DNA of 64,000 nucleotides, taken from Bacteroidota bacterium (GTDB lineage: Bacteria; Bacteroidota; Bacteroidia; UBA4408). How positions within the stretch are numbered: position 1 is the first letter of the stretch; every line of letters starts with the position of its first letter. The translations under genes were made by a program, and so were the position numbers. The notes beneath the pieces were generated by a model, which worked only from the letters and a program-made list of their open reading frames with translations, did not search any database and was not told the DNA's origin. The DNA lies in assembly GCA_016721765.1 (NCBI GenBank), contig JADKHO010000004.1, positions 800,409 through 864,408 on the forward strand. Direction: 5' to 3'. Of the stretch, positions 1-64,000 are shown in pieces.

Positions 1-90
1 AAAGATTCGCATTTTTTTAGGCGCTATTTTTAAACGCAAGGCGAAATCCCTCAATAAAAAAAGATACTTTTGGCACACAAAAATTAAGCT

Positions 91-951
91 ATGCCAACAA
101 TTACTGATTTAGAAAAAATTGCCTCTCAAGTGCGCAGAGACATTGTTCGTGAAGTTCATGCCGTAAATTCGGGTCACCCCGGAGGTTCATTGGGTTGTAC
201 CGATTTTTTAGTAGCCCTATATTTTGAAGTATTGAAACACAGTCCTGTTCCATTTGATATGGACGGAAAAAACCAAGATTTGTTCTTTCTTTCCAATGGA
301 CATATTTCACCTGTTTTTTATAGTGTTTTGGCTCGTTCGGGTTATTTTGATGTGAAAGAACTCAGCACTTTCAGAAAATTAAATTCTCGCCTGCAAGGGC
401 ATCCTACCACGCATGAAGGCTTGCCGGGCGTGCGCATGAGCAGTGGTTCGCTAGGCCAAGGATTGAGCGTTGCTATTGGTGCCGCGCTTGCTAAAAAATT
501 AAATGGCGATGCCCAACTGGTTTTTACCCTACATGGGGATGGCGAATTGCAGGAAGGACAAGTGTGGGAAGCCATGATGTACGCCGCCGCTAAAAAAGTA
601 GATAATCTCATTTCAACAGTGGATGTGAACGGGCAGCAAATTGACGGCTCAACCAATGCAGTGCTTTCGTTGGGTGATTTAAAAGCCAAATGGCTGGCAT
701 TCGGTTGGGAAGTGTTAGAAATGAATGGCAATAAAATGAGCGAAGTGGTAGCCACTTTGCAACGCGCCAAAACCATGACCGGAAAAGGAAAACCGGTGGT
801 GATTTTGATGAAAACGGAAATGGGCTTTGGTGTTGATTTTATGATGGGCTCACACAAATGGCACGGTGTTGCACCTAATGACGAACAGCTAAAAGCTGCA
901 TTGGCGCAGCTTCCGGAAACTTTGGGGATTATTGATTGGTTGATTAGCTGA
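91..951 (+). CDS. Transketolase, N-terminal (thiamine-diphosphate-binding) subunit of a split transketolase
   Basis: 286 aa ORF with the transketolase N-terminal signature HPGGSLGCTDFLVALYF and a GDGELQEG TPP/metal motif. Its length fits the N-terminal half of a two-subunit transketolase. Confidence 0.85.
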   Translation: MPTITDLEKIASQVRRDIVREVHAVNSGHPGGSLGCTDFLVALYFEVLKHSPVPFDMDGKNQDLFFLSNGHISPVFYSVLARSGYFDVKELSTFRKLNSRLQGHPTTHEGLPGVRMSSGSLGQGLSVAIGAALAKKLNGDAQLVFTLHGDGELQEGQVWEAMMYAAAKKVDNLISTVDVNGQQIDGSTNAVLSLGDLKAKWLAFGWEVLEMNGNKMSEVVATLQRAKTMTGKGKPVVILMKTEMGFGVDFMMGSHKWHGVAPNDEQLKAALAQLPETLGIIDWLIS

Positions 952-1000
952 TTAGCTGATTTGAGGATTAGCCGATTAGCTGATTAGCGTTGATTAATTA
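944..1000. repeat. Octamer microsatellite (GATTAGCT)n, about 7 units, overlapping the 3' end of the tkt-N CDS
   Basis: Direct reading gives gattagct gattagct gatttgag gattagcc gattagct gattagcg. The first 17 bp, TGATTAGCTGATTAGCT, recur at 2439-2455 on the other side of mgtE. Confidence 0.8.
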
Positions 1001-1048
1001 AGGTTGTTTGTTTTGTTGGCTGGATTGAAATAGTTTTGAAATGTTTTT

Positions 1049-2434
1049 ATGAGTTTGAACGAAGAAATAGTAAAACCAAATATTAGGGAACTGCTGGAGG
1101 CGCACGATGGGGTGGCTTTGGAAGTTGCGCTAAATTCGCTCTTGCCGGATGAATTGGTTGCTATTATCAACGATTCAAATGAAAGCGACCGGTTACATAT
1201 TTTTAATTTACTCGCTCCAAAATTAGCTGCAGATACCTTTGAATTTTTGGATTTATCGGAACAGGAAGAAATACTGAAAGCCTTGCCGAATTTCAAAAAA
1301 GCCAGTATCCTAAATGAAATTTCACCTGATGACCGCACCAAATTTTTAGAAGAATTACCCAGTGAGGCGGTTAAAGAATTATTGAAATTATTGTCCCCTG
1401 AGGAACGCACAGTTACACTTTCCTTATTGGGTTATCCCGAACACAGCGTGGGTCGATTGATGACTCCCGATTACATTGCGGTGAAGCAGCATTGGACAGT
1501 TGAAAAAGTATTGACCTACATCCGCAAAAGAGGAAAATATACCGAGACAGTAAACATTGTTTACATCATCGACGACAACGGAAAACTCATTGACGACATT
1601 CGCATACAAGAGTTTTTATTTGTTTCGCCGGAGAAGAAGGTGAGTGAGTTGATGGACAATAAATTTATTGCCCTAAGCGTTAATAATGATGAAGAAAGTG
1701 CCATTGTAGAGTTCCGGAAAAACGATCGTGTGGCGCTGCCTGTAACGGATGTGGAAGGTATTTTGCTGGGAATTGTTACCATTGATGACGTCCTCACCTT
1801 AGCGCAAGAAGAAGATACCGAAGATATCCACAAAATGGGGGGTACCGAGGCTTTGGAAGAACCTTATATTGAAACCCCATTGATGATGTTGGTGCGTAAG
1901 CGCGCTATTTGGTTAATTGTATTATTCATCGGAGAAATGCTTACTGCCACTGCTATGGCCTTCTTTCAAGGTGAAATTGAAAAAGCAGTTGTATTGGCCT
2001 TGTTTATTCCTTTAATTATTTCGAGTGGTGGAAATTCGGGTTCCCAAGCAGCAACATTAATTATTCGTGCTATGGCATTGGGTGAAATCACCATAAAAGA
2101 TTGGTGGCGAGTGTTACGTAGAGAGCTTTTGTCAGGTTTAATGTTGGGTGGGATTTTAGGTTTGATTGGATTTATAAGAATTGCTGTTTGGTTTAGTATA
2201 ACCGGAGCCTACGGGCCACATTGGTTTCCGCTTGGCCTAACTGTAGGTTGTTCATTGGTTGGAGTTGTAATGTGGGGAACAATATCGGGTTCAATGTTAC
2301 CCATTTTTTTAAAAAAAGTAGGATTTGACCCTGCAGTATCTTCTGCACCATTTGTGGCAACATTAGTGGATGTTACCGGACTATTAATCTATTTTAGTTG
2401 GGCGTATATTTTTTTAAAGGGAACGTTACTATAG
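1049..2434 (+). CDS. mgtE: Magnesium transporter MgtE
   Basis: 461 aa with an N-terminal MgtE_N region, tandem CBS-like region, and a C-terminal 5-TM domain containing the GGNSGSQ motif characteristic of MgtE. Confidence 0.9.
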   Translation: MSLNEEIVKPNIRELLEAHDGVALEVALNSLLPDELVAIINDSNESDRLHIFNLLAPKLAADTFEFLDLSEQEEILKALPNFKKASILNEISPDDRTKFLEELPSEAVKELLKLLSPEERTVTLSLLGYPEHSVGRLMTPDYIAVKQHWTVEKVLTYIRKRGKYTETVNIVYIIDDNGKLIDDIRIQEFLFVSPEKKVSELMDNKFIALSVNNDEESAIVEFRKNDRVALPVTDVEGILLGIVTIDDVLTLAQEEDTEDIHKMGGTEALEEPYIETPLMMLVRKRAIWLIVLFIGEMLTATAMAFFQGEIEKAVVLALFIPLIISSGGNSGSQAATLIIRAMALGEITIKDWWRVLRRELLSGLMLGGILGLIGFIRIAVWFSITGAYGPHWFPLGLTVGCSLVGVVMWGTISGSMLPIFLKKVGFDPAVSSAPFVATLVDVTGLLIYFSWAYIFLKGTLL

Positions 2435-2437
2435 ATG

Positions 2438-2462
2438 TGGTGATTAGCTGATTAGCTAATTG
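2438..2462. repeat. Second copy of TGATTAGCTGATTAGCT immediately after the mgtE stop
   Basis: gtgattagctgattagctaattg read directly. The 17-bp core matches the one at 942-958. Confidence 0.75.
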
Positions 2463-2504
2463 TTGATTTGTTGATTTATAAAGTTATTGAATTGTTTAAG
2501 ACTT

Positions 2505-2760
2505 ATGTCCTCCTGAGCGGAGTCGAAGGGGGGTTTTTGAGATAGTAAATTTACCATGTCCTCCTGAGCGGAGTCGAAGGGGGGTTTTTGAGATAGTAAA
2601 TTTACCATGTCCTCCTGAGCGGAGTCGAAGGAGAGTTATTGAGATACTAACTTTAGCATGTCATCCTGAGCGGAGTCGAAGGGGGGTTATTGAGTTAATA
2701 GGTTTTTGAGATAGTAAATTTACCATGTCCTCCTGAGCGGAGTCGAAGGAGAATTGTTGA
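2505..2760. repeat. Intergenic tandem repeat, 5 units of about 51 bp (one unit is 67 bp with an insertion)
   Basis: Unit atgtcctcctgagcggagtcgaaggggggtttttgagatagtaaatttacc starts at 2505, 2556, 2607, 2658 and 2725. The 5' core (atgtcMtcctgagcggagtcgaagg) is nearly identical between copies and the 3' halves drift. Confidence 0.85.
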
Positions 2761-2808
2761 ATAAAAGAAAAATTGATTTTGAAAATAAAACTGAATACAA
2801 TTTTTACA

Positions 2809-4197
2809 ATGAATAGAGGAGTTGCCTTTTTTGCAATCCTGCTTCTTAATTCCTTATTCCTAAATCCTTCGATTGCCCAACCTCGTCCTAAAAAAGAAAT
2901 TCCGCTTACGCGTATTCTTTTTGTTTTTGATTGCTCTTTAAGTATGGTGGGAAAATGGGAAAGTGCTACCAAAATGGATGTATCAAAAAGAATCTTAATG
3001 CAAACCATGGACAGCCTTCAAAAGCTCGATAATGTGGAGGTGGCTCTACGCATGTATGGCCATCAATCGCCGCTTCAGCCAGAGCGCAATTGCAAAGACA
3101 CCAAATTGGAAGTTCCTTTTTCGAAAAATAATTTTGCACAAATAAAAAATAAAATAAAACTCGCTCAACCTAAAGGTACAACACCTATTGCATATTCATT
3201 AGAGCAGTCGGGTGCTGATTTTCCGACCTGTGCCGATTGCCGTAATATTATCATTTTAATTACCGATGGAGAAGAAGAATGCGAAGGCGACCCTTGTGCT
3301 GTTTCGGCTGCTTTGCAAGCTAAGGGAATTGTGTTAAAACCATTTGTGATTGGAATTGGACTCGATGATAATTTTGCTAAAACCTTTGAATGCATCGGTA
3401 AATATTTTGATGCTACCAACGAAAAATCATTTCAATATGCCATGGGCATTATTATTTCGCAGGCTTTAAACTCTACCACTGCTCAGGTAAACTTGTTAGA
3501 CATCAGCGGTAAACCCACCGAAACCAATGTGAACATGACTTTTTACGACATGCATACAGGTCAAATAAAATACAATTACATCCATACCATCAACAACAAA
3601 GGCAACCCGGATACCTTACCCTTAGACCCTTTACCTACCTATAAAATGATTGTGCATACGGTTCCTCCGGTTCAAAAAGACAGCATCGAACTAATTCCCG
3701 GAAAGCACACCATCATCGCGCTTGACGCCCCACAAGGTTATTTAAATTTAAAAACGGCTGGCATTAACGACTATAAATCGCTTCAATTTATTGTGCGCAA
3801 AAAAGGAGAAATGGCTACACTAACCGTGCAGGATGCTAGCAAAACAGAAAAGTATTTAGTCGGAAAATATGATTTGGAAGTACTCACTTTACCACGCATG
3901 CTTATTAGCGATGTAGACGTATCCCAAAGTAAAACTACCAGTGTGCAAATTCCCCAACCCGGTATTGCCAACATCTTGATGAGTGGCGCAGGATATGGAA
4001 GTTTATATGTGGAAGAAAAAAATAAACTAAAATGGATTTACAACATTCCCGAAAACTCCACGCGAGAAACATTGGTGCTTTTGCCGGGTAATTATCGACT
4101 GGTATATCGCCCTAAAAGCGCCAAGGAAAGTATTTATACCATTGAAAGAGAATTTAAAATTGAGTCGGGAAGTTCGGCTTCTGTTAAAGCTTTTTAA
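2809..4197 (+). CDS. Secreted von Willebrand factor type A (vWA) domain protein
   Basis: Signal peptide MNRGVAFFAILLLNSLFLNPSIAQ, then a vWA fold with a MIDAS DxSxS motif (FVFDCSLSM). The ORF track begins at 2773; the internal Met at 2809 in front of the signal peptide is the more likely start. Confidence 0.7.
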   Translation: MNRGVAFFAILLLNSLFLNPSIAQPRPKKEIPLTRILFVFDCSLSMVGKWESATKMDVSKRILMQTMDSLQKLDNVEVALRMYGHQSPLQPERNCKDTKLEVPFSKNNFAQIKNKIKLAQPKGTTPIAYSLEQSGADFPTCADCRNIIILITDGEEECEGDPCAVSAALQAKGIVLKPFVIGIGLDDNFAKTFECIGKYFDATNEKSFQYAMGIIISQALNSTTAQVNLLDISGKPTETNVNMTFYDMHTGQIKYNYIHTINNKGNPDTLPLDPLPTYKMIVHTVPPVQKDSIELIPGKHTIIALDAPQGYLNLKTAGINDYKSLQFIVRKKGEMATLTVQDASKTEKYLVGKYDLEVLTLPRMLISDVDVSQSKTTSVQIPQPGIANILMSGAGYGSLYVEEKNKLKWIYNIPENSTRETLVLLPGNYRLVYRPKSAKESIYTIEREFKIESGSSASVKAF

Positions 4198-4215
4198 AAA
4201 TAGAAATTACAACAT

Positions 4216-5169
4216 ATGAAAAAATACACTTACACCGAGAAAAAAGACACCCGTTCAGGGTTTGGCGCAGGTTTGCATGAATTAGGAAAAAGCAATCCAA
4301 AAGTAGTAGCCTTGTGTGCCGACTTAACCGGCTCTTTAAAAATGGATGCTTTTGCAAAAGATTTTCCGGAGCGTTTCTTTCAGGTAGGAATTGCAGAGGC
4401 TAACATGATGGGCATGGCAGCAGGTATGACCATTGGCGATAAAATTCCATTTACAGGAACCTTTGCTAATTTTAGCACCGGCAGAGTATATGACCAGATT
4501 CGCCAATCGATTGCCTACTCCGATAAAAATGTAAAAATTTGTGCTTCACATGCCGGATTAACCTTAGGAGAAGATGGTGCCACCCACCAAATATTGGAAG
4601 ACTTGGGGATGATGAAAATGTTACCAAATATGGTGGTCATAAATCCTTGTGATTACAATCAAACCAAAGCAGCTACAATTGCCATTGCCGAGCATCACGG
4701 TCCGGTTTACTTGCGTTTTGGACGCCCAACCGTTCCTGTTTTTACACCAGCCGATCAAAAATTTGAAATCGGAAAAGCAGTGATGCTAAATGAAGGAACT
4801 GACGTAAGTATTTTTTGCACCGGTCACTTGGTGTGGAAAGCCATTGAAGCCGGAGAGCAATTGGAAGCCTTAGGAATAAATGCTGAAATAATTAACATTC
4901 ACACCATAAAACCACTGGATATTGAAGCCGTTTTAAAATCGGTTCGAAAAACAAAATGCGTGGTAACAGCTGAAGAGCATCAATTAAATGGTGGCTTAGG
5001 CGACAGCATTGCGCAATTGCTTTGCAGAGAATTACCGAGCCCCATGGAAATGGTAGGCGTAAACGATAGTTTTGGTGAAAGTGGAACGCCGGATGAACTG
5101 ATGGTGAAATATGGATTGGATGCAAAAAATATTGTAACAGCGGTTCAAAAAGTAATTAGTAGAAAATAA
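4216..5169 (+). CDS. Transketolase, C-terminal (pyrimidine-binding / C-terminal domain) subunit
   Basis: 317 aa. Motifs FQVGIAEANMMGMAAGM and HAGLTLGEDGATHQ match the transketolase central pyrimidine-binding domain. It lies on the same strand as tkt-N at 91-951 but is separated from it by two genes. Confidence 0.85.
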   Translation: MKKYTYTEKKDTRSGFGAGLHELGKSNPKVVALCADLTGSLKMDAFAKDFPERFFQVGIAEANMMGMAAGMTIGDKIPFTGTFANFSTGRVYDQIRQSIAYSDKNVKICASHAGLTLGEDGATHQILEDLGMMKMLPNMVVINPCDYNQTKAATIAIAEHHGPVYLRFGRPTVPVFTPADQKFEIGKAVMLNEGTDVSIFCTGHLVWKAIEAGEQLEALGINAEIINIHTIKPLDIEAVLKSVRKTKCVVTAEEHQLNGGLGDSIAQLLCRELPSPMEMVGVNDSFGESGTPDELMVKYGLDAKNIVTAVQKVISRK

Positions 5170-5287
5170 ATCAATACTGTGTAAAGCTTGTAATTACTGC
5201 ATTTTAAGTAATTGTCATACACAAATTACAAGCCCAAATTATTTCCTTAATTTTGCAGGAAAACTTGAAAATAATCAATTCAAAAAA

Positions 5288-6424
5288 ATGAAAGTTTATT
5301 TAGATAATGCAGCTACCACTTCCATCGATCCGGAAGTAATTGAAGCCATGTTGCCGGTGATGCAGCACCAATTTGGAAATCCCTCTTCGATTCATTCCTT
5401 TGGCCGACAAACTCGCGCTGCACTCGAAACTGCGCGTAAAAGTGTTGCCAAATTATTGAACACTTCACCTTCTGAAATATTTTTCACATCCGGCGGAACC
5501 GAAGCAGATAACATGGCCATTCATGGGAGCATTTATGATTTAGGAATTGCCCATGCAATCACTTCCAAAATTGAACACCATGCTGTTTTACACACACTCG
5601 AATCGTTAGAAAAACTAGGCAAGATAAAATTGAGTTTTGTAAACATCGACTCAAAAGGGGTGGTGGATTTAACCCATTTAGAAGAACTTTTAAAAACGAA
5701 TCCGCGCACCTTTGTTTCCTTGATGGAAGCAAATAACGAAATAGGAAACTTACTTCCTTTAAAAGAAGTGGGAGAATTGTGTGAAAAGTACGATGCTATT
5801 TTTCATTCGGATACCGTGCAAACAATGGGGCATTATGTACACGATTTACAAGCTATAAAAATACACTTCATTACTTGTGCAGCCCATAAATTTCATGGCC
5901 CAAAAGGTGTTGGCTTTTTGTATGTAAATTCTAAGATTAAGATTAATCCTTTAATACATGGAGGCTCACAAGAGCGCAACATGCGTGGGGGAACCGAAAA
6001 TGTGCATGGAATTATTGGGCTAGCTAAAGCACTCGAAATTGCTTATCGCGATATGGCTGCGCACCAAAAGCACATTCAAGAAATTAAGAGTTATATGATT
6101 AACAAGTTGGAACAAGAAATTCCGGGCGTTTCATTTAATGGTACCGCCAAAAACAATTCCTTGTACACGGTGTTAAATGTTCACTTCCCACCTACCGAAA
6201 ATGCTGAAATGCTGCTTTTTAATTTAGATATAATGGGCATTGCAGTATCAGGAGGCAGTGCTTGCACTTCCGGCAGTAATCAGGGATCGCATGTGTTGCG
6301 TGGGTTGGGTGTGGATCAAAATCGCCCTTCGATTCGCTTTTCATTTTGTAAGAACACCACTAAAGAAGAAATCGATTACACGGTAGAAAAATTAAAAGAA
6401 ATGTTTTTAGTTAAAGTAAATTAA
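5288..6424 (+). CDS. Cysteine desulfurase family protein (class V aminotransferase, NifS/IscS-like)
   Basis: 378 aa. N-terminal VYLDNAATT and a PLP-lysine region (FITCAAHKFHGPKGVG) typical of class V aminotransferases and cysteine desulfurases. Confidence 0.85.
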   Translation: MKVYLDNAATTSIDPEVIEAMLPVMQHQFGNPSSIHSFGRQTRAALETARKSVAKLLNTSPSEIFFTSGGTEADNMAIHGSIYDLGIAHAITSKIEHHAVLHTLESLEKLGKIKLSFVNIDSKGVVDLTHLEELLKTNPRTFVSLMEANNEIGNLLPLKEVGELCEKYDAIFHSDTVQTMGHYVHDLQAIKIHFITCAAHKFHGPKGVGFLYVNSKIKINPLIHGGSQERNMRGGTENVHGIIGLAKALEIAYRDMAAHQKHIQEIKSYMINKLEQEIPGVSFNGTAKNNSLYTVLNVHFPPTENAEMLLFNLDIMGIAVSGGSACTSGSNQGSHVLRGLGVDQNRPSIRFSFCKNTTKEEIDYTVEKLKEMFLVKVN

Positions 6425-6426
6425 GG

Positions 6427-6951
6427 ATGAAAAAGAAAGACGCTACAGCAGAAGTTCCGGAGTTAAAAAAATATTTTGACAAGGAAAATTACAGCACCAT
6501 CATTGTTGGAAAAGAAGAAGAACAGGAGGAAACCGTTAAGGATAAAATTGCAGCGGTGATGCAACTTTTGAGCAGCAAAGAAACTAAAGAACTGAAACAC
6601 GACACACTCAAGATTTTAAAAGAGCAAAATGGTTTGGACATGCTTTTAAAAGCCATCACCAAAGCCAAAAATCCTATCATAAAGCAAAATCTTGTAGCCG
6701 CCTGTTGGGAATCCGGTCTGGATTGTTCAAAGCACCTCAGTTATTTTGTAGACATTGCCCTAGCGGGAGATTTGAATATGTGTATTGAAGCTATGACCGT
6801 AGTGGAAGAAATGCCGGGACCTTTTGATTTAGATGAATTAAAAAGCAATATCACTAAGGTGGAGGAAGGGATGAAAACCTTTGGGAAAGAGGACAAGGGC
6901 GCGCTATTGGATCAATTGCTAAATATACTACAAACATTTGCGCAAGTTTAA
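6427..6951 (+). CDS. Hypothetical acidic cytoplasmic protein
   Basis: 174 aa ORF starting 3 nt after the preceding CDS, with no recognisable motif. It is followed by a strong terminator. Confidence 0.5.
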   Translation: MKKKDATAEVPELKKYFDKENYSTIIVGKEEEQEETVKDKIAAVMQLLSSKETKELKHDTLKILKEQNGLDMLLKAITKAKNPIIKQNLVAACWESGLDCSKHLSYFVDIALAGDLNMCIEAMTVVEEMPGPFDLDELKSNITKVEEGMKTFGKEDKGALLDQLLNILQTFAQV

Positions 6952-6964
6952 ATTTATTTTTCTC

Positions 6965-7005
6965 TGTAAAAAAAAAGAGCTGAACAGAATTGATTCAGCT
7001 CTTTT
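6965..7005 (+). terminator. Rho-independent terminator
   Basis: aaaaaaaaagagctgaacagaattgattcagctcttttttttg: a 7-bp stem (gagctga / tcagctc) followed by a T8 run. Confidence 0.7.
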
Positions 7006-7078
7006 TTTTGATTTGAAACAAGACAAAAATCATAGTAAAAAGCATTAATCTTCGTACTTTCGTGGTTTCAATAACAAT

Positions 7079-8245
7079 ATGAAAAAAACTACTATAATAG
7101 ACCTAATCAACACCACAACTATTGATACACGACTTAAGCAAATTGCTGAAAAAGTAATAGCAGGCGAGCGCGTTTCATTTGAAGATGGACTAGTGCTTTA
7201 CGAAAAAGGGGAACTTGGATTTCTAGGCACTTTGGCAAATTATATCCGCGAAAAGAAACATGGAGATTATACTTATTTCAACCGCAATTTTCATATTGAG
7301 CCTACCAATATTTGTGTGTTTGATTGTAAATTTTGCTCTTATTCGCGCCTGTTGAAAAACAAAAACGAAGGCTGGGAATTGAGTGAAGATGAAATTTTAG
7401 ATTTGGTTAGAAAATATGATGGAAAACCGATCACAGAAGTGCATATTGTAGGCGGTGTGCATCCCAAAATGGGCTTGCATTATTTTGCCGGATTAATAAA
7501 AAAAGTAAAAGAAATCCGTCCTGATATTCATGTAAAAGCCTTTACAGCCGTGGAGTTGGATTATATGTGCAAAAAAGCAAAAGTATCTTATGAAGAAGGC
7601 TTGCGCATCTTAAAAGAGCATGGTCAGGGTTCTTTACCCGGTGGTGGTGCTGAAATTTTTGACGAGCAAATTCGGGCACAAATTGCCGGAGATAAATGTA
7701 CCTCGGCAGAATGGCTCGAAATGCATGAAACGGCTCATAAATTAGGATTGCCTTCGAACGCAACAATGTTGTATGGGCATGTTGAATCCTATGCGCATCG
7801 CGTGGATCACATGGAACGCTTGCGAAAATTGCAAGATAAAACAGGTGGATTTAATACGTTTATTCCATTAAAGTTTCGTAACAAAGACAATCAAATGTCG
7901 CACTTAGCTGAAGTTTCGGTGGTGGAAGACTTAAGGAATTATGCCATTTCCCGCATTTACCTCGACAATTTTGCGCACCTAAAAGCCTATTGGCCAATGA
8001 TAGGAAGAACTACCGCTCAGCTTTCGCTTTCCTTTGGAGTGGACGACATTGATGGCACTATTGACGATTCCACAAAAATATACACCATGGCCGGTTCCGA
8101 AGAGCAAAATCCTGCTTTAACAACGCCGCAATTGGTGGAATTGATAAAACAAGTAAAGCGTCACCCGATTGAACGCGATACGCTTTATAATGTGGTGACA
8201 GATTACTTGAATGTTGATTTTAGCAAAGAAGAAGCATACGCTTGA
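7079..8245 (+). CDS. Radical SAM enzyme of the MqnC/MqnE/CofH family (putative menaquinone biosynthesis via futalosine)
   Basis: 388 aa with a CxxxCxxC cluster (CVFDCKFCSY) near the N-terminus and an overall length matching the MqnC/MqnE/CofH group. The specific member is not resolvable by eye. Confidence 0.65.
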   Translation: MKKTTIIDLINTTTIDTRLKQIAEKVIAGERVSFEDGLVLYEKGELGFLGTLANYIREKKHGDYTYFNRNFHIEPTNICVFDCKFCSYSRLLKNKNEGWELSEDEILDLVRKYDGKPITEVHIVGGVHPKMGLHYFAGLIKKVKEIRPDIHVKAFTAVELDYMCKKAKVSYEEGLRILKEHGQGSLPGGGAEIFDEQIRAQIAGDKCTSAEWLEMHETAHKLGLPSNATMLYGHVESYAHRVDHMERLRKLQDKTGGFNTFIPLKFRNKDNQMSHLAEVSVVEDLRNYAISRIYLDNFAHLKAYWPMIGRTTAQLSLSFGVDDIDGTIDDSTKIYTMAGSEEQNPALTTPQLVELIKQVKRHPIERDTLYNVVTDYLNVDFSKEEAYA

Positions 8246-8254
8246 TTCCCTTTT

Positions 8255-8668
8255 ATGACAATCCTCATCCACTCACTTACCGGTATTAATGCTTCAGCAG
8301 CGCAGTTTCTAAATGCTATTGGCGATAAAAAGGTAATTGCTTTTAGTGGTGAGATGGGTGCCGGAAAAACTACATTTATTAAAGCGGTGTGTAAAGCCTT
8401 GGGCGTTTTGGATGTGGCTTCCAGCCCTACTTTTTCTTTGGTGAATGAATACCTCAACCCTGCCGGCGAGCGCATTTATCATTTCGATTTTTATCGCATC
8501 AACAAAGAGAGCGAAGCACTAGACATGGGCTGTGAGGAATATTTTTATAGTGGCAACTATTGCTTTATCGAATGGCCGGAGAAAATAGCTTCTTTACTTC
8601 CGGATGCAACTTTGCACGTTGAGATAAAGATTAAGGGCGATTCACGTGAAATCCATTTTATTGCCTGA
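8255..8668 (+). CDS. tsaE: tRNA threonylcarbamoyladenosine biosynthesis protein TsaE
   Basis: 137 aa. Walker A GEMGAGKTTF and the SPTFSLVNEY motif are characteristic of TsaE/YjeE. Confidence 0.85.
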   Translation: MTILIHSLTGINASAAQFLNAIGDKKVIAFSGEMGAGKTTFIKAVCKALGVLDVASSPTFSLVNEYLNPAGERIYHFDFYRINKESEALDMGCEEYFYSGNYCFIEWPEKIASLLPDATLHVEIKIKGDSREIHFIA

Positions 8669-8770
8669 TGAAGATTATGTGCAACTTGGCAAATTAAGAG
8701 GGAACGCACCAATCTAGCATCACATTTCGTGTGATACTTTTTGTTAATTATCTTTACTTAAATCTTATAG

Positions 8771-9175
8771 CCCAATCCTACATGAAACCTATTTTCCTAT
8801 GATTCTATGTGTTTCAAAAAAAATATTCTTATAAAATAAAACACATAGGCACATAGGCCAATCCTATATGAAACCTATTTTACCTATGATCCAATGTGTT
8901 TCAAAAAAAACTTCCTTAAAAAAAAACACATAGGCACATAGGCCAATCCTATATGAAACCTATGCTTCCTATGATCCTATGTGTTTCAAAAAAATATTCA
9001 CATAAAATAAAACACATAGGCACATAGGCCAATCCTACATGAAACCTATGTTAACTATGATCCTATGTGTTTCAAAAAAAACTTCCTTAAAAAAAACACA
9101 AAGGCACATAGACCAATCCTATATGAAACCAATGTTTACTATGATCCTATGTGTTGCAAAAAAATATCCTCTTCA
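8771..9175. repeat. Intergenic tandem repeat, about 5 units of about 86 bp, each a near-palindromic hairpin built from CACATAGG/CCTATGTG octamers
   Basis: Units start near 8771, 8857, 8943, 9029 and 9112. Each has a left arm aaacacataggcacatagg, a loop ccaatcctatatgaaacctatt.., and a right arm cctatgatcctatgtgtttc, separated by A-runs (caaaaaaaa). Confidence 0.85.
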
Positions 9176-9260
9176 AAAAACAGTTTGATATACTTACATT
9201 ATGAGCACCCATTAATTCAATCGAAAAAAATATTGCTTTCCCTTCATTTTAATTTTAAAT

Positions 9261-10505
9261 TTGTGTAACGATTCCTATAAAATTATGATAACATCAAAAG
9301 ATGTGTTATTGAGCCTTCAAAAGCAAGGTGGATTGATGCCTCAGGAGGAAATGCTGGAAGTAGGGCGAAAGAAAGGTCAGCTCTTTATTGGAATTCCCAA
9401 AGAAATTTCGTTTCAGGAAAACCGCATTGCACTTGTGCCGGATGCGGTGGCTTTATTGGTAAATAATGGGCACCATATCGTGATTGAAACGAATGCCGGT
9501 AAAGCAGCTCATTTTGAAGATAAAGATTACAGCGAAGCTGGAGCGCAAATTGTGAGCAGTCCGGAAGAAGTATATAAAGCCGATATCATTTTAAAAGTAG
9601 CTCCTCCCTCTCCTGCCGAAATTGAAATGATGCAGCGCAAGCAAACCTTGATTTCGGCTTTACAATTTGCAGTGCAGCCCGCTAATTATGTGAAGCAACT
9701 GATAGATAAAAAAGTAACCGCCATAGCCTACGACTACATCAAAGACCGCGATGGAATTTATCCTATTATTCGCGCCATGAGCGAAATTGCCGGTAACACC
9801 TCCATTTTGATTGCAGCCGAATATTTGAGCAATTTAAGTATAGGACAAGGTTCTATGTTTGGAGGAATAACAGGCGTATCCCCTACCGATGTAGTGATTT
9901 TAGGAGCAGGAACCGTTGGAGAATTTGCCACCCGAGCTGCGCTTGGATTGGGTGCATCCGTTAAAATTTTCGACAACTCAGTATATCGCTTGCGACGTTT
10001 ACAAAGCGATTTGGGTATGCGTGTGTTTACTTCTTTACTTCAACCCAAAGTAGTAAGCAAAGCACTAAAAACCGCCGATGTTGTAATTGGTGCCATTCGA
10101 GCCCCGCACGGACGGACTCCTTGTGTAGTGAGCGAAGAGATGGTAATGGAGATGAAATACGGAGCTGTCCTTATCGACATCAGTATAGACCAAGGAGGAG
10201 TTTTTGAAACATCCGAGATAACCAATCATACACATCCTGTATTCCGCAAACATGGAGTAATTCATTACTGTGTTCCCAATATTGCATCCCGCGTTTCGCG
10301 CACTGCATCGTATGCCTTGAGCAATATATTTGCACCTATTTTATTGAATATTGGCGAAGAAGGCGGTATTGATAACATGCTTCGAAGAGATAGCGGTGTG
10401 CGTCATGGTGTATACGTGTATAGCGGAATTCTTACCAATCGCTTTTTGGGCGAAACCTATCACTTGCCATATAAAGATATTGATTTATTGATGGCCGTGA
10501 TTTAA
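9261..10505 (+). CDS. ald: Alanine dehydrogenase / PntA-family NAD(H)-binding enzyme (most likely alanine dehydrogenase)
   Basis: An AlaDH/PNT N-terminal domain (IGIPKEISFQENRIALVP) and a Rossmann motif VVILGAGTVGEFA. The ORF probably starts later than the track's 9261 (Met at about 9336 or 9351), because Ald proteins begin at the IGIPKE segment. Confidence 0.7.
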   Translation: MCNDSYKIMITSKDVLLSLQKQGGLMPQEEMLEVGRKKGQLFIGIPKEISFQENRIALVPDAVALLVNNGHHIVIETNAGKAAHFEDKDYSEAGAQIVSSPEEVYKADIILKVAPPSPAEIEMMQRKQTLISALQFAVQPANYVKQLIDKKVTAIAYDYIKDRDGIYPIIRAMSEIAGNTSILIAAEYLSNLSIGQGSMFGGITGVSPTDVVILGAGTVGEFATRAALGLGASVKIFDNSVYRLRRLQSDLGMRVFTSLLQPKVVSKALKTADVVIGAIRAPHGRTPCVVSEEMVMEMKYGAVLIDISIDQGGVFETSEITNHTHPVFRKHGVIHYCVPNIASRVSRTASYALSNIFAPILLNIGEEGGIDNMLRRDSGVRHGVYVYSGILTNRFLGETYHLPYKDIDLLMAVI

Positions 10506-10581
10506 TCCACCTTGATGCTGATAATTCTATTATTTTCTAAATCAAATACGCTTTTGTAGTGTTGCAATACTTAATTCTATT

Positions 10582-10983
10582 ATGACCACTTCCCGACGAA
10601 TAAGACTCTTTATAATTGGTGTGCTATTGGGTAGCATCATCATGTATTTTTTTGTTTTTAAAAATCGCAATGTATACAAATCACCAAGCGAAGTTATTCA
10701 TGGAAAGTTGCAAAGTCAGCATCTTGAATACAGCAAGCATGCACAATGTCGCATGAAATGCCGCAACATCAGCGAAAGCGAAGTGAAAGAAATTTTAATG
10801 AAAGGCGAGGTGAATTACACTAAAAGCCAAGTACATGATAAACCTTGCCCCTCTTATGCCTTAGAAGGCAAAACTTCGGACGGTCAGAATGTTCGAATTG
10901 TTTTTGCTGAATGTGATAGCGTTACCAAAGTTATTACTGCAATTGATTTGGGATTGGAGAATGATTCCTGCGCCTGCGAATAA
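10582..10983 (+). CDS. Membrane-anchored small protein with a DUF4258-like (RelE/colicin-E5-like toxin fold) C-terminal domain
   Basis: 133 aa with an N-terminal TM helix (LFIIGVLLGSIIMYFFVF). The distal part (HAQCRMKCRNISESEVKEIL..GKTSDGQNVRIVFA) resembles the DUF4258 consensus H..R...R.IS..EV. Assigned from memory, not by search. Confidence 0.4.
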   Translation: MTTSRRIRLFIIGVLLGSIIMYFFVFKNRNVYKSPSEVIHGKLQSQHLEYSKHAQCRMKCRNISESEVKEILMKGEVNYTKSQVHDKPCPSYALEGKTSDGQNVRIVFAECDSVTKVITAIDLGLENDSCACE

Positions 10984-11214
10984 CTAAAGTTTATTCCAAA
11001 TAAGATTCAAGCGCGGCGCTCTCCGCAACTTCTCTGCGCACCCTTCGGTTAAATCATTTCTTCAAAAAGTATTTCTTTAATTTAATAACACAAGCACATC
11101 CTAAAAAAACTCAAGAAATAATTATTGATACAATCTAAACATGAAATACACCTCCAAAAAAAATATTTTTTACTCATTTAAACCAATAAACTTTTCAGTT
11201 GTCTGAATAGAACT

Positions 11215-12228
11215 ATGTGGCATTTCCAAACAGGGATTTTAGTGTTTTTCCTTGCACTATCCATTTATACAAAGGCGCAGCAAGCAAGGCTATTTAAACC
11301 TTCCTTGGCTTTACATTATACGTATGTTCCGGAAAGTAAACTTCAGGATTCTGCAGGATCTTATTCAAAGCAAAGCGGTCAGCTCAGTTTTTTTATTCCC
11401 ATTTACAATCATATTATTTTAGGAGATTCCACGCACAAATCTTCTTACTTCCAGCTGATGACAAATGGCTCAGCAGCTTGGAGCAGTGCAGATTTATCGA
11501 ACGTAATGCAACAGCAACATCTACTTGGTGCATCGCTTGGTTTAAGTGCATTTTTGGTAAAAAACAGAAAAAACATTTTTTCCTTGTCTGTTAGTTCAAT
11601 GAGTCGAAATGATAACTATACCTTGGGTACTCCCGAAATTCGTTATGCCGGACTTGCACAATACCGTAGAAATGTGAGTAAGGGATTTTCGTTTCATATG
11701 GGATTGGGCTACTCCTATTTTATTGGTCGTGGTATTTTGTTTCCTGCACTGGGAATGAGTTTCAAAACAGGAAAACGAAGTCGCATGATTATTAATTTTC
11801 CGAGTCGCATATCTTTTGTGCAACGGATTGGTAACAAAGTTCGCCTTACTGCTTATTTAAAACCGCAGGGTGGATTTAATTACATTTCAAATCGAAGTGA
11901 ATACAGCCAATTTCCGAAGGCATTTTATTTTCGGCAAAGAGAAAATCATATAGGAATAACTACGAACATCAAGCTTAGCAATAGCTTTACCACAAGTGCT
12001 GACATCGGGTATGCTTTCCGCAGAAGCATCCGCCTAAGCGAAGGCCTGCAAAAAAACTCAAGTACCTTTTATAAAAGTGGAATTAATAATGGCGCCTATA
12101 TAGGTGTCGGACTTAAATATATTTTTGGTTCTCCAAAGCGCGATAAGGAAAAAGAAATTATTGGGAATGATTCCGAAAAGGAAGAGCTATTGAGTGATCC
12201 TGATTTTTATGATATTATTTCGGAGTAA
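11215..12228 (+). CDS. Hypothetical secreted / outer-membrane protein
   Basis: 337 aa. Signal peptide MWHFQTGILVFFLALSIYTKAQ and an alternating beta-strand-like pattern. No assignable family. Confidence 0.5.
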   Translation: MWHFQTGILVFFLALSIYTKAQQARLFKPSLALHYTYVPESKLQDSAGSYSKQSGQLSFFIPIYNHIILGDSTHKSSYFQLMTNGSAAWSSADLSNVMQQQHLLGASLGLSAFLVKNRKNIFSLSVSSMSRNDNYTLGTPEIRYAGLAQYRRNVSKGFSFHMGLGYSYFIGRGILFPALGMSFKTGKRSRMIINFPSRISFVQRIGNKVRLTAYLKPQGGFNYISNRSEYSQFPKAFYFRQRENHIGITTNIKLSNSFTTSADIGYAFRRSIRLSEGLQKNSSTFYKSGINNGAYIGVGLKYIFGSPKRDKEKEIIGNDSEKEELLSDPDFYDIISE

Positions 12229-12321
12229 AGGGATACACGATATTGCCCTTAAAACAATAAATAATTCAATTGATAGTGGTGTAATTAAGAATGCTCCAAC
12301 TCAGCTAAAGTAATTAAGGAG

Positions 12322-13056
12322 CTAATGTTGCGCTAATTTGTATTTTTTGATCAGTTTTAAGGTATGCTTCATTGAATTTGTGCCTTTCCAACTGTTGTGC
12401 CCCGGAATAATAAATTTAGGTTTTCCAAATTTAGTTTGGATGTTCTTTATTGTAACTGACCATTCATCCACACTGGCATCACCAAGATAACCTAAGTCTC
12501 TTGCCTCTGTACTTTTAATGAGGCAACCGCCATAAAGTATTTTCTCCTTTTCAAACCAAATTACAATATTGTCGGGCGCATGCCCCTTGCCGGGATAATA
12601 GGTTTGAAAAGTATTTTGTCCAACTTTAAATAAAGTATCTTTTTCAATCAAAAATTCGGCTCGCTTTTGATTGTTTAATTTTGAGATTTTATCAGTTTGA
12701 ACGCTTGTGTAGGTTTTTATTCCTTGTTTCTTAAAATAGTCGAGCCCGCCTGTTCTATCTTCATGCGAATGCGTGGCAATGCACAAAAGAATATCTTTCC
12801 CATGCGTTTTCTTGATATAATTAATGAGCGGTTGAAATTGAGTAGTATCCCAAGGCGTATCAAACACAACAGCGCCCTGTTCGGTTAAGAGATACATGCC
12901 ATTAGCCGGAACCTGATATTCCTTATATGCATTGTAAGTGGTGTACACATAAAAATTGCCGGTGAGTGGAGTTACCTGCAATTTATCTGCATTCGATTGC
13001 CCAAAAACGCAGTTCGAAATAAAACAAAAAACAAGTTGTAAGCGTAACAAAAGCAT
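12322..13056 (-). CDS. Subclass B1 metallo-beta-lactamase (BcII/BlaB/IND-like)
   Basis: 244 aa with a signal peptide. It has H-S-H-E-D (HxHxD; Zn1 His116/His118, Asp120) and YYPGKGHAPDNIVIW (His196). Cys221 appears as GGCLIKS and His263 as PGHN. The protein is collinear with the Bacillus cereus BcII sequence recalled from memory. Confidence 0.85.
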   Translation of the reverse strand: MLLLRLQLVFCFISNCVFGQSNADKLQVTPLTGNFYVYTTYNAYKEYQVPANGMYLLTEQGAVVFDTPWDTTQFQPLINYIKKTHGKDILLCIATHSHEDRTGGLDYFKKQGIKTYTSVQTDKISKLNNQKRAEFLIEKDTLFKVGQNTFQTYYPGKGHAPDNIVIWFEKEKILYGGCLIKSTEARDLGYLGDASVDEWSVTIKNIQTKFGKPKFIIPGHNSWKGTNSMKHTLKLIKKYKLAQH

Positions 13057-13162
13057 AAAGATTTTGAAGAATTTACAAGTGTTTGTAAATAGTAATTATA
13101 ATTGTTTCCCGTCAATGCTTCTCGCGCGTACAGCAGTTGTGGATGCTGTAATTCGGAAACAA

Positions 13163-13804
13163 TTAATGATTCAAAAACTCATATTTAATGGAACAATTAA
13201 TTCCGACGCCTACCCCGAAATTGCCGGTATTTTTAAAAATAAATGTTCCAAATCCAGGCTGTCCGTTGGTAGCATTATTTACATCCTGTTCAAAATTAAT
13301 ATCTTCAGGAGAAAAGAAATTAAATATAGTTCCAAAATCGATGCTGAAATTATTCGACATTTTAATGAGTGTTCCAATGCCAATGAAGGTTCCTTGCAGC
13401 TTTTGCTCGGTTTTGATGACAAATTTTGATGCTTCATAAAAATCATCCTCGTCGATATTAGCTGTTTGTTTAAAATAAGAATGAATGAATCCTGCTGTTA
13501 CGTATCCATTGCCTTTAGCGCTGTGTGGTGCAAAATACAAACGCGGACCAATTTTAAAATAATACCCTTCGATTTTATTGTGCAATAAATTTAAATTTTT
13601 TCCTGCGCTGGTGCTGAATTGATAGCCTAAATCGCAGGTCAAACCCAGTCGCTGGTTGAGCATAAATTCGGTATTGATTTCTGCGTCTTTAAAAACTGCA
13701 TTCAATACATTAATACCGGTGCTAAATTGATGGTATTTAGTTGAATCTTGAGCCATTGTAGAAAAGGAAAGCAAGGTCATAAAGGCAAAAAATAGTTTCT
13801 TCAT
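13163..13804 (-). CDS. Small outer-membrane beta-barrel protein (OmpA-like barrel / porin family)
   Basis: 213 aa. Signal peptide MKKLFFAFMTLLSFSTMAQ, alternating hydrophobic beta-strand pattern, and a C-terminal aromatic residue. Confidence 0.55.
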   Translation of the reverse strand: MKKLFFAFMTLLSFSTMAQDSTKYHQFSTGINVLNAVFKDAEINTEFMLNQRLGLTCDLGYQFSTSAGKNLNLLHNKIEGYYFKIGPRLYFAPHSAKGNGYVTAGFIHSYFKQTANIDEDDFYEASKFVIKTEQKLQGTFIGIGTLIKMSNNFSIDFGTIFNFFSPEDINFEQDVNNATNGQPGFGTFIFKNTGNFGVGVGINCSIKYEFLNH

Positions 13805-13809
13805 AGGTC

Positions 13810-14295
13810 CTACTTAGTTAGCTGTAATTTTAAAATCTTATTTGCTTCGTCAAACTCTGGGTTTTTCGTTTTTTGCGAAAAAGTACAAATGGCAACTGTT
13901 GGTTTATCAATAGTGAGACGGTATCCACATTCATCCGAAAATTCAGCACGTGCGTTGTAATTATTCACCATCAAGGTTTCGGGTGCAACCGTATCTCCCT
14001 TGAATACGAAAGTGGTTTGTTCGTAATTATGCGCAATGGGTAATTTTAAGGAGGTGAATGCACTCCCATAACTGTAATCGTAATAACCATTGTAATCGGT
14101 CGGGTATGATTGGTTTACCTCAAGCACCACAAATGAGGAATAGCCGTTGGCCACAAAACCACCAATTCCGGAATAACTACCAATTTTAACGTTCAAATAA
14201 TCTTTGGTTACCAATCCAACCGAATTGCACGGTTGCTGCTTGCTACATGCGGCGAATAGAATGCCAACCGACAGTCCCAAAATCAGTTTTTTCAT
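13810..14295 (-). CDS. Hypothetical lipoprotein
   Basis: The internal Met yields [20 protein letters not shown], a lipobox with Cys. The ORF track starts at 14379, but that extension has no signal peptide, so the shorter form is preferred. Confidence 0.5.
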
Positions 14296-14391
14296 GTTGA
14301 AAATCTTTTTATAAAAGTAGAAATTATTTTGAACTCTGCTGCACCTAGAATTGCCTCTTGTTTTATTACCTTTGCACACTTAAAAAAAAAT

Positions 14392-15828
14392 ATGGCCATT
14401 CAAAAACCCTCTATTCCTAAAGGAACACGTGATTTTTCGCCGAGTGAAATGGTGAAACGGAATTATATTTTTGATTGCATCCGCACCCATTTTCAGCGCT
14501 TTGGGTTTTTGCCTATTGAAACTCCAGCCATGGAGAACCTGAGTACTTTAATGGGAAAGTATGGGGAAGAAGGGGATAAATTGATTTTTAAGATTTTGAA
14601 TTCAGGGAATTTTCTCACCAACATCGGTATCGATAAAAAAACTGTTGAAGAGTCAAATTCATGGAAGGAAAATTTTGTAGGAGATAAATTACCGCTTGAA
14701 GGTGTAATAAATGCTAATCAATTAAGCAATCTCATCTCTGAAAAGGCTCTAAAATACGATCTCACAGTACCCTTTGCCCGGTACGTTGTGCAACATCAAA
14801 ATGAAATTACCTTTCCGTTTAAGCGTTACCAAATACAACCGGTGTGGCGTGCCGACCGTCCCCAAAAAGGGCGTTACCGTGAGTTTTACCAGTGTGATGC
14901 CGATGTAATTGGAAGCAATTCATTACTGAATGAAGTAGAATTGGTGCAATTGATGGATGCCGTGTTTTCGGATTTAAAACTTCCGGTAATCATCAAAATC
15001 AACAACCGAAAAATATTGAGCGGCATTGCCGAAATAATTGGCGAAAAAGAGCGCATCATCGACATAACCGTTGCCATTGATAAATTAGATAAAATAGGTG
15101 TTGATGGGGTAAATAAAGAATTGGCTGAAGCCGGATTGAATTCAATTGCCATAGAAAAACTTCAGCCTTTGATAAACTTTGAAGGAACAACACTTGAAAA
15201 ACTAAATTTCTTAAAGCAATTGCTATCGAGCTCGCCCATAGGAGTTAAGGGAATTGAAGAGGTGGAACGTATTTTTGAAACCCTTCAACTATGCAAACTT
15301 AAGACAGCCCTTTTTGAGTTAGACATAACCTTAGCGCGTGGCCTAAATTATTACACCGGTGCCATTTTTGAAGTTAAAGCCAATGCAGGTAGCCTAAGAA
15401 GCAGCATTTGCGGTGGCGGCAGATACGATGACTTAACCGGCATATTTGGCTTGCCCAATATGAGTGGCGTGGGAATTTCATTTGGTGCGGATAGAATTTA
15501 TGATGTGTTGGAGGAATTAAATTTATTCCCTGAAAGTGTTGCCGCATCAACCAAAATTCTTTTTGTAAACTTTGGAAAAGCTGAAGAGAATTATTGCTTG
15601 CCATTGTTATCTAAATTACGGGATGCGGGTATTAACGCTGAACTCTATCCAGAATCAGCTAAAATGAAAAAGCAAATGAGTTATGCCGACGATAAAAAAA
15701 TACCTTATGTTGTACTGGTTGGTGGAGATGAAATTAACAGCGGTCAATTAACCGTTAAAAACATGCAGTTAGGCGAGCAAAGTAAAATGGATATTGACAG
15801 CTTGCTAAAAAGCATGCTTCAGTCCTAG
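14392..15828 (+). CDS. hisS: Histidine--tRNA ligase
   Basis: A class II aaRS with the HisRS N-terminus [20 protein letters not shown]. Motif 2 [11 protein letters not shown] and a C-terminal anticodon-binding domain are present. The start is moved to the internal Met at 14392. Confidence 0.9.
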
Positions 15829-15930
15829 TGCCGGTAGCAATTTTTAATTAAGAAAAAGTAACAAATTAACACCTGTAAGGAAAGCAATCGTATTAAAAAA
15901 ATCAATTACTTTGTTTCAAATTTTAAGCCC

Positions 15931-16698
15931 ATGAGCGCATTAGGTAATGTATATTCATCCGTAGAAAAAGGAATTGGAACGGTAACATTTTTTCATCCAC
16001 AAAGCAATTCATTGCCTGGAGAATTGTTACGTAAACTCGCCGCAGAAATCACCAAACTAGGAAATGAGACCTCCTGCAAAGTGATAGTACTGCAAAGTGA
16101 AGGAGAAAAGGCATTCTGCGCCGGAGCCAGTTTTGACGAATTGGTTTCGCTTGAAAACCTCGAAATGGGCAAGCACTTTTTTTCAGGATTTGCACTCGTA
16201 ATTAATGCCATTCGCAAGGCACCAAAATTTGTAATTGCGCGTGTTCAGGGTAAAGCAGTAGGTGGAGGTGTTGGATTAGCCAGTGCCGCCGACTATACCT
16301 TAGCGATGGACAATGCATCTATAAAATTAAGTGAATTGGCTGTGGGTATTGGTCCATTTGTGGTGGGTCCGGCAGTTGAACGCAAAATTGGAACCGCTGC
16401 TTTTTCCTCCTTAAGCATAAATGCTAGCGAATGGCAAACGGCAGAATGGGCCAAAGAAAAAGGCTTGTATGCCGATACGTTTTCCACTATCGAAAATTTG
16501 GATAGCGCTATTCTTGCTTTGGCCGAAAAACTTGCTTTTAGTAATCCTGAAGCCATGCAATTATTAAAGCAAGTGCAGTGGGAAGGAACCGAAAACTGGG
16601 ATACACTATTGCTCGAACGTGCTGAAATGAGTGGCAAATTGGTGCTTTCAGATTTCACTCGTAATGCAATTGCAAAATTTAAAACTGGCGTAAGATAA
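15931..16698 (+). CDS. Enoyl-CoA hydratase/isomerase (crotonase) family protein
   Basis: 255 aa with a crotonase fold: the FCAGASFDE oxyanion-hole region and the GKAVGGGVGLASAADY motif. Confidence 0.8.
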   Translation: MSALGNVYSSVEKGIGTVTFFHPQSNSLPGELLRKLAAEITKLGNETSCKVIVLQSEGEKAFCAGASFDELVSLENLEMGKHFFSGFALVINAIRKAPKFVIARVQGKAVGGGVGLASAADYTLAMDNASIKLSELAVGIGPFVVGPAVERKIGTAAFSSLSINASEWQTAEWAKEKGLYADTFSTIENLDSAILALAEKLAFSNPEAMQLLKQVQWEGTENWDTLLLERAEMSGKLVLSDFTRNAIAKFKTGVR

Positions 16699-16760
16699 AA
16701 CCGCTTGGTTATAATGAACTCTGCGGAAGCACAAACTACCGCATCAAAATAAAAATTACA

Positions 16761-18848
16761 TTGGAAACTCAAACCGTACCAAATATAAATTCAAAAATAC
16801 CGGCAACAACTTTGCTAAAAGCCTTCGAGCTTATGTGCACCGCTAAAGCGATGACAGAGTTGTATGAGGCCAATAAAGATGTAACTGCAAAGTATGTGCA
16901 TGCCACATCACGCGGTCACGAAGCCATACAACTTGCGCTTGGACTGCAATTGAAAGCGCAAGACTACTTATCGGCTTATTATCGAGATGACAGTATGCTG
17001 CTCGCTATTGGCATGGAGCCTTATGAATTAATGTTGCAATTAATGGCCAAGCGTGATGATCCTTTTTCGGGTGGACGCTTGTACTATTGCCATCCGAGTT
17101 TGCGTAGAGATAACATGCCCAAAATACCTATGCAGTCGTCGGCAACCGGCATGCAGGCAATTCCGGCTACCGGTGTTGCAATGGGTTTACAGTACTTGGA
17201 AAATGAAAAATTAGCTCCTGATTATGGCGCTGATAAACCGCTTGTGGTGTGTTCCTTAGGAGATGCTTCCATTACTGAAGGCGAAGTTGCTGAGGCTTTT
17301 CAGATGGCAGTACTTAAAAAATTTCCGATACTGTATTTGGTGCAAGACAATGAGTGGGACATCAGTGCCAATGCAAAGGAGTTTCGTGCTCAAGACGCGA
17401 GTGAATATGCCAAGGGCTTTAAAGGATTGGAAACACGCACCATTGATGGCACCGATTTTTTTAGGTGTTATGAAGTGTTGGAAGAAGTGATGCAAAAAAT
17501 ACGAACCGAACGCAGGCCTTTTTTAGTGCACGCCAAAGTTCCTTTATTGAATCACCATACATCAGGTGTGCGTAAAGAATGGTATCGTGATGATTTATTG
17601 GAAGCCTCAAAAAGAGACCCTTTTCCACGTTTCAAAAACCAATTAATTGTGGCCGGTTTCGACCGATTTGAATTGACCAAAATGGAAGAAGCGGCTACTA
17701 AAAAAGTTGCAGAAGATTTTGCGAAGGCTGCTGCTGCAGAAGATCCGAAACCGGAAGATTTATTTTTGCACGACTTTGCTCCTACTCCCGTTACTGAAGA
17801 AAAAGGAATTCGTGAACCGCAAGGAAAAGAAAAAACGGTTATGGTGGATTGCGCTTTGTTTGCGGTGCAAGAACTGATGACCAAGCATAAGGAATGTCTG
17901 CTCTATGGACAAGATGTAGGAGGCAGACTTGGTGGAGTATTCCGTGAAGCGGCAACACTTGCGCAAAAGTTTGGCGACAATCGTGTTTTTAATACGCCCA
18001 TTCAAGAAGCATTTATTATTGGAAGTACTGCAGGAATGAGTGCTACAGGATGCAAACCCATAGTAGAAGTGCAATTTGCAGATTACATTTGGCCGGGTTT
18101 AAATCAGTTGTTTACAGAGGTGAGCCGTTCCTGTTATTTAAGCAATGGCAAATGGCCGGTGAGTTGCATTATTCGTGTGCCCATTGGTGCTTATGGAAGC
18201 GGAGGTCCTTACCATTCTTCGAGTGTAGAATCTGTTTTGACAAATATTGGAGGGATAAAAATCGCTTATCCTAGCACCGGTGCCGATTTAAAAGGCTTGA
18301 TGAAAGCAGCATATTATGACCCTAATCCTGTGGTGATGTTAGAGCACAAAGGTCTTTACTGGAGCAAAATAAAAGGTACAGAAGATGCGAAAACAATTGA
18401 GCCGGATGAGGACTATATTATTCCATTTGGTAAGGCAAGAACTGTTCTTACAGCGTCAGAGGATTGCATTAAAAAAGGCAAAACGCTATGCATAATTACT
18501 TATGGAATGGGCGTGTATTGGGCGAAAGAAGCGGCTAAGAATTTTCCTTCCCAAATAGAAATTTTGGATTTACGTACACTTGTTCCATTGGATACAGAAA
18601 GCATTTATGCATCCGTAAAAAAACACAGCAAATGTATTGTGCTCACCGAAGAGCCTACTGTAAACAGTTTTGCGCAAAGTTTAGCCGGAAAAATTTCGAA
18701 AAATTGCTTTCAGTTTTTGGATGCTCCTGTAGAAGTGGTGGGTTCGGAAAATTTACCTGCTATACCGCTTAATGCAACCTTAGAAGCCACGATGTTACCC
18801 AATGCTGAGAAAGTGGCGGCTGTGATTGCAGGGATGTTGGTGTGTTAA
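16761..18848 (+). CDS. Fused 2-oxoacid dehydrogenase E1 component, alpha/beta subunits in one polypeptide (TPP-dependent)
   Basis: 695 aa. The N-terminal half is E1-alpha-like (TPP binding: GDASITEGE). The C-terminal half is E1-beta/transketolase-like. This fusion is common in Bacteroidota. Confidence 0.8.
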   Translation: METQTVPNINSKIPATTLLKAFELMCTAKAMTELYEANKDVTAKYVHATSRGHEAIQLALGLQLKAQDYLSAYYRDDSMLLAIGMEPYELMLQLMAKRDDPFSGGRLYYCHPSLRRDNMPKIPMQSSATGMQAIPATGVAMGLQYLENEKLAPDYGADKPLVVCSLGDASITEGEVAEAFQMAVLKKFPILYLVQDNEWDISANAKEFRAQDASEYAKGFKGLETRTIDGTDFFRCYEVLEEVMQKIRTERRPFLVHAKVPLLNHHTSGVRKEWYRDDLLEASKRDPFPRFKNQLIVAGFDRFELTKMEEAATKKVAEDFAKAAAAEDPKPEDLFLHDFAPTPVTEEKGIREPQGKEKTVMVDCALFAVQELMTKHKECLLYGQDVGGRLGGVFREAATLAQKFGDNRVFNTPIQEAFIIGSTAGMSATGCKPIVEVQFADYIWPGLNQLFTEVSRSCYLSNGKWPVSCIIRVPIGAYGSGGPYHSSSVESVLTNIGGIKIAYPSTGADLKGLMKAAYYDPNPVVMLEHKGLYWSKIKGTEDAKTIEPDEDYIIPFGKARTVLTASEDCIKKGKTLCIITYGMGVYWAKEAAKNFPSQIEILDLRTLVPLDTESIYASVKKHSKCIVLTEEPTVNSFAQSLAGKISKNCFQFLDAPVEVVGSENLPAIPLNATLEATMLPNAEKVAAVIAGMLVC

Positions 18849-19498
18849 ATTTCTGATACTTCCTCTCGTTTAGGTTTTCTCAAGTGAATTTTGGATTCCT
18901 TTTTTGCGAGTAATCGTTCAATATTTTTTTGGTGCGTTATCAATACAATAACCGTGATAAACATGCTAAAAATAACCATGGAAGGCACCCGCGAGTCCAT
19001 TGCAAAAATAACTACATTGGGAAAAGCAAAGGAAGCAATAATGGAGCTGAGTGAAACGTATTTAGTAGATAGAAATACAATAATAAAGACAGCAAGTGAA
19101 ATTAATGCAGCGGTAGGATTGAGTGCCAACACAATTCCCAATAAGGTTGCAACTCCCTTGCCTCCTCTAAATCCCACATATACAGGAAATACATGCCCCA
19201 TTAATGCGGCAACAGCAAACACCAATTCGAGATCTACTAACAAGGCTGAGCCCGGTGCATAATCACTAATCAAAACAGCGAGGCGCACGGAGAACCAACC
19301 CTTTAAAACATCAATAATCAACACTGGAATTCCTGCCTTATATCCCAGTACTCTAAAGGTATTGGTAGCACCTGAATTTCCGCTTCCGAATTCGCGTACA
19401 TCAATGTTATAAAAATACTGCCCAATCCACACTGAAGTTGGTATAGAACCTAGCAAATAGGCAATAATCAAATACAGAATATTTTCGGGTGTTATCAT
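18845..19498 (-). CDS. plsY: Glycerol-3-phosphate acyltransferase PlsY
   Basis: 217 aa polytopic membrane protein with the PlsY motifs LLGSIPTS and SGNSGATN. Confidence 0.85.
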   Translation of the reverse strand: MITPENILYLIIAYLLGSIPTSVWIGQYFYNIDVREFGSGNSGATNTFRVLGYKAGIPVLIIDVLKGWFSVRLAVLISDYAPGSALLVDLELVFAVAALMGHVFPVYVGFRGGKGVATLLGIVLALNPTAALISLAVFIIVFLSTKYVSLSSIIASFAFPNVVIFAMDSRVPSMVIFSMFITVIVLITHQKNIERLLAKKESKIHLRKPKREEVSEI

Positions 19499-19501
19499 GA
19501 A

Positions 19502-22500
19502 TTATTTTTCCTGGGTATCAATTTTTTTAAGGAAAGATGTCTTCTTAGCTGCAGTGGAAAGATTGTAGGAATATTGTGTTTGGCCCTTTTCCACTTCCAT
19601 TTTACGTTTATCTGCTTTCATGTCGCGAATAATAGAATTAAATTTTTCATCGGATGAAATGGCTTGCATGAGGCTGGTTTGATAATTAAAGAAATACCAA
19701 TTGGCACCGTCAATTTCTAAATACACGGTAAGTATATCTCCAGCTCGCTTTTTAGCCAACTCAATTTTTCCACCCATAAATTTATTTATTTGGTTTTTAA
19801 ATACACTTCCTACGCCAATTGGTCCATCCGAAACAAAAGATTTAGTATTGGAATTCCATTTCATTTTCACATCGGTAAGTATTATTGAATGTTCCATCGC
19901 ATCAGGGAACTTCTTAAAAGAACCGTATAAATTCACTTGAGAAATTAATTTATCTGCATCCGCTTTACCGAGCATTTCGCGCAAAGCACGCTCATAAGTA
20001 GTGCGGCTAAGCGAAGCAAACGGAGCAGTGGATGTTTCGAAACGATTTCCCATGTTCTTTAAGGCATCGTCGGCAAAGAAAAAGTCAAGTGTAATTACTA
20101 CATCAAAGGCAACTGAATCATTTTGCAAATCATCCACACCATTTCCGTAAACATTAAATTTAACCTGTCCCAATCCATTGGTCATTTCCAATTTTCCTTC
20201 GGCATACAATTTACAATTGGCAGTATTTAAGCTCACATAATTTCCGGGGAAATTAATTTCTTTGATTTTATCCTTGTTTGAAATTTTGTATTCGCGTGAG
20301 GCTTTATCATAAAACAAATACCCATCAGCACCTGCAACAATTTGATCGCTAAAGGTAACTCGGCGGCTGAGGAATGCTGGATAGCAGTGTGTAGAATCAG
20401 CTGTATACATAATACCTGCCACCAGTTTATCGTTATTATTATCCTTCATATCTTTTGCAATAGGGATATAAATTTCACTCGGATTTATTTCTCCACTAAA
20501 GCTCAACCAGCTTTTTCCTATGTGTGGACATTCATGCTTGATGAGGAATGAACCGTCGAATGTGAGGAATTGTTGATTGGCATAGAGTTTTGCTTTACCG
20601 CGATAATCAAAGTACGGACTAAGTGTAAATTTAGATTCCTCGGTAATATCACCAATTGCAAAGGATTGGAAAGTAGTATCGGTAGAAATGTTTGTGAAAT
20701 GAATTTTTTGTTTCTCCTTGGTTTCGCTCACATAATCATAATCGCCCGAGCCGGAGTATTTTTTACGGGCCAAAATATTTACCGAAACATTGTAAATGTT
20801 GTGGTACTTTGTTACTAAGTTGGCCAATATTTTGGCATTGTTAAGTGTTTCCATTTTTGCTTTTTTCTGAATCACTACATTACCGCTATCCGGAAATATA
20901 CGGGCATCTGCAACGTTTATGTATTTAACTTCCTTACAAGAAATCAAATAACTCTTTAAATCGTAGCGTGCTCTTGGCGAGAAAAAGCGCAAGGAATCTT
21001 GATCCGGATGCACCGAAATAAACTCAGACCCTTCCAAATTCAATGAACCTTCATCCGACTCTTCGGCTGTGTTGTTATTGACTGAAGTTTTTGATTTGGT
21101 AGAAGCCGAAAGTTCTATACTTTTTTGATCCATAAACCAAGTAAATTTATCCATGAAACAGATGTATTGATTTACTGGAAAATTTACAAAAGAACCTTCT
21201 CCATTGCTCTTAAAGACACCTTGTCGTTTTGCAAAATCAACGTGCGCATTTACATTCTTAGTGCTAAATGCAAGGGCACTCAACTCTTCTGCATTCAACT
21301 GAAAATCGGAAGTATCGGCATCAAATGTAATTTTATTGAAAACCATTTTATCTGAAAACAAGGAGGCTTTTGAAAAATCCATTCGCCCTTTACCGGTCAT
21401 ACCTGTTGGTGTTAGCGTTGATTTACCAAATAATTCAGCTTGTCCGGTATAAAAATCCATGGGCTTTCGGATTCCATTGTCTTCCATGTAATCTTTGTAA
21501 GGCATCCAATGTGCATAAACACTGTCACCCTTCACCGGAGGAAATTCAATGGCGCCTGCCTGTTCTTTGTTTTCAAAGCTTTGCGCAATTGCGTTCATGG
21601 AATCAGGGAAGAAAATAAAGTCCTTGCTTTTGGTGGTGGAAGTTACATACTCCAACGTTCCATCTCCACGCAAACCTTTATTACTAAGTTTAATGGTGGA
21701 AGTATACGTTCCTTTGTTACCATACATAGGGAATCCACCGGCAGGTGTTTCACGTTTAAAACCAAGTGAATAATCTTCTTGTAAACGCAGCGTTTCATCA
21801 AAGTCGGGAAAAATTCCTCCAGAGGCCAATGTACCTTTAAATGCCAAGGCTTCATTTGTAAAGTTATCCAAGCTATCGATGGTATAAGGGGTTAACTTAA
21901 AATAAAAACTATCGCGCTTATAAACTCCCTTTTGAATACCACTGCGCGAATAATAAGCAAAAGATTCCTTCTTGCTATTAAAGATGGGATAATCCGGATA
22001 ATCCACTGTACCCGATTTATTCGTTGGTCGATCAATCAACAAATCACCGTTTACACTTTCTATAACTGTTTTACAATACACCAATTTTCGTTCGTTGTAT
22101 TCATTTACCTCGTTAGCCAACACCTTTATTCGTAAGGAATCCACGTTGGTTAAATTAATCTTGAAGAGGGTGTAATCAAAATTAAATTCCTTTCCGAAAA
22201 ACTGAAATCGACCGGCATTAACAACACCCGCAAAATCAAAATCGCGATTTTTGCGCACCAACACCGTTTGGTTTTTAGGATAAATATTTACGTTTTGTGA
22301 ATCACTTAAAAAGATGCGTTCCACACCGTCAATACGCAAATCGAAATTCAACAAATTAAGGCTGGCGTTGGTTTCGCTTCCACCTACTGTAGAATTAAAT
22401 TGAATCACATCATAATCGCGCTTTTTCTCGCTGTTGCGGATATAATCAAACAATCGATCCTTCACTACCACTTTATCTAAATCCACATTATAAGTTAAGA

Positions 22501-23989
22501 AACCACCATTTGCCAAAATCATCAACATGGGTTTAACTTGATCCGGAGAGAGTTGCATAAAACGCGATAAACTTACAGGGTCAAATTCCTTACCACCTGC
22601 ATTTTGCTTCATCACAAATTGACGAATGCGGTACAAGGGATTCACATCATCCATACCTTGCAAACGCTCAAAACGCGCAGCTCTAAAAAATGCAGAGGAC
22701 TCAAATAGAGCTGAGCTTTCAGCACTACCTTTAATATTTTTTAATTCAATTTTTGGTTCATCCATTCGCCAATACAAGGCTTCAAAATACATGTCAAGTT
22801 TATGAAAGCTATCAAAATAGGGCGTTCTAGCCGTTCCTTGCTGGTCGCGGATGAGTACCACTTCCTTATCCTTATAACTAAACTTTAGCTGCAAGCCTGG
22901 ATGATAGATAGAATCCCCATCAAAATAAAAAGTTATTTCTGCTTTGTCGGAAGTAATGCGTTCCGGCTTCATGATATACTGCAAGGAGGCGGACTTTAAA
23001 AACAATTTCTTATTACGGAAAAATTTTAAGAACGCAGGATTGTCTCTGTCGCCTGTTCCAATTATTTTAGAGCCCTTTACCGAAAAGCCTCCATCATAAT
23101 CCACATCCTGATAAATGTTGGCAATTACCAAACGTTTATCATACGAATCAAATTGAGGATACACGGCGCGCTCTTCGGTCATGTTCACAAATACTTTATC
23201 TTGTAATACCCCGAGTAGTGGCTTTTGAAAATAAATAGTGTTATGATACAAGACAGAATCGGCACGGTATTGTGATGATTTAAATACAATAGAATATCTT
23301 TTTAACTCAGCATAAGCTTGCTCAGCAGGCACTCCGGCGCGTCTCCAATTTACCGTTCCTCCCTTCCCTATCCAACGCTGAGTACTGGGATAATAGGTTC
23401 CTTGGGTAGAATAAATAACTGAACTATCATCCTTAATAATACAGCGCAAATCCGTTTCACCAAACACCACTTTGGGAACACTGTCGAATTCAAAAGTATA
23501 ATTGCTCCCACTAGCTTTCCACTCAAGTGTTGAATTTTTGAAAATGGTATTGGTAGAAAATAAGTTATCGCTCATCTCAATAAAATCGCTGAACTTGTTG
23601 GCACTTTTTCCTAGAATTTTATCAATACTTAATTGCCAGGCTGTAAAACTTTTATCGGTTTGACCGGAGTTAACAAAGTTCATAGCCGAAGACAAATAAT
23701 TTTTAAAATCTGGAAACATCTTAAGGCGCTTTGCAAACATCAAGTTGCAAGTACTAATCATAATACCTTGCTGACTGCTGGTAAATTTTTGACCATTCCA
23801 AGCCACTTCAAAAAGCTCCATAAATTCATGAGTTGCCTTTTTATCTTGGTCTTCCATTTGATCTTTAATTTTTTTAAGAAACTCAGTTGGGTCATCCGGG
23901 AATACTTTCTTCACTAGTGTTTGCGAAAAAGCATTCTCCATTCCAATGGAAAAGATGAGAACAACAAGAAGAAGTTTGATTTTATTCAT
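19502..23989 (-). CDS. Large (about 1495 aa) secreted hypothetical protein
   Basis: A long uninterrupted ORF with a signal peptide (MNKIKLLLVVLIFSIGMENAFSQ at the internal Met). No T9SS C-terminal domain and no catalytic motif recognised. It lies downstream of prmA/tpiA on the same strand. Confidence 0.6.
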   Translation of the reverse strand: MNKIKLLLVVLIFSIGMENAFSQTLVKKVFPDDPTEFLKKIKDQMEDQDKKATHEFMELFEVAWNGQKFTSSQQGIMISTCNLMFAKRLKMFPDFKNYLSSAMNFVNSGQTDKSFTAWQLSIDKILGKSANKFSDFIEMSDNLFSTNTIFKNSTLEWKASGSNYTFEFDSVPKVVFGETDLRCIIKDDSSVIYSTQGTYYPSTQRWIGKGGTVNWRRAGVPAEQAYAELKRYSIVFKSSQYRADSVLYHNTIYFQKPLLGVLQDKVFVNMTEERAVYPQFDSYDKRLVIANIYQDVDYDGGFSVKGSKIIGTGDRDNPAFLKFFRNKKLFLKSASLQYIMKPERITSDKAEITFYFDGDSIYHPGLQLKFSYKDKEVVLIRDQQGTARTPYFDSFHKLDMYFEALYWRMDEPKIELKNIKGSAESSALFESSAFFRAARFERLQGMDDVNPLYRIRQFVMKQNAGGKEFDPVSLSRFMQLSPDQVKPMLMILANGGFLTYNVDLDKVVVKDRLFDYIRNSEKKRDYDVIQFNSTVGGSETNASLNLLNFDLRIDGVERIFLSDSQNVNIYPKNQTVLVRKNRDFDFAGVVNAGRFQFFGKEFNFDYTLFKINLTNVDSLRIKVLANEVNEYNERKLVYCKTVIESVNGDLLIDRPTNKSGTVDYPDYPIFNSKKESFAYYSRSGIQKGVYKRDSFYFKLTPYTIDSLDNFTNEALAFKGTLASGGIFPDFDETLRLQEDYSLGFKRETPAGGFPMYGNKGTYTSTIKLSNKGLRGDGTLEYVTSTTKSKDFIFFPDSMNAIAQSFENKEQAGAIEFPPVKGDSVYAHWMPYKDYMEDNGIRKPMDFYTGQAELFGKSTLTPTGMTGKGRMDFSKASLFSDKMVFNKITFDADTSDFQLNAEELSALAFSTKNVNAHVDFAKRQGVFKSNGEGSFVNFPVNQYICFMDKFTWFMDQKSIELSASTKSKTSVNNNTAEESDEGSLNLEGSEFISVHPDQDSLRFFSPRARYDLKSYLISCKEVKYINVADARIFPDSGNVVIQKKAKMETLNNAKILANLVTKYHNIYNVSVNILARKKYSGSGDYDYVSETKEKQKIHFTNISTDTTFQSFAIGDITEESKFTLSPYFDYRGKAKLYANQQFLTFDGSFLIKHECPHIGKSWLSFSGEINPSEIYIPIAKDMKDNNNDKLVAGIMYTADSTHCYPAFLSRRVTFSDQIVAGADGYLFYDKASREYKISNKDKIKEINFPGNYVSLNTANCKLYAEGKLEMTNGLGQVKFNVYGNGVDDLQNDSVAFDVVITLDFFFADDALKNMGNRFETSTAPFASLSRTTYERALREMLGKADADKLISQVNLYGSFKKFPDAMEHSIILTDVKMKWNSNTKSFVSDGPIGVGSVFKNQINKFMGGKIELAKKRAGDILTVYLEIDGANWYFFNYQTSLMQAISSDEKFNSIIRDMKADKRKMEVEKGQTQYSYNLSTAAKKTSFLKKIDTQEK

Positions 23990-23994
23990 TGTAT

Positions 23995-24828
23995 TTATTT
24001 TTGTAATCCTATTAAAGCCCAATTATTTTTAGTGATTTTTTTAACCAAATGAAAACCCAATTTTTGTGCGTGCTCAAATAATAAAGGTGTATCCACATCA
24101 AAGAATCCACTAATTAACAATTCACCCTTTTCCTCCAATGCAGCATAGTAATGAAACATGTCGTTAAGCAAAATATTTCGATTAATATTGGCCAAAATAA
24201 TATTGAATTTATGCCCTTTTAAAAGTGCGGCATCTCCAAGTTTAACGCATATCTGTGGACAACTATTTAAAGCACAATTTTCAAGTGAATTTTCATAACT
24301 CCAAGAATCATTATCAATAGCCAACACTTCCTTAGCAGTTAGTTTTGCAGCTAAGATTGCCAACACTGAAGTTCCACATCCCATATCAAGCAAACTTTTA
24401 CCGGCAATATTCATAGCTAGTAATTGCTGCAACATTAAATAGGTGGTTTCGTGATGTCCTGTTCCAAACGACATTTTGGGTTCAATTATAATATCGTATT
24501 TTGCTGTGGCTGTTTTTGGATGAAAAGGAGCGCGCACTGTACAAATACCATCCACATCAATAGGTTCAAAATTACTTTCCCAAGAAGCGTTCCAGTTTTG
24601 AGCAGGTATTTCCTTTTTTGTGAAAGAAATTTTACATCCGCGCTCCGCATAAGCAGCAAGCAGCTTAGCTAATTTTGCTGCATCAAATAAGCCCTTTTGA
24701 ATAAATGCTTGCAAGCCGGTATCTAGGTTGACAAAACTTTCAAACCCAACTTCTGCAAGTTCGGCAGTGAGAATATCATCAAAAGGATGAAGTGGCACGA
24801 GTTCAAAATTGACTTCAATATAATCCAT
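23995..24828 (-). CDS. prmA: Ribosomal protein L11 methyltransferase
   Basis: 277 aa with the SAM-binding motif LLDMGCGTSVLAILAAKL and overall PrmA architecture. Confidence 0.85.
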   Translation of the reverse strand: MDYIEVNFELVPLHPFDDILTAELAEVGFESFVNLDTGLQAFIQKGLFDAAKLAKLLAAYAERGCKISFTKKEIPAQNWNASWESNFEPIDVDGICTVRAPFHPKTATAKYDIIIEPKMSFGTGHHETTYLMLQQLLAMNIAGKSLLDMGCGTSVLAILAAKLTAKEVLAIDNDSWSYENSLENCALNSCPQICVKLGDAALLKGHKFNIILANINRNILLNDMFHYYAALEEKGELLISGFFDVDTPLLFEHAQKLGFHLVKKITKNNWALIGLQK

Positions 24829-24978
24829 GCAGCAGTTGAATTTGAGACTTTTGTAGGGATAATCTCAATCGTTCAAATATAAAAGAAAACTTAAATTAGT
24901 TTGTTCCTTACTTTTCAACAAAATAGGAACATTCGATTAATTTTAAAGTATAAACTATTACAACTTAAGTGCCTGAAT

Positions 24979-25740
24979 TTAAAATGAATTTGCAATGGCC
25001 ACAAAGTCCTTCGCTTTTAGAGCTGCACCACCAATAAGTCCACCATCCACATCTGCATTGGCAAAAAGCTCCTTTGCATTTGCGGCATTACAACTCCCAC
25101 CGTAGAGAATGGAGCAATCTATCGCAACTGCATCTCCATATTTATCGGTCACCACTTCTCGAATAAACTGATGTATTTCTTGCGCTTGGGCTGAACTTGC
25201 TGTTACCCCCGTACCAATTGCCCATACCGGTTCATAAGCAATTACAACTTTCGCAAAATCTGCAGAAGCGAGGTGAAAAAGCCCGTTTACCAGTTGATTT
25301 TTTATTATTTCAAAATGCTTTCCTGCCTCCCGCTCTGCCAATGTTTCGCCACAACAAAAGATAGGATTAAGATTATTTGTCAAAACTTGTCCCAGCTTTT
25401 TCACCAACAATTCATCGGTCTCGTGAAACATCGCACGTCTTTCTGAATGCCCAAGAATTACATAGGTAACGCCTAAACTAGAGATCATTTTTGCCGATAC
25501 TTCACCGGTATAGGCACCTGCACTTTCGCTTGCGCAATTTTGAGCTCCAACAGAAATGCTGCTATTGGAAGGAATTTTAGCATGCACTTCCATTATAAAT
25601 GGAAAGGATGGGCATAGAACCAATTCAACTCCATCAGGAGTATTTGCAGCAAATTCTTTTACTACATCAGAAGCCAACAACTGGGCTTCTGCAAAAGTTA
25701 AATTCATTTTCCAGTTACCGGCCACTATTTTCTTTCTCAT
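24979..25740 (-). CDS. tpiA: Triosephosphate isomerase
   Basis: 253 aa. The N-terminal AGNWKMN, the catalytic-loop region VILGHSERR and the AYEPVWAIGTG motif are all present. Confidence 0.9.
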   Translation of the reverse strand: MRKKIVAGNWKMNLTFAEAQLLASDVVKEFAANTPDGVELVLCPSFPFIMEVHAKIPSNSSISVGAQNCASESAGAYTGEVSAKMISSLGVTYVILGHSERRAMFHETDELLVKKLGQVLTNNLNPIFCCGETLAEREAGKHFEIIKNQLVNGLFHLASADFAKVVIAYEPVWAIGTGVTASSAQAQEIHQFIREVVTDKYGDAVAIDCSILYGGSCNAANAKELFANADVDGGLIGGAALKAKDFVAIANSF

Positions 25741-25890
25741 GAGGATTGTATTTGTAGGTTACAAAGTAAAGAAATTTGAAATTATAGTGCGCATACTCGT
25801 TTCAGGAAAAAAATGCTTGCTGCATCAATTTTATTTACTTTCGCAATCCGTGTAAAGCGTAGCCAATAATAAATCATATCTTTATTTCCG

Positions 25891-27018
25891 GTGAAAAAGG
25901 AAAAAATTAAACTCATCTATATTATCTCGGATATCGACCGTGCCATTGCATTTGAGTGGGTAGTTGAAAATATAGACCGAAGTAAATTCGAGCTTGAATT
26001 CGTATTGATAAATTCCTCCGAATCTTATTTTAAAAATTATTTGAGTAAAAAAGCGGTACCCTTTTATTTAGTAGAGGCCAAATCAAAAAAACAGTATCCG
26101 GCAGCGCTTCTTTCCCTAATTAATCATTTGAGAAAATCAAAAGCCGACATGGTGCATACCCACCTGTTTACTGCCTCCCTACTCGGTTTAACCGCAGCAC
26201 GAATTTGTGGCATAAAAAAAAGAATTCACACGCGACACCATGCTTCTCAGCATCACATGTACCACCCCAATGCCATAAAATACGATAGGTGGATTAATTT
26301 TATATCCACAAAAATAATTGCTATCACTGAAAATGTGAAAAACATTTTAATACAACAAGAAGGAGTTAAAAAAGATAAAATAGTAATTGTTCACCATGGT
26401 TTTGATTTAGATTTTTTTTCATCTGTATCTGCCGATCGTATCCAAGCTATAAAAAACAAATACAATGCTTCACAACAGTATCCAATAATTGGTGTTGTTT
26501 CGCGTTATACTTGGTGGAAAGGGGTACAACACATTATTCCGGCTTTTAAAAAGCTATTAGTTGATTTTCCAAATGTAAAATTAGTATTGGCAAATACGAA
26601 TGGTAACGATGCTTTGCGTATTAAAGAATTGCTGAAACAAATTCCTTCCACAAATTTTCTTGAAGTTGAATTCGAATACGACAATGCAGCACTCTATCAC
26701 TTATTTGATGTGTTTGTGCATGTACCTATTAATGCGCATGCAGAAGCATTTGGACAAACCTATGTAGAAGCCTTAGCAGCCGGAATTCCTTCTGTATTTA
26801 CCCTTTCGGGAATTGCACATGATTTTATTGTTGACAAAAAAAATGCGGTGGTGGTAGACTATGAAAAGGAAGAAGAAATTTATGATGGTATGAAACTTAT
26901 ACTTCAAAATAAGGAACTGAAAAGCACCCTAATAAAAAATGGATTGAACGATGTCACTCAACTCTTCTCCTTAAAAACCATGATTTCTGAACTTGAAAAA
27001 ATTTATCTTGAAAAATAA
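25891..27018 (+). CDS. Glycosyltransferase family 4 (GT-B fold) protein
   Basis: 375 aa. The C-terminal EAFGQTYVEALAAGIPSV motif is typical of GT4 retaining glycosyltransferases. Confidence 0.75.
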   Translation: MKKEKIKLIYIISDIDRAIAFEWVVENIDRSKFELEFVLINSSESYFKNYLSKKAVPFYLVEAKSKKQYPAALLSLINHLRKSKADMVHTHLFTASLLGLTAARICGIKKRIHTRHHASQHHMYHPNAIKYDRWINFISTKIIAITENVKNILIQQEGVKKDKIVIVHHGFDLDFFSSVSADRIQAIKNKYNASQQYPIIGVVSRYTWWKGVQHIIPAFKKLLVDFPNVKLVLANTNGNDALRIKELLKQIPSTNFLEVEFEYDNAALYHLFDVFVHVPINAHAEAFGQTYVEALAAGIPSVFTLSGIAHDFIVDKKNAVVVDYEKEEEIYDGMKLILQNKELKSTLIKNGLNDVTQLFSLKTMISELEKIYLEK

Positions 27019-27106
27019 AACTAAGGCATATTCTAAAATTAAAACCAGCTTCATTGCATCTATTAAAATCCTTGAAGATACTACTGCAGGCTCATTAACG
27101 ATAGGG

Positions 27107-28426
27107 ATGAAATTATTTGCTTGCGTGCTGCTATTTCAATTTTTTATGCTATCACAAAGAGTAAGTGCTTCTCATGTGTTGCCTCATAAAAGTACTGAAG
27201 ATTATTTTACTCCCGATTACCTGCGTTTTGAAAACATTATCTATAAAGAAAATATTAAAACGGTTCAACTTGCTCCATCAGGCGCAGAACTTGCCTTTCC
27301 AATTATTGAATTAAACGGCGAAGATAAATTGCAATTGAGTTTTGACGATTTGGATGCCGATCGAAAAACATATAATTATACCTTGATACACTGCGATGCC
27401 TCATGGAACCCAACGAATATGGTGCGCAGTGATTACCTTTCCGGATTTAATGACGAACTTATTACAGACTATAAATTTTCATTTAATTCCATTCAACGTT
27501 ACACCCATTTTAATTTAGTATTTCCAACAGACGGAATAAAAATTACAAAATCAGGCAATTACATTATTAAAGTTTTTCAAGATTACGATGAACAAAATGT
27601 GGTGCTTACGCGTAGATTTTTGGTGTACGATAAAAAAGTGGATGTTGTGGGAAGTGCCAAAGTTGCAACAATTATTAACGACCGCTATACAAAACAAGAA
27701 GTAGATTTTAACATTAATAATCCCGATTTTGAAATTAACGACCCTTTCGAAAATTTAAAAGTTACGCTGCTTCAAAATCAGCGTTTCGACAATGCCATCA
27801 CTTCACTCAAGCCAACATTTACGAAACCCGGACAATTGGTTTACGATTATGATGAAGGCAACGTTTTTAATGGCGGAAATGAGTTTCGCTATTTTGAAGA
27901 TAAAGTTTTTAACGCACCTAATGAACGCATCAGTCGCTTTGTTTTTGATGAAAAAAAGCAAAACAATGTGTATCTCCTTCCGGAAGAAAAAAGAGCATTT
28001 AAGCGTTATAGTTCTATGCGCGACATCAATGGGAGTTATGTTATTCGCACCTTAGCGGGATATGATGGTGACACGGATGGAGATTATGCCTATGTTCATT
28101 TTTCTTTACCATGCGTTGAACCCTTGCAAAATGCGGAGGTATATGTTTTTGGTGCCCTTAGCAATTGGAATTATTTGCCCGAGTTTAAAATGAATTACGA
28201 CACTACTTTTTCAACTTATGTGGCGAGTCCATATTTAAAACAAGGGTATTACAATTATTCCTACGTGGTTTTGAAAAACGGAGAAACAATTGCAGATGAA
28301 AGTACCTTCGAAGCCAATCATTACGAAACAGAAAACGATTATTATATTTTGGTTTACTACAAAACATTCGGCACTTATTATTATCAGTTAATCGGTTATA
28401 AACGATTAAACAGCACAGGAAAATAA
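27107..28426 (+). CDS. Bacteroidota-specific secreted hypothetical protein (possibly DUF5103-like)
   Basis: Signal peptide MKLFACVLLFQFFMLSQRVSA at the internal Met. The track ORF starts at 26993 and overlaps the GT4 end. Rich in Tyr/Asn beta-strand pattern. The family is assigned from memory only. Confidence 0.45.
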   Translation: MKLFACVLLFQFFMLSQRVSASHVLPHKSTEDYFTPDYLRFENIIYKENIKTVQLAPSGAELAFPIIELNGEDKLQLSFDDLDADRKTYNYTLIHCDASWNPTNMVRSDYLSGFNDELITDYKFSFNSIQRYTHFNLVFPTDGIKITKSGNYIIKVFQDYDEQNVVLTRRFLVYDKKVDVVGSAKVATIINDRYTKQEVDFNINNPDFEINDPFENLKVTLLQNQRFDNAITSLKPTFTKPGQLVYDYDEGNVFNGGNEFRYFEDKVFNAPNERISRFVFDEKKQNNVYLLPEEKRAFKRYSSMRDINGSYVIRTLAGYDGDTDGDYAYVHFSLPCVEPLQNAEVYVFGALSNWNYLPEFKMNYDTTFSTYVASPYLKQGYYNYSYVVLKNGETIADESTFEANHYETENDYYILVYYKTFGTYYYQLIGYKRLNSTGK

Positions 28427-28553
28427 AAAATGTAAATTGTTAAAATTGCTTCCAATCCCTTTTAAGAACAAAAATCTGTTAAGAAAATTTCGATGGTTAC
28501 TTGTGTGAAAGAAAAACTTATTGCTATTATTGCTGCCGAAGTTTTACATTCGA

Positions 28554-28940
28554 ATGGTAACAGAAATTACAAAAGGCATCCGCATCTCAGTAAATACGCG
28601 CTATCAGGAAGAATTTTCCAGTCCTGATAACCTGCATTTTATTTTTTCTTACCACATCATAATTGAAAATCAAAATGAATTTGCAGTGCAATTGCTACGC
28701 AGGCATTGGTATATTTTTGATAGTTCAGGTGAACAATCGGAAGTAGAAGGTGAAGGCGTTGTGGGTGAACAACCGGTATTACAACCAGGTCAAATTTATG
28801 AATACGAAAGTGCTTGTAATTTAAATACCGATTTGGGCAAAATGCATGGAACCTACACTATGGTGCGTCAATCGGATGGAGCCTATTTTGAAGTATTGAT
28901 TCCCGAATTTCAGTTGATAGTTCCTTATAAATTGAATTAA
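28554..28940 (+). CDS. apaG: ApaG (DUF525) protein
   Basis: About 128 aa. Conserved ApaG segments are present: ISVNTRYQEE.., YHIIIENQN.., WYIFDSSGEQSEVEGEGVVGEQPVLQPG. Confidence 0.8.
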   Translation: MVTEITKGIRISVNTRYQEEFSSPDNLHFIFSYHIIIENQNEFAVQLLRRHWYIFDSSGEQSEVEGEGVVGEQPVLQPGQIYEYESACNLNTDLGKMHGTYTMVRQSDGAYFEVLIPEFQLIVPYKLN

Positions 28941-28944
28941 TTTT

Positions 28945-29967
28945 TCACTGCCGGATTTTTTTAAATCTAAAGTCAAAACTCAGACAAACCTTCATAAGCT
29001 TTGCTAAATTCGATTTTCGCTGCATGTCGCAAACCAACTGGTGTCGCGTAAAATCATGCGGATTAAATTCCTTATGTGCACCTTCTTGTAAGCCAATGTA
29101 TTGATTTAAACTTACGATTCCCATTCCAATCAAAATCATAAGCTGAAGAAAAAAATTGCGTTTGTTCTTGTTATCATAATCCAATGCCAAAACCATTTCA
29201 TACACTTTTTGCAATTGGTTTTCGAATTCTTGTTTGGTTTGCCTCATATCCTTTGATGCCGTTGCAAAGGTTGAAATTCCATTCATACTATCCTTCCACA
29301 CATCAAAAATATCGTTCACCTGTTGCAGCAAACTTCCCAATTCATATATGCAATCGTGTTCTTTTTGCCCCAATGGATTTGAGAGTGTGATACGGTAAAA
29401 TAAATGCGAGAGGCCACCTTTGTCGCTGCTGATTTTCTTTAATTCTTGCGCAGATAAATTTGAATTGATTTGCTTTTCGGTTTCAATTTGAACCTTGTAA
29501 ATATGAAGAAACATTGCATCAAAATCCTTTTTATCTTCCAAGTTCTGATGCACTTGTTGCAGAAAAAATAAAAATAATCTATCAACTGAATTTTCTGCCG
29601 CATAGGAGAAAGGATTGTCCATCATTTCCATTACGCGGGCATTTTTACGCTTGGGGTGATCAAAAAAATCATCGTACAAACCGGTAAGAGCTCCTTGAAA
29701 AGTAAGTACTTTTCGTTCCCTTTCAGTCATTTTACTTCCTCGCAGCGTACAATAGTTTTCGCCAACTATTGCAACAACAAAAAGCGCATAATAATTTCTG
29801 ATCTTAGCAAAATCGGCTGCTTCAAGACTTCCATCATTGGATTTTTGGGCAGCTGCTAAATGTGGTTCGAGATATTTTTTGAGGTAGTTTCTTTGTCGGT
29901 TAAGCTGCGCTACAAGCTTAGCCGAAACTCTAACATAAGGAAAAAAATTACGCCACATCCTACTCAT
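28945..29967 (-). CDS. Hypothetical protein, possibly squalene/phytoene-synthase-like (head-to-head isoprenoid synthase fold)
   Basis: 340 aa. An aspartate-rich motif GLYDDFFD and a second motif ELGSLLQQVNDIFDVWKD resemble the CrtB/SQS boxes DDxxD and (D/E)LGxxxQxxNDxxD. The match is weak overall. Confidence 0.35.
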   Translation of the reverse strand: MSRMWRNFFPYVRVSAKLVAQLNRQRNYLKKYLEPHLAAAQKSNDGSLEAADFAKIRNYYALFVVAIVGENYCTLRGSKMTERERKVLTFQGALTGLYDDFFDHPKRKNARVMEMMDNPFSYAAENSVDRLFLFFLQQVHQNLEDKKDFDAMFLHIYKVQIETEKQINSNLSAQELKKISSDKGGLSHLFYRITLSNPLGQKEHDCIYELGSLLQQVNDIFDVWKDSMNGISTFATASKDMRQTKQEFENQLQKVYEMVLALDYDNKNKRNFFLQLMILIGMGIVSLNQYIGLQEGAHKEFNPHDFTRHQLVCDMQRKSNLAKLMKVCLSFDFRFKKIRQ

Positions 29968-29990
29968 CTCCTCACTGCTGACGCTTGCAA

Positions 29991-32900
29991 TTATTTAAGT
30001 AAATACATTTTGCCCCAGCCCTTTTTAAAATAACCATCGGCTTGTGTTTCACGTTTTTCGATGTTCTCAGAATTTAGTTTTGTAACGGTGCGGTAAAAAT
30101 AAACTCCGTTGGCCAATTGATCGCCAAAGTTATCTTTCCCATCCCAGGCATATTGGGTGATGTTTCTTCCAATGTGAATCGGCCCCAATTCATCTTGAAA
30201 AATTTCTCGAACAACTTTCCCACTGATAGTCATAATTTGGATTCTAAAATTTTGCGGAATTTCACTTCCCGTTAAGGTAAACACAAAGCGTGTAGAGGTA
30301 CTAAACGGATTCGGATAATTCATCACTTCGGTGATACTCGATTTGTTTACTACTTCAAAACTGATTCGATAATCAATATCACCTGAACGGTTATTGGATT
30401 TGTCGCGTGCTTGAACGATTAATTGATACACACCATCTTCACTCAGATTGGGGCTATATTCCACTTTACATCTATTATCCGGCAACTGAGCAGGGATAAA
30501 ACGTAGTGAAGCCCCATCAAATGGAATCAACACATCGGCATTTTGATTGGGATAGCGAATAAACACTTTAAATAACACAGAAGTATCCAAAGCCAAATAA
30601 TTGCTTTCATCCTTTAATTGAACCGAAATGGCAGGTTTTGCAGAAACTAAATCTCCATCCAAAATATGCACCCCGTCAAAAGTTACATCCAACAATGGAT
30701 TCACTTTATCCTTTGTAGCCGTAAATTCTTTTAAAGCAAAATTATTAAAGTGAAATTGCTCCGCTTGATCGTAGTTAGCACTTCCTGTTTTAATTGGATT
30801 TGCTTCCATAAATAAGGTATTTATTCCATCAAAACCTAATGTTGAGAAGGCAATGCTGGCAACTAATGTATCGTGAGCAAGTAATTTTTTGTAGCGTTGC
30901 GACTTGAGTTCATGAATCACTCTGTTTTTATCAACCAGCCAAAAACGAACCAATAGGCTGTCCATATTTATGTTGCTGATGTTTTCGATGGCTACTTTAA
31001 ACTTTACCAAATCCCCTTCCAACACTTGGCTACTTTCAAAATTATAGCTAAGCAGCGGATTTACGGCAGCCTCCGGAATTTCTTCATAAATCACTTGCCA
31101 GCGCTTAAGTTGTGATGCAGTGAAACTGATATCGTCTTCGGTAAACTCACTGAGGCGCAGGTAAGGATATTGTGCCGCACTAATATTTTGAATGCTCATA
31201 TCTGCTCTGAATGCAGCTGAATCCTTCAATATAATCTCCTGCCCATTAACATTCACCCCATACACTCTAAATCGAATATTATCATTCGTTGGCTGTTCGA
31301 TTGATTGCGCTTGCCAATGCAAGGAATCCCATCTGGCCGAAGGACCAATTAAGCCGGAAATAATTTCACCGCTTTTACGGCTGTTACTCATGTTTTGGCT
31401 TAAACTAATTTGAACATGTCCTGTATCGCCAATAACAACGTGCACCGAACTTGGGTCGCCTACCTTTGCAAAATAAATCCATGGCTTTGTGCCGTAAATT
31501 GTACGCAATGCAGCAAAACCTAGCGTATCAAAATAATCAAAAATTCTGGCTTTGTTTTTCCAACCCGGATTGGCATATCCCCAGGTATACGCTAGGATGT
31601 AGTTTCCAACCGGAATACTGTCGAGCAATGATTTACCAAGATTCTCCATTTGAAGTGAATCGCCGGCGCTGAACGTAAATAATTTCATGGGGCCATAACG
31701 ATTTGGGCAATTATTATTGTCGTTGCCGTTTCCTAAATTATGTCGAGGATTATATGTAAAAGTGGAACCTCCGGTAGTATCAATAAATCGTGTTGCCCAA
31801 GCTTCCAAGGTAGTGCCATCAATAATTCCAACTTGTATCTTAAATCCGCCGCCACAAGTTGCAGATTCTTGCAATTGCCCGTCAATGGAATAAGAAGTAG
31901 CATACAAATCAGGAATAGTAGGCACTCCGTAGGTTTGACAAAACAAATTCTTTTGCGCCGGAATCAGACTAAATTTACGATTCAAACTATCGTAATTCAA
32001 AAATTTAAATTCATCCTTTTTAAATTGTGGAAAATGTGCCTGAGCCCAGCCAGTTTTGTTTTTAATGTATTGAAATGAACTTTGTTTCCAAAATATAGGT
32101 TGATGCGTTCCGGTTGAATCACGACTTACTCTCCAATAATAAACCGTACTATCTTGTAAAATATAAGGCACTTTCCATTTCAAAACGCCACCTGCCGAAA
32201 CAATAGTAGTATCGCGATAAAATGCCTGAAAACTATTAAATGCTTCATTGGTATCAATTTGAATAAAATAGCGCGCCGAGGGCGCAAGTGGGTCAAAGGT
32301 GCTAGCAACAAGACTTATACGGTTGTCGGGAACAATAGCAAACGGATATGGATAGACCGGCGAAATAAATCCGGAAGCAATATTTAATGTATTAACGGCC
32401 GCATTATTAATGCTGTTATCAAGTTCATCAATCACATTTCCCTCATCCACTATCACGTCAAATTTATTCAATCCAATTCCATTCACGCGATCAACCGGAA
32501 GTTTAAAAGCATACACATCGCTGTAATGCACACCCGGAATTACCTTGGTGTATACTTTAGGAGCAATGTTTCCCGGAAAAATTCGCTTTAACTGAATTAC
32601 ACTGGAATCATCAATAGCTTTTGCAATATTATTTACCCGCACATTCACAAAAAATGAATCCAAATTTGCGGTGATAGAATTGTTTCCTTGTATACCTGAA
32701 GTAAAGAAAATATCAGGCGATTCAATTTGATAATCGGGTTTAGCAAAAGCATTTAAAACCAAAGCAGGGTCGCCATGTAAAGTCATTTCGAGACACAGCG
32801 CTTTCATATATAAAAAGTTCGACTGAATGTTTAGCACGGATTTTTTCATCGCAAAAGAAATGGGCTTCCCATAATCGGTTTTTCCAATCGTAGTGAAAAA

Positions 32901-35084
32901 ATTGGTGGAATAATTGTGCAAGTATTGAGAAATACCTTGTCCTACTTGCGCTATAAATCCAATTGCCCCACCATTGGGATATAGCACATAATTTTCATTT
33001 ATTCGGCTTTCACCAAATCCTACCGGATTATGAATATTTCCCGAAAAGCAAGAGTTGGCAACCACGAGCGGATAGCGGCCTGTATTATTATATCCCGAAG
33101 GCTCATCAATACTCTGATCGAAACTAGTTCCGGAGGCATGACCAAAAAAGGTCATTAAAGAAGCACCCGTTTCTATTAATTGTTTCACCGAATCTGATAA
33201 TGTAATTTGAATTGGTGCTGAGGTAGTTTTCAGAAATGTATGAATGCTTCCTCCAAAAGCTGTGTCTTCTAAAATCGCTTTATAGGTATCAAGGTTATTC
33301 GAAAATTGCAATTGTTCATTGCTGCTGTTACCACCACCAAAATGCAATACATTTTTCATCCATACTGCGCGCGTGGCACTTTCGTATTGTTGTACTTTAT
33401 TAAGATAATTGGCAACGTCTTGATTTGTCGCAGCTGCAAGCCTTCCGGTAGGAATTGCAGGAGCAAAAAGCAAGGAATCATTTATATGATTTGTAATTAA
33501 ATTATCGGATGGTGGATACCCAAATGAAGGCACCAAACATTGATCAATTATGGTAGAAGAATATCTAAAATTCAAATCCTGTGGCCCAAACTCATTGGCC
33601 GTAATTCCTTTTCCTAACAAGAATAGATAGGACGCCTTTTTTCCCCAGTTTTTTAATGCATCTTCAGCAAACTTGCGCAAGGCAATTGGATTGCGCTTTA
33701 CGCCATAGCCATACTGATCATACAATTCATCGCTCAAGGCAAGTACTACATTGTGCGAACCTCCTGCAAAAGAAGAACGATAAGCTTTGTAATTAATAGC
33801 TTCGGGCAACAAACTTTTGTGTGATACCAGCAAGTAATCTGCTTGCTCCGACAATTGATTGGCATAATCGGTGAAGCGAGAAGCCGGATTTGTGCTCACC
33901 GGCATAACTCTTGGGACATAATTAATTCGGCTTTCGGATGTCAAATAGCCTTCGAAATCATTGTTTAAGTTCGGAAACAAAATTTGATAGCCTCCCGGAA
34001 CAGCCTTAGCTTGAATGCGCCGCCCATCTTTTAAATCATATAAAAAAACGGTTGAGGATGCTGAAAAATTACTGATATCAAAACGCGCTTTCAATTGGTG
34101 TGTTATGCCAAAAATGCGAATGTAAACCGAATCTGAATTCTCTAAATCAAAGGTATGAGGATACATCAATCGGGCATAAGCAGTAGCAAGCGATTGCGGA
34201 TTATTAACACCCGGAATAGCAATACTTTTAATAGTGATACTCGATGTACCACTCGCCAATAAGGCGGGTGCAATTGGGAAATTGTGTTGAAACGAGGCAT
34301 AGCCAATAGACATGGTATCACTCAGCACAGTTGAATTTAGTTCAATCCGAATTTGATTGTTTTCATGAAATTGAAAATCATTGGTAAAGGCTACCACATT
34401 CATTTTTAAACTGGCATCTTGCCCAGCAGGATAAAGATTTGCAGTAGAAAAACTAATATTTTTATCGTTGCCGGGAGTAAAATAATTGCACATCCAACCT
34501 TCCCCTTTAGTGTATTCCGGATCAGTAATTAAAGTTACATCCGACTCCCCTTGATAATATTTTTCTTTAAAGTAAGTTAAGCGCTCCTGCATGTAATACG
34601 GCTCCGGAATAAAAGTGGTAATTCCGCTAGTATCCGCTCCTACAAGTTGCATACGTGGATTATTAAATACCGAATTCCAGGTTAAAAAGTAATAGGCAGT
34701 ATCGGTATACAAACTGAAGTATGGGTTGGTGCAATTCCCGGGAGAATCATAAACTAAACTATCTAACCAGCCATCGTTGCGCTCTGCGTAAAATTCTATA
34801 TAATCGTTGTTGTTAAAGATTCCATCGAGGTCGGTTTCATTTTTTACATAAATCGGAATTTCTTTACCGCGCCCAAAAAGCTGAAAGTTTTGTGGATGAA
34901 CATTCGAAAAATTTATCCCCGAATTGTAAAGTGTAGTTGGCGTGATGCGATACACACCGGTTTTGGTAATCGGAAACTTATAGTAGGATTGCGTGTATTT
35001 TATCCAATTGTTGCTAGTGGCTTGCGCAGCACTTTTCAAACAAAATGGAATCAACAACACAATTAAGAGGTAAAGTTTCTTCAT
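29991..35084 (-). CDS. porU: Type IX secretion system sortase PorU-like protein (C25 gingipain-like peptidase domain with a T9SS C-terminal domain)
   Basis: 1697 aa with a signal peptide. A C25-like His/Cys pair appears in FFGHASGTSF and VVANSCFSGNI (compare gingipain GHGSE / ACVNGDF). The C-terminus carries a T9SS sorting domain (NYPNPFSTSTRFVFTL...VYFYR). It sits directly next to a PorV-like gene. Confidence 0.6.
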   Translation of the reverse strand: MKKLYLLIVLLIPFCLKSAAQATSNNWIKYTQSYYKFPITKTGVYRITPTTLYNSGINFSNVHPQNFQLFGRGKEIPIYVKNETDLDGIFNNNDYIEFYAERNDGWLDSLVYDSPGNCTNPYFSLYTDTAYYFLTWNSVFNNPRMQLVGADTSGITTFIPEPYYMQERLTYFKEKYYQGESDVTLITDPEYTKGEGWMCNYFTPGNDKNISFSTANLYPAGQDASLKMNVVAFTNDFQFHENNQIRIELNSTVLSDTMSIGYASFQHNFPIAPALLASGTSSITIKSIAIPGVNNPQSLATAYARLMYPHTFDLENSDSVYIRIFGITHQLKARFDISNFSASSTVFLYDLKDGRRIQAKAVPGGYQILFPNLNNDFEGYLTSESRINYVPRVMPVSTNPASRFTDYANQLSEQADYLLVSHKSLLPEAINYKAYRSSFAGGSHNVVLALSDELYDQYGYGVKRNPIALRKFAEDALKNWGKKASYLFLLGKGITANEFGPQDLNFRYSSTIIDQCLVPSFGYPPSDNLITNHINDSLLFAPAIPTGRLAAATNQDVANYLNKVQQYESATRAVWMKNVLHFGGGNSSNEQLQFSNNLDTYKAILEDTAFGGSIHTFLKTTSAPIQITLSDSVKQLIETGASLMTFFGHASGTSFDQSIDEPSGYNNTGRYPLVVANSCFSGNIHNPVGFGESRINENYVLYPNGGAIGFIAQVGQGISQYLHNYSTNFFTTIGKTDYGKPISFAMKKSVLNIQSNFLYMKALCLEMTLHGDPALVLNAFAKPDYQIESPDIFFTSGIQGNNSITANLDSFFVNVRVNNIAKAIDDSSVIQLKRIFPGNIAPKVYTKVIPGVHYSDVYAFKLPVDRVNGIGLNKFDVIVDEGNVIDELDNSINNAAVNTLNIASGFISPVYPYPFAIVPDNRISLVASTFDPLAPSARYFIQIDTNEAFNSFQAFYRDTTIVSAGGVLKWKVPYILQDSTVYYWRVSRDSTGTHQPIFWKQSSFQYIKNKTGWAQAHFPQFKKDEFKFLNYDSLNRKFSLIPAQKNLFCQTYGVPTIPDLYATSYSIDGQLQESATCGGGFKIQVGIIDGTTLEAWATRFIDTTGGSTFTYNPRHNLGNGNDNNNCPNRYGPMKLFTFSAGDSLQMENLGKSLLDSIPVGNYILAYTWGYANPGWKNKARIFDYFDTLGFAALRTIYGTKPWIYFAKVGDPSSVHVVIGDTGHVQISLSQNMSNSRKSGEIISGLIGPSARWDSLHWQAQSIEQPTNDNIRFRVYGVNVNGQEIILKDSAAFRADMSIQNISAAQYPYLRLSEFTEDDISFTASQLKRWQVIYEEIPEAAVNPLLSYNFESSQVLEGDLVKFKVAIENISNINMDSLLVRFWLVDKNRVIHELKSQRYKKLLAHDTLVASIAFSTLGFDGINTLFMEANPIKTGSANYDQAEQFHFNNFALKEFTATKDKVNPLLDVTFDGVHILDGDLVSAKPAISVQLKDESNYLALDTSVLFKVFIRYPNQNADVLIPFDGASLRFIPAQLPDNRCKVEYSPNLSEDGVYQLIVQARDKSNNRSGDIDYRISFEVVNKSSITEVMNYPNPFSTSTRFVFTLTGSEIPQNFRIQIMTISGKVVREIFQDELGPIHIGRNITQYAWDGKDNFGDQLANGVYFYRTVTKLNSENIEKRETQADGYFKKGWGKMYLLK

Positions 35085-35128
35085 ATTTTTTATTTCAATT
35101 TATTGAAATAGCTTGCGTGCGCAAAATA

Positions 35129-36199
35129 TTAATGCTTGGGATTCAAATCCACTTTTATCGAAAACACATGCGACAACAAGCCAAAGTTTTGACCCACGTT
35201 AGCCAATGCATAATCTATTGAAAGTGATTTAAACAACTTCACTCCCACTCCAATGTTAGGTTGTGTAACATAGCTTGCCAATGCATTTAAATCCTGCACC
35301 TTTTGTATATTTCCAATACCTCCACGCAAAAAAATCAAATTGTCATATCCAACTTCTATCCCAATATGCGGGTCAACACTTATTGGGTCGCCTTTAAAAA
35401 TCACATTGCGTTTACCATCAAAGGTTGCATCCAAGTTAATTTCAGCAAGTCCGCTAAACTTTTTATAAGCTACAGTTCTTCCCACTCCTAAAATTAATTT
35501 AGGCAAGGTAATTTCTAAGCCATTTTGAGGCAATTCGTTACCGGTTTGTTCAAAGATGTATTTTGTTTGATCATCCAAGTTATAGGTCCAGGAATTAAAG
35601 GTGGTAGATACATCCCGCACCATGGCACCCAACTTCCAATCTCCGCTGCGGTATTGCACACCGGCATCTAAACCAAAACCCCATGCACCTGCAAAATCAC
35701 CAACTTTACGTCGTATAACCTTTGCATTCGCACCAATTTTTAAACCCTCAATTTTCAATTTTTTAGCATAGGATAGGATAAATGCATAATCCGCTGCCGA
35801 AAAGGTAGTAATGCGGTCATAATCAATTTGCCCATTGGCATCAATCAGTTCGGTAGTATTGGGAATATCATCCACACCAAATCGAACAATGCTCAACCCA
35901 ATTGAACTGCTGCTGTCAATTTGCTTTGCCAATGCACCATAATCGTATTTGGCAATACCCGCAAAGTATTCGGAATGCATAAGGATCACTTCAAAATTAT
36001 TTTTCAAACCTGCTAAACCTGCAGGATTCCAATAGCCTGAAGTGACATCGCTTACTGTTGCAACACTCGCATTACTCATTCCTAAAGCCCTTGCCCCTAC
36101 TCCAATGGCTAAAAACTCATTGCTGTATTTACGCGTTTGCGCTTGGGCAGTTAAGCAAGTAATGGTCAAAAGGGTCAAAATCAATCTCCGTTGTATCAT
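35129..36199 (-). CDS. porV: Type IX secretion system outer-membrane protein PorV (LptO)-like, FadL-type beta-barrel
   Basis: 356 aa. Signal peptide, then FLAIGVGARALGMSNA, matching the conserved PorV N-terminal box. It is upstream of and co-directional with the PorU-like gene. Confidence 0.6.
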   Translation of the reverse strand: MIQRRLILTLLTITCLTAQAQTRKYSNEFLAIGVGARALGMSNASVATVSDVTSGYWNPAGLAGLKNNFEVILMHSEYFAGIAKYDYGALAKQIDSSSSIGLSIVRFGVDDIPNTTELIDANGQIDYDRITTFSAADYAFILSYAKKLKIEGLKIGANAKVIRRKVGDFAGAWGFGLDAGVQYRSGDWKLGAMVRDVSTTFNSWTYNLDDQTKYIFEQTGNELPQNGLEITLPKLILGVGRTVAYKKFSGLAEINLDATFDGKRNVIFKGDPISVDPHIGIEVGYDNLIFLRGGIGNIQKVQDLNALASYVTQPNIGVGVKLFKSLSIDYALANVGQNFGLLSHVFSIKVDLNPKH

Positions 36200-36309
36200 T
36201 TCTCAGTATATGGTTGGTGAAATTACTTATTCAATTCAAATATTTCAAATACTAATCGATAACTGAATTTTTTAATTAAAATTGTACTAGGCAAATAATT
36301 AAATACTAC

Positions 36310-37425
36310 ATGCAATCCGCTCCCAAAACTTATTTTCCCAACCTGGATGCGACACGTTTTTTTGCCTTTATTCCCGTTTTTTTTACCCATGTTTTTTTCT
36401 CACAAAACCCCGCTGTACTTAACTCCCAAACCTATCATTTTGTTGAAACTCACTTAAAAGTTGGAATTTTGGGCTTGGACTATTTTTTTGTTTTGTCGAG
36501 CTTCCTTATCACATGGATAATTTTGGAAGAATATCAAAATGCTGCTGCTTTTAATTTCAAAAACTTCGTTATGCGCCGTAGTTTGCGTATTTGGCCTTTG
36601 TATTTTTTAATTGTGGGAATTGGTTTTTTGGCTGCTCAATTCTTTACTACCGCTCAATTGCCGCCCCTGCCTTACTTTTTGTTTTTTATTTTGAATTTCT
36701 ATATCGTGGAACAAGGCGATACTTTTTTGTTCTTTTTGGTGATTTTATGGTCGGTTTCGGTGGAAGAGCAATTTTATTTTTGCTGGGCGATATTGCTCAA
36801 GTTCTTAAAAAAATACTTGCTTCCCTTTTGTTTTATTTTGATTGGGATTTCGCTGCTTTTTCGTTGGATGAATTTAACAGACCAAAAAAAATTGTATTTC
36901 CACACAGCCAGTACACTTGCCAACTTCTCCATAGGTGCGCTGGTGGCCTACCTTTCCTTTAATAAAACAAAGGCTTTTCATTTTTTAAAAACGTTGCCCA
37001 AGATTCAAATTTTTTCAATTTATTTCTTGATGTTTTTAAACATCATTTTTTACAAAAGCATTTATTGTACCCCACTCTTGCAAACCTTTGAACGGCTTAT
37101 CTTTTCATTGTTTTTTGGATTCATTATTTTTGAACAATCCTTTTGTACCGAGTCTATCTTTCGACTTGGTAAATGGAAATGGAGCAATTATCTCGGCAAT
37201 GCTTCATTCGGCCTGTATTGCTATCATGGCGTTGTTATCACTATTTTTATTAAGCTCAGTGAGCACTATGGCTGGTCCTTTTCGGCATTACAAATTTTTA
37301 TTCTTAACCCGCTACTGTTGTTAATCCTTACTATTGCTGTAACAATTGCCAGCTATGAGTTCTATGAACGAAATTTTTTAAAATTAAAAGATAAGTTCAG
37401 GCCCAAACCTATACCTGTAAAATAA
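36310..37425 (+). CDS. Acyltransferase family 3 (OafA/YrhL-like) integral membrane O-acyltransferase
   Basis: 371 aa with about 10 TMs. The N-terminal LDATRFFAFIPVFFTHV is the acyltransferase_3 hallmark. Confidence 0.75.
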   Translation: MQSAPKTYFPNLDATRFFAFIPVFFTHVFFSQNPAVLNSQTYHFVETHLKVGILGLDYFFVLSSFLITWIILEEYQNAAAFNFKNFVMRRSLRIWPLYFLIVGIGFLAAQFFTTAQLPPLPYFLFFILNFYIVEQGDTFLFFLVILWSVSVEEQFYFCWAILLKFLKKYLLPFCFILIGISLLFRWMNLTDQKKLYFHTASTLANFSIGALVAYLSFNKTKAFHFLKTLPKIQIFSIYFLMFLNIIFYKSIYCTPLLQTFERLIFSLFFGFIIFEQSFCTESIFRLGKWKWSNYLGNASFGLYCYHGVVITIFIKLSEHYGWSFSALQIFILNPLLLLILTIAVTIASYEFYERNFLKLKDKFRPKPIPVK

Positions 37426-37428
37426 CTT

Positions 37429-38514
37429 GTGAGCGCTGCCTTGATAACAAACGACAAACACTTTATGAATGTCATACTTTTAAAACTTGAAAGTAAAACC
37501 TCACTATTTTTTTGCTCCTTGTTGGTTGGATTACTTTTTTTGGGATTAGCAATGCTCTATGCACAACCACTATTCAATTCGATGTACCATGGCAGTGTCT
37601 TCGCAAGAATGTCGACCGCGCCGTTTGATTTTACACAAAACTATGCTTTACAAAACCGAATTCTTGGGCCATTGTTGGGCTATTTGCTTTTTTTAAGAGG
37701 GGATTTATTCTATTTACTTCCGTTGATGTTCACCTTTTTCTTCCTTTCTGCCATTTATTATTTTCAGCGTAAAAATGATTGCAGTCCGCTAGTTGCTTTA
37801 CTCTACGTTGCCATCATTGCCTTTTCCTCCTTAGTGCTAATCCCATTGTTTTCGCCCGGATATACTGACCCAATTTCATTTTTCTTTATTTTTCTTGCCT
37901 TTCAATTTGCTCAAAAATCACCCCAAAAATCAGCTATTTTTTATGCGCTAGCATTGCTAAATCACGAAAACTGTGCTTTTCTATTTCCAGCGTTATTGCT
38001 GTATTCAATGAGTTTTAAAACCACTTATTTTTCAACATTGCTAACTTATTTTTGCGCTTTGCTTCCGCTGATGGCATTCCGGATGTGGGTAGCCAGCGAA
38101 ATTGAGCCTGAATATTCCCTTGCTTTTTATTTTTCGGACGAAAACCTTGAAGCCTGTGCAAGCGTTTGGAATAAAATCCCTGCAGGCATCTTTTTTTGCT
38201 TTAAACTGAGTTGGATTTTTCCACTACTTGGGATGATGTATGCGTTTAAAAACAAAGAAAAATGGCTAGGGCTTTCCCTACTTTCACTGCTGCTGGTTCC
38301 CTTACTGCAATACCTCATTGCCTATGATATTACACGAATGATGTGCATTGCATTTCCTGCCGTGCTACTATCCTTACAAAAATTGCAAAAAGAATGGGGC
38401 AACAAAAAATTCATCCAATTTGCCGCAACGATACTGCTCCTAAATTTTCTAATTCCTAGCGCTATCATGGCAAGAGAAGGATTGTTTTTGCTAACGCCTT
38501 TTTGGATGAATTAA
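37429..38514 (+). CDS. Polytopic integral membrane protein, possibly a polysaccharide polymerase / EpsG-like
   Basis: 361 aa and highly hydrophobic with at least 9 predicted TMs. It starts 4 nt after the acyltransferase_3 stop, which suggests an operon. No catalytic motif recognised. Confidence 0.45.
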   Translation: MSAALITNDKHFMNVILLKLESKTSLFFCSLLVGLLFLGLAMLYAQPLFNSMYHGSVFARMSTAPFDFTQNYALQNRILGPLLGYLLFLRGDLFYLLPLMFTFFFLSAIYYFQRKNDCSPLVALLYVAIIAFSSLVLIPLFSPGYTDPISFFFIFLAFQFAQKSPQKSAIFYALALLNHENCAFLFPALLLYSMSFKTTYFSTLLTYFCALLPLMAFRMWVASEIEPEYSLAFYFSDENLEACASVWNKIPAGIFFCFKLSWIFPLLGMMYAFKNKEKWLGLSLLSLLLVPLLQYLIAYDITRMMCIAFPAVLLSLQKLQKEWGNKKFIQFAATILLLNFLIPSAIMAREGLFLLTPFWMN

Positions 38515-38527
38515 AAAAAACAGTACC

Positions 38528-38560
38528 CACGAAGCTAAGCTTCGTGCGGCTTTTAATCTG
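38528..38560 (+). terminator. Rho-independent terminator hairpin. A second copy of the same hairpin lies at 38626-38658.
   Basis: acccacgaagctaagcttcgtgcggcttttaat has an 8-bp stem (cacgaagc / gcttcgtg) with a 3-nt loop, followed by TTTT. A near-identical acccgcgaagctaagcttcgtgcgg sits 98 bp downstream. Confidence 0.6.
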
Positions 38561-38767
38561 AAGAGCTTTGCTCGGGTTCGCTGTAATGCTGTTCAAATAG
38601 TCCACAAGGTATTAGAAAAAAGTACACATTACCCGCGAAGCTAAGCTTCGTGCGGTGCACTTTACATATGCTACTTCCAAATAAACCAAATGCTTAATTA
38701 AACCAATTAAGGAAAAAACAACCAATTATAAAGTTCTCAAAAAATACCTTTCTTTGCATCCTAAATC

Positions 38768-39514
38768 ATGAAAAAACACATTCCTAATTTTATTACTTGC
38801 CTAAATTTGGTTTGCGGCTGCTTGGCCATTGTGAGCATATTTCATAAAGCACTCGATATGGCCGCTTATCTTATTGCTGCTGCTGCTGTTTTGGATTTTT
38901 TAGATGGTGCTGTTGCGCGTTTATTACATGTTAAATCCGAAATAGGCAAACAGCTCGACTCCCTTGCCGATATGGTTACTTTTGGCGTTGCGCCAGGTTT
39001 TATCATGTACCAACTCCTTACTACTTCCATTTTCGAAACCTATGGAATGCTTGCCAATTCTGACTTTAAATGGAACCTTGCTTACATTTCGCTATTCATT
39101 CCGGTTTTTTCGGCCATTCGATTGGCTAAATTTAATATCGATACGCGTCAAACCGAATCCTTTATTGGTGTACCAGTTCCTGCCAACACTATATTTATAG
39201 CCGCTTTCCCGCTCATTCTTATTTTTCAACCGGAATCGTTTTTAGCACCTGCATTGCATCGACTCACTTTTTTAATTCCTACAACCCTTATTTGTTCCTT
39301 ACTAATGGTAGCCGAATTGCCTCTCTTTTCGCTAAAATTTAAAAACCTTGGCTGGAAAGGGAATGAAATTCGATTCATTTTTCTCCTACTAGCCTCAGTA
39401 TTATTAGCAGTTTTTAAATTTACAGGAATAGCACTATTAATTATTTTGTATGTAGTTTTGTCCTTCCTTAACAACCTTATCAAAAGCAAAAAATCAAATG
39501 AAATTCAGAGCTGA
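38768..39514 (+). CDS. pssA: CDP-diacylglycerol--serine O-phosphatidyltransferase (CDP-alcohol phosphatidyltransferase family)
   Basis: 248 aa. The CDP-OH_P_transferase motif DFLDGAVAR...GKQLDSLADMVTFGVAP. Confidence 0.8.
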   Translation: MKKHIPNFITCLNLVCGCLAIVSIFHKALDMAAYLIAAAAVLDFLDGAVARLLHVKSEIGKQLDSLADMVTFGVAPGFIMYQLLTTSIFETYGMLANSDFKWNLAYISLFIPVFSAIRLAKFNIDTRQTESFIGVPVPANTIFIAAFPLILIFQPESFLAPALHRLTFLIPTTLICSLLMVAELPLFSLKFKNLGWKGNEIRFIFLLLASVLLAVFKFTGIALLIILYVVLSFLNNLIKSKKSNEIQS

Positions 39515-39749
39515 AATTAATGTAATGCCTTTAAAAGCTTTATTAGATCCACAAGGGAAAGCGGTTACTGCAAGCATGAAAAACCTGCACCTTTCAGAAA
39601 TTGAAAATGTTAGAATCGGAAAACACATTTCATTAGAAGTGGAAGCGGAATCAAAAGAAGTAGCGCATTCGAAAGTGGACGAAGCCTGTAAAAAACTGCT
39701 GGCAAATCAAATCATGGAACATTACGAGTTCGATTTAATTGCAGAGTAA
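39498..39749 (+). CDS. purS: Phosphoribosylformylglycinamidine synthase subunit PurS
   Basis: 83 aa. VMPLKALLDPQGKAV matches the PurS consensus. It overlaps the pssA end by 17 nt. Confidence 0.85.
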   Translation: MKFRAEINVMPLKALLDPQGKAVTASMKNLHLSEIENVRIGKHISLEVEAESKEVAHSKVDEACKKLLANQIMEHYEFDLIAE

Positions 39750-39752
39750 CTG

Positions 39753-40478
39753 CTATTTTCTTAATTCAAAATTCTGTCCGAGGTAAACTCTGCGCACTGT
39801 TTCATCGGCCGCCAACTCTTCGGCTGTGCCTGCTTTTAATATTTTTCCTTCAAAAAGCAAATAGGCTCTATCGGTAATATTTAAGGTTTCATGCACATTA
39901 TGGTCGGTTATTAATATTCCGATATTCTTTTCTTTTAGTTTGGACACGATGCTTTGAATATCTTCTACAGCAATTGGATCAACCCCTGCAAAAGGCTCAT
40001 CCAACAAAATAAACGCCGGACTAACTGCCAGGCAGCGTGCAATTTCAGTTCTTCTGCGCTCACCTCCACTCAATAAATCGCCTCGGTTTTTTCGGATGTG
40101 TTGCAAACTAAATTCATCCAATAAGGTCTCTAGTTTTTCCTTTTGCTCTTCCTTACTCAACTTAGTCATTTCGAGAATGCAGGTAATGTTATCTTCCACA
40201 CTTAATTTACGAAACACACTTGCTTCCTGCGCCAAATAACCAATTCCCAATTGTGCGCGTCTGTACATGGGTTCATTGGTAATGTCACGATCATCCAAAT
40301 AAATTTTGCCTTCATTGGGTTTTATTAAGCCAACTGTCATGTAAAAGGTTGTTGTTTTACCGGCACCGTTCGGACCGAGCAAGCCCACAATTTCGCCTTG
40401 CTTCACATTTACCGAAACGGAATTTACTACCGTGCGGCTTTTGTATTTTTTAATTAAATTTTCGGTTCTTAAGATCAT
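39753..40478 (-). CDS. lptB: LPS export ABC transporter ATP-binding protein LptB
   Basis: Walker [10 protein letters not shown], signature LSGGERRR and Walker B ILLDEP. The start is placed at the internal Met (MILRTENL), because the track's longer ORF runs into the upstream gene. Confidence 0.85.
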
Positions 40479-40485
40479 GTAGTGC

Positions 40486-43005
40486 TTATAAAATAACCTG
40501 CACGGTGGCACGGATTCCAAATTTAGCAATATTTGGATGGTCGAGGTACGATAATCGCCAAACGGCATCCACACGGAAAAATTTTAAAATATTTTCGATG
40601 CCTACACCTGCTTCCATATAAGGCTTGTTGTGCTCAAACAAACTAGCTGTATAACCTGCTTTATTGAGAGAATATAAGTTGTTGGGAAATAAAATAGCCT
40701 CTCTGTTTTCAGCGCTCACTTTCCCCACAACCGCCCGGCAAGAAGCAACTTCACGTAGTTTTAATTTACGTAAAAGTGGTATCCGGTTCAGGAAAAAGCC
40801 ATCAAAATGATGCACCAGTTTGGCACTTGCATACTCATCGCTCACAAACTCAAAATAATTCATGAGGTTAAAGGAATAAAAATCATAAGCAAAGGTCTCG
40901 TTTCCGGGATGCAACTCCAGCAAAGGATAGGGTATTTTTCCAAATATTTTACCATACTCCAACACATAATTGGTATACCCAATCGGATTAATTCGGATAC
41001 GGTCATCGATATTCACAACAATTTTTTTGTAATCATAATTGCTCTCCAATACCCCTTTAAAACCTTCTGTAAACTGAACTTGAAAAATGGGTGATTTGGT
41101 TCCTAAACTAACGCGGTCAAACTCTCCATCCAAGAAACGCTCGCCATACGCAAATCGAATATTAATGCCAATTTCAGAAGATTTTATATTCCCTATATTA
41201 AAGGTATCCACGATATTTTCCGTGTACCTGTATTTGGTATTACCCAACGGTGTCATGATACGATGGGTGAGGATTAATTTTGTATTAAAACCACTAAACC
41301 ATTCCTTATCGTAAAAGCCGCGGTATTGCTCCACTCTTGTTAAATTAGAAAGCGGATTTCTTCTAAAAATAGTAACAAATAAATTATCCTGCCGAAAGGC
41401 ATTGGCATTTTGCCCCAAAATTTCGTAATCGTTTTTATAATTAAAAGAAAGCATTTGACGGGTTGGCTTCTTTTGCAACATCCAGCGAAAGCCGGCACCA
41501 ACCTTATATTTCTCGTCCTTAAATCCATAGGCAGTATAACCATTTAGCTCAAACCACTTGCTAAATGAGTTGCTTGTTCGCCCTCCTACACGCACCCTGC
41601 TGCCTTCAATTGTATTGGTACTGTATATTGAAAAAAGGGGACCCAACTCAATCATTTTATACACATAGTATCCCCCGTAAAGGGTTTTCACCAAATCTGA
41701 ATAACGCTTAAATGCAGGAAGCGTGCGAATGGTATCCACCAAATGATAAATTGATTCTTCGTTTTTCGAAAGGGTATCATGTCGCGCTTCTTCCCAAAAT
41801 TTATTGTCCTTATCGTTCGCTCCTTCTTCCACAATTAAGTTATCGGTTTTGGAATAAAATTTCTCCTCTTTGGGTTGATTAATAATAATGTTCTTGTATG
41901 AAGTTGTTTTACGCCCATAAACGCCCATCATCTTTTTATCCAGTAGTGCAAAATCAATCACCAGCTTATCCTTACTCAACATCCAATTATTGCCCACCAA
42001 ATTGTAGTCTTGAATTACGTTTAATGCAACTATATAATTGATGTTGGCATCATCCGGAATACTCATTTCGAGACGCTTTACAGCGAAGGTGGTATCTGCA
42101 ATCCACATGTTTCCGATAAAAGCCAATTCCTGTTTTCTTTTGGGTTTAAACTGCAAATGATAACACCAATGATTCTCGAGAAACAAGGAATCAATTAGGT
42201 AATAACGGTAAAAAATCAAACCATTGTCAGACAGCGGGCTTGTAAAATTTTTATCAATAACCAATATGGCATTGTCATAGATATTCACCTGCTGATACAT
42301 GTTTCCCAGCACTTGCGAAACACTTTCGTTTTTAATTCCTGCCACTTTACTGGCCTTTATAATCTCCTTTTTAAATTTTGGATTCTTTTTAAAATAATAG
42401 TCGCTTAGTGTTTCGGTAATAAACATTGGCAAACTGGGCTTTTCCTCCTTATTGGTACTGTCAATATTATCAAACACAAAATTAAAGGGCTTTAAAAGCC
42501 TTCGCTTTTTCATTTTTTGAGAAATATTATTGATGTCGATTTCAATTTTATTATACGTTTCGTACTGATAGGCATCCAGCTTTTTAATGTCATTTTCATC
42601 CTTGTGCTTTATCACCTTACGGAAGAGAATATTGGCGGGATTTTCACCGGGTTTTATGACTACTTCTTTTAAAGCAACAGCATTCACACTCAATTCCACC
42701 TTTATTTCTTGAGCCAAACCACGCTTTACCGCTTTAGATTTAGGAATGTAACCGATATAAGAAAACAGTATACTGTCCACCTTTTCAGAGGTGGTTAGTA
42801 AAAAATTTCCATCAAAATCAGAGGTTGTCCCAATGCGGGTGCCTTTAAATACAATATTCACAAACGGCAAGGGTTCCTTTGTTTCGCTATCGAACACCCT
42901 TCCGCTCACACGAGTTACTTGTGAGAAGCCTAATTGGGGTAATACACAAAAGAAAAATAAAATCTTAAAATACTGGTGCAACAAGGATTTATAACTTACG
43001 CTCAC
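40486..43005 (-). CDS. Carboxypeptidase-regulatory-like domain plus DUF5686 family protein (secreted)
   Basis: 839 aa. A signal peptide and a CarbopepD_reg-like beta-sandwich ([38 protein letters not shown]), then a long conserved Bacteroidota-specific region. The DUF5686 family name is from memory. Confidence 0.55.
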
Positions 43006-43072
43006 GCTTGAATTCGGGTCTTAGATAATTGCCAAATGTAATAAATGCTCTTTATATTTTAGCCACAAATTA

Positions 43073-43714
43073 TCAAGGATTTAAGCGCGAAATCAACCAG
43101 CTTCCATTTTTTAAAGAATAGCTGATACGGTCGTGTAATCGACTTGGACGGCCTTGCCAAAATTCGAAATATTCGGGCACCACTCTGTAGCCTCCCCAGT
43201 GTGGTGGACAAGGAATGGGAACGCCTTCATATTTTTGTGTGTAATATCGAACCTGATCTTCTAAGGTTGCTCTGCTTTCAATTTCCAAACTTTGCAAAGA
43301 TGCCCATGCGCCAATTTGGCTTTCACGTGGACGCGAATTAAAATAAGCTTCGGATTCTTCTACATTAATTTTTTCAATGCAACCTTCAATGCGCACTTGG
43401 CGTTCGATTTGCTGCCAAAAAAAGTTGAGGGCTACATTCGGGTTTTGAGAAGCGTCACCACCTTTTTTACTCTTGTAATTAGTAAAGAAAACAAATCCGG
43501 CTGCATCAAAGTTTCGCAACAAAACGACACGTATAGAAGGCTTTCCCGCTGCCGAAACAGTTGCCAGAGTCATGGCATGCGGTTCGGGCAGCTCTGCACT
43601 CATGGCATCTTCGAACCATTTTTTAAATTGATGTGTGGGATTTAAATCATGTTCCCCTTCGAGTAACGTGGAAAGGGCATATTCCTGACGAAGATGCCGT
43701 ATTTTGTCATTCAT
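43073..43714 (-). CDS. pdxH: Pyridoxamine 5'-phosphate oxidase
   Basis: 213 aa. The FMN-binding segments LATVSAAGKPSIRVVLL and FFTNYKSKKG, and the C-terminal HWGGYRV, are typical of PdxH. Confidence 0.9.
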   Translation of the reverse strand: MNDKIRHLRQEYALSTLLEGEHDLNPTHQFKKWFEDAMSAELPEPHAMTLATVSAAGKPSIRVVLLRNFDAAGFVFFTNYKSKKGGDASQNPNVALNFFWQQIERQVRIEGCIEKINVEESEAYFNSRPRESQIGAWASLQSLEIESRATLEDQVRYYTQKYEGVPIPCPPHWGGYRVVPEYFEFWQGRPSRLHDRISYSLKNGSWLISRLNP

Positions 43715-43946
43715 AAGCGTGCGTTTTAATAAGCATACAAAGATGGAAATCTATTTTTAATTCCGCACTGACATTTATCACCATCGGCTAAACCAATTAA
43801 CGATAAAATTGTACCAATCGCCTAAAGTAAAAAACCATTTTTTTGTATGTGAGTATAAACTTTAAAATTGAAAAAATGTTTAGCATTAAAATTGCAAGGC
43901 AACAACTAAAAGTCACTTTTTTTCGTTTGTACTAAAAACAGTAATC

Positions 43947-44510
43947 ATGATCGTAAATAAGCTAAAAGCAACCCGTGGCAAATTACTCATATCGGAACCT
44001 ACCTTAGCCGATTCCTATTTTAAACGTTCAGTGGTGTTACTTGCCGAGCACAATTCAAATGGATCAGTGGGCTTTATCTTAAATAAGCGTGTGGATATGC
44101 GCCTCAACGAAGCTATTGATGATTTTAAAGGTTTTGATTTTCCACTTTATTTTGGCGGCCCTGTGAAACGCGACAATCTTTTTTACCTACACACATTTGG
44201 TGAGTTAATTGAAGGAAGTTTGCCGGTATCTGAAGGTTTATCTTGGGGTGGCAATTTTGAATCATTAAAAACCCTAATTCTTGAAGGGAAAGCAACAGAG
44301 CATCAAATAAAATTCTTTTTAGGTTACTCCGGATGGGAGCCAAATCAGTTGGCGCGTGAATTGGAAGAACATTCCTGGTTTGTTGCCAATTCCACAAAAT
44401 CGATGATTATGCAAGCCAGCGATAAAGAAATGTGGCGGCAGGTAATGAAAGCGATGGGTGAAGAGTTTGCCCTCTTAAGTAATTTTCCGGACAACCCTTC
44501 AATGAACTAA
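43947..44510 (+). CDS. YqgE/AlgH family protein (UPF0301)
   Basis: 187 aa. GKLLISEPTLADSYFKRSVVLLAEHNSNGSVGFILNK matches the YqgE/AlgH consensus. Confidence 0.85.
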   Translation: MIVNKLKATRGKLLISEPTLADSYFKRSVVLLAEHNSNGSVGFILNKRVDMRLNEAIDDFKGFDFPLYFGGPVKRDNLFYLHTFGELIEGSLPVSEGLSWGGNFESLKTLILEGKATEHQIKFFLGYSGWEPNQLARELEEHSWFVANSTKSMIMQASDKEMWRQVMKAMGEEFALLSNFPDNPSMN

Positions 44511-45350
44511 TTCGTTGATTATGGCGTTAATTTTTCTGGAAGTGGTATTGAAGTAGCGCTTGTTTTTATAAGAGCCAACCCACTGAATCCCATTGATAGA
44601 ATTGGTTAAAAAAACTTCATCTGCGCGCAGCAAATCGTTTGGCAGAATTGCCGGTTCATAAATATTGATACGGTGTTTGGGAGCTGTTTCAAGAATTATT
44701 TTTCGCATCACTCCATCCAAACAACCTTCACTTAGCGTAGGTGTATATAGCGCTCCATTAATTACTAAAAACAAATTGGAGCTGATCGCTTCACACACAT
44801 GGCTTTTGTCATTAAGTAATATGCAATCGTCAAATTTATTCTCGGTTTTATAAATTCCTGCCATCACATAAGTCAGGCAGTTGTTTGTTTTAAAATTGGA
44901 GAGCGGATGAATTTGCTTTTTGATTTCGGAATAAAGTTCAACCTGTAACCCTTTAGTATTTAATTCAAATTGATTGTGTTCAATTGCAACTGCTTCGATA
45001 CTAAATTTTGCTTTGTTTGCAAGCGGTGTATAAAGGCCTCCATCCTCTCGGAAAACAGTAATTCGGATTTTTCCACCTTGTAAAATCTTATTTTTTTCCA
45101 TTAAATTTTTCAAGTGTTGCGCTATGATTTCCTCTTTCAAAAAATCAGCTGCATTTAACTTTAAAAATTCGCATGCCCTTTTTAAACGTGCCACATGCAA
45201 AGGCAAAAATGGTACTTTACCATCCACTATTCGTATCGACTCAAACACCCCATCGCCATAGCGAAATGCTCTATTGGCAAGAGTAAATAGAGGTTTATCA
45301 CTTTCTATCAACTCCCCATTCAGGTTACTATAATTTAATTGTATACTCAT
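44499..45350 (-). CDS. Class IV aminotransferase-fold protein (aminodeoxychorismate lyase / BCAT-like)
   Basis: 283 aa. The fold-type IV PLP region includes a conserved R...E..R region. The length fits PabC-type lyases. It overlaps the yqgE end by 12 nt on the opposite strand. Confidence 0.6.
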   Translation of the reverse strand: MSIQLNYSNLNGELIESDKPLFTLANRAFRYGDGVFESIRIVDGKVPFLPLHVARLKRACEFLKLNAADFLKEEIIAQHLKNLMEKNKILQGGKIRITVFREDGGLYTPLANKAKFSIEAVAIEHNQFELNTKGLQVELYSEIKKQIHPLSNFKTNNCLTYVMAGIYKTENKFDDCILLNDKSHVCEAISSNLFLVINGALYTPTLSEGCLDGVMRKIILETAPKHRINIYEPAILPNDLLRADEVFLTNSINGIQWVGSYKNKRYFNTTSRKINAIINELVH

Positions 45351-45355
45351 AAAAC

Positions 45356-46006
45356 TTAGCGTGAAAACCAGTTTATCATCTGGTAATAAAAATTAATGGC
45401 AATGTTTTTATTCAATAAAATGGTAAACATAATGCCAAACAAAGCTCCAAAAAAATGTGCATCATGCCCAATTGAATCGGTGCCTTTTTTCGCCATATAA
45501 TAACTATACACCAAGTAGGCTACTCCAAATACTACTGCCGGAAAGTGAAAAGGAATTAAAAGTAATCCCATAGGTGCCAATGGATCAAACAAAATACTCG
45601 AAAACACAACAGCAGAAATGGCTCCCGAAGCGCCCACCGCATTGTAATAACTGTGATTTTTATGCTTTTCGTAAGCGGGTATTACACTTGCAAATAAAGC
45701 GCCTACATAAAGTAATATAAAATAAAGCGTGCTCCGTTCTTGAAAATACTGGCTGAAAAAAAACTCCACCCAGTTTCCAAAGCTATACAGCACATACATG
45801 TTTACAAAAAGATGCAAACCATCGGCATGCACTAATCCATAGCTTAAAAAACGATAGCCTTGTTTACGGTTATGGATTTCATAAGCATTAAAGCGCATCT
45901 GATGCATCCAATCGGGCTTATTAAATGCGATAAGCGACACCACACACGTAATAAGTAAAATAATTATTGATATGCTCATGTTTATATACAGCAAAATTCG
46001 CTGCAA
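45356..46006 (-). CDS. Rhomboid family intramembrane serine protease
   Basis: 6 TMs, with the GxSG catalytic motif (GASGAISAV) and a downstream His in a TM helix. Confidence 0.75.
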   Translation of the reverse strand: MQRILLYINMSISIIILLITCVVSLIAFNKPDWMHQMRFNAYEIHNRKQGYRFLSYGLVHADGLHLFVNMYVLYSFGNWVEFFFSQYFQERSTLYFILLYVGALFASVIPAYEKHKNHSYYNAVGASGAISAVVFSSILFDPLAPMGLLLIPFHFPAVVFGVAYLVYSYYMAKKGTDSIGHDAHFFGALFGIMFTILLNKNIAINFYYQMINWFSR

Positions 46007-46100
46007 AGAACATAAAGAAAAGTCAAGGATTGAAATTTCCTTGCATTTTATTCTTAAGAATTAATAATTGTTTTGGTGGGTTCAAATCAAAAGTTTGCAA

Positions 46101-46967
46101 TTAAGGCTTAAATTCTTTTGATTTACCTCTAGCTATCGAAAGGGTTTTCCAAGCATCTCCTCGTAGTTGCTTTGCTAAATAAACTATTTGACCTGTGTGC
46201 GCAGCATAGTGCGCAATCTGACGTAAAATCGCTTTCATTACCGAGTGGGCTTCACCGCGTATGTATACTAATTTCAATAGCTCCTCCCCTTTTAACGCAA
46301 CCAAGGAATTAAAAAATACTGTCCAGCCCTTTTCCCAAATCTCCATCAGTTCCTCACGTGTATGCAGGTGAAGTTCAAATTCCGTATCCCGTTCGCGATT
46401 TTCCTTTTCACCATCCGTGGTTAAAAAATCAGTCCAGCGTGATATCATATTACCACTTAAATGCTGCGCAATGATGGCAATGCTGTTGGATTCGCTGTTA
46501 GCCTGATAAAAAAGTTCCTCGTCGCTTACTTGTGCCATTGCCTTTTCTGCCTGCTGTTTTAGCTCTTTAAATTGTTTGACAGCCAAGTGCAAAAAATGCG
46601 ATTCTGTAAGAAATAAGTCAATACTTTCGGTTGCATCCGGAAAAGTAAACTCACCGTTAGGTTGGGGCTTAAACGAAAATGCACCCACAATTGCATTGCA
46701 ATTTAACTTTCCGTAAATATGAGGATACATTACCTCTCCCCCGCTAAGGTTCTCGTACTTTACAGGGGCTGCAATTGCTGTTTCATTTAGTTGCAAGAGT
46801 ACCAAGTCAGTTTTTCCTTTAAACCTGCGGTTTGCGGTATTTGCAACTTCTTCGCGTGTGGAACAATGTATGAAACCCTCGGAAAACAGTGATTCTACCA
46901 CATAAAATCCTGCTTGAGATGCATTTTCAAGATTCTCCTTGGTGGCGATGTGATAAATTGCTTTCAT
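46101..46967 (-). CDS. DUF952 domain protein with a C-terminal DinB/DUF1572-like four-helix-bundle region
   Basis: The N-terminal half matches the DUF952 pattern (..GFIHCST..). The C-terminal half has a conserved-His pattern (IIAQHLSGNM..RW.., ..IAHYAAHTGQIVY) similar to DinB_2. Confidence 0.5.
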   Translation of the reverse strand: MKAIYHIATKENLENASQAGFYVVESLFSEGFIHCSTREEVANTANRRFKGKTDLVLLQLNETAIAAPVKYENLSGGEVMYPHIYGKLNCNAIVGAFSFKPQPNGEFTFPDATESIDLFLTESHFLHLAVKQFKELKQQAEKAMAQVSDEELFYQANSESNSIAIIAQHLSGNMISRWTDFLTTDGEKENRERDTEFELHLHTREELMEIWEKGWTVFFNSLVALKGEELLKLVYIRGEAHSVMKAILRQIAHYAAHTGQIVYLAKQLRGDAWKTLSIARGKSKEFKP

Positions 46968-49066
46968 TCCTTTTGCAATTCGTTCATGATAAATCCGTAC
47001 GTATCGACTAGCTCTTGAATCCGCGAAGAATTAGTGGAGGCACCATAATGTCCAGACCTTTTCGCAATCTTAATAATTATAGGATTTTTTTGTTCACTTC
47101 TGTTTTGCATCTTGGCGGCAAACTTATAGGAATGAAAGGGTGGCACGCGATCATCATTTTCGGAGGTTATCAACAGCATTGATGGATAATTTTGAGATTC
47201 CAAAACATTGTGATATGGAGAATACTTTAATAGATGCACAAAATTAAGACTATCAGTTACTGTTCCATATTCCTTAATATTTAAAATCCCGGTAGTAAAT
47301 TTTTCCTTTCGAATCATATCCAATGGAGCTACACTGGCAACGACTGTTTTGAATAATCCAGGCTGTTGAATAGCAGCCGCAGCAACCACTAATCCACCAT
47401 GCGATGCTCCTTTAATGGCAAGTTTCTTAGGTGAAGTATATTTATTGCTTATTAAGTACTCGGCAGCAGCAATAAAATCATCAATAGCATTTTGCTTTTT
47501 GTTTTCCTTTCCCTCCATTGCCCAACTTATTCCTTTGTCGCCACCGCCCCTAATATTAGCAAAAGCAAAAACGCCACCACTTTTTACCAAATTAACAATT
47601 CCCGGATCAAAACTAGCTTGTTCAACTAAACCAAATCCTCCATAAGCACTTAAAATCGTTGGATTAGTCCCATTCAATTTTAGTCCCTTTTCATATACAA
47701 TCGTCATGTTAACCGGTGTACTGTCTTTTGAATAATAGGTTAGCTCTTTGTATTCTATATCCCTACTGTAGAAGTTAACTACTGTGGCTTGAAGCAATTC
47801 ATCTTTAAAATCATTTATTCTCAATTTATGAGCTACCGGAGGAATTGTATAAGAGGTGTAACAATAATAAAGTGCATCGTCATCCCAGTCGCCACTGATA
47901 TTTAGTACACTGGTTGCTATTGGTAGCTCCAGACTTTTTAAAGCGTTACCAGCGTAATCATAAAGCGTAAAAACAGGATGCTGATCAGATTGAAAAAGGG
48001 TAACAATCCTATCTTTGTAGAGTTGCGCATGCATGAGTAAAGCCCTAGAAAATCCATGAATAAGTTCCTTCCATTTATATGGATCATTTGGATCGACTTC
48101 CACTATGCTTCCTGTATTTGATTTATAGTTGGAAAGTGCAATAAATTTATCCCCTATATTGTCAATCACATCAATATTTTGATCCTTAATCAAATTCATA
48201 AATAAAGGGCGCATATATAGTTTTTCGGCCCATGTATCTACATAAAAAATATTTCTAGTATCGCTCTTTTCATTGATTTCCGAAAGAATAAAAAATCGCT
48301 CATCGCTGGTAGTTTTATACGAAAAACGATTTCTATCACTTACTTTTCTTTGAAACACAAGACTATCTTGTCGTTGTGGTGTGCCAATCCTATGATAAAA
48401 AACTCTTTGTCCCCGTGCCAGTGCAAATTGCTCATCGCGCGAATACGTCGAATAGTAAAAACCATCCTTTAGCCAGGAAATTGAAGAAAATCTTAAATCT
48501 ACCAAGCTATCTTTAAGTTCCTTTCCATCCTCTAATGAAACTACCCTTGCCTCTCTCCAATCGCTGCCATTTCTTCCAAAAAGATAAACTAACCATTTCG
48601 AATCTTTCGAAACGTGATAATCATAAAGGTCTATAACGTCTGTATTAGAAAGCAAATCGGGGTTAACAAGCATCTTAGGAACTCCATTAAACGTTCTGCA
48701 ATAGTACAAGGCACGCGTTTTTGTTCCTCTTCCATAATAGCTAAAAAAATACTTTCCAAATTTATTGGGTATCTCAAATTCGGTGAAAGAATACTTTTTT
48801 AAGGATGCCAATGAACCAGTTTTATTTGCCGCACTTGCTAAATATTTATCTGCGGCTTTATTCTCATTTTCAATCCAATTAATTGATTCTGCACTCGAAG
48901 TATTTTCAAGCCATTGGTAAGAATCCTTTACAATATACTCCTTGTAAAAGGTATCTTGAACTAGCTTCTCGACCGCAATAACTGGTTGGTAGTGTTGTGC
49001 TAAACCACGAAATGAAAACACAATTAATAAAATGGGAATGTAAATTCTCTTGGATGTTTTATGCAT
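46964..49066 (-). CDS. Prolyl oligopeptidase family (S9) serine peptidase
   Basis: 700 aa with a signal peptide, an N-terminal beta-propeller-like region, and a C-terminal alpha/beta hydrolase with GASHGGLVVAAA (GxSxGG nucleophile elbow). Confidence 0.8.
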   Translation of the reverse strand: MHKTSKRIYIPILLIVFSFRGLAQHYQPVIAVEKLVQDTFYKEYIVKDSYQWLENTSSAESINWIENENKAADKYLASAANKTGSLASLKKYSFTEFEIPNKFGKYFFSYYGRGTKTRALYYCRTFNGVPKMLVNPDLLSNTDVIDLYDYHVSKDSKWLVYLFGRNGSDWREARVVSLEDGKELKDSLVDLRFSSISWLKDGFYYSTYSRDEQFALARGQRVFYHRIGTPQRQDSLVFQRKVSDRNRFSYKTTSDERFFILSEINEKSDTRNIFYVDTWAEKLYMRPLFMNLIKDQNIDVIDNIGDKFIALSNYKSNTGSIVEVDPNDPYKWKELIHGFSRALLMHAQLYKDRIVTLFQSDQHPVFTLYDYAGNALKSLELPIATSVLNISGDWDDDALYYCYTSYTIPPVAHKLRINDFKDELLQATVVNFYSRDIEYKELTYYSKDSTPVNMTIVYEKGLKLNGTNPTILSAYGGFGLVEQASFDPGIVNLVKSGGVFAFANIRGGGDKGISWAMEGKENKKQNAIDDFIAAAEYLISNKYTSPKKLAIKGASHGGLVVAAAAIQQPGLFKTVVASVAPLDMIRKEKFTTGILNIKEYGTVTDSLNFVHLLKYSPYHNVLESQNYPSMLLITSENDDRVPPFHSYKFAAKMQNRSEQKNPIIIKIAKRSGHYGASTNSSRIQELVDTYGFIMNELQKE

Positions 49067-49134
49067 ACAGTTGAATTGTTTGTTCTTTGGAAGAGTCGAT
49101 TTTCAAATGTAAGATTTCCAATTGTATACGCAAA

Positions 49135-49605
49135 CTATTTTGGCACCGGCCGATAAAAAATCATCTTACCGGCAACTTTATCCTTAACTATTAAATCATC
49201 AATCTGAACTTTTCTTTTTCCATTCACATTTTGTTCAGCAATTTTATATACTCCGGGCGAAATCACTTCATACACGATGGCAGTATGCTTTGGGAATGTC
49301 CACGTTTCGCCATTACTGCTTTTCATTTTTACGTTTGTAAACTGAATTAAATCACCGGGATAAATGCTGTCTTTTTGAGGATCTACTACTTTACCAAATT
49401 GGTTGGGAAAAGTCCAAGCTGCATTGGCTCTGGTTAACGCCTGATTGGCTAAATCCCAGCATTCACCTCTATCCACTTTTTTACCGATGGTTGTTTTTAC
49501 ATAGTCAATAATTGTTGCATTTAGGGCCGGAAGAGTTGGATTTACCTGCGCCGATGCGATTGAAGTCAGCAAAACGAATTGGAGTAACAAAATAATTTTT
49601 TTCAT
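49135..49605 (-). CDS. Small secreted hypothetical protein with a Cys...His pair (possible CHAP/NlpC-P60-like papain fold)
   Basis: 156 aa. Signal peptide MKKIILLLQFVLLTSIASAQ, a GECWDLA motif and a downstream FPKHTAIVYEV. The assignment is speculative. Confidence 0.4.
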   Translation of the reverse strand: MKKIILLLQFVLLTSIASAQVNPTLPALNATIIDYVKTTIGKKVDRGECWDLANQALTRANAAWTFPNQFGKVVDPQKDSIYPGDLIQFTNVKMKSSNGETWTFPKHTAIVYEVISPGVYKIAEQNVNGKRKVQIDDLIVKDKVAGKMIFYRPVPK

Positions 49606-49774
49606 AAACGGATTTTGACTGAAATAATGTAATGTAATAGAACGCTGATTTTTTAAGATAATTATGATATTTTATGTTGATTATGATTTTTTATGAATTG
49701 GGAATGGAAGGCTGATTGGGCGGATGATGCGGATTTTCACTGATGTTTGTGTACAAAACCCAAGGTGAGTCCAA

Positions 49775-50269
49775 TTATTTACTGCTCTTTTTTATCATTC
49801 TAAAATCATTCATGTAATATCCATCCCCAAAGTGATTGTCGACCACATCTGCAATTTTAAAACCCATCTTAAAATAGAAATTAACCGATTTAAAATTTTG
49901 GCGGTTTACAAAAAGTTGAATTTGAGAATAGTGCAAACTATCAAACACTAATCTAAAAATTGCTTCGCCCAAGCCTTGTTGTTGATTTTCTTGCAGAATG
50001 TAAAATTTATTCAAAAAACATTGGTCTGAATCTTCTAAACTAATCGCCATATAACCGCAATCTACTCCATCTGCGGAAGCGATAAAATAAGTATAATTAG
50101 GGTTATTAATTTCTTTGCTTAATTGGGCAGTGGAATACATTTTTGCCAACATGTATTCAATTTGTTCCATGCTAATGATGTGTATATAATGCCTTTTCCA
50201 AATGCTTTCGGAAAGTGTTCGAATCAATGGAATATCGGCCAAATTTGCCTTTCTGATGGTTACCTTCAT
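49775..50269 (-). CDS. GNAT family N-acetyltransferase
   Basis: 164 aa. An acetyl-CoA binding motif Q/RxxGxG/A appears as QQGLGEAIF. Confidence 0.75.
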   Translation of the reverse strand: MKVTIRKANLADIPLIRTLSESIWKRHYIHIISMEQIEYMLAKMYSTAQLSKEINNPNYTYFIASADGVDCGYMAISLEDSDQCFLNKFYILQENQQQGLGEAIFRLVFDSLHYSQIQLFVNRQNFKSVNFYFKMGFKIADVVDNHFGDGYYMNDFRMIKKSSK

Positions 50270-50281
50270 TATATGCGGATA

Positions 50282-50848
50282 TCAACTATCTATCCAATTT
50301 TTTAGCAGCTTTTCACCGTATTCGGTGAGTATGGATTCGGGATGAAACTGCACGCCACTTAAATTATAGGTTGTGTGCCGCATGGCCATGATGTTGCCGT
50401 CATTATCCACTGCTGTTATCTTAAATGCTTCAGGTAAAGTTAATTTATCCACCACCCATGAATGGTACCTTCCTCCTGCAAAAGTTGTGGGTATATCACA
50501 AAACAAAGCATCCGGGGAAATAATGTGTGTAGGCAGCGCAACCCCATGAAAAACAATTGAAAGATTTACCAGCGATCCTCCCATAGCTACCGCCAAAGCT
50601 TGGTGGCCGAGGCAAACCCCTAGGATGCTTTTTGATTTATAATACCTTTGAATAAATGGCAACAGAATGCCTGCTTCCTCCGGTAATCCGGGACCCGGTG
50701 AGAGTACAATTTTATCATAGGCTTCAAATTCAGCCAGCTCCATTTCATTATTTCGGCGCACCTCCACTTCGTAACCACTCACCTTTTCAATTAAATGAAC
50801 CAGGTTGTAGGTAAATGAATCAAAGTTATCTAACAATAAAATTTTCAT
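50282..50848 (-). CDS. Glutamine amidotransferase, anthranilate/aminodeoxychorismate synthase component II (TrpG/PabA)
   Basis: 188 aa. A class I GATase triad context GVCLGHQAL and a downstream His-Glu region. Confidence 0.8.
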   Translation of the reverse strand: MKILLLDNFDSFTYNLVHLIEKVSGYEVEVRRNNEMELAEFEAYDKIVLSPGPGLPEEAGILLPFIQRYYKSKSILGVCLGHQALAVAMGGSLVNLSIVFHGVALPTHIISPDALFCDIPTTFAGGRYHSWVVDKLTLPEAFKITAVDNDGNIMAMRHTTYNLSGVQFHPESILTEYGEKLLKNWIDS

Positions 50849-50923
50849 AGCTGGGGCACAAAGCGGGAATGAAAATAGTAATTTTTTAAAAGCACCTTGT
50901 TGCTCATTCGCTAAAAATTGGAT

Positions 50924-50962
50924 TCAAAAAAAAGAGGCAACCCGAAATTCGAATTGCCTCTT
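50924..50962 (-). terminator. Rho-independent terminator downstream of secDF (minus strand)
   Basis: On the minus strand: agaggcaattcgaatttcgggttgcctcttttttttg. An 8-bp stem (agaggcaa / ttgcctct) followed by T8. Confidence 0.65.
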
Positions 50963-50980
50963 CCTGATATGCTAAATTAA

Positions 50981-53900
50981 TTATTCGTGCTTTTGTTTGT
51001 CAAAATCTATTACTACCGGTGTTGCGATACAAATAGAAGAATAGGTTCCGATTACGATACCAATCAACAAAGCGAAAGAGAATCCTCGAATAACTTCACC
51101 ACCAAAAATAAAGATGGCCAACAATACAAAGAAAATAGTTAAAGATGTATTGATGGTACGGCTTAAGGTACTGTTCAACGCATAGTTAATGATTGTAGTT
51201 TGCTCTTTACCTTGCAATTCCTTTTTGTTATTGGTGCTCAAGTATTCACGAATTCTGTCAAATACCACAACGGTATCGGTCATCGAATAAGCCATTACCG
51301 TTAAAATAGCAGCAATAAAGTTAGCATCAATCTCTAAAGAGAAAGGCAATACTCCATTAAAGATGGCATAGCAGGAAAGAACGATAAGCACATCGTGAAA
51401 CAAGGCCACTACCGCTCCCAAACCATACTGCCATTTGCGGAATCGGATGAAGATGAAAATAAACATCAAAATACAAGAGAAAACAACTGCCCAAACAGAT
51501 GATACTTTAATATCGTCGGAGATATTTTCACCTACTTTTTGAGAACTCATGATTTCGTACTTACCACCCAATGTAGTTAAGCCTTCATTCATCTTCGCTT
51601 CCACTTTTGCATCCACATCAGCAGAATTATCGTCGATCAAGTAAGGTGTAGTAATTTTTACCTGATTGTCTTTACCAAATGTTTTTACTTCGGGAGCAGC
51701 AGTAAGCGGTGCAGCTAATGCTTCACGCACTTTTTCAGGTTCCATGTCTTTGTCGAAACGCACTACATAAGTTCTTCCTCCTTTAAAATCCACCCCAAAA
51801 TTTAACCCGTGCATGGTATATCCTACAATTCCTAGCGCAATGATTGCCCCAGAAAACATATAGTACAACTTACGTTTTGCAACGAAATTAATGTTAATGT
51901 TTTTAAACATGTGCTCAGTGCGTTTTGTACTGAAAGTAATCACACGGTTTTTATCAAGCATATTTTCAAAAATCAAACGAGAAATAAAAATCGCGCTGAA
52001 CAAGGAAGTTAAAATACCAATGATTAAAGTAGTTGCAAAACCTTGAATTGGACCTGTTCCAAAAACATACAAAATGATACCCAACAATAAAGTAGTGATG
52101 TTGGAATCGATTACCGATGACATGGCATTGTGGAAACCTTCTTTAATGGCCTGTTTCACCGAATTACCGGCATGCAACTCTTCACGAACCCGTTCAAAAA
52201 TCAAAATGTTAGCATCTACCGACATACCGATGGTAAGCACGATACCGGCAATACCCGGTAAGGTTAGCACTGCACCCAGCGAAGCAAGAATTCCCATGAT
52301 AAAGAATACGTTTGCAAAGAGTGCCACATCGGCCACCCAACCCGCACGGCTGTAATAGAATCCCATAAATAAAAGCACTAATATCAAGGCAATTACGAAG
52401 GATAACAAACCATTTACAATCGCTTCTTTACCTAAAGATGGACCCACCACAGCTTCTTGCACAATGCGCGCAGGAGCAGGAAGTTTACCGGCCTTAAGAA
52501 TGTTAGCCAAATCTTTCGCCTCAGTAATATCAAAGTTTCCGGTAATAGATGAACGTCCACCGCTAATTTCAGATTGTACGGTTGGGAAGGAATACACTGA
52601 GTTATCCAAAACAATGGCAACACTTTTACCAATGTTTTCTTTCGTTAAGCGTTTCCAAGTTTGAGCGCCTTCGGAGTTCATCGACATAGAAACCTCGGCT
52701 TTAGAGCTATTCTGAGCAAAATCTCCACTCGCATCTGTAATCACATTTCCTTCTAAAGGAGCACGATTTTCGCGGTTTGATTTAATTGCAACCAATTGCA
52801 AACGTCTTTCTTCTTTATCAAAAGCTTTAACCGTCCATAAGGGTCTCAAGTTCTGTGGCAACAAGCCTTTTACAGCTTGCATTTGCAGCATTTGATTCAC
52901 TTTAGCAGTATCTGCAATTAAAGCAGTTCCGATAACCGGCCCCGGAGCAGCATAAAACTGACCTTTATCGCCGCGTTGAACGGCAGGAGTTAACACTTCA
53001 AACAATGGGTTTTCTTGCTTAGCTTTAGTAGTATCATTTTTCGAAGCCAATTTATTGGTATCCTTTTTAGCTGAACCTAAAGAAGCTCCTTCACTTTCGG
53101 ATTTGTTAGCCGAAGAATCGGTTTTAGCAACATCCGCCACCGGATTCAGTTTTGCATCTGCGGAAGCGCTAGCAGTATCAGCCTTTGCAGTATCTTTTGC
53201 CAATTCAGGGTGAAGTATAGCAGCTAATTTTTCGTTTGCTTTAATTAACAAGGGAGAAATTTCACTATTGTCGTAGGTTTCCCAGAATTCCAAGTTGGCT
53301 GTTCCTTGTAATAATTTACGAACGCGTTCTTTTTCTTTTACACCTGGTAATTCAATAAGTATACGTCCTGAAATACCTAATTTTTGGATGTTAGGTTGAG
53401 TCACCCCAAATTTATCGATACGTGTACGAAGGATTTTTTCAGAGCGATCGATTGCATCGGTAGCTTCCTTGCGGATAACAGCAATAACTTCTTCGTTGGT
53501 AGATTCGTACTTAATTTTGTCTTTTAATTCTATTGTATTAAAAATAGCAGCTAATTTTCCGTTTGGAGAAACCTCTTTATAGCTTTCGGCAAAAAGGGTT
53601 ACATAGTCTTTTTGGCTATTTTTCATTTTTTGATTCGCCACTTGCAAGGCTTTGTTGAAGGCTGAATCAGTGCTATTTTTGCTCATTGCACGAATCAAAT
53701 CCACCACCGATACCTCAAGGGTTACGTTCATACCGCCACGTAAATCCAGACCAAGGTTGATTTCCTTTTCTTTACACTCACGGTAGGTGTAGTTTTTTAA
53801 CAGGATGTTATACAAGGGCAAACCAGCAATTGAATCGAGATAATGTTTGCTGATGGATTCTTTAACTGAATCGGGGTTTGCTTTTGCTGCTTCACTTAAA

Positions 53901-54043
53901 TTTTGCATGGAAGCAAATTTTGTAGCTGCATATTCGGTCGCTCTCTTCTCAGCATTGTGCGTGATGAGCGTAAACGACAATTGAAAAATACAAACAACCG
54001 CTAAGGCAATAGCGAAAAACTTAATGGCACCTTTATTTTGCAT
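50981..54043 (-). CDS. secDF: Protein translocase subunit SecDF (fused SecD-SecF)
   Basis: 1020 aa with two RND-like 6-TM bundles and large periplasmic domains. The SecD and SecF halves are recognisable. The fusion is typical of Bacteroidota. Confidence 0.9.
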   Translation of the reverse strand: MQNKGAIKFFAIALAVVCIFQLSFTLITHNAEKRATEYAATKFASMQNLSEAAKANPDSVKESISKHYLDSIAGLPLYNILLKNYTYRECKEKEINLGLDLRGGMNVTLEVSVVDLIRAMSKNSTDSAFNKALQVANQKMKNSQKDYVTLFAESYKEVSPNGKLAAIFNTIELKDKIKYESTNEEVIAVIRKEATDAIDRSEKILRTRIDKFGVTQPNIQKLGISGRILIELPGVKEKERVRKLLQGTANLEFWETYDNSEISPLLIKANEKLAAILHPELAKDTAKADTASASADAKLNPVADVAKTDSSANKSESEGASLGSAKKDTNKLASKNDTTKAKQENPLFEVLTPAVQRGDKGQFYAAPGPVIGTALIADTAKVNQMLQMQAVKGLLPQNLRPLWTVKAFDKEERRLQLVAIKSNRENRAPLEGNVITDASGDFAQNSSKAEVSMSMNSEGAQTWKRLTKENIGKSVAIVLDNSVYSFPTVQSEISGGRSSITGNFDITEAKDLANILKAGKLPAPARIVQEAVVGPSLGKEAIVNGLLSFVIALILVLLFMGFYYSRAGWVADVALFANVFFIMGILASLGAVLTLPGIAGIVLTIGMSVDANILIFERVREELHAGNSVKQAIKEGFHNAMSSVIDSNITTLLLGIILYVFGTGPIQGFATTLIIGILTSLFSAIFISRLIFENMLDKNRVITFSTKRTEHMFKNININFVAKRKLYYMFSGAIIALGIVGYTMHGLNFGVDFKGGRTYVVRFDKDMEPEKVREALAAPLTAAPEVKTFGKDNQVKITTPYLIDDNSADVDAKVEAKMNEGLTTLGGKYEIMSSQKVGENISDDIKVSSVWAVVFSCILMFIFIFIRFRKWQYGLGAVVALFHDVLIVLSCYAIFNGVLPFSLEIDANFIAAILTVMAYSMTDTVVVFDRIREYLSTNNKKELQGKEQTTIINYALNSTLSRTINTSLTIFFVLLAIFIFGGEVIRGFSFALLIGIVIGTYSSICIATPVVIDFDKQKHE

Positions 54044-54215
54044 AATAATCTATTGATTGATTTAATTTTTTTTTAAGCCTGCAAATATAGAATAAATATG
54101 AATATGAAAAGCAGTGCATTTGTATACCTTATTTTGCTTGGATTTAAGGCAGATTATAGAAGATTAAAGCTACTTTTGCAACAAAATATGTAAAAAATTG
54201 CCCGAGAATTAGTGA

Positions 54216-54923
54216 ATGATACAATTTAACGACATCCTCTACGAAGACAACCACATCATTGCCGTAAATAAAAAGCCCTCACAAATTGTGCAAGGCGATA
54301 AAACCGGCGATGCTCCCATGAGCGATTATGTGAAGGCCTATATTAAAGAAAAATATGCCAAACCCGGTGAGGTTTTTTTAGGTACTGTGCATCGCATCGA
54401 TCGGCCGGTAAGCGGCGTAGTGTTATTTGCCCGCACCAGCAAAGCATTGACACGGCTCAATGAGATGTTTAAAACCAAAGAAATTAAAAAAACCTATTGG
54501 GCAGCAGTTAAAGAAAAACCGGAAACGGAATCGGGCACCTTAATTAACTACCTCAAAAAAAACGAAGCTAAAAATCGCAGTTTTACCCATCCCGAAGGCA
54601 CTCCGGGTGCATTGCGCTGTGAACTGGACTTTAAAATAATTGCACATGCAACTCATTACTATTTGCTAGAGATTAACCCACATACCGGTAGGCATCATCA
54701 AATTCGTGTGCAACTATCAGCTATGGGAAGTTCAATTAAAGGCGATGTTAAATATGGATTTAAACGCGGAAATGAAGACGCATCAATACATTTACACGCC
54801 CGCTCGGTAGATTTTATTCATCCTGTATCAAAAGAAAAGATACATATTACCGCGCCTCCACCCGATGAAGTACTTTGGAATGAATTTTTACGTATTTTAC
54901 AGGCTCAAACCATTGATCATTAA
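54216..54923 (+). CDS. RluA family pseudouridine synthase
   Basis: 235 aa. The catalytic Asp motif HRIDRPVSGVVLFA. Confidence 0.85.
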   Translation: MIQFNDILYEDNHIIAVNKKPSQIVQGDKTGDAPMSDYVKAYIKEKYAKPGEVFLGTVHRIDRPVSGVVLFARTSKALTRLNEMFKTKEIKKTYWAAVKEKPETESGTLINYLKKNEAKNRSFTHPEGTPGALRCELDFKIIAHATHYYLLEINPHTGRHHQIRVQLSAMGSSIKGDVKYGFKRGNEDASIHLHARSVDFIHPVSKEKIHITAPPPDEVLWNEFLRILQAQTIDH

Positions 54924-54925
54924 GT

Positions 54926-55576
54926 ATGTCAGTAATCAAAACCCCTATAAAAATTTTGCTTGTCGACGACCATCAAATGATGCTCGATGGCTTGGGCTCC
55001 TTGCTTAAAAGCGAAAAGCGATTCGACTTAACCGGCTTTTGTACCAGTGCGAAAGATGCTTTAGAACTAATTGCGGCTAATCTTCCTGATATTGTAATTA
55101 CGGATATTAACATGCCCGGTATGAATGGAGTAGAGCTTACTCGAAACATCAAAAAATATTTTCCTCAAATTAAAGTGTTAGCCCTTAGCATGTTCGGCGA
55201 GCGAAGCACCATTAGCGAAATGCTGGAAGCAGGCATTTCAGGCTACATCTTAAAAAACACCGGAAAGGAAGAATTAATAAGGGCCTTGGTAAAAATTTAT
55301 GAAGGGGGGCTATTTTTTGGGGATGAGATAACCAGTGAGATGATGAAATCAATAACTGAAAAAACGGAGGTAAAAGAAGCAGAAGTGCATTTAACCGATC
55401 GTGAAATAGAAATTGTTAAGCTGATCGCTGCCGAAAAAAGCAATCTCGAAATAGCAGAAGCACTTTTTATTAGTGAACGAACCGTTGAAACCCATCGAAA
55501 AAATATTTTCCGAAAAACCAATACCAAAGGGGTTATCGGCTTATTGAAAATGGCCTTGGAAATGAAATGGATTTAA
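54926..55576 (+). CDS. Response regulator transcription factor, NarL/LuxR family (REC + LuxR HTH)
   Basis: A receiver domain (LVDDHQMM..., phospho-acceptor Asp in IVITDINMPG) and a C-terminal LuxR-type HTH (LTDREIEIVKLIAAEKSNLEIAEALFISERTVETHRKNI). No histidine kinase is adjacent. Confidence 0.85.
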   Translation: MSVIKTPIKILLVDDHQMMLDGLGSLLKSEKRFDLTGFCTSAKDALELIAANLPDIVITDINMPGMNGVELTRNIKKYFPQIKVLALSMFGERSTISEMLEAGISGYILKNTGKEELIRALVKIYEGGLFFGDEITSEMMKSITEKTEVKEAEVHLTDREIEIVKLIAAEKSNLEIAEALFISERTVETHRKNIFRKTNTKGVIGLLKMALEMKWI

Positions 55577-55910
55577 TCTTTTAAGAATTTCATCTCCCTC
55601 TTAAAATATAAATATTGGCCCCCTATCCGTGCTGGTGGGTATATAAAATTACCACTAAATACGTATTGACCGGAAACGCAGGCTTTTGGAGTTTTGAAGA
55701 AAAAATTCAAGACATGAAAGCAATCGTAAAATTAACCATCGGCGGCATCCCGGGAACTTCTCTTTAATACTCCCATATTTACGTTTTGGAATACCCTTCC
55801 CGCTAAGGAAACTTATCGAATTAAGTATTTAGCAGCTTAACATTCGCTATAAATAGCTTTGTAGCTTTTATGAAAATCGACTAAATTTCTAGTTCGCAAT
55901 ACTTAGGGTG

Positions 55911-56522
55911 CTAATAAAACAATAGCTCCCATTGTACTTTCATTCGGGCCAATGCTTCGTACAAATAAAATTTATAATTCATTGTTTTATACTCACCTGC
56001 TGAAAAGCCAATTGGATGTAATCCCATTCTTTTTGCAACAAATAGCGCACGTTCCAAATGAAGTCGTTGACTTATAATTACAACACTATCCCCTTCATAT
56101 TTTTTTGCATAGTTAAGTAGGCTTCGAAATGTGCTATTACCATTATTATCAAGCACAATTGATTTTGCCGGAATGCCTTTTTTAAGTAAAAAATCATTCA
56201 TGTCTTCGGGTTCATTATAATAGGGGCGTTTTATTTTTCCGCTGCAAACAATTCGCAGCAATTTATTTTTTGAGTTGAGTTTTACACATGCATTCATGCG
56301 GTTAGAAAAGGTTGTATTTTGCCATTCTCCCAAAGGAGAATTTCCGGCACCGAGTATTAAAACATTATGGTAATTCCCCAGCCTACTGAGTTCAGTATGA
56401 ATGTTACTACGGTTGCTAATTGAAATAAGAAAATAGTTTACTACTATAAAACACACTAGAAACAACGGTAGTATTAACACAAGAAGCAACAAACGATTAA
56501 GCCATTTTTTCATTTCCTGCAA
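55911..56522 (-). CDS. SanA/YdcF (DUF218) family membrane protein
   Basis: 203 aa. An N-terminal TM, then the DUF218 pattern (VLILGAG..., ..RMNACVKL.., ..VIISQRLHLERALFVAK). Confidence 0.7.
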   Translation of the reverse strand: MQEMKKWLNRLLLLVLILPLFLVCFIVVNYFLISISNRSNIHTELSRLGNYHNVLILGAGNSPLGEWQNTTFSNRMNACVKLNSKNKLLRIVCSGKIKRPYYNEPEDMNDFLLKKGIPAKSIVLDNNGNSTFRSLLNYAKKYEGDSVVIISQRLHLERALFVAKRMGLHPIGFSAGEYKTMNYKFYLYEALARMKVQWELLFY

Positions 56523-56678
56523 TATTACGCAAGTTCGACCGCTTGATAAAGTTTATCTATAAGTGCAAGTTTTTAAAAACAGCCAAAATCCCTATTCCCA
56601 GTGGGCTATAGTTATAAAATCAAATTCGAATGGGCAAAAATTATTTTTCAAGCGCAAGGATTTTATTATTTTTAGAGC

Positions 56679-56807
56679 ATGGAAAATTCCCCACCAAAAA
56701 GATATTTTACCAGGGCTTGGCTTAAGAAGATTGGCTGGATAGGTTTTTTCTTTTTCCTTATCAAAGGTCTTGTATGGCTTGCCCTTGCTTATTATATTGC
56801 AAAGTAA
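56679..56807 (+). CDS. Candidate small membrane protein (42 aa), not in the supplied ORF track
   Basis: atggaaaattcc...gcaaagtaa encodes MENSPPKRYFTRAWLKKIGWIGFFFFLIKGLVWLALAYYIAK, with a single hydrophobic helix. It lies in the divergent promoter region between the SanA-like and YitT-like genes. Confidence 0.25.
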   Translation: MENSPPKRYFTRAWLKKIGWIGFFFFLIKGLVWLALAYYIAK

Positions 56808-56875
56808 TTTGATGGTGTTAAGTATTGATTTTCTAATCAGTAACTTTACAGCTCTTACACAAAACCCCACACCGC

Positions 56876-57853
56876 ATGAATCCCATTCTTTCGCAACTCA
56901 TAATAAATACAGCACAAAGAGCAAAGAAAAAGAATCGCATTAAAAGAGATACGTATTCCTCCTTTGAGCTTGCAAGAGCATACCGTAAATTAAAATTAGA
57001 AGCGATTGAATTAACGAAAGATTTTTTTTTGATTACCCTAGGTATATTTTCGGCAGCGTTTGGCTTAGAAAGTTTTTTACTTCCCAGTAATTTTATTGAT
57101 GGCGGCGCAACAGGAATTGCATTACTGATTTCAGAAATAAGCAAGTTATCCCTTTCATTTTTATTAATCCTTATAAATATTCCATTCTTGTTTCTTGGAT
57201 TTAATATCATAGGGAAACAATTTGCTGTAAAAGCAGCACTTGCCATTGGTGGACTTGCAGTAGTTATAGCAACCGTTCATTTTCCAAGCATTACGCATGA
57301 CAAATTACTTGTGGCCTTATTTGGTGGATTTTTTTTAGGTGCGGGAATTGGATTAACCGTGCGTGGTGGTGCAGTGCTGGATGGAACCGAAGTATTGGCA
57401 ATCGCGCTTAGTAGAAAACTTGGTACCACCATCGGCGATATTATCATAATCATAAATGTGGTGGTTTTTTCATCCGCAGCATATTTTCTATCAATTGAAA
57501 CTGCACTCTATTCGATGATTACTTATTTAGCAGCTTCAAAAACCTTGGATTTTGTAATTGAAGGAATTGAGGAGTATACCGGTATAACGATTGTGAGTGC
57601 GCACTTCGAAGAAATTCGTGTAATGATTACTGATGAACTGCGCAGAGGGGTTACCGTTTACAAAGGACGTAGAGGCTTTGGCTCACATGGGCACAATAAG
57701 GAAGTAGATATTATTTACACGGTGGTAACGCGATTAGAGGTGAATAAAATTAATACCGAAATCGAAAAAATTGATCCCAATGCATTTGTGATTATGAGCA
57801 GCATTCGGGATACCAAAGGGGGCATGATTAAAAAAAGAGCTTTTAAACATTAA
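56876..57853 (+). CDS. YitT family membrane protein (DUF161 x2 + DUF2179)
   Basis: 325 aa. Two repeats of the GGxTG-containing YitT membrane module (IDGGATGIALL, GGAVLDGTEVLAI) and a C-terminal DUF2179-like region (GVTVYKGRRGFG). Confidence 0.75.
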   Translation: MNPILSQLIINTAQRAKKKNRIKRDTYSSFELARAYRKLKLEAIELTKDFFLITLGIFSAAFGLESFLLPSNFIDGGATGIALLISEISKLSLSFLLILINIPFLFLGFNIIGKQFAVKAALAIGGLAVVIATVHFPSITHDKLLVALFGGFFLGAGIGLTVRGGAVLDGTEVLAIALSRKLGTTIGDIIIIINVVVFSSAAYFLSIETALYSMITYLAASKTLDFVIEGIEEYTGITIVSAHFEEIRVMITDELRRGVTVYKGRRGFGSHGHNKEVDIIYTVVTRLEVNKINTEIEKIDPNAFVIMSSIRDTKGGMIKKRAFKH

Positions 57854-57985
57854 TTAATTTATTGCAAATACCGATACAATAATCTGCTTAGCCCATTTCT
57901 TTTCTTCACCTAACAAATCAAGTGCACCTTCACTGCACAATCAGTAAAAGAATTTATTTTAGCTGCTAGAATAAATTCAAAATTT

Positions 57986-59251
57986 ATGGCGCGCACACTT
58001 TGGATTACCCTTATTTCTTTATTTTTTTTTAGCAACAATTTGTTAGCTCAGCTCGATACAACTGAAACTGCCCGTCAGTTGAGTTATATTCATAAGTACG
58101 CTGAAGCTGATGCACTGCTTACTGCATTCGAAAAAACACATCCCAACGATATTAATGCTGTACGATTACATGCACAAATTTTATATTGGATGAAAGATTA
58201 TTCTGCTGCGCTTAATTTGTGTTCCTCTTATTTGAAAAACAATCCTGAATGGCATTTTTTAAAATTAGATTATGCCCGAATGCTTTATGAATTGCAGCAG
58301 TGGAAAAAAGCGAAAGTCGTTTTAATTGAATACCAGGTCGCTGGAAATTCAAACATTGAAGCAAAAAATATGCTTGCTACAATTGCCTATTGGCAAGGTA
58401 AAACCAAGACCTCTGAAAAACTTTTTAATGCTGTATTAAATTATTATCCAACAAATGAGTGGGCAAAAAACTATTTGAACGAAATCAAAAATGCCAAAGC
58501 GCCTTATGCAAAATTAACATCGTGCTACAGCAGCGATACTCAACCCATGTCGGCCTTGCATGCAGGCATTGAAACTGGTGTTTATCGTTCGCATTTGCTT
58601 GCGCCTAAATTTACTATGGAATGGCAAAAAGCTGATTCCGGAAATAGTTCAGCAACTGGCTACTCCAGCGAAATTTCGAACAAGTTTTTCTTTAGTGGCA
58701 TAAAAACAGAAATTCAATTAAGTGCTGGAATAGTGACCCCATTGGCAACAAATTCAATACATGGCATAGGAACTATTGAGGTAAAAAATCAGTTCCACAA
58801 AAATTTTTCTATCTCGCTCTGCGTTGCACGAAAAAACTATCAATACACGCTTTCCAACTTTAGCACTGCCATCATGTATACAGATTATGCCGCAACAATT
58901 TCCTTTTTCAAAGAAAAAATAGGCAGTGGCAAAACAGCTTATACGTTTCAGCAATTCGACGATAACAATTCTGTTCAACAGTATTATGCCTGGTTGCTTT
59001 CACCTGCGCTTCGCCTTTCAAAATTTGAATTTTATTTGGGATATAATTTTAATTACTCGAGCAGCCAATACAATCGCTATAATTTAACCACAACGCCTTT
59101 GCAAGCCATTGTGCAGTTTGACGAATCCGGAAAAATACCGGCTGCATACTCACCCTATTTCACTCCACAAAATCAACAGATACACTCCCTCCTGGCAAAT
59201 GTAATTTTTACTACCGGCAAAAAGACAAGTATTGCATTAAATGCAAATTAA
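57986..59251 (+). CDS. Outer-membrane TPR + beta-barrel protein (PgaA/BcsC-like exopolysaccharide export component), apparently truncated by an in-frame TAA
   Basis: Signal peptide MARTLWITLISLFFFSNNLLAQ, then about 170 aa of TPR-like helices and a beta-strand-rich C-terminal half. The reading frame continues for 83 sense codons after the TAA at 59249-59251, out to 59500, with a beta-barrel-like sequence ending ..LNLTYRF. Confidence 0.6.
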   Translation: MARTLWITLISLFFFSNNLLAQLDTTETARQLSYIHKYAEADALLTAFEKTHPNDINAVRLHAQILYWMKDYSAALNLCSSYLKNNPEWHFLKLDYARMLYELQQWKKAKVVLIEYQVAGNSNIEAKNMLATIAYWQGKTKTSEKLFNAVLNYYPTNEWAKNYLNEIKNAKAPYAKLTSCYSSDTQPMSALHAGIETGVYRSHLLAPKFTMEWQKADSGNSSATGYSSEISNKFFFSGIKTEIQLSAGIVTPLATNSIHGIGTIEVKNQFHKNFSISLCVARKNYQYTLSNFSTAIMYTDYAATISFFKEKIGSGKTAYTFQQFDDNNSVQQYYAWLLSPALRLSKFEFYLGYNFNYSSSQYNRYNLTTTPLQAIVQFDESGKIPAAYSPYFTPQNQQIHSLLANVIFTTGKKTSIALNAN

Positions 59252-59483
59252 GCAGTAGATGCAAAAGCGGAAAGCCCTTATCTCTATTTTGATAACAATG
59301 AAAACAATAAGTTAATAATTGTGCACGATTACTATTCGCAAAAATATTCCCCTCTCGAATTAAGTGCAAACCTCAAGCTTAGGCCAACAATTAAGTTCGC
59401 GATAGAGTTAACTTACAAATACCAAAAAGCATTTTATTTTGAGCAACATTCCGCCTTCCTTAATTTGACTTATCGATTTATTA

Positions 59484-61088
59484 ATGGCAAAGGACGATAA
59501 GAACTTATGGACTTTTCGTGAGGCGAAAAAAGTTAGCCCAATGGCTCGCTTCCTGCTAATTGTGCTGGTAATTGCAGGCTTTATTTCCGTGATAAGGCTT
59601 GCCAACTGGTGGTTTCGAGAAGAACACGTTGCCAATTTGGGATTATTTATTTTATTGTCGGCAGTATTTTGGTATGGGATTCTTCGCTTGCTACTAATTT
59701 GGACGAATTACCTGGCTGTAAAAAAACCTGAACCTATGCCCACTCCTGCTGGATTGCGAGTTGCCATTTTTACAACCAGCTCTCCCGGTGAGCCCCTTAG
59801 CATGTTCGAAAAAACATTAGAAGCTTGTGCAAATATCACCTATCCACATACTACCTATTTGTTAGACGACACACAAAATCCCGAATTTAAAGCTTGTGCC
59901 GAAAGGCATGGTGCAGTGTGGCTTGAGCTTGTAGGATTGCCGGGTGCAAAAGCAGGAAAGGTAAACAAAGCACTGTCGTTAACTACCGAAGAATTTGTGT
60001 TGGTATTGGATCCCGACCATATTCCCTTTCCCAATTTCTTGGATGAGGTGCTTGGATTTTTTAACGATGAAAAAGTGGGATATGTGCAAGTAGCACAAGC
60101 CTATTACAATCAATACCGCTCCTTCACCGCAAAGGGAGCAGCACAACAAACATATGGCTTTTACGGACCTACTCAAATGGGATTATTTGGAAGAAACTGT
60201 GCCGTTGCAATTGGCGCAAATTGCACCTTTCGGCGGAAAGCATTAGAATCAGCAGGTGGTCACGGAATTGGGCTGGCAGAAGATTTAATTACTGCCATTC
60301 GTATTCATGCCGAAGGATGGAAATCCATTTATCATCCGGTAATCGTGAGCCGTGGATTAGTTCCCGAAGACTTTGGCTCCTTTTGTAAACAACAATTAAA
60401 ATGGGCGCGTGGCGTGCATGAAGTGTTGTTTGCTGAAGTGCCCCGGCTTTTTAAAAAACTATCCTTCTGGCAACGCATATCTTATAGTACAATTGGAACT
60501 TACTATTTGGTAGGTACAACAACACTCATTTATATGCTCATCCCGTTTTTGTATTTGCTATTTGGGGTATTGCCGGCCAATATGCGTTTTATTGAGTTTA
60601 TTGAATTCGGAATTCCAGTTACACTTATTTCCATTTTAATTTATCTTTATGTGCAAATTTGGATGTGTCATCCAAAGGTAGAGCGCGGCTTGCACTGGAA
60701 TGGGATAATTTTAAAATTTGCCACTTGGCCGGTTTTTTTCTTAGGATTTTTGCTTTCTTTAGTGGATGGTGAAATTCCATACATACCCACAGCCAAGCAA
60801 GCTGTAACAGGTAAAGTATCGCCCTTTGCACGACCATTGCTGGCACACATTTTACTTTTTGTAATAACCGTTTTCTACACGTTGTATCAGCGAAGATACA
60901 TTGTTGCCGAAACCACTTTGGTAAAAACAGCTGAGCAAACCTGGGGCATGATTGCTTTTGCAAGTATTTCAGTTTTACTAGCTTTTGGTGGGATGTATGC
61001 TGTAATAGAGTCTAAAAGGCTTAGCGCAGAAGATCCTTGGGAAAAGATTGATGTATCCAAATTAGAATCAAAAAGGAAAGAATCATGA
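59484..61088 (+). CDS. Processive family-2 glycosyltransferase (cellulose-synthase-like / PgaC-like beta-glycan synthase)
   Basis: 534 aa. N-terminal TMs, then a GT-A domain with the D, DxD (VLDPDH) and Q(Q/R)xRW (QQLKWARG) motifs, and several C-terminal TMs. The start could also be the internal Met at 59541. Confidence 0.8.
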   Translation: MAKDDKNLWTFREAKKVSPMARFLLIVLVIAGFISVIRLANWWFREEHVANLGLFILLSAVFWYGILRLLLIWTNYLAVKKPEPMPTPAGLRVAIFTTSSPGEPLSMFEKTLEACANITYPHTTYLLDDTQNPEFKACAERHGAVWLELVGLPGAKAGKVNKALSLTTEEFVLVLDPDHIPFPNFLDEVLGFFNDEKVGYVQVAQAYYNQYRSFTAKGAAQQTYGFYGPTQMGLFGRNCAVAIGANCTFRRKALESAGGHGIGLAEDLITAIRIHAEGWKSIYHPVIVSRGLVPEDFGSFCKQQLKWARGVHEVLFAEVPRLFKKLSFWQRISYSTIGTYYLVGTTTLIYMLIPFLYLLFGVLPANMRFIEFIEFGIPVTLISILIYLYVQIWMCHPKVERGLHWNGIILKFATWPVFFLGFLLSLVDGEIPYIPTAKQAVTGKVSPFARPLLAHILLFVITVFYTLYQRRYIVAETTLVKTAEQTWGMIAFASISVLLAFGGMYAVIESKRLSAEDPWEKIDVSKLESKRKES

Positions 61089-61218
61089 CAAAATTCAAAT
61101 TAATTACCTACCGCATTGGCATTACGGTTGCAGCAATTGCACTCGGAATTTTTCTGGTGTTATTACTCACCTACATGGGACAAAATCATCCGGTCCAATT
61201 GATGATGCTTTCACAGCC

Positions 61219-62262
61219 ATGGGAAATGGTGTGGCTACCATCGAACACAAATTAATTTTGAATGAACGGGAAGATACACGCACCAAAACATTGGCTTGGT
61301 TTAACTCTTACCGCAACGATGCTGAAAAGTTGGCCAATTCAGATAAACTCCTGTTTGGGGCCTATGACGATGACTTTTCTGAATCCTATCAAAGTGTGGT
61401 AAACTTGGAAGATTCATTGGGTACACATTTTCCGGTAATTCACATTTATACCGCTTGGGGTAGCAAGCCCGAAGAAGAATTTCCAATGACTCAAACTAAA
61501 GCCATTTTGGATATTGGCTCAGTTCCGGTAATCACTTGGGAGCCCTGGTTGGCTGATTTTGATAAAGCCGATTTTCCTAAGATTCCGGATGTGGACAAGC
61601 GCGATAAGAACGGTTTAAAATCAATTGCCAAAGGCGATTACGATGCCTATATTACTACATGTGCAGCAGCTGCAAAAGAGGTTGGAAAATTATTTTTTGT
61701 GCGTTTGGGCCACGAAATGAACGATCCATATCGCTATCCATGGGGCCCACAAAACAATAAACCTATTGATTTTATTCATGCTTGGCAGCATGTGGTGAGC
61801 TTATTTAAAAAAGCAGGTGCCACAAATGTTATTTGGATTTGGTCGCCGCACCCTGCTTATGCAAACTATGATGCCTATTACCCGGGCGATGGTTACGTGG
61901 ATTGGGTGGGTGTTGGAACCTTGAATTATGGTACTGTAGCAACTTGGAGCAAGTGGTGGAGCTTTGATGAAATTTTTGGAAATTATTATGCACAACTTTC
62001 TAAATTTAAAAAGCCCATTATGATTACTGAATTCGGAAGCTTAGGAGTGGGTGGAAACCGCGCTAAATGGTACAAAGATGCCTTAACAGATATGCCTATA
62101 AAATATCCTGAAATAAAATCGGTCATCTTTTTTCACTGCAAAAATGATAATACCACTACTTACAAAGCACTCGATTGGTATATTAAAGATGATACACTAA
62201 CCTTAAGTGCAATTAGAAATGCGACACATAATTTTTCGCCTTTGATATTGTCGCGGGAGTAA
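61219..62262 (+). CDS. Clan GH-A glycoside hydrolase, GH26-like (beta-mannanase / beta-glycanase family)
   Basis: An acid/base motif FVRLGHEMND and a nucleophile motif MITEFGS, plus the WIWSPHP region typical of GH26. The ORF as called has no signal peptide. A TM-anchor ORF overlaps it upstream in another frame (see findings). Confidence 0.65.
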   Translation: MGNGVATIEHKLILNEREDTRTKTLAWFNSYRNDAEKLANSDKLLFGAYDDDFSESYQSVVNLEDSLGTHFPVIHIYTAWGSKPEEEFPMTQTKAILDIGSVPVITWEPWLADFDKADFPKIPDVDKRDKNGLKSIAKGDYDAYITTCAAAAKEVGKLFFVRLGHEMNDPYRYPWGPQNNKPIDFIHAWQHVVSLFKKAGATNVIWIWSPHPAYANYDAYYPGDGYVDWVGVGTLNYGTVATWSKWWSFDEIFGNYYAQLSKFKKPIMITEFGSLGVGGNRAKWYKDALTDMPIKYPEIKSVIFFHCKNDNTTTYKALDWYIKDDTLTLSAIRNATHNFSPLILSRE

Positions 62263-62297
62263 GCCAATTTTGCGAAAACGAATAAGTACGCTGCATA

Positions 62298-62774
62298 TTC
62301 GCTCAAATCTTGCGAGTATAAGCTATTCCCAAGCCTCCGACTACTTCAAATTCGCTCGCATCTTGTGAGTGTAAGCTATACCAAAGCCTCCGGCTACTTC
62401 AAATTCGCTCAAATCTTGCGAGTGTAAGCTATACCAAAGCCTCCGGCAACTTCAAATTCGCTCGCATCTTGCGAGTGTACGCTATACCCTTGCCTCCGGC
62501 AACTTCAAATTCGCTCGCATCTTGCGAGTGTAAGCTATAACCAAGCCTCCGGCAACTTCAAATTCGCTCGTATCTTGCGAGTGTAAGCTATACCCAAGCC
62601 TCCGGCAACTTCAAATTCGCTCGTATCTTGCGAGTGTAAGCTATACCCAAGCCTCCGGCAACTTCAAATTCGCTCGCATCTTGCGAGTGTAAGCTATTCC
62701 CAAGCCTCCGGCTACTTCAAATTCGCTCGCATCTTCCGAGTGTAAGCTATTCCCAAGCCTCCGGCTTAATACTT
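62298..62774. repeat. Intergenic tandem repeat, 9 units of 53 bp
   Basis: Unit ttcgctcgcatcttgcgagtgtaagctatacccaagcctccggcaacttcaaa starts at 62298 and recurs every 53 bp, with point variants. Each unit contains a small hairpin ctcgca-tct-tgcgag. Confidence 0.9.
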
Positions 62775-62870
62775 ACCCCATTTAAAAACGACAAAAATTA
62801 AATAAAATCCAAATTCATAACCAAATACTACACATCATCTCAATAATGAAAATACGTTCATAAATTCCCT

Positions 62871-63848
62871 TTGCACCTTCGGCAAATTATGCCTAAAATT
62901 GCACCCGCAAAAAAATCCAAACTTTTATCCACAATGAGTGAATCAAATCCTGCCGGTACGCAAGATTTAACAGTTGAGAGTCCAGTAATAGCCACAAGTA
63001 AAATTGGTGACTATGTGATGTTTGTAAAACTGCGTTTGGCAACTTTGGTGGTTATGTCGGCCGCTATTTGCTTTATGTTGGCTTCCGATGTAATCGATTT
63101 TCAAAAACTTGGTTTTTTAATTCTGGGTGGTTTCTTAGTGACTGCATCCAGTAATGGATTCAATCAAATTATTGAACGTAAGCTCGATAAATTAATGAAT
63201 CGCACTTCCAATCGACCACTTCCCACAGGAAGAATGAGTTTGAATGAAGCTTATGCCATAGCAATCATTACCGGTGTGGTGGGAATTGCTATTCTTTGGT
63301 TTTTTATGAATCCATTAAGTGGATTATTAGGTACCTTGGCTTTGTTTCTGTATGTCGTGGTGTATACACCTCTAAAATTAAAAACTCCCTTTGCTGTATT
63401 TGTAGGAGCTTTTCCGGGAGCTATTCCTCCGATGTTGGGATGGATTGCTGCAACCAACAACATAACTGCCATCGAACCTTGGATACTTTTTTCGGTGCAG
63501 TTTATGTGGCAGTTTCCACACTTTTGGGCCATTGCCTGGGTGTTGGATGACGATTACAAAAAAGCTGGTTTCCGCATGTTGCCTTCTGCCGGAGGACGTG
63601 ATAAAGCGAGTGCATTTCAAGTATTGGTGTATACCTTATTTTTAGTTCCTATTAGTTTAATGCCTATTTTCTTTGGCATTTCAGGAAGTATTTCAGCAAT
63701 TATTATTACGCTTTGCGGCGTGCTTTTTTCGCTTCAAGCAATTAAATTATTTCGCACGTGCACCTTAAAAGCTGCGCAACAACTCATGTTTGGCTCCTTT
63801 GCTTATTTGCCTTTGGTGCAATTGGCCTTATTATTTGATAAAGTATAA
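62871..63848 (+). CDS. cyoE: Protoheme IX farnesyltransferase (heme o synthase), UbiA family
   Basis: 325 aa with 8-9 TMs. UbiA-family Asp-rich motifs (NQIIERKLDKLMNRTSNRPLPTG, ..DDYKKAG..). Confidence 0.85.
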   Translation: MHLRQIMPKIAPAKKSKLLSTMSESNPAGTQDLTVESPVIATSKIGDYVMFVKLRLATLVVMSAAICFMLASDVIDFQKLGFLILGGFLVTASSNGFNQIIERKLDKLMNRTSNRPLPTGRMSLNEAYAIAIITGVVGIAILWFFMNPLSGLLGTLALFLYVVVYTPLKLKTPFAVFVGAFPGAIPPMLGWIAATNNITAIEPWILFSVQFMWQFPHFWAIAWVLDDDYKKAGFRMLPSAGGRDKASAFQVLVYTLFLVPISLMPIFFGISGSISAIIITLCGVLFSLQAIKLFRTCTLKAAQQLMFGSFAYLPLVQLALLFDKV

Positions 63849-63851
63849 ACA

Positions 63852-64000
63852 ATGAATAGCTCCTACGCTTTGAATTACAACGAGAAACAAGAAATCCGAA
63901 ACAAAACCGCCAAACCCATGCTTTATATTGCCATTGGCAGTATGGTAATGCTTTTTGGCGGATTAACCAGCGCTTATGTAGTGCGACATGCCGAAGGAAA
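63852..64000 (+). CDS. Partial CDS (3' end beyond the window): probable heme-copper oxidase subunit III-like membrane protein
   Basis: Starts 3 nt after the cyoE stop. The N-terminus MNSSYALNYNEKQEIRNKTAKPMLYIAIGSMVMLFGGLTSAYVV resembles the first TM of Bacteroidota cytochrome c oxidase subunit III proteins. It is truncated by the window edge. Confidence 0.45.
   Translation, partial: MNSSYALNYNEKQEIRNKTAKPMLYIAIGSMVMLFGGLTSAYVVRHAEG

Follow-up and report, generated by a model that had tools for sequence, protein, structure and literature searches.

What is the array of near-palindromes that occupies the spacer between tsaE and ald in this window (the whole 64-kb stretch of DNA that was analyzed): a set of protein-binding sites that serves the locus, a structured RNA, or a repeat with a history of its own? 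A first-pass annotation had described near-palindromes that are repeated in tandem and composed of CACATAGG / CCTATGTG octamers, and both parts of that description are confirmed, with five units in register at a period of 86 in the tsaE-ald spacer. We read the array as a variable-number tandem amplification of one ORF-less palindromic repeat element, arising by founder insertion, local duplication, and neutral decay and served by a nuclease in trans, and we assign this reading a probability of about 0.72. On this reading it is a selfish-repeat array, not a local regulatory or replication site.

The locus and the array comprise the following features (coordinates of the window):

8255..8668, plus strand: tsaE, upstream of the array (TIGR00150, 121.7 bits against a cutoff of 60.1)
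8767..9167, no strand: whole tandem array of five ~86-bp units, each a hairpin element plus an A-rich linker
8771..8814, no strand: element 1, loop segment plus right arm 8796-8814; left arm decayed
8815..8838 and 8987-9009, no strand: A-rich linker variant 1, CAAAAAAAATATTCTTATAAAAT
8839..8901, no strand: element 2, left arm 8839-8857, 25-nt loop, right arm 8883-8901; DNA fold -10 kcal/mol
8902-8923 and 9073-9093, no strand: A-rich linker variant 2, recognized from repeat families and the 171-bp super-period
8924..8986, no strand: element 3, left arm 8924-8942, right arm 8968-8986; best-preserved copy
9010..9072, no strand: element 4, left arm 9010-9028, right arm 9054-9072
9094..9156, no strand: element 5, left arm 9094-9112 (AAACACAAAGGCACATAGA), right arm 9138-9156; DNA fold -8.9 kcal/mol
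9233..9263, plus strand: probable ald promoter of the Bacteroidota type, TTG 9233-9235, 20-nt spacer, TAAATTTG 9256-9263
9285..10505, plus strand: ald (alanine dehydrogenase), downstream of the array (TIGR00518, E 9e-99)

The neighbors along the locus are nifS-like, mqnE, tsaE, ald, DUF4258, DUF6268, and metallo-beta-lactamase genes, and no rep, par, or regulator gene was found adjoining the array among these annotated neighbors. A possible tsaE terminator lies at about 8719-8743, where inspection of the sequence finds a weak hairpin with a T-run behind it; the terminator scan did not call it. The longest ald ORF begins with TTG at 9261; since every homolog has 406 amino acids, the start is probably the ATG at 9285. 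The source is an uncultured bacterium of the Bacteroidota. The exact Ald protein is present on 17 contigs, and its closest named homologs come from Bacteroidota/Bacteroidia MAGs. Bacteroidota promoters have the consensus TTG / TAnnTTTG. The columns of the probable ald promoter are invariant in the alignment, array-less relatives included; the promoter lies downstream of the array, which ends ~70 bp before it. A scan for sigma-70-type promoters found seven against 5.3 expected, which is not above chance.

Tandem Repeats Finder reports a single tandem array (4.7 copies, 87% matches) with a super-period of 171 bp (91% matches). The five units in register are spaced 84-87 bp apart. Each is organized around inverted arms, AAACACATAGGCACATAGG / CCTATGATCCTATGTGTTT, that are 17-19 nt long, 88-89% complementary, and separated by 23-27 nt; the arms in the window are tandem octamers, CACATAGG twice and CCTATGNN three times, and the foot of the stem is AAACAC or ACCAC. 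Unit 1 has no recognizable left arm, and element 5 is the most decayed among the full copies. Throughout the 64-kb window, the arm sequence matches eight times at up to three mismatches (0.03 expected) and the loop segment occurs in five copies (0 expected); all of these fall within the array, and the hairpin element has no second copy elsewhere in the window. The octamer itself is less frequent than the "about 20" occurrences first counted: The array holds nine exact copies (six forward, three reverse; 1.1 expected per 64 kb) and 17 when one mismatch is allowed. The segments between the arms, on both sides, are themselves repeated and hence are not unique sequence, which agrees with the annotation's statement that this is not a CRISPR array.

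Folding of single units, which the annotation had recommended, gives stable hairpins. The arms alternate in orientation along the array, so that either neighbor can serve as a pairing partner, and the two resulting registers, one with a loop that begins with CCAATCCTATATGAAACCTATG and the other with the A-rich linker as its loop, are equally stable. In both registers the units fold as RNA at about -20 kcal/mol on the plus strand and as DNA at -12 to -13 kcal/mol; the minus strand gives -25 to -27 kcal/mol as RNA, the DNA folds across the units range from -9 to -13 kcal/mol, and the z-scores of the units range from -3.6 to -6.4. Element 3 folds at -12.4 kcal/mol as DNA and -20 kcal/mol as RNA, with a z-score of about -5.5.

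Several other observations concern the window at large. Ald is unusually conserved, with 98% amino-acid identity at 79% nucleotide identity. The DUF4258 gene 3′ of ald (window 10582-10983; L011-L020) is a case of start-site or indel polymorphism: Part of the lineages have it called with 133 amino acids, and the rest, where the spacer is longer, with 113. The metallo-beta-lactamase at 12322-13056 (minus strand) is a subclass B1 enzyme of the kind seen in Flavobacteria; its score on the bla-B1-FLAV model is 353 bits, and on the BlaB/IND/MUS model it reaches 310 bits, above the 270-bit cutoff of that model. A 51-bp unit is repeated in tandem at 2505-2760 (3.7 copies, 93% matches, plus one copy past a short gap) and contains ATGTCCTCCTGAGCGGAGTCGAAGG, a motif that we take to be widely recurrent in Bacteroidota intergenic DNA. 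At 62297-62765, a 53-bp unit is repeated 8.8 times (93% matches), each unit with the hairpin CTCGCA-TCT-TGCGAG; this array is unrelated in sequence to the 86-bp array. Runs of the octamer TGATTAGC, in direct orientation, lie at 933-996 (seven copies) and 2440-2480 (two to three copies) and bracket an ORF at 1049-2434 that, from its translation, appears to encode an MgtE-type magnesium transporter.

The same array is found in at least nine independent assemblies and is therefore not an assembly artifact. Contigs from many samples encode exactly identical Ald while their DNA is only 87%-91% identical to that of the window, and the tsaE-ald spacers of these contigs measure 353-354, 442, or 616 bp. 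The comparison of array length between strains that the annotation had proposed thus yields two, three, or five units in different lineages, where the counts of two and three may be underestimates because short-read assemblies can collapse tandem repeats. One near-identical strain (L001) has five units with a few substitutions. Three contigs terminate at the array edge, which is what one expects where a repeat interrupts the assembly of short reads.

In distant relatives (L002-L010) the spacer is 60-152 bp long and lacks the array, and the ald promoter is conserved. Relatives whose spacers measure 152 and 60 bp have Ald proteins 98% and 95% identical and ald DNA 79% and 76% identical to those of the window, and no trace of the repeat was found in these spacers. 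TsaE is 59% identical to that of L002, and the disparity with Ald at 98% raised the suspicion that ald and the DUF4258 gene had been transferred horizontally, with the array at the junction. We reject this, because the ald DNA is only 79% identical and the Ald protein is simply very conserved.

The units themselves carry a record of their duplication. In all lineages the right arms have AT where the family consensus has TG, and this shared mismatch must therefore have been present already in a single founder copy. Later substitutions are uncompensated in the opposite arm: Unit 2 has CCAATG, units 4-5 have ACTATG, and unit 5 also has CACAAAGG, ATAGA, and GTGTTG. Linker variant 1 resembles the right flank of the array (9157-9180, CAAAAAAATATCCTCTTCAAAAAAC), so the duplicated unit consists of the element together with host flank. 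Taken together, the data point to one inserted element that was duplicated in tandem at the locus and whose copies then decayed neutrally, a pattern that does not fit a conserved functional array. The array at this locus would serve as a strain marker, being a variable-number repeat, and not as a regulatory element of ald.

The annotation had named a dispersed MITE- or REP-like element as the finding that would make this a known class of repeat and not a local array, and the arm motif is indeed dispersed across many Bacteroidota genomes. A degenerate pattern compatible with the left and the right arm, CTATGWKCCTATGTGTTTYWWWW, was searched for in GTDB genomes, one for each species; its 39 bits of information correspond to about two chance matches in 596 Gb. 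At least 120 stretches matched, often on many contigs per genome, and all the matches listed are from Bacteroidota. They span many families: Saprospiraceae, Flavobacteriales, Chitinophagaceae, Sphingobacteriales/Pedobacter, Bacteroidales, Prolixibacteraceae, Cyclobacteriaceae, and Cytophagales, a range which, since it is drawn from the matches listed, is a lower bound and possibly skewed by database order. A typical element reads TTTTTGAAACACATAGG-CACATAGG-ACACATAG, a loop of 8-120 nt, and CTATGTGT-CCTATGTG-CCTATGTGTTTCAAAAA, with three tandem octamers per arm; it extends over ~40-135 bp between the outermost octamers, and the arms, 19 nt in the window, reach ~32 nt elsewhere. Among 101 octamer clusters in the matched loci, most have the arrangement >>><<<, and 65 of the 74 that could be scored are intergenic. 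The element family is thus scattered through the intergenic DNA of many Bacteroidota. A role as terminator was considered and rejected: The orientation of the flanking genes is at background, and on the plus strand the hairpins of the window are followed by A-runs.

About a dozen copies in one Saprospiraceae MAG share common loops and a further outer palindrome, which indicates that the element has probably proliferated within that genome. In the Saprospiraceae MAG GFS_3826 (L033-L100), the CACATAGG palindrome forms the core of a ~190-bp palindromic element with outer arms AGTAACGAGTAAATAATAAATAGGTC, present on at least 12 contigs. The two arms co-vary at one variable position, which is complementary in 33 of 36 pairs against 25.8 expected, in what is a small sample. 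Tandem arrays recur as well, with a period of 85 in L067 (4.5 copies, 96% matches) and of 59 in L091 (3.6 copies). At about 7540-7660 of L108, a CACATAGG palindrome is nested in the loop of an ACGGATT-type hairpin, and at 1111-1326 of L026, a fragment of the 23S_rRNA_IVP family (PF05635) lies within inverted AATGAAG-heptamer arms. These two loci suggest that hairpin loops are insertion sites and that several small-gene families share the oligomer-armed hairpin layout. Many of the Bacteroidota loci that were retrieved also have runs of short oligomers (GAATGAA, TTAAGAG, CGTAATT, GGTAGAC, and ACGGATT) on the flanks of genes and of hairpin elements.

The arm pattern matched no viral contigs, and no close relative of the window was found among the fetched genome loci. 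Rfam 15 gave only spurious hairpins, both for the whole window at the gathering threshold and for the region at E <= 10; the best relaxed match, to a miRNA hairpin, is spurious and scores 28.6 bits where 74 would be needed. Searches of the literature available without subscription, using the arm sequences, their high-GC variants, and any link of GxxExxY to flanking repeats, turned up no description of the element. The reading proposed here would explain a class of Bacteroidota intergenic repeats that annotation pipelines ignore and that, as the three contigs ending at the array illustrate, break short-read assemblies.

All-against-all comparison of the ORFs neighboring the elements brought out one recurrent small protein that is bracketed by the arms, in L021, L032, L086, and L103. 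With ~135 amino acids, it is a GxxExxY protein (TIGR04256 / PF13366 PDDEXK_3). None of the other recurrent neighbors is a transposase; they are the ordinary genes for aldehyde dehydrogenase, ABC-F, an OmpA-like protein, and DnaX. When metagenomes were scanned with the aligned GxxExxY proteins of these four loci, 80 loci were obtained, in which nearly every GxxExxY gene, by eye, sits between inverted tandem-oligomer arms. Counted on the same loci, 31 of 48 GxxExxY ORFs have an inverted match of at least 14/16 between their 160-nt flanks, against two of 106 control ORFs. Conversely, 28 of the 39 ORFs with inverted flanks of at least 15/16 across all fetched loci are GxxExxY. The full form of the element is therefore one in which the same arms enclose a GxxExxY gene in the hairpin loop.

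The arm oligomers vary. Low-GC contigs have CACATAG(G), CACAATAG, CATATAAG, or ACATAGA; high-GC contigs have CACGGAG, CGCAGAG, or CACAGAG; and in L038 the arms around the GxxExxY gene are made of CACAGAGG instead. The oligomer partly follows the subclade of the GxxExxY protein, the CACAATAG group, for example, clustering together. We define a hairpin cassette here by inverted arms with at least two tandem 7-9-nt CRCNNAG-like oligomers each and by a GxxExxY ORF in the loop; such arms are found in the window and in the cassettes alike. Empty and gene-carrying units can alternate in one array: The metagenome locus L156 has a tandem array (period 103, 3.3 copies, 94% matches) of empty hairpin units, after which an in-register unit holds a GxxExxY ORF, with 17 nt from arm to ATG and a stop codon that abuts the right arm, followed by another empty unit. 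A similar array adjoins a GxxExxY gene in cultured Rapidithrix thailandica (L221). The window has no GxxExxY gene anywhere in its 64 kb, and its 25-nt loops are ORF-less; its array is the all-empty version of the L156 architecture.

GxxExxY proteins form a family of at least 8000 clusters at 90% identity (E 1e-10), and the function of GxxExxY / PF13366 has been listed as unknown (PMC3424549). The nearest solved folds to the AlphaFold model (pLDDT 95.1, pTM 0.87) are those of Cas4 (SSO0001) and of RecB/RecE/lambda-exonuclease/AdnAB-type nuclease domains, all of them weak matches (E about 1e-3, TM about 0.5), and a sequence search of the PDB found no homolog. Four residues are invariant: E31, which belongs to the GxxExxY motif itself, D71, and E81-x-K83. 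Together they constitute the PD-(D/E)XK catalytic signature. The model and these residues place the protein in the PD-(D/E)XK nuclease fold as a predicted assignment, with putative activity. The hairpin arms would offer a concrete, testable substrate for this very large family.

We can now set out how the array would have come about. A founder copy that already had the AT-for-TG mismatch in its right arm would have landed in the tsaE-ald spacer of the lineage ancestor. The element and its adjacent A-rich flank would then have been duplicated locally, by slipped-strand events or unequal recombination between repeats, to give the two, three, or five units of the different lineages, and these copies would now be decaying neutrally. 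That the octamers are protein recognition sites, as the first-pass annotation had it, is plausible from their arrangement, and we propose that the tandem octamers are recognized by the cassette's own, probably oligomeric, nuclease, which for an empty array would have to act in trans, encoded at some other place in the genome. The element may have spread by a homing- or transposition-like process, to judge only from its multi-copy distribution; no empty-versus-filled site was found at high identity. Any effect on the expression of tsaE or ald would be incidental. If this explanation is true, the genome should contain more copies at unrelated sites and a GxxExxY gene with AAACACATAGG arms.

A broader proposal is put forward more tentatively, at somewhat less than even odds. 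GxxExxY genes with tandem-oligomer arms might constitute a previously undescribed class of selfish cassettes, found in several phyla, as a PD-(D/E)XK counterpart of REPtrons or homing elements. In such a class the nuclease would recognize its own arms, and the oligomer would diversify along with it (for low-GC Bacteroidota CACATAGG, CACAATAG, and CATATAAG; for high-GC contigs CACGGAG, CGCAGAG, and CACAGAG), with ORF-less hairpins and arrays, that of the window among them, as non-autonomous derivatives.

How do the other readings fare against the selfish-repeat array? The first-pass interpretation is partly supported overall; the functional roles that it proposed are not supported. If the array were a local operator or iteron array, octamer pairs would bind a dimeric regulator, for example one that controls ald, or a replication or partition protein. 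There is some material for such a reading, since 400 bp contain 17 octamer-like sites, facing either way, and only about 70 bp separate the end of the array from the ald promoter downstream, but we consider it very improbable. Relatives with the same conserved ald promoter do without the array, its copy number ranges from 2 to 5, substitutions in its arms look neutral, and other Bacteroidota carry these arms at >100 unrelated intergenic sites. Iterons are direct repeats of ~17-22 bp that all point one way and lie beside a rep gene and an AT-rich unwinding element. The alternating orientation of the arms and the lack of a rep or par gene among the neighbors count against iterons in particular, and the lack of an adjacent regulator gene against operators. 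A structured RNA repeat, in which transcribed hairpins would act as RNase III sites, mRNA stabilizers, antisense terminators, or small RNAs, is unlikely in our judgment. The hairpins are certainly stable (-20 kcal/mol on the plus strand, -25 to -27 kcal/mol on the minus strand, z about -5 to -6), and those of the minus strand are followed by a U-run, giving three terminator-like sites against 0.9 expected. Moreover, because only ~17 nt separate the cassette arm from the start codon, the cassette mRNA must start in or before the arm and probably holds both arms, and the heptamer arms around the IVS-protein fragment (PF05635) of L026 likewise suggest stems of the RNase III type. However, no Rfam family is found at the gathering or relaxed threshold, substitutions in the arms are uncompensated among the units, the elements are symmetric and show no bias of orientation or position relative to genes, and on the plus strand, the direction of both flanking genes, the hairpins precede A-runs and not U-runs.

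A third reading makes the array a repeat of a classical kind: a REP/BIME mobilized by a RAYT (Y1 HUH) or the MITE of a DDE transposon, with GxxExxY genes that merely insert preferentially into hairpins. The element is intergenic, palindromic, and multi-copy; its alternating orientation and two linkers resemble E. coli BIME-2 arrays; and the nesting of hairpins with different oligomers, as in L108, suggests that loops are insertion targets. Bacteroidota RAYTs (subclass 2.6) have, in addition, been reported with atypical REPs that lack GTAG (PMC6006769). Even so, we think this quite unlikely. A six-frame motif search of the 120 matches listed and the window found no RAYT-type ORF near the elements, the inverted repeats around the one Y1_Tnp that turned up, in L046, are unrelated, no REP made of a CACATAGG-type octamer is listed in the supplementary REP tables of PMC6006769, and a GTAG or CGTC foot is absent. 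Moreover, the arms recurrently enclose one gene only, GxxExxY, and the arm oligomer differs from one of its subclades to another. The Y1 transposase of L046 (4606-5052) is IS200-like, with a Y...Q..HH motif (subclass 1.2 of PMC6006769) and a 16-nt inverted repeat of its own; the CACATAGG family is represented by a half-element ~400 bp away.

The selfish-repeat array and its gene-carrying relatives share features with several known systems. Integron cassette arrays likewise consist of small promoter-less cassettes in tandem between imperfect palindromes, and the mixture of empty and ORF-bearing units in L156 recalls them; there, however, attC is a single site after the ORF, whereas here the arms bracket each ORF and are oligomer repeats. 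Free-standing PD-(D/E)XK homing endonucleases such as I-Ssp6803I are also small proteins encoded inside what may be their target, and a palindromic site of the multi-subunit type would be plausible here by analogy, although the similarity is one of fold class only and no intron or intein context is present. The stems of rRNA intervening sequences (IVSs) are excised by RNase III. IVSs of 23S rRNA that contain a small ORF (PF05635, 23S_rRNA_IVP) offer another likeness, in that flanking inverted repeats form a long stem whose loop contains a small gene, multi-copy and selfish in appearance, and the PF05635 fragment of L026 has tandem-heptamer arms of the same style; the sites here are nevertheless intergenic and not in rRNA, and the protein fold is different.

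Further parallels are found among MITEs and long palindromic repeats (ERIC/IRU, Correia, RUP, and Nezha), which are ORF-less intergenic elements of 60-200 bp with terminal inverted repeats, have near-identical copies at unrelated loci of one genome, and have an ORF-bearing relative with the same ends. Here that relative encodes a 135-aa nuclease-fold protein and not a recognized transposase, and tandem arrays of the whole element are common. Inspection of the element edges revealed no target-site duplication; the T-run and A-run flanks belong to the palindrome.

A comparison can also be drawn with the REPs, BIMEs, and REPtrons of E. coli and Pseudomonas, whose RAYT is also called TnpA-REP. REPs are short, imperfect, intergenic palindromes in many copies, as the element is in other Bacteroidota genomes, and BIME clusters share with the array the alternating orientation of units, the two alternating linker types, and the variable copy number. 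In REPtrons, too, a small nuclease-type gene is bracketed by inverted repeat copies. The differences are equally specific. The element has no GT[AG]G or CGTC foot, and its arms are tandem octamers where a REP is a single stem; REPs are usually species-specific, whereas the arms here are nearly identical across many families of a phylum; and the gene of a REPtron is a Y1 HUH transposase, in contrast to a multi-copy PD-(D/E)XK gene (GxxExxY) inside the hairpin loop. By the features that define REPs, then, the element is not one of them: It has neither a GTAG or CGTC foot nor a RAYT. In the way it works, the array would nonetheless be comparable to BIME/REP clusters or to arrays of MITEs, and the layout of a gene within arms resembles that of a REPtron.

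Follow-up and report, generated by a model that had tools for sequence, protein, structure and literature searches.

The locus considered here raises two questions: does a gene in the chromosome of an uncultured Bacteroidota organism encode a working metallo-beta-lactamase (MBL) of subclass B1, and is that gene native to the place where it is found? Both had been answered in the affirmative by a first reading made from the sequence only. The window in which these points were followed up is the whole stretch of DNA that was analysed, 64 kb in length. Very probably it contains a functional gene whose product is a secreted MBL with two zinc ions, of subclass B1 and the BlaB/IND/MUS lineage. The second question has a less simple answer, which depends on a comparison of occupied and empty sites in related organisms.

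The gene, its zinc ligands and its family

The MBL open reading frame (ORF) starts with an ATG at position 13056 and ends with a TAG at 12322-12324 on the minus strand, and the ATG is the earliest start available downstream of an in-frame stop codon. The ORF of 244 aa occupies exactly the interval where an intact B1 gene had been claimed; the earlier claim gave no strand. A plus-strand ORF of 157 aa (12956-13429) runs from within the 5′ part of the MBL gene across the 106-bp spacer and into the adjacent gene hyp213. It is considered spurious, as the MBL and hyp213 have well-supported homologues. Coordinates are in Table 1.

Table 1. Positions in the window of the MBL gene, its functional residues and its flanking features (L numbers denote comparison loci; A1 is the alignment of 41 relatives; BBL is the numbering used for B1 residues)
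Feature	Position	Strand	Basis
DUF6268 protein gene, convergent with the MBL gene	11215..12228	+	Pfam PF19783; orthologue borders the MBL gene in L066/L067 and the vacant site in L073
Segment of ~934 bp (MBL gene and both spacers), present here and in sister species; 11 bp in L073	12229..13162	.	Gene tables, L073 sequence, alignment, flank orthology
MBL precursor CDS, 244 aa, stop codon included	12322..13056	-	ORF; NF012146, NF033088, BlaB-1 and Foldseek matches
His220 codon (PGHN) = BBL His263, Zn2 ligand	12397..12399	-	Alignments
C-L-I-K, residues 178-181 = BBL Cys221 (Zn2 ligand) and Lys224 (substrate carboxylate)	12514..12525	-	Alignments
His159 codon (GKGHAPDN) = BBL His196, third Zn1 ligand	12580..12582	-	Alignments
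H-S-H-E-D, residues 96-100 = BBL His116, His118, Asp120	12757..12771	-	Gapless alignment to BcII/BlaB-1/IND-7; columns invariant in A1
Signal peptide, residues 1-19 (MLLLRLQLVFCFISNCVFG), predicted signal peptidase I cut before Gln20	13000..13056	-	Family-wide pattern and AlphaFold2 model
Spacer of 106 bp, hyp213 stop codon to MBL start codon	13057..13162	-	Least conserved stretch versus sister species, 69-73% identity
hyp213, 213-aa secreted protein, no Pfam match, directly upstream of the MBL gene	13163..13804	-	Orthologues in L066-L071, L073 and L076
hyp161, probable lipoprotein of about 161 aa, signal ends LFAAC; first gene of a possible three-gene same-strand unit	13810..14295	-	ORF

Zinc ligands were located by gapless alignment with BcII, BlaB-1 and IND-7 and are given in BBL numbering, which we take to be the standard for these ligands and for Lys224. 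The Zn1 site consists of His96, His98 and His159 (BBL His116, His118 and His196) and the Zn2 site of Asp100, Cys178 and His220 (BBL Asp120, Cys221 and His263), and Lys181 corresponds to BBL Lys224. The four ligand motifs quoted in the sequence-only reading, HSHED, GKGHAPDN, GGCLIKS and PGHN, were all found, HSHED at residues 96-100 and the other three with their ligand at residues 159, 178 and 220, with the codon for Cys178 of GGCLIKS at 12523-12525. The six ligands and Lys224 are identical in BcII, BlaB-1 and IND-7, and they are invariant across the 41 sequences of relatives in alignment A1. The claimed collinearity with BcII holds as well, since HMMER aligns residues 25-237 of the query to residues 10-222 of BcII with zero gaps. 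At position 233 the MBL has Tyr, as do BlaB-1 and IND-7, whereas Asn is the consensus residue among its closest relatives from metagenomes. This departure may count against an active enzyme, but weakly so, because Tyr is present in the same position of BlaB-1 and IND-7.

NCBIfam models were used to assign the protein to a family. The protein scores 263.1 bits on the subclass B1 equivalog model, NF033088, where the curated threshold is 200, and it matches positions 3-217 of that model's 217. On NF012146, the model of the BlaB/IND/MUS family, it scores 310 bits, where the curated threshold is 270, and it matches positions 11-237 of 237. With E = 7e-106 for the best of the NCBIfam B1 models, the match is well outside what chance would give. 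Among the models of specific families, the highest raw scores are those of NF000450 bla-B1-FLAV (353 bits, cut-off 450) and CAM (343 bits, cut-off 535). Both matches are full length, and both are far below the models' own cut-offs. The same is true, in bits against cut-off, of BlaB (271 vs 500), PEDO-3 (261 vs 400), SPI (239 vs 500), WUS (232 vs 540), TUS (227 vs 550), MUS (224 vs 540), IND (213 vs 430) and EBR (201 vs 475), all of which fall below their family cut-offs. Judged by these scores the MBL would be an allele of no named family, and would become a new named family if characterised.

Sequence matches in the PDB were BlaB-1 (1m2x, 1e-72), IND-7 (3l6n, 1e-58), an MBL from Pontibacter korlensis (6xfr) and BcII (about 2e-46), and the alignments to the top PDB sequences are gapless. 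Identities taken from the gapless alignments are 47.2% to BlaB-1, 40.0% to IND-7 and 36.6% to BcII. BlaB-1, from Elizabethkingia (Chryseobacterium) meningoseptica, aligns over 216 residues and has the same ligands, Lys224 and Tyr233. Like the MBL, it is encoded in the chromosome of a Bacteroidota host as a resident enzyme, and it has a signal peptide of the FG/Q type (the slash here marks the cleavage site). It differs in sequence over more than half of its aligned residues, in its family model, which the MBL does not pass, and in its host lineage. IND-7, from Chryseobacterium indologenes, and the PEDO-3, MUS, TUS and EBR enzymes fall under the same BlaB/IND/MUS super-family model and share the architecture and the ligands, but the scores to all of these families are sub-threshold. 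BcII from Bacillus cereus, the B1 archetype, aligns over 213 residues with identical ligands, but has Asn233 where the MBL has Tyr.

AlphaFold2, given alignment A1, yields a model of the MBL with a mean pLDDT of 91.2. When this predicted model was compared with the PDB by Foldseek, the top match was BlaB (1m2x), with a target-normalised TM-score of 0.97 and an rmsd of 1.0 A. The target-normalised TM-scores for IND-7, GIM-1, BcII and IMP-1 are 0.87-0.95. All 50 Foldseek matches listed are B1 lactamases, and include IND-7, GIM-1, DIM-1, TMB-1, BcII, IMP and VIM. Thus the predicted fold is an alpha-beta/beta-alpha sandwich that can be superposed on solved B1 enzymes.

Pfam matches the protein to the generic superfamily domain PF00753 only, and this match alone would also suit an MBL-fold enzyme that is not a lactamase, such as a glyoxalase II-like protein, a lactonase or a nuclease. 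The protein has the DCH site with Cys221 by which B1 and B2 lactamases are recognised. Together with the pass of the specific B1 equivalog model and the top matches, this site effectively refutes a non-lactamase identity, to which we give next to no credence. The sequence-only reading had named best matches among non-lactamase MBL-fold hydrolases as the result that would speak against it; instead all of the 50 top structure matches and all of the top sequence matches are B1 lactamases. The reading of the gene as a subclass B1 member related to BlaB and IND is borne out by the HMM cut-offs, the gapless alignments, the ligands and the predicted fold.

Database proteins similar to the MBL number 4133 at E <= 1e-20, of which two clusters only, P0001 (97%) and P0002 (85%), are above 70% identity. 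No identical protein is on record, and in the GTDB representative genomes scanned there is no MBL closer than 69%, this match being partial. The nearest relatives outside the MBL's own clade show 57-67% identity and carry the same NCBI family name; most are from Chitinophagaceae, Ferruginibacter and Chitinophagales MAGs. With P0001 and P0002, the MBL would form a family of its own under the 70% clustering of Berglund et al. (PMC5637372).

Orthologues are found on four metagenome contigs, L070 with 97% identity and L066, L067 and L071 with 85-86%, and all four retain the six ligands, Lys224 and Tyr233. Against the 85-86% orthologues, dN/dS calculated by the Nei-Gojobori method is 0.05-0.08, which shows that the gene is kept by strong purifying selection. 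Thus, with these values and with its ligands retained, the gene is not a decaying pseudogene.

Export, predicted activity and expression

The N-terminal sequence displays Arg5, a 13-residue hydrophobic core (mean Kyte-Doolittle 2.0) and then V-F-G/Q. The pattern M-[RK]...hydrophobic...[FIL][GAS]/Q is present in 41 of 41 aligned family members, and Gln20 is an invariant column. Gln at +1 of signal peptidase I substrates is a hallmark of Bacteroidota, referred to as the 'Q-rule'. In the AlphaFold2 model, residues 2-16 form a helix that is followed by a low-confidence linker, and the domain begins at residue 26. The signal peptide put forward earlier is called here from the sequence pattern together with the structure model, and is predicted to be a typical one, conserved in the family.

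The N-terminal region also contains two cysteines, Cys11 and Cys16, and a membrane-anchored lipoprotein similar to NDM should be considered as an alternative to a soluble periplasmic protein. A lipobox requires Gly, Ala or Ser at -1. The contexts of the two cysteines are L-V-F-C and I-S-N-C, neither of which is a lipobox, and unlike the [FIL][GAS]/Q cleavage motif, neither cysteine is conserved in the family. The lipoprotein form is therefore rejected as very unlikely, and the soluble periplasmic form is preferred.

As a soluble enzyme, the precursor would be exported via Sec, and cleavage behind Gly19 by signal peptidase I would leave Gln at the N-terminus. In the periplasm, the three His residues 96, 98 and 159 (BBL 116/118/196) would hold Zn1, and Asp100, Cys178 and His220 (BBL 120/221/263) would hold Zn2. 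A metal-bridging hydroxide would attack the beta-lactam carbonyl, while Lys181 (BBL 224) would grip the substrate carboxylate. This proposed catalytic mechanism follows what is established for B1 enzymes in general. The MBL would be expected to hydrolyse penicillins, cephalosporins and carbapenems, to leave aztreonam intact and to be inhibited by EDTA. There are strong grounds to expect such an EDTA-sensitive, broad-spectrum beta-lactamase activity that includes carbapenems. In a survey of computationally predicted new B1 genes, 18 of 21 hydrolysed imipenem in E. coli, with 6 of 8 among those from non-Proteobacteria (Berglund et al., PMC5637372).

The protein may also be a true B1-fold enzyme and yet be an ineffective carbapenemase, or one that is not meaningfully expressed, as a result of a narrow spectrum, a poor affinity for zinc or a different natural substrate. 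Three of the 21 predicted genes were inactive in E. coli by the Carba NP test (PMC5637372), a result that favours this possibility, as does the distance of the MBL from the nearest characterised enzyme with which it was directly compared (47% identity). Some Bacteroidota B1 enzymes are poorly expressed in E. coli (PMC13616975). However the ligands and Lys224 are intact, the model superposes closely on BlaB, and the low dN/dS points to a protein under selection. In addition, the relatives BlaB, IND and CAM are all carbapenemases. The CAM family, which gives one of the two best-scoring specific models, includes CAM-1 from Pseudomonas aeruginosa and CAM-2 from a Pyrinomonadaceae MAG; both are proven carbapenemases, with an imipenem MIC of 32 mg/L in E. 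coli (PMC9241868). A weak or silent enzyme is thus considered improbable, and an active carbapenemase is the preferred reading.

Expression signals next to the gene bear on the same point, as no promoter was recognised upstream. The Bacteroidota -7 box TAnnTTTG, with one mismatch or less allowed, is absent from the 106-bp upstream spacer, and sigma-70-type promoter matches number 7, where 8.4 are expected from shuffled sequence. No terminator adjoins the MBL gene, the scan for terminators being no better than that of shuffled sequence. The gene is 106 bp downstream of two genes for envelope proteins on the same strand, hyp213, with a signal peptide, and hyp161, with a lipoprotein-type signal. 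The hyp161 start was set at Met29 of a 189-aa ORF, and its orthologues in L066, L067 and L073 have a called length of 161 aa. Because the spacer has no -7 box, the MBL gene may rely on the upstream genes, or on a promoter of unrecognised type, for its transcription, and co-transcription of the MBL gene with hyp213 and hyp161 is possible.

Neighbourhood, occupied sites and the empty site

The MBL gene is surrounded by housekeeping genes, in a core part of a Bacteroidota chromosome. Gene products in the window include transketolase subunits, MgtE, a class-V aminotransferase, an MqnC-like radical SAM enzyme and TsaE, as well as alanine dehydrogenase (AlaDH), HisS, enoyl-CoA hydratase (ECH), a fused E1 dehydrogenase, PlsY, PrmA, TpiA and SecDF. 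Type IX secretion genes are also present, namely those for a T9SS plug protein, a PorU-like C25 peptidase and PorV.

In a Pfam scan of the 64 kb, no transposase, integrase or recombinase domains were detected in ORFs of >=120-150 aa. The window contains no tRNA genes and no Rfam matches, and inverted or direct repeats flanking the MBL gene are limited to short matches at chance level. The GC content of the gene (0.35-0.37) is in line with that of its neighbours at 10.5-14.4 kb, without an island-like step. Thus the absence of an adjacent mobile element, claimed earlier for the immediate surroundings, extends to the whole window as judged by the Pfam scan of long ORFs, the repeats and the tRNA search. 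Acquired MBLs are recognised by an association with an integron, a transposon, an ISCR, an ICE or a plasmid, and no such association was found within the 64 kb. This is a difference from CAM-1, which is located in an ICE flanked by ISCR14 (PMC9241868). In a tblastn search of 72,556 plasmids, the best match to the MBL (49% identity) is on a replicon of Chondrinema litorale, a member of the Bacteroidota, and the plasmid-borne enzymes GIM, IMP, TMB, VAM and MYO have 32-35% identity to it. There is no sign that this MBL lineage has reached clinical plasmids.

The organism belongs to an uncultured lineage. Its HisS shows 88-89% identity to that of short metagenome contigs, and then <=78% to that of Bacteroidota/Bacteroidia MAGs. 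The gene order AlaDH - DUF4258 - DUF6268 - MBL(-) - hyp213(-) - hyp161(-) - HisS - ECH - E1 - PlsY is the same in the window, L066 and L067 (HisS 89%), and L070 and L071 have the same immediate MBL flanks. The MBL gene has therefore been passed down at this site ever since the divergence of these species.

A different arrangement is found in L073, where the stop codons of the DUF6268 and hyp213 genes are 11 bp apart and there is no MBL gene between them. Identities of L073 to the window are 76% for HisS, 92% for E1, 65% for hyp213 and 46% for DUF6268. The segment of ~934 bp is therefore a gene-sized insertion or deletion. In L076 (HisS 77%), orthologues of hyp213 and hyp161 are beside hisS, and there is no MBL gene at that place. 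An alignment of the junctions of the occupied and the empty site shows no recognisable target-site duplication or remnant sequence. Two further HisS relatives, L072/L077 and L075, have wholly different hisS neighbourhoods and are uninformative on the MBL site.

The neighbourhoods of more distant MBL relatives were also compared. Ten neighbour proteins were used in a tblastn search of 65 GTDB loci that hold relatives of the MBL (32-69% identity, mostly 50-65%), and the sole match was a weak paralogue of the E1 dehydrogenase. No neighbour gene is thus shared between these loci and the window, and in this the MBLs of Chitinophagaceae, Ferruginibacter and other Bacteroidota MAGs differ from the one described here.

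Within the syntenic block, the MBL gene is the most diverged gene when compared with L066, with 81% nucleotide identity as opposed to 85-95% for the other genes. Its dS is 1.1-1.4, versus 0.33-0.63 for the neighbours where computed, although a dS above 1 from 243 codons is imprecise. The least conserved parts of the block are the 5′ end of the MBL gene and the upstream spacer.

Thus the claim that the gene is native stands in part. Synteny is preserved in the sister species, but L073 lacks the gene in the corresponding slot, and in L076 the equivalent neighbours have no MBL gene beside them. It is a resident gene, vertically inherited among close relatives and without mobile elements, yet absent at the same locus in more distant relatives.

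It should be considered that the gene is not ancestral here, and that a bare gene of ~930 bp was inserted between DUF6268 and hyp213 in a recent common ancestor with the sister species, either through horizontal transfer or from another place in the same genome. The closely spaced orthologous flanks of L073, the arrangement in L076, the 0 of 65 MBL-relative loci with a window neighbour, and the divergence and dS of the gene relative to its block are all in agreement with such an event. On the other hand, no transposase, integrase, terminal repeat, target-site duplication or tRNA accompanies the gene, and its GC content is that of its immediate neighbours. The empty site can be explained just as well by a clean loss of the segment in the L073 lineage. 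Furthermore L073 and L076 are short contigs, and an MBL gene may be located elsewhere in those genomes. We regard the insertion as a serious possibility, to which we give slightly less than balanced weight. The data from the locus fit either an insertion in a recent ancestor, possibly with exchange of alleles by recombination, or a deletion in the lineages that lack the gene, coupled with the faster evolution of a secreted protein.

A more speculative proposal is that related species of uncultured Bacteroidota exchange or replace their resident B1 genes through homologous recombination via conserved flanks, or that the lineage has an unusual substrate profile. The former could follow from the gene-sized presence and absence without mobile scars, in conjunction with a dS of the MBL gene that is 2-4 times that of the flanks. 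The latter refers to a lineage that is <=47% identical to any structurally characterised enzyme. Taken together these ideas are doubtful, but if true, exchange mediated by flanks would be a route of spread that is missed by screens for mobile elements.

Place in the Bacteroidota B1 reservoir

B1 genes were reported in 22.4% of Bacteroidetes genomes (Berglund et al., PMC5637372), and a 2026 survey found true B1 homologues in 33.1% of Bacteroidota species (PMC13616975). The latter describes hundreds of B1 enzyme families in Flavobacteriia and Cytophagia, and Chitinophagia are among the soil-associated Bacteroidota proposed there as likely donors of B1 genes to Proteobacteria (PMC13616975). Against this background the MBL is ordinary, as thousands of similar unnamed genes from metagenomes already exist.

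The sequence-only reading had called the gene clinically relevant as a carbapenem-hydrolysing enzyme. Both the hydrolysis of carbapenems and the clinical relevance are points that we only infer, and the direct clinical weight of the gene is small because there is no evidence of mobility or of a link to pathogens. The MBL adds one unnamed lineage to a very large environmental reservoir of Bacteroidota B1 enzymes that is already documented. The pair of occupied and empty sites, in the window, L066 and L067 on one side and in L073 on the other, may serve as a test case for the gain or loss of a resident MBL gene without mobile elements.

Tandem repeat array beside tsaE

In an AT-rich spacer, with tsaE on one side and the alanine dehydrogenase gene on the other, an 86-nt unit is repeated in tandem 4.7 times (87% matches). 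Each unit is predicted to fold into a stable hairpin on the plus strand (-20.1 kcal/mol, z = -4.9). Rfam gave no match here, and the core 17-mer of the repeat was found in none of the 77 loci retrieved.

Features discussed, by window position
Feature	Position	Strand
86-nt tandem array	8767-9167	
157-aa ORF	12956-13429	plus
189-aa ORF	13810-14379	minus
Stretch within hisS	14505-14954	
1506-aa ORF	19502-24022	minus
T9SS plug-domain protein	26993-28426	
PorU-like C25 peptidase, 1697-aa	29991-35084	
PorV-like protein	35129-36199	

Open reading frames and gene divergence

The true start of the 189-aa ORF is probably Met29 (coordinate 14295), which would yield a 161-aa lipoprotein precursor. This length matches the gene calls in the two sister-species contigs, L066 and L067, and in the more distant relative L073; the longer, GTG-start version would overlap the region upstream of hisS. 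Pfam has no family for this probable lipoprotein or for its neighbor hyp213, a 213-aa secreted protein. The 157-aa ORF lies on the opposite strand, where it overlaps hyp213, the 106-bp spacer and the metallo-beta-lactamase gene at its 5′ end; it was judged spurious.

Compared with the 462-aa ortholog in L066, HisS has 16 additional aa (48 nt), inserted in the N-terminal third. Within the same block, aa identity to the sister species is 89% for HisS, 99.5% for alanine dehydrogenase and 98% for the fused E1 dehydrogenase. Set against the latter two, the divergence of HisS is unusually high for a housekeeping gene. The 1506-aa ORF flanked by plsY and prmA has an L066 counterpart at about 90% nucleotide identity, and a Pfam scan at E <= 1e-4 gave no match.

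Relatives of the lactamase and the host

Among the GTDB loci, two metagenome-assembled genomes, labelled ‘Bosea thiooxidans’ (L035) and ‘uncultured Bifidobacterium sp.’ (L038), both carry BlaB/IND/MUS-type genes, with 56-57% identity to the query lactamase. Errors of binning or labelling are the more likely explanation here, rather than genuine carriage across phyla.

For the window itself, a type IX secretion (T9SS) gene cluster spans 26993-36199. The presence of these genes confirms a Bacteroidota host.

Follow-up and report, generated by a model that had tools for sequence, protein, structure and literature searches.

[quoted passage not shown] What does this stop codon represent: a mutation carried by the organism, an error in the assembled sequence, a codon that is decoded, or the end of a shorter but functional protein? 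The evidence set out below makes it likely that the locus carries a real, young Tyr422-to-stop loss-of-function allele of an exopolysaccharide export porin.

The interrupted reading frame

The interruption, and the open frame that runs from it to a second TAA, were correctly described in the initial annotation, and the continuation peptide quoted there is identical to our translation (Table 1). The 83 sense codons given for the continuation were one too many, as there are 82 plus a stop, but the frame is uninterrupted, and its overlap with the GT2 start amounts to 17 nt at the ATG (59484). The continuation contains no Met, to which its absence from the list of ORFs had been ascribed; in-frame GTG (59321) and TTG (59465) codons are present, and a 59-aa ORF (59321..59500) is listed downstream of the premature stop once GTG starts are allowed. 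NCBI lists the product of the truncated ORF, without any sequence difference, as MBL0049911.1 (IPP32_17650), under the annotation of a normal hypothetical protein.

Table 1. Coordinates of the interrupted porin gene, its parts and the two genes that follow
Feature	Position in window	Strand	Porin residues	Remarks
Truncated porin ORF, 421 aa	57986..59251	+		Ends ...IALNAN, then TAA
Signal peptide, Sec-type			~1-21	Ends ...NLLA, before Q
TPR helices of truncated ORF	58058-58498	+	25-171	
Barrel beta-strands 1-13 of truncated ORF	58502-59245	+	173-420	
Premature TAA	59249..59251	+	codon 422	TAC (Tyr) in L001, L002, L003
Still-open continuation, 82 codons, barrel strands 14-18	59252..59497	+	425-437, 443-453, 457-465, 471-481, 486-497 (strands)	
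Ancestral (true) porin stop, TAA	59498..59500	+		Common to full-length orthologues
GT2 processive synthase, intact, 534 aa	59484..61088	+		BcsA-like, without PilZ; motifs DPD, AED, QQLKW
GH26-like glycoside hydrolase, intact, 347 aa	61219..62262	+		Third cassette gene

The chance of such a continuation had been put below 1%. With the base composition of the window (38% GC, a stop probability of 0.065 per codon) the probability of at least 82 stop-free codons is indeed 0.004, whereas empirically 1.8% of the six-frame stop-to-stop intervals in the window, real genes included, reach this length. Among the window's 50 long ORFs, five have at least 82 open codons behind them in frame; the four continuations besides that of the porin are complete neighbouring genes (TsaE, GNAT, PlsY and a membrane protein). 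The open frame by itself is only suggestive of a split gene; it is homology that settles the question. A second in-frame split in the window (36310-37425 and 37429-38514) might have pointed to systematic error or recoding, but it does not: its AT3 acyltransferase domain is complete, and the ORF that follows encodes an unrelated polytopic membrane protein.

Homologues, ancestral codon and predicted structure

Far from ending uniformly at the position of the TAA, homologues of the joined protein continue across it: 17 of 18 other proteins are 471-553 aa long with 93-100% query coverage, the closest (P0002) has 504 aa and is 81% identical, and full-length relatives of about 504 aa span the stop, as the read-through translation had led the initial annotation to expect. 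An exhaustive profile search yielded 752 representative clusters at E<=1e-30; among the 150 best matches, 146 extend to profile position 494 or beyond, i.e. to the C-terminus, and none of the three other short entries stops near the window's TAA. The 82 residues downstream of the stop align with the C-termini of all homologues, with no variation at A426, P431 and P456 and almost none at Y477 and F498, and they end in a conserved ...LNLTYRF498 motif that is a putative BAM beta-signal. The alignment column of the premature stop holds TAC/Tyr or Ile in orthologues. Codon 422 is TAC in the three closest DNA relatives (84-97% nt identity), and the lesion is therefore a C-to-A transversion at 59251 that turns Tyr422 (TAC) into TAA. 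A sense codon in orthologues at the site of the stop (TAC versus TAA) and a homologous downstream frame (82 residues, 146/150) are features of a nonsense pseudogene, and both are present; a further feature, the presence of the stop in the organism itself, is supported by the copy P0021 described below.

The beta-strand pattern and near-terminal aromatic residue noted earlier in the continuation are borne out by an AlphaFold (AF2) model of the joined protein (pLDDT 88.4), in which a signal peptide and TPR helices (25-171) precede strands at 173-497. The modelled barrel consists of 18 strand segments; the stop separates strand 13 from strand 14, and the five strands lost lie at 425-497, the last of them ending at the conserved F498. 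The N-terminus (MARTLWITLISLFFFSNNLLAQ) was read by inspection as a Sec signal, and Pfam TPR_19 and other TPR families match residues 45-157. On the joined 504-aa protein neither BCSC_C nor any other Pfam barrel family matched, even at E<=10, only TPR families; a profile search of PDB sequences with the porin returned TPR proteins only, and NCBIfam only sub-threshold TPR matches. The combination of signal peptide, periplasmic TPR (alpha/alpha-repeat) domain and C-terminal barrel in one polypeptide, as given by Pfam and the AF2 model, matches the BcsC/PgaA/PelB class. The top five Foldseek matches in the PDB are BcsC (9B8A, 9B8H, 6TZK), PgaA (4Y25) and PelBC (9H80), with E-values from 4.5e-19 to 5.5e-11, and generic porins and autotransporters follow behind (E ~3e-9 or weaker).

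Age and reality of the stop codon

The lesion is judged evolutionarily young from the lack of decay in the codons behind it and in the two genes that follow (GT2, GH26). Compared with L002, the nearest intact allele, only one substitution in the 246 nt downstream is private to the window (59325 G>A, R447H), and omega of the GT2 gene is 0.025 versus L001. On the window branch there are four synonymous and six nonsynonymous changes downstream of the stop and 11 of each upstream, too few sites for a comparison of upstream and downstream dN/dS to demonstrate relaxed selection.

The initial annotation left a pseudogene and a sequencing error side by side. The window belongs to a 947,657-bp contig of a metagenome-assembled genome (MAG), a setting in which consensus errors occur, and a base-calling, polishing or strain-mixing error would mean that the organism has TAC and an intact 504-aa porin. 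Essentially undecayed downstream codons are what such an error predicts, the nearest other sequences read TAC, and possible errors are seen in other MAG copies of the gene (an in-frame TGA in L017, on a 3x-coverage contig, and a frameshift in L035). A real nonsense allele is nevertheless favoured, because an independent Logan assembly (P0021) encodes the same 421-aa truncation, ending ...IALNAN, with three amino acid differences from the window (L9F, S228T and G238D); at position 228 it keeps the ancestral T and the window is derived. A random error would not recur on another haplotype, although P0021 could share with the window a sequencing project and a systematic base-calling error. Also against an error, the stop site is not a homopolymer (AATTAAGCA), the change is a substitution and not of the indel type found in the noisy L002 contig, and no other gene is disrupted in the 9.6 kb comparable with L001, where all shared genes are intact in frame and of the same length as in L001 except for a DUF218 gene (203 versus 200 aa).

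Near-identical intact alleles exist, namely P0020, a fragment with Y at this position, and P0022, of 504 aa. An exact-pattern scan of JGI metagenome contigs and GTDB genome contigs with a 38-mer around the stop (third codon base N) gave no match, a protein-based scan of JGI metagenomes recovered only distant relatives (<=41% identical), and exact-product look-ups for more DNA copies returned no record for P0021, P0001, the window GT2, YitT, GH26 or the 59-aa ORF. The P0021 sample may come from the same project; with this proviso, the stop at 59249-59251 is probably real, and a consensus error is unlikely.

Could the 421-aa protein, alone or together with a separate C-terminal piece started at GTG 59321, be a functional variant? 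The truncated allele has persisted for some time, because it is found on two haplotypes, and the 59-aa GTG ORF does exist. However, only 13 strand segments are left and the nearly invariant Y477/F498 region is gone; the 59-aa piece would begin within strand 15 and lacks a signal peptide, and no other entry among the 150 best homologues ends where the window's protein does, all of which makes a functional variant very unlikely. It is also very unlikely that the TAA is decoded by programmed read-through, a suppressor tRNA or reassignment so that full-length porin is still made. The open frame has exactly the ancestral length and the downstream operon is intact, but a young nonsense mutation leads one to expect the same open frame. 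Recoding is recognised by a stop conserved in orthologues and by TAA not being a general terminator, whereas orthologues have a sense codon here and TAA is not reassigned: of the window's 47 long ORFs, 31 terminate with it, the porin's own ancestral end included. The TAAG context occurs at six normal gene ends in the window, and neither a tRNA gene in the window nor an Rfam match in 57700-59700 was found.

The exopolysaccharide cassette and the expected consequences of the lesion

The region 57986-59500 encodes a putative porin for export across the outer membrane, the first of three genes in a synthase-dependent exopolysaccharide cassette. Of 33 Bacteroidota loci, about 22 keep the order porin, GT2, GH26-like, and in nearly all of them the porin ORF is unbroken. 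Porins of the BcsC/PgaA/PelB class share an operon with an inner-membrane processive GT2 synthase and a periplasmic enzyme that modifies or hydrolyses the polymer, and this gene order agrees with that pattern. Cultured carriers include Hymenobacter armeniacus BT189, Algoriphagus aquatilis CGMCC 1.7030 and Segetibacter sp. 3557_3; the 17-nt overlap of the porin ORF with the GT2 start is kept in L001 and several distant loci. BcsA-type synthases are recognised by a D, DxD, (T)ED, QxxRW core and a C-terminal PilZ c-di-GMP domain. The core of the neighbouring GT2 is homologous to BcsA (PDB 4HG6/4P00/9FMV, E ~1e-30) and the QQLKW motif is present in 25/25 cassette loci; no PilZ domain match was found in it, and it scores 163 bits against TIGR03030, with a cut-off of 699. 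On these sequence comparisons the protein is classed as BcsA-like and not as a BcsA equivalog. For the GH26-like protein, the best match among solved structures is C. thermocellum endoglucanase H, in its GH26 domain (E 1e-34). No terminator-like sites were found between the three genes, sigma-70 promoter matches were no more frequent than in shuffled sequence, and a search of 57700-59700 for RNA elements, a c-di-GMP riboswitch among them, gave no Rfam match. Literature searches found no paper describing this Bacteroidota porin-GT2-GH26 cassette. Its make-up is that of a short TPR-porin, a PilZ-less BcsA-like synthase with QQLKW and a lichenase-like GH26. Between close relatives, the first two-thirds of the porin are far more diverged than its neighbours (81% versus 97-98% aa identity).

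Among characterised porins, the closest structural match is BcsC (E 4.5e-19 to 2.3e-14, TM 0.54-0.58), the outer-membrane subunit of the E. coli cellulose synthase operon, which likewise joins a periplasmic TPR array to a C-terminal outer-membrane barrel and is likewise encoded beside a BcsA-like GT2 synthase and a glycoside hydrolase. The window porin is much shorter, with 504 aa and about 4-5 TPR pairs compared with about 19 TPRs in BcsC (PMC9384988), shares about 10% sequence identity with it, and is modelled with 18 strand segments, whereas BcsC and PgaA are 16-stranded (PMC9384988). Its partner synthase is without PilZ, its hydrolase is GH26-like rather than a GH8 BcsZ and, unlike BcsC, its gene is broken. 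PgaA, the PNAG export porin (E 7.8e-14, TMt 0.77), and PelB (E 5.5e-11) share with it the TPR-plus-porin architecture of synthase-dependent systems (PMC9384988, PMC12141448), but the window porin has no sequence-level family membership with either, and its cassette contains neither a PgaB/PelA-type deacetylase nor a PelC ring. Judging by comparisons of the synthase and hydrolase, the cassette probably makes a beta-glucan and not PNAG or Pel.

With Tyr422 replaced by a stop, translation would end after barrel strand 13, leaving a product that lacks strands 14-18 and, with them, the conserved aromatic motif at the C-terminus. Loss of function is what general outer-membrane-protein biology leads one to expect: BAM would not fold a barrel that is incomplete and lacks its C-terminal signal into the outer membrane; the protein would be degraded, and polymer export through the cassette would therefore be lost. 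Ribosomes would also terminate 232 nt short of the overlapping GT2 start, and with this any translational coupling to the synthase would be lost. The nonsense allele probably segregates in the natural population beside intact TAC alleles.

This is probably an ordinary young broken gene and not a new mechanism, because a single C-to-A change removes the last five barrel strands, and it is mechanistically unsurprising. As in ordinary bacterial nonsense pseudogenes and loss-of-function polymorphisms in surface-polysaccharide loci, there is a single-base in-frame stop with an open, homologous downstream frame, the population also holds intact alleles, and the neighbouring genes of the operon are undamaged. 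There is no difference in kind, and the sole peculiarity is the public annotation as a normal CDS. A bolder and unlikely idea is that selection maintains the TAA in the population as a standing loss-of-function allele and that the cassette is an uncharacterised, widespread Bacteroidota beta-glucan secretion system; selection would then act, for example, through escape from phage or predators using the surface porin or polymer, or through 'cheating' on a shared matrix polymer.

For the public record, a probable young nonsense allele means that MBL0049911.1 lists as an ordinary CDS a truncated porin that, from its sequence, is almost certainly non-functional, and exopolysaccharide capacity inferred from gene presence in this MAG would be over-called. 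Intact and nonsense alleles occur side by side in public data, and the site is thereby a candidate marker for differences between strains in matrix production. Along the way, a compact and conserved porin-synthase-GH26 cassette has been delineated in Bacteroidota, of which several cultured carriers exist.

The split porin gene and its homologues

Read in a single frame, the porin gene (a predicted TPR and beta-barrel outer-membrane export component; coordinates in the table) encodes a 421-aa protein ending in ...IALNAN, one stop, 82 further residues and a final TAA. The peptide quoted for this continuation in the initial annotation is identical in its residues, but it spans 82 sense codons plus a stop, not 83; the continuation lacks ATG, as was claimed, but contains in-frame GTG (59321) and TTG (59465) codons. 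Its reported overlap with the start of the BcsA-like synthase gene (GT2) is real, measuring 17 nt from the ATG at 59484. The chance of such an open frame, put at under 1%, is 0.004 for 82 stop-free codons from base composition, while 1.8% of all six-frame stop-to-stop intervals counted reach this length. Taken alone, an open frame downstream of a TAA proves nothing; four further long ORFs in the window are followed in frame by at least 82 open codons, and these continuations are complete neighbour genes (TsaE, a GNAT protein, PlsY and, behind a complete AT3 acyltransferase, a membrane protein). The last pair (36310-38514), which shares a frame with only a TAA and one codon in between, was rejected as a split gene and is read as two genes because the AT3 domain is complete (3-324 of 326); the membrane protein matches no Pfam family.

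Coordinates of features in the window and, where stated, in relatives' loci
Feature	Position	Strand	Remark
Porin gene, full frame	57986-59500	+	Final TAA 59498-59500
Porin ORF as truncated	57986-59251	+	Stop TAA 59249-59251
GT2 gene	59484-61088	+	BcsA-like synthase
GT2 residues 303-307	60390-60404	+	QQLKW
GH26-like gene	61219-62262	+	
AT3 acyltransferase ORF	36310-37425		
Polytopic membrane protein	37429-38514		361 aa
DUF218 gene	55911-56522	-	
DUF218 3' end and flank	55786-55984		About 68% identical to L001; surroundings 90-97%
Porin interval	57983-58982		73-85% nt identity to L001
Porin interval	58946-59500		2-9 third-position differences from L001 per 40 codons
Porin interval	58420-58520		Window-L002 differences concentrated in about 100 nt
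L017, uncultured Chitinophaga MAG, 3x coverage	54-1535 of locus		In-frame TGA at porin residue 465
L035, Ignavibacteria MAG	1800-3226 of locus		Porin frameshift near residue 340
L033, isolate Fibrivirga algicola JA-25	6001-6586 of locus		Only TPR fragment (residues 23-157) and GH26 fragment (residues 291-340) left

The 421-aa protein is deposited as MBL0049911.1 ('MAG: hypothetical protein IPP32_17650 [Bacteroidetes bacterium]') on a 947,657-bp contig. A search with the joined sequence, carrying X in place of the stop, matched this protein and 18 others, 17 of which are 471-553 aa long (coverage 93-100%); the closest, P0002, has 504 aa and is 81% identical. The 82 downstream residues align with homologues throughout, with A426, P431 and P456 invariant and A428, L433, Y477 and F498 nearly so, and at the stop column the closest relatives have Tyr, most others Ile. 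A profile search run exhaustively against 1.84 billion representatives returned 752 clusters at E<=1e-30; among the best 150, profile position 494 or beyond is reached by 146, and the window's protein alone ends near position 424. Scanning GTDB species genomes yielded 33 loci in Bacteroidota (Saprospiraceae, Chitinophagaceae, Hymenobacter, Algoriphagus and Flavobacterium), plus two Ignavibacteria, and in nearly all of the loci the gene runs uninterrupted to the equivalent of residues 498-504. Homologues therefore do not end at the TAA, and the downstream codons resemble their C-termini. Copies of the porin gene or cassette that look damaged occur at a few relatives' loci (table).

Porin fold and the cassette

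In an AlphaFold2 model of the joined protein (14-sequence alignment, mean pLDDT 88.4), a hydrophobic helix at the N-terminus, the signal peptide, precedes ten helices (residues 25-171) corresponding to TPRs, which Pfam TPR_19 and others also match, and 18 strand segments (residues 173-497). Against the PDB, Foldseek ranks BcsC first (9B8A, 9B8H, 6TZK; E 4.5e-19 to 2.3e-14), then PgaA (4Y25, 7.8e-14) and PelBC (9H80, 5.5e-11), with generic porins below. BcsC, PgaA and PelB serve synthase-dependent exopolysaccharide systems as TPR-porins, with the porin joined to an alpha/alpha-repeat domain in one fusion (PMC9384988). Sequence-level family searches placed the barrel in no curated family; it is therefore designated BcsC/PgaA/PelB-like, by predicted fold and genomic context, rather than a member of those families, from which it differs in being short and distinct in sequence.

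The 534-aa GT2 shows homology to the catalytic core of BcsA (PDB matches, E about 1e-30) but scores 163 bits against TIGR03030, far under the cut-off of 699, and a domain search found no PilZ domain. It carries QQLKW in place of the canonical QxxRW of processive GT2 synthases, and every one of the 25 cassette loci covering the motif has the lysine. Among solved structures, the 347-aa GH26-like protein is closest to the GH26 domain of endoglucanase H from Clostridium thermocellum (E 1e-34), named in the PDB match table only as 'Endoglucanase H'. We take this domain to be CtLic26A, a lichenase (Taylor et al. 2005, cited in PMC13390465). Both neighbours fit a synthase-dependent exopolysaccharide picture, the polymer probably being a cellulose-like or mixed-linkage beta-glucan. 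About 22 loci keep the order porin, GT2, GH26, and the overlap between porin and GT2 persists in L001 and the distant L010, L014-L017 and L020. In the Flavobacteriaceae loci L025, L027 and L029 (about 9090-12020), GH26 lies about 2.9 kb farther downstream of GT2 than in other lineages, implying extra gene(s) inserted in the cassette. A targeted literature search found no paper describing this Bacteroidota cassette, a mildly interesting side observation rather than the subject of the finding.

Origin and age of the stop

Codon 422 is TAA in the window and TAC, in otherwise near-identical flanks, in the three most closely related loci, L001 (SRR9637882, 84% nt identity over the porin gene), L002 (SRR28161539, 97%, an indel-rich, noisy contig) and L003 (GCA_020051655.1, 95%); the lesion is one C>A transversion, at 59251, that turned Tyr422 into a stop. 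The 90%-identity cluster of the window's protein holds four further sequences. P0021, from an independent Logan assembly, has 421 aa and the same ...IALNAN end but differs by L9F, S228T and G238D; since it retains the relatives' Thr at residue 228, where the window is derived, it represents a different haplotype with the same truncation. P0022 is intact (504 aa), P0020 is a fragment reading ...NANYAVDAKAESP, and P0023 (55 aa) has no similarity to the porin. Judged from these sequences, the TAA is probably a real nonsense allele. That it arose in the consensus is unlikely: a random error would not reappear on another haplotype, the site lies outside any homopolymer, and the assembly is locally clean, every gene in the 9.6 kb common to the window and L001 being intact in frame and of equal length except DUF218 (203 vs 200 aa). 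A systematic error common to the window and P0021 assemblies may, however, produce the same pattern. Recoding is not supported, as TAA ends 31 of the 47 long ORFs in the window, the porin's own ancestral end included, the TAAG context recurs at six normal gene ends, and orthologues have a sense codon at position 422 and no conserved stop; no tRNA genes were found within the window and no Rfam elements near the porin gene.

A real nonsense allele would be young, yet old enough to be found on two haplotypes. Across the 246 nt past the stop, a single substitution (59325 G>A, R447H) is private to the window when it is compared with L002, the nearest TAC-bearing sequence; L002 in turn has one substitution of its own and one indel in a homopolymer. 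With L001 as the polarising sequence, the window branch shows 4 synonymous and 6 non-synonymous changes downstream versus 11 and 11 upstream, counts from which no relaxed selection downstream of the stop is demonstrable. The downstream genes are intact, with a GT2 omega of 0.025 against L001.

The porin is also a divergence hot-spot, with 81.5% aa identity to L001 compared with 98.5% for YitT, 96.8% for GT2 and 96.6% for GH26. Along the gene (window 57983-59500 vs L001 6001-7515), third-codon-position differences of 14-23 per 40 codons drop towards the 3' end (table) and return to 10-16 in GT2, a pattern suggestive of nucleotide-level constraint at the porin 3' end, or of a mosaic or recombination tract there. 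At the sites within 58420-58520 where it differs from the window, L002 agrees with the more distant L001, further evidence of apparent allelic mosaicism in the TPR-encoding part. The 3' end and flank of DUF218 also diverge from L001 (table).

Predicted consequences for export

In the model, strand segments 13 (414-420) and 14 (425-437) are joined by the turn in which codon 422 falls. The truncated product would retain signal peptide and TPRs together with 13 of the strand segments and lack the conserved terminal ...LNLTYRF498 and five strand segments, in agreement with the beta-strand reading of the continuation. By the established biology of outer-membrane proteins, a barrel that is unable to close and is devoid of its aromatic C-terminal signal fails to be inserted by BAM and is broken down in the periplasm, so that export by the cassette should be lost. 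As ribosomes would now terminate 232 nt ahead of the start of GT2, which ancestrally lay inside the porin ORF, any translational coupling from porin to GT2 would be lost too. Overall, the initial annotation's split gene is confirmed and its interpretation supported: the event is most likely of an ordinary kind, in which a gene of a surface-polysaccharide locus has recently become a nonsense pseudogene or lost its function in one allele.

Follow-up and report, generated by a model that had tools for sequence, protein, structure and literature searches.

Two overlapping reading frames as the halves of one frameshifted GH26 gene in a polysaccharide operon of Bacteroidota

Two overlapping open reading frames (ORFs) of a Bacteroidota polysaccharide operon, at 61085-61255 and 61219-62262 of the 64-kb stretch of DNA analysed here (the window), are two halves of one gene, as judged by alignment with their orthologues. 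One A is missing from a short A run at 61182-61185, and the remainder of the gene consequently lies in the -1 frame. A second lesion, of another type and independent of the first, interrupts the first gene of the same operon. An earlier note on this DNA had proposed that a one-base frame change in this run splits a single gene for an anchored glycanase of about 390 aa, and had named as causes a homopolymer sequencing error, a frameshift pseudogene or, less likely, a programmed -1 shift. The proposed split is borne out by the comparison of A4 with A5 and by the single frame found in 83 of 83 related loci, and the ranking of the three causes was reasonable. We conclude that the gene is broken in an ordinary way, by a recent event or by mis-sequencing, and that the gene arrangement is not new.

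The start codon of the shorter ORF (ATG, 61085-61087) overlaps the stop codon of the upstream GT2 gene (TGA, 61086-61088) as ATGA, as seen both in the sequence and in the ORF list. This 56-codon ORF (61085..61255, + strand) translates as MTKFKLITYRIGITVAAIALGIFLVLLLTYMGQNHPVQ. Its Kyte-Doolittle maximum over 19 residues is 2.71, at residues 11-29, and three Lys/Arg residues precede this segment. The 347-codon ORF (61219..62262, + strand) lies in the -1 frame relative to the first one, with an overlap of 37 nt. Its N-terminus is not hydrophobic (19-residue maximum 1.02). Upstream, its frame is open to a stop codon at 61063-61065 and contains no ATG, GTG or TTG before 61219, so that ATG 61219 is its earliest possible start codon. 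The layout described in the earlier note, with an overlapping 56-codon transmembrane (TM) anchor ORF followed by a GH26-like ORF that has no signal peptide of its own and whose frame is open back to 61066 without a start codon, was thus recovered from the sequence, the ORF list, the hydropathy profile and a Pfam GH26 match. A 53-nt tandem array (62297-62765, 469 nt) begins 35 nt downstream of the stop codon of the longer ORF. The features of the operon are collected in Table 1.

Table 1. Features of the three-gene operon and positions of its lesions in the window.
Feature	Coordinates	Strand	Basis
First operon gene: signal-peptide-like N-terminus, then TPR repeats and ~330 aa of C-terminal region	57986..59500	+	TPR Pfam matches, translation
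Premature TAA; TAT (Tyr) in the closest orthologue	59249..59251	+	Substitution
Intact BcsA-like GT2 synthase, 534 aa, directly upstream of the GH26 gene	59484..61088	+	Pfam GT2 and Cellulose_synt
Authentic 5' part of the GH26 gene, codons 1-33 (MTKFKLITYRIGITVAAIALGIFLVLLLTYMGQ)	61085..61183	+	~94% identical to P0001 residues 1-33
Lesion: A4 run; A5 in the closest orthologue	61182..61185	+	DNA alignment, single 1-nt gap
Rest of the GH26 gene, codons 34-392 and stop, in the -1 frame	61183..62262	+	Orthologue alignment
Out-of-frame tail of the 56-codon ORF (NHPVQLMMLSQPWEMVWLPSNTN*)	61184..61255	+	Orthologues read KSSGPIDDAFTAMGNGV, the window's other frame
TGT (Cys) at residue 193; TGG (Trp) in the closest orthologue	61660..61662	+	Alignment

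Comparison with orthologues locates the lesion to the base. The A run follows a C (c-aaaa, 61181-61185), and DNA alignment with L081, the locus of the closest relative, places GGGAC-AAAATCATCC of the window opposite GGGTCAAAAATCATCA, that is, CAAAAT opposite CAAAAAT. When one A is added, the window encodes a protein of 392 aa, and its alignment with the orthologues covers the whole length. The closest protein among the homologues listed, P0001, has the same length (392 aa) and is 87% identical. It reads ..LLLTYMGQKSSGPIDDAFTAMGNGV, following the anchor frame of the window through ..YMGQ (Q33) and the GH frame from KSSGPIDD (K34). The two ORFs are therefore not a pair by chance, since both frames match one continuous orthologous protein and the switch between them falls exactly at the A run, a definable indel. 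The earlier note expected single orthologous ORFs of about 390 aa, and this is what was found: all 83 related loci encode a single protein of 380-400 aa that stays in one frame across the junction when aligned with the conceptual repair, and none of them carries two genes. The best 120 of the 2355 homologues listed range from 370 to 404 aa.

The 5' part of the gene encodes a short positively charged N-terminus followed by a predicted signal-anchor TM helix, and the AF2 model of P0001 has a helix at residues 2-34. The 3' part carries an invariant juxtamembrane K-S-x-G-P motif, a long helix and the (beta/alpha)8 catalytic domain. As its alignment shows, the out-of-frame tail of the 56-codon ORF is a by-product of the frameshift and not a conserved protein. 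A functional split, with a small membrane peptide and an independently translated cytoplasmic GH26, would make use of the in-frame ATG 61219, from which a 347-aa product with the whole catalytic domain could be made. However, orthologues have this Met as an internal residue (A-M-G-N-G, replaced by V or I in more distant ones), and such a product would lack the invariant G37-P38 juxtamembrane motif. The final 23 codons of the 56-codon ORF are out of frame and not conserved, and the gene is split in none of the 83 relatives. We give this arrangement next to no credence.

A programmed -1 ribosomal frameshift or transcriptional slippage could also yield the anchored full-length enzyme by recoding, the 56-aa product being then a regulated alternative. 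The shift needed is indeed -1 and the site is A-rich (CAA AAU); a tRNA-Asn that slips from AAU onto AAA would produce ..GQNSSGP.., which is similar to ..GQKSSGP.. of the orthologues. Nevertheless, the zero-frame codons GGA CAA AAU CAU do not form an X XXY YYZ heptamer, and the 100 nt at 61176-61275 fold no better than shuffled sequences (z = 0.16, 107 of 200 shuffles as good, in a pseudoknot-free folding model). Neither an Rfam element nor a tRNA was found when the window was scanned for both, and an A4 run is far below the tract lengths known for transcriptional slippage. The shift occurs in 0 of 83 relatives and is therefore not a conserved feature. With no heptamer, no structure and no conservation, we rejected programmed frameshifting, which the sequence excludes as far as sequence can; we consider recoding of either kind extremely unlikely.

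A change in homopolymer length at the 5' end of a surface-polysaccharide gene is also the usual site of phase variation, and A4 and A5 might be the off and on states of a reversible contingency switch controlling a polysaccharide-processing enzyme. Runs of 4-5 nt are, however, much too short to slip at a useful rate; relatives carry an ordinary Lys, Gln or Glu codon at this position with no extended tract, and slippage cannot revert the nonsense codon in the outer-membrane gene. Such a switch seems to us exceedingly improbable.

The interrupted gene encodes a glycoside hydrolase. The 347-aa ORF matches Pfam GH26 (PF02156) with 31.8 bits against a cut-off of 20.2 (E 1.2e-7), and the same family is precomputed for nearly all homologues of the gene; NCBIfam has no named model for the protein. 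Both catalytic residues are intact: the acid/base Glu211 (codon 61714-61716, in GHEMN) and the nucleophile Glu316 (codon 62029-62031, in ITEFG). The two motifs, and with them the glutamates, are invariant in 80 of 80 sequences, and the glutamates align with those of HEAN and AEFA in CtLic26A. The AF2 model of P0001 (pLDDT 84.6) shows eight alternating strand and helix elements, a predicted (beta/alpha)8 fold of clan GH-A that is thus seen on this 87%-identical orthologue rather than on the window protein. The top 29 Foldseek matches of the model are all GH26 structures, including the CtLic26A-derived chain in 6ZPL. CtLic26A is the best PDB match of the enzyme by sequence (E 2e-34, residues 101-380) and also of the P0001 model by structure (TM-score 0.87, target-normalised, at 30% identity). 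The GH26-like identity given in the earlier note can accordingly be refined: sequence and model place the enzyme closer to CtLic26A, a GH26 lichenase, than to the mannanases of this family, an identity of about 30% leaving its specificity unfixed. The window protein has a single private change at a conserved GH column, W193C; residue 193 is Trp in all other sequences compared.

The first gene of the operon carries the second lesion. The N-terminus of its product resembles a signal peptide, and its C-terminal region, which had no match in a PDB sequence search, is presumed to be an outer-membrane barrel. The earlier note had reported an in-frame stop here, and the stop is real: a TAT to TAA substitution at codon 422 of 504, the sole internal stop of the translation. 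With the TAA, the final 82 residues would be missing, among them the C-terminal aromatic end signature. The C-terminus of some orthologues is ..F, resembling the end signature of outer-membrane proteins. Orthologues are about 500 aa long, and the alignment stays in a single frame in the 78 loci with a match.

Between the two damaged genes, the GT2 synthase is intact, as the earlier note had stated: it aligns in a single frame to 82 loci and shows 0 private changes at 146 conserved columns. BcsA is its best match both in the PDB (E 1e-30) and in NCBIfam, and its score is 163 bits against the NCBIfam CelA cut-off of 699. The motifs DD, KAGK[IV]N, DPDH, AED and QQLKW are all present. The last one replaces QxxRW in 78 of 78 family members, with K instead of the canonical R family-wide. 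Pfam and NCBIfam searches of the 534-aa protein detected no PilZ or other c-di-GMP domain, which leaves room for a divergent site, and genes neighbouring the related loci L084 and L085 encode no PilZ or equivalent domain. The gene order TPR outer-membrane protein, BcsA-like GT2, anchored GH26 is conserved, the GH26 gene adjoining the GT2 gene in nearly all related loci. In some relatives, nucleotide-sugar genes lie within the operon, which suggests that the polymer may not be a plain glucan.

Is the missing A a mutation or an error of the sequence? We favour a real and very recent mutation as the probable explanation, given the second lesion (TAT to TAA) in the same operon, and the TGG to TGT change at an invariant Trp, no other broken gene having been found in the 64-kb window. 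Same-strand abutting or overlapping ORF pairs were scanned throughout the window, and in every pair scanned the members carried complete Pfam domains that differ from each other; ORFs of 1697, 1506 and 1020 aa are intact. According to the alternative, the genome in fact carries A5 and the 392-aa gene is intact, the consensus having undercalled a homopolymer, and the stop in the outer-membrane gene is perhaps a second local error. The lesion does lie within a homopolymer, the GH gene is otherwise intact, and the tandem array just downstream could have lowered local assembly quality and clustered errors. Moreover, none of the collections searched supplied an independent sequence of this organism that would confirm the allele: exact-sequence look-ups of the window's GT2 and response regulator gave no second copy on record, and metagenome DNA scans for the junction, with A4 or A5 allowed (patterns of 43-44 nt and 22-23 nt), gave no matches and so speak for neither allele. 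However, A5 is a short run. The window contains 405, 164, 61, 16 and 6 homopolymers of 5, 6, 7, 8 and 9 nt, respectively (about 650 in total, 247 of them longer than 5 nt), and none of these is associated with another frameshift; a technology that miscalls A5 would be expected to have hit some of the 247 longer runs too. In addition, the outer-membrane gene carries a substitution, a type of lesion that homopolymer error cannot produce, and two random errors in one 4.3-kb operon of 64 kb are improbable. A sequencing or assembly error therefore appears possible but rather unlikely.

Rates of divergence are compatible with both explanations. The dN/dS of the GH gene against L081 is about 0.03, and since dS is saturated against all available relatives, relative-rate and dN/dS tests have little power for a recent event. 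The GH gene has 8 lineage-specific substitutions where its sister has 15-16, with two outgroups, and 12 where the sister has 13 when a third outgroup is used, and the gene deviates at conserved columns less often than the median relative. Within the limits of these tests, no rate acceleration indicative of relaxed selection was detected in the GH gene. In the outer-membrane gene, private changes at conserved columns are slightly more numerous than the median and remain within the range. Lesions aside, the GH gene appears to be under full constraint, a pattern that an error would explain as well as a very recent mutation would. The earlier note had suggested that the locus may be decaying: the lesions are real, but decay overstates the case because neither the GH nor the outer-membrane gene has diverged faster apart from the three point lesions. 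Any inactivation must thus be very recent.

The undivided gene encodes about 392 aa. The predicted layout of its product is a Lys/Arg-rich tip in the cytoplasm, then a single signal-anchor TM helix, the conserved juxtamembrane segment and a lichenase-type GH26 domain that would face the periplasm. By analogy with BcsZ, PslG and AlgL, such an enzyme may trim or clear nascent polymer there. With one A of the A5 run lost, translation from the real start would end after 56 codons and give a membrane peptide without the catalytic domain. The latter could be obtained only from the internal ATG 61219, with no anchor or export signal, and would stay in the cytoplasm away from its substrate. With the anchor and the catalytic domain separated in this manner, the gene, as written, is functionally dead. 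On the favoured reading, a real mutation, the export function of the operon would also be lost, through the nonsense codon in the outer-membrane gene. A cell that kept an active synthase but lost both exporter and hydrolase would be expected to suffer, and this sits a little uneasily with a stable natural genotype. One might propose repurposing instead of decay, the exporter and hydrolase being shed and the conserved synthase selected to make a periplasmic or cell-bound beta-glucan, for instance an osmoprotectant or envelope polymer, or else a reversible A4/A5 switch; under both versions, the module would count as an exopolysaccharide system that is widespread in Bacteroidota and has yet to be described. 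We regard this whole proposal as highly unlikely. In an annotation, the two ORFs should become a single GH26 gene with a frameshift flag, and the operon is best treated as non-functional in this strain unless the reads say otherwise. It is then one more surface-polysaccharide operon knocked out by point lesions, and its sole wider value is as a pointer to the conserved TPR / GT2 / lichenase-type GH26 module of Bacteroidota. The texts searched contained no description of a GT2 and GH26 module in Bacteroidota, which is an absence from those texts rather than a proof of novelty; this module of TPR outer-membrane protein, BcsA-like GT2 and anchored GH26 is apparently uncharacterised.

Compared with ordinary frameshift pseudogenes and homopolymer indel errors of bacterial assemblies, the case shows no distinguishing feature: here too, a 1-base indel in a short homopolymer splits a conserved gene and a neighbouring gene has an internal stop. 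The operon itself resembles systems of the BcsA-BcsC type (cellulose, and also PgaA/C, AlgK/E/8 and PelB) in combining a processive GT2, a TPR outer-membrane partner and an operon-encoded hydrolase. It differs from them by the absence of BcsB, by a GT2 without a PilZ match and by the QQLKW signature. The operon encodes a putative polymer-cleaving enzyme, a GH26 with an N-in signal anchor, whose topology suggests a periplasmic location. It would work like PslG (GH39), from the Psl system of Pseudomonas aeruginosa, and BcsZ (GH8), from cellulose operons. These are periplasm-facing hydrolases encoded in operons for polysaccharide synthesis and export, although they belong to different GH families and have no sequence relationship with the GH26 of the window. 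PslG carries an N-terminal membrane anchor, like the one predicted for the window enzyme; the Psl system is Wzx/Wzy-dependent and not synthase-dependent. CtLic26A itself is a module of endoglucanase H from Clostridium thermocellum, a GH26 lichenase (PDB 2BV9, 2BVD, 2CIP, 2VI0), and it shares both aligned catalytic glutamates with the window enzyme, in HE-x-N and x-x-E-F. In contrast to this secreted, cellulosome-borne degradative module, the window protein is predicted to be anchored by an N-terminal TM helix, has about 70 aa of conserved extra sequence and belongs to a biosynthetic operon.

The two reading frames at the GT2/GH26 boundary are laid out exactly as an earlier note had described them: positions, ATGA overlap with the GT2 stop, and an open hydrolase frame devoid of a start codon. 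Going upstream, the next stop in this frame is at 61063–61065, and no ATG, GTG or TTG lies between it and 61219. The 347-aa product gave an above-threshold Pfam match to GH26 and showed no hydrophobic N-terminus by hydropathy; the 56-aa ORF encodes three Lys/Arg residues followed by a 19-residue stretch with a mean hydropathy of 2.71.

Features of the TPR/GT2/GH26 locus (window positions)
Feature	Position	Strand	Remarks
TPR outer-membrane gene	57986-59500	+	504 codons
In-frame TAA in the TPR gene	59249-59251	+	codon 422; TAT (Tyr) in L081
GT2 ORF	59484..61088	+	stop TGA at 61086-61088
QQLKW motif of GT2	60390-60404		residues 303-307
Anchor ORF, 56 codons	61085..61255	+	ATG at 61085 overlaps GT2 stop as ATGA; translation MTKFKLITYRIGITVAAIALGIFLVLLLTYMGQNHPVQLMMLSQPWEMVWLPSNTN
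A run	61182-61185		A4; A5 in L081
GH ORF, 347 codons	61219..62262		-1 frame relative to anchor ORF
Codon 193 of repaired GH26	61660-61662	+	TGT (Cys); TGG in L081
Tandem array	62297-62765	+	53-nt unit, 8.8 copies, 93% matches, no indels; consensus ATTCGCTCGCATCTTGCGAGTGTAAGCTATACCCAAGCCTCCGGCAACTTCAA

A search of a protein collection with the 347-aa ORF as query returned 2355 homologues. The best 120 of these are single proteins of 370–404 aa, whose N-terminus is about 40–45 residues longer than that of the window ORF. Among the matches listed, the closest (P0001) is a 392-aa protein, 87% identical, with the N-terminus MTKFKLITYRIGIVIAAIALGIFLVLLLTYMGQKSSGPIDDAFTAMGNGV. Its residues 1–33 correspond to the anchor frame of the window, and K34 onward to the hydrolase frame (..HLHGT-KSSGPIDDAFTAMGNGV). 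The DNA alignment with L081, the contig carrying P0001, contains a single 1-base gap (window GGGAC-AAAATCATCC, L081 GGGTCAAAAATCATCA), so that one A is missing from the A run, precisely where the earlier note had guessed the lesion to lie. Once the A is restored, a protein of 392 aa is encoded, and in a tblastn comparison this repaired protein aligned in one frame over the junction in 83/83 related loci (80 GTDB species genomes and the three contigs of the closest proteins), with the alignment starting by residue 10 in 77 of the 82 single-alignment loci; the one remaining locus has two full-length copies. Orthologues split into a small membrane protein and a cytoplasmic hydrolase were therefore not encountered, and the proposed fusion is supported by P0001 and by the 83 loci, the two frames together making up one orthologue-like protein. 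In kind, this is a single-base frameshift of the usual sort, located in a short homopolymer; its recognition is a useful annotation correction, biologically ordinary.

As written, the GH26 gene is non-functional. Translation from the true start would end after 56 codons, of which 33 are authentic and the last 23 out of frame. For the catalytic domain, the only available start would be the internal ATG 61219, a position that orthologues occupy with an unremarkable internal Met or with Val/Ile, and such a product would have neither anchor nor export signal. We rejected programmed frameshifting: no X XXY YYZ heptamer occurs in the zero frame (GGA CAA AAU), the 100 nt following the site fold no better than shuffled sequences (z = 0.16), no Rfam element was found, and 0/83 related loci show the same shift. 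Four or five A in a row are, moreover, too few for transcriptional slippage or a phase-variation tract.

The missing A is probably a real mutation. Sequence alone cannot decide between this and a sequencing or assembly error, which we regard as rather unlikely; several observations favour mutation, and all other causes taken together seem very improbable. The TPR outer-membrane gene is interrupted by an in-frame TAA that would remove the last 82 residues of its product, at a position where the orthologue is uninterrupted in 78/78 loci with a match; the residue that follows is Ala, as opposed to Gly in 62/65 orthologues. This TAA is a substitution and not a homopolymer indel, which argues against an error, as does the further change in the GH gene at codon 193, where all relatives compared encode Trp. 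An error process shortening A5 should also affect longer runs, and the window contains 247 homopolymers of 6–9 nt in addition to 405 of 5 nt. No second broken gene was found in the 64 kb: the ORFs of 1697, 1506 and 1020 aa are uninterrupted, and all scanned pairs of abutting or overlapping same-strand ORFs encode complete, unrelated Pfam domains (TsaE, PurS, PlsY, GATase, GNAT etc.). The lesions are confined to one operon, a clustering that relaxed selection yields and random error does not. What speaks for an error is the otherwise fully constrained appearance of the GH gene. In a relative-rate test it had 8 lineage-specific substitutions versus 15–16 in its sister with two outgroups, and 12 versus 13 with a third; its deviations at conserved columns are fewer than those of the median relative, and GT2 shows 0 private changes at 146 conserved columns. 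On this basis, any inactivation must have happened very recently, and an error keeps some probability. The 469-nt tandem array just downstream could also have reduced local assembly quality. No identical record of the window's GT2 or response regulator was retrieved, and scans of metagenome DNA for the junction allele, A4 or A5, gave no match.

The 600 nt from the GH26 stop to the heme O synthase gene are filled by the tandem array, each unit of which contains a short inverted repeat. The array is absent from the rest of the window and from all 85 loci fetched, and Rfam gave no match to it. In-frame stops in the GH gene were also found in two other genomes among the 83, both MAGs (two stops in locus L043, one in L046). 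The GT2 and outer-membrane genes are free of internal stops in all of these genomes, L043 and L046 included. This hints that the hydrolase may be the most dispensable part of the operon; the stops could reflect recurrent hydrolase loss or MAG errors. One of the two stops in the L043 gene (5884–6999) falls at a nearly invariant Tyr; the L046 gene lies at 5733–6860.

Profile, fold (P0001 model) and catalytic residues all mark the protein as a bona fide GH26 of the rare lichenase-like branch. In a PDB sequence search, the GH domain matched the C. thermocellum GH26 lichenase CtLic26A with an E value of 2e-34, versus 1e-5 or worse for GH26 mannanases. The AlphaFold model of P0001 (pLDDT 84.6) shows a helix at 2–34, a second long helix at 39–77 and a (beta/alpha)8 barrel, and its best PDB neighbours are CtLic26A structures (target-normalised TM 0.87, versus about 0.6 for mannanases). 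The window retains the two catalytic glutamates (GHEMN, ITEFG), which do not vary across the family. Residue 193 aligns with a Met of CtLic26A and is thus not catalytic. G37-P38, directly after the TM helix, is invariant, so the segment severed by the frameshift matters. In alignment A3, R10 before the helix and G37-P38 (P0001 numbering) are invariant in 50 diverse homologues; this conservation suggests that the protein engages in a specific juxtamembrane interaction, perhaps with the synthase, rather than being passively tethered. The Anditalea sp. MAG locus L037 carries two tandem full-length anchored GH26 copies (2196–3344 and 3712–4845), whose products share 51% and 49% identity with the window protein.

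A limited literature search, operon survey PMC7112194 included, returned no description of the TPR/GT2/GH26 module. The order TPR protein (about 500 aa, with signal peptide), GT2 (about 530 aa), GH26 is found in nearly all sufficiently long loci, and on this gene order GH26 is the third gene of a conserved operon. A subset of loci (e.g. L085, 5231–7994) has an NTP-transferase and two epimerase/dehydratase genes between GT2 and GH26, and a GalE-like epimerase gene follows the hydrolase in the closest relative (L081, 3391–4080), in the place that the tandem array takes in the window. Because of these sugar-nucleotide-type genes, the polymer of some lineages may be something other than a plain glucan.

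With BcsZ, PslG and AlgL as models, the anchored GH26 is most economically read as a periplasm-facing hydrolase, tethered to the inner membrane, that would trim the GT2 polymer. Within the PDB, GT2 is most similar to bacterial cellulose synthase BcsA (E 1e-30). In contrast to the QxxRW of BcsA and other processive GT2 synthases, this family has QQLKW, present in 78/78 aligned members with an invariant Lys. The protein scores far below the NCBI CelA cut-off, and no PilZ domain was found on it or elsewhere in the family. The operon appears to work like synthase-dependent exopolysaccharide systems, but without a c-di-GMP receptor in domain searches; since it is also not a Bcs equivalog, we describe it as Bcs-like and not as a Bcs operon.
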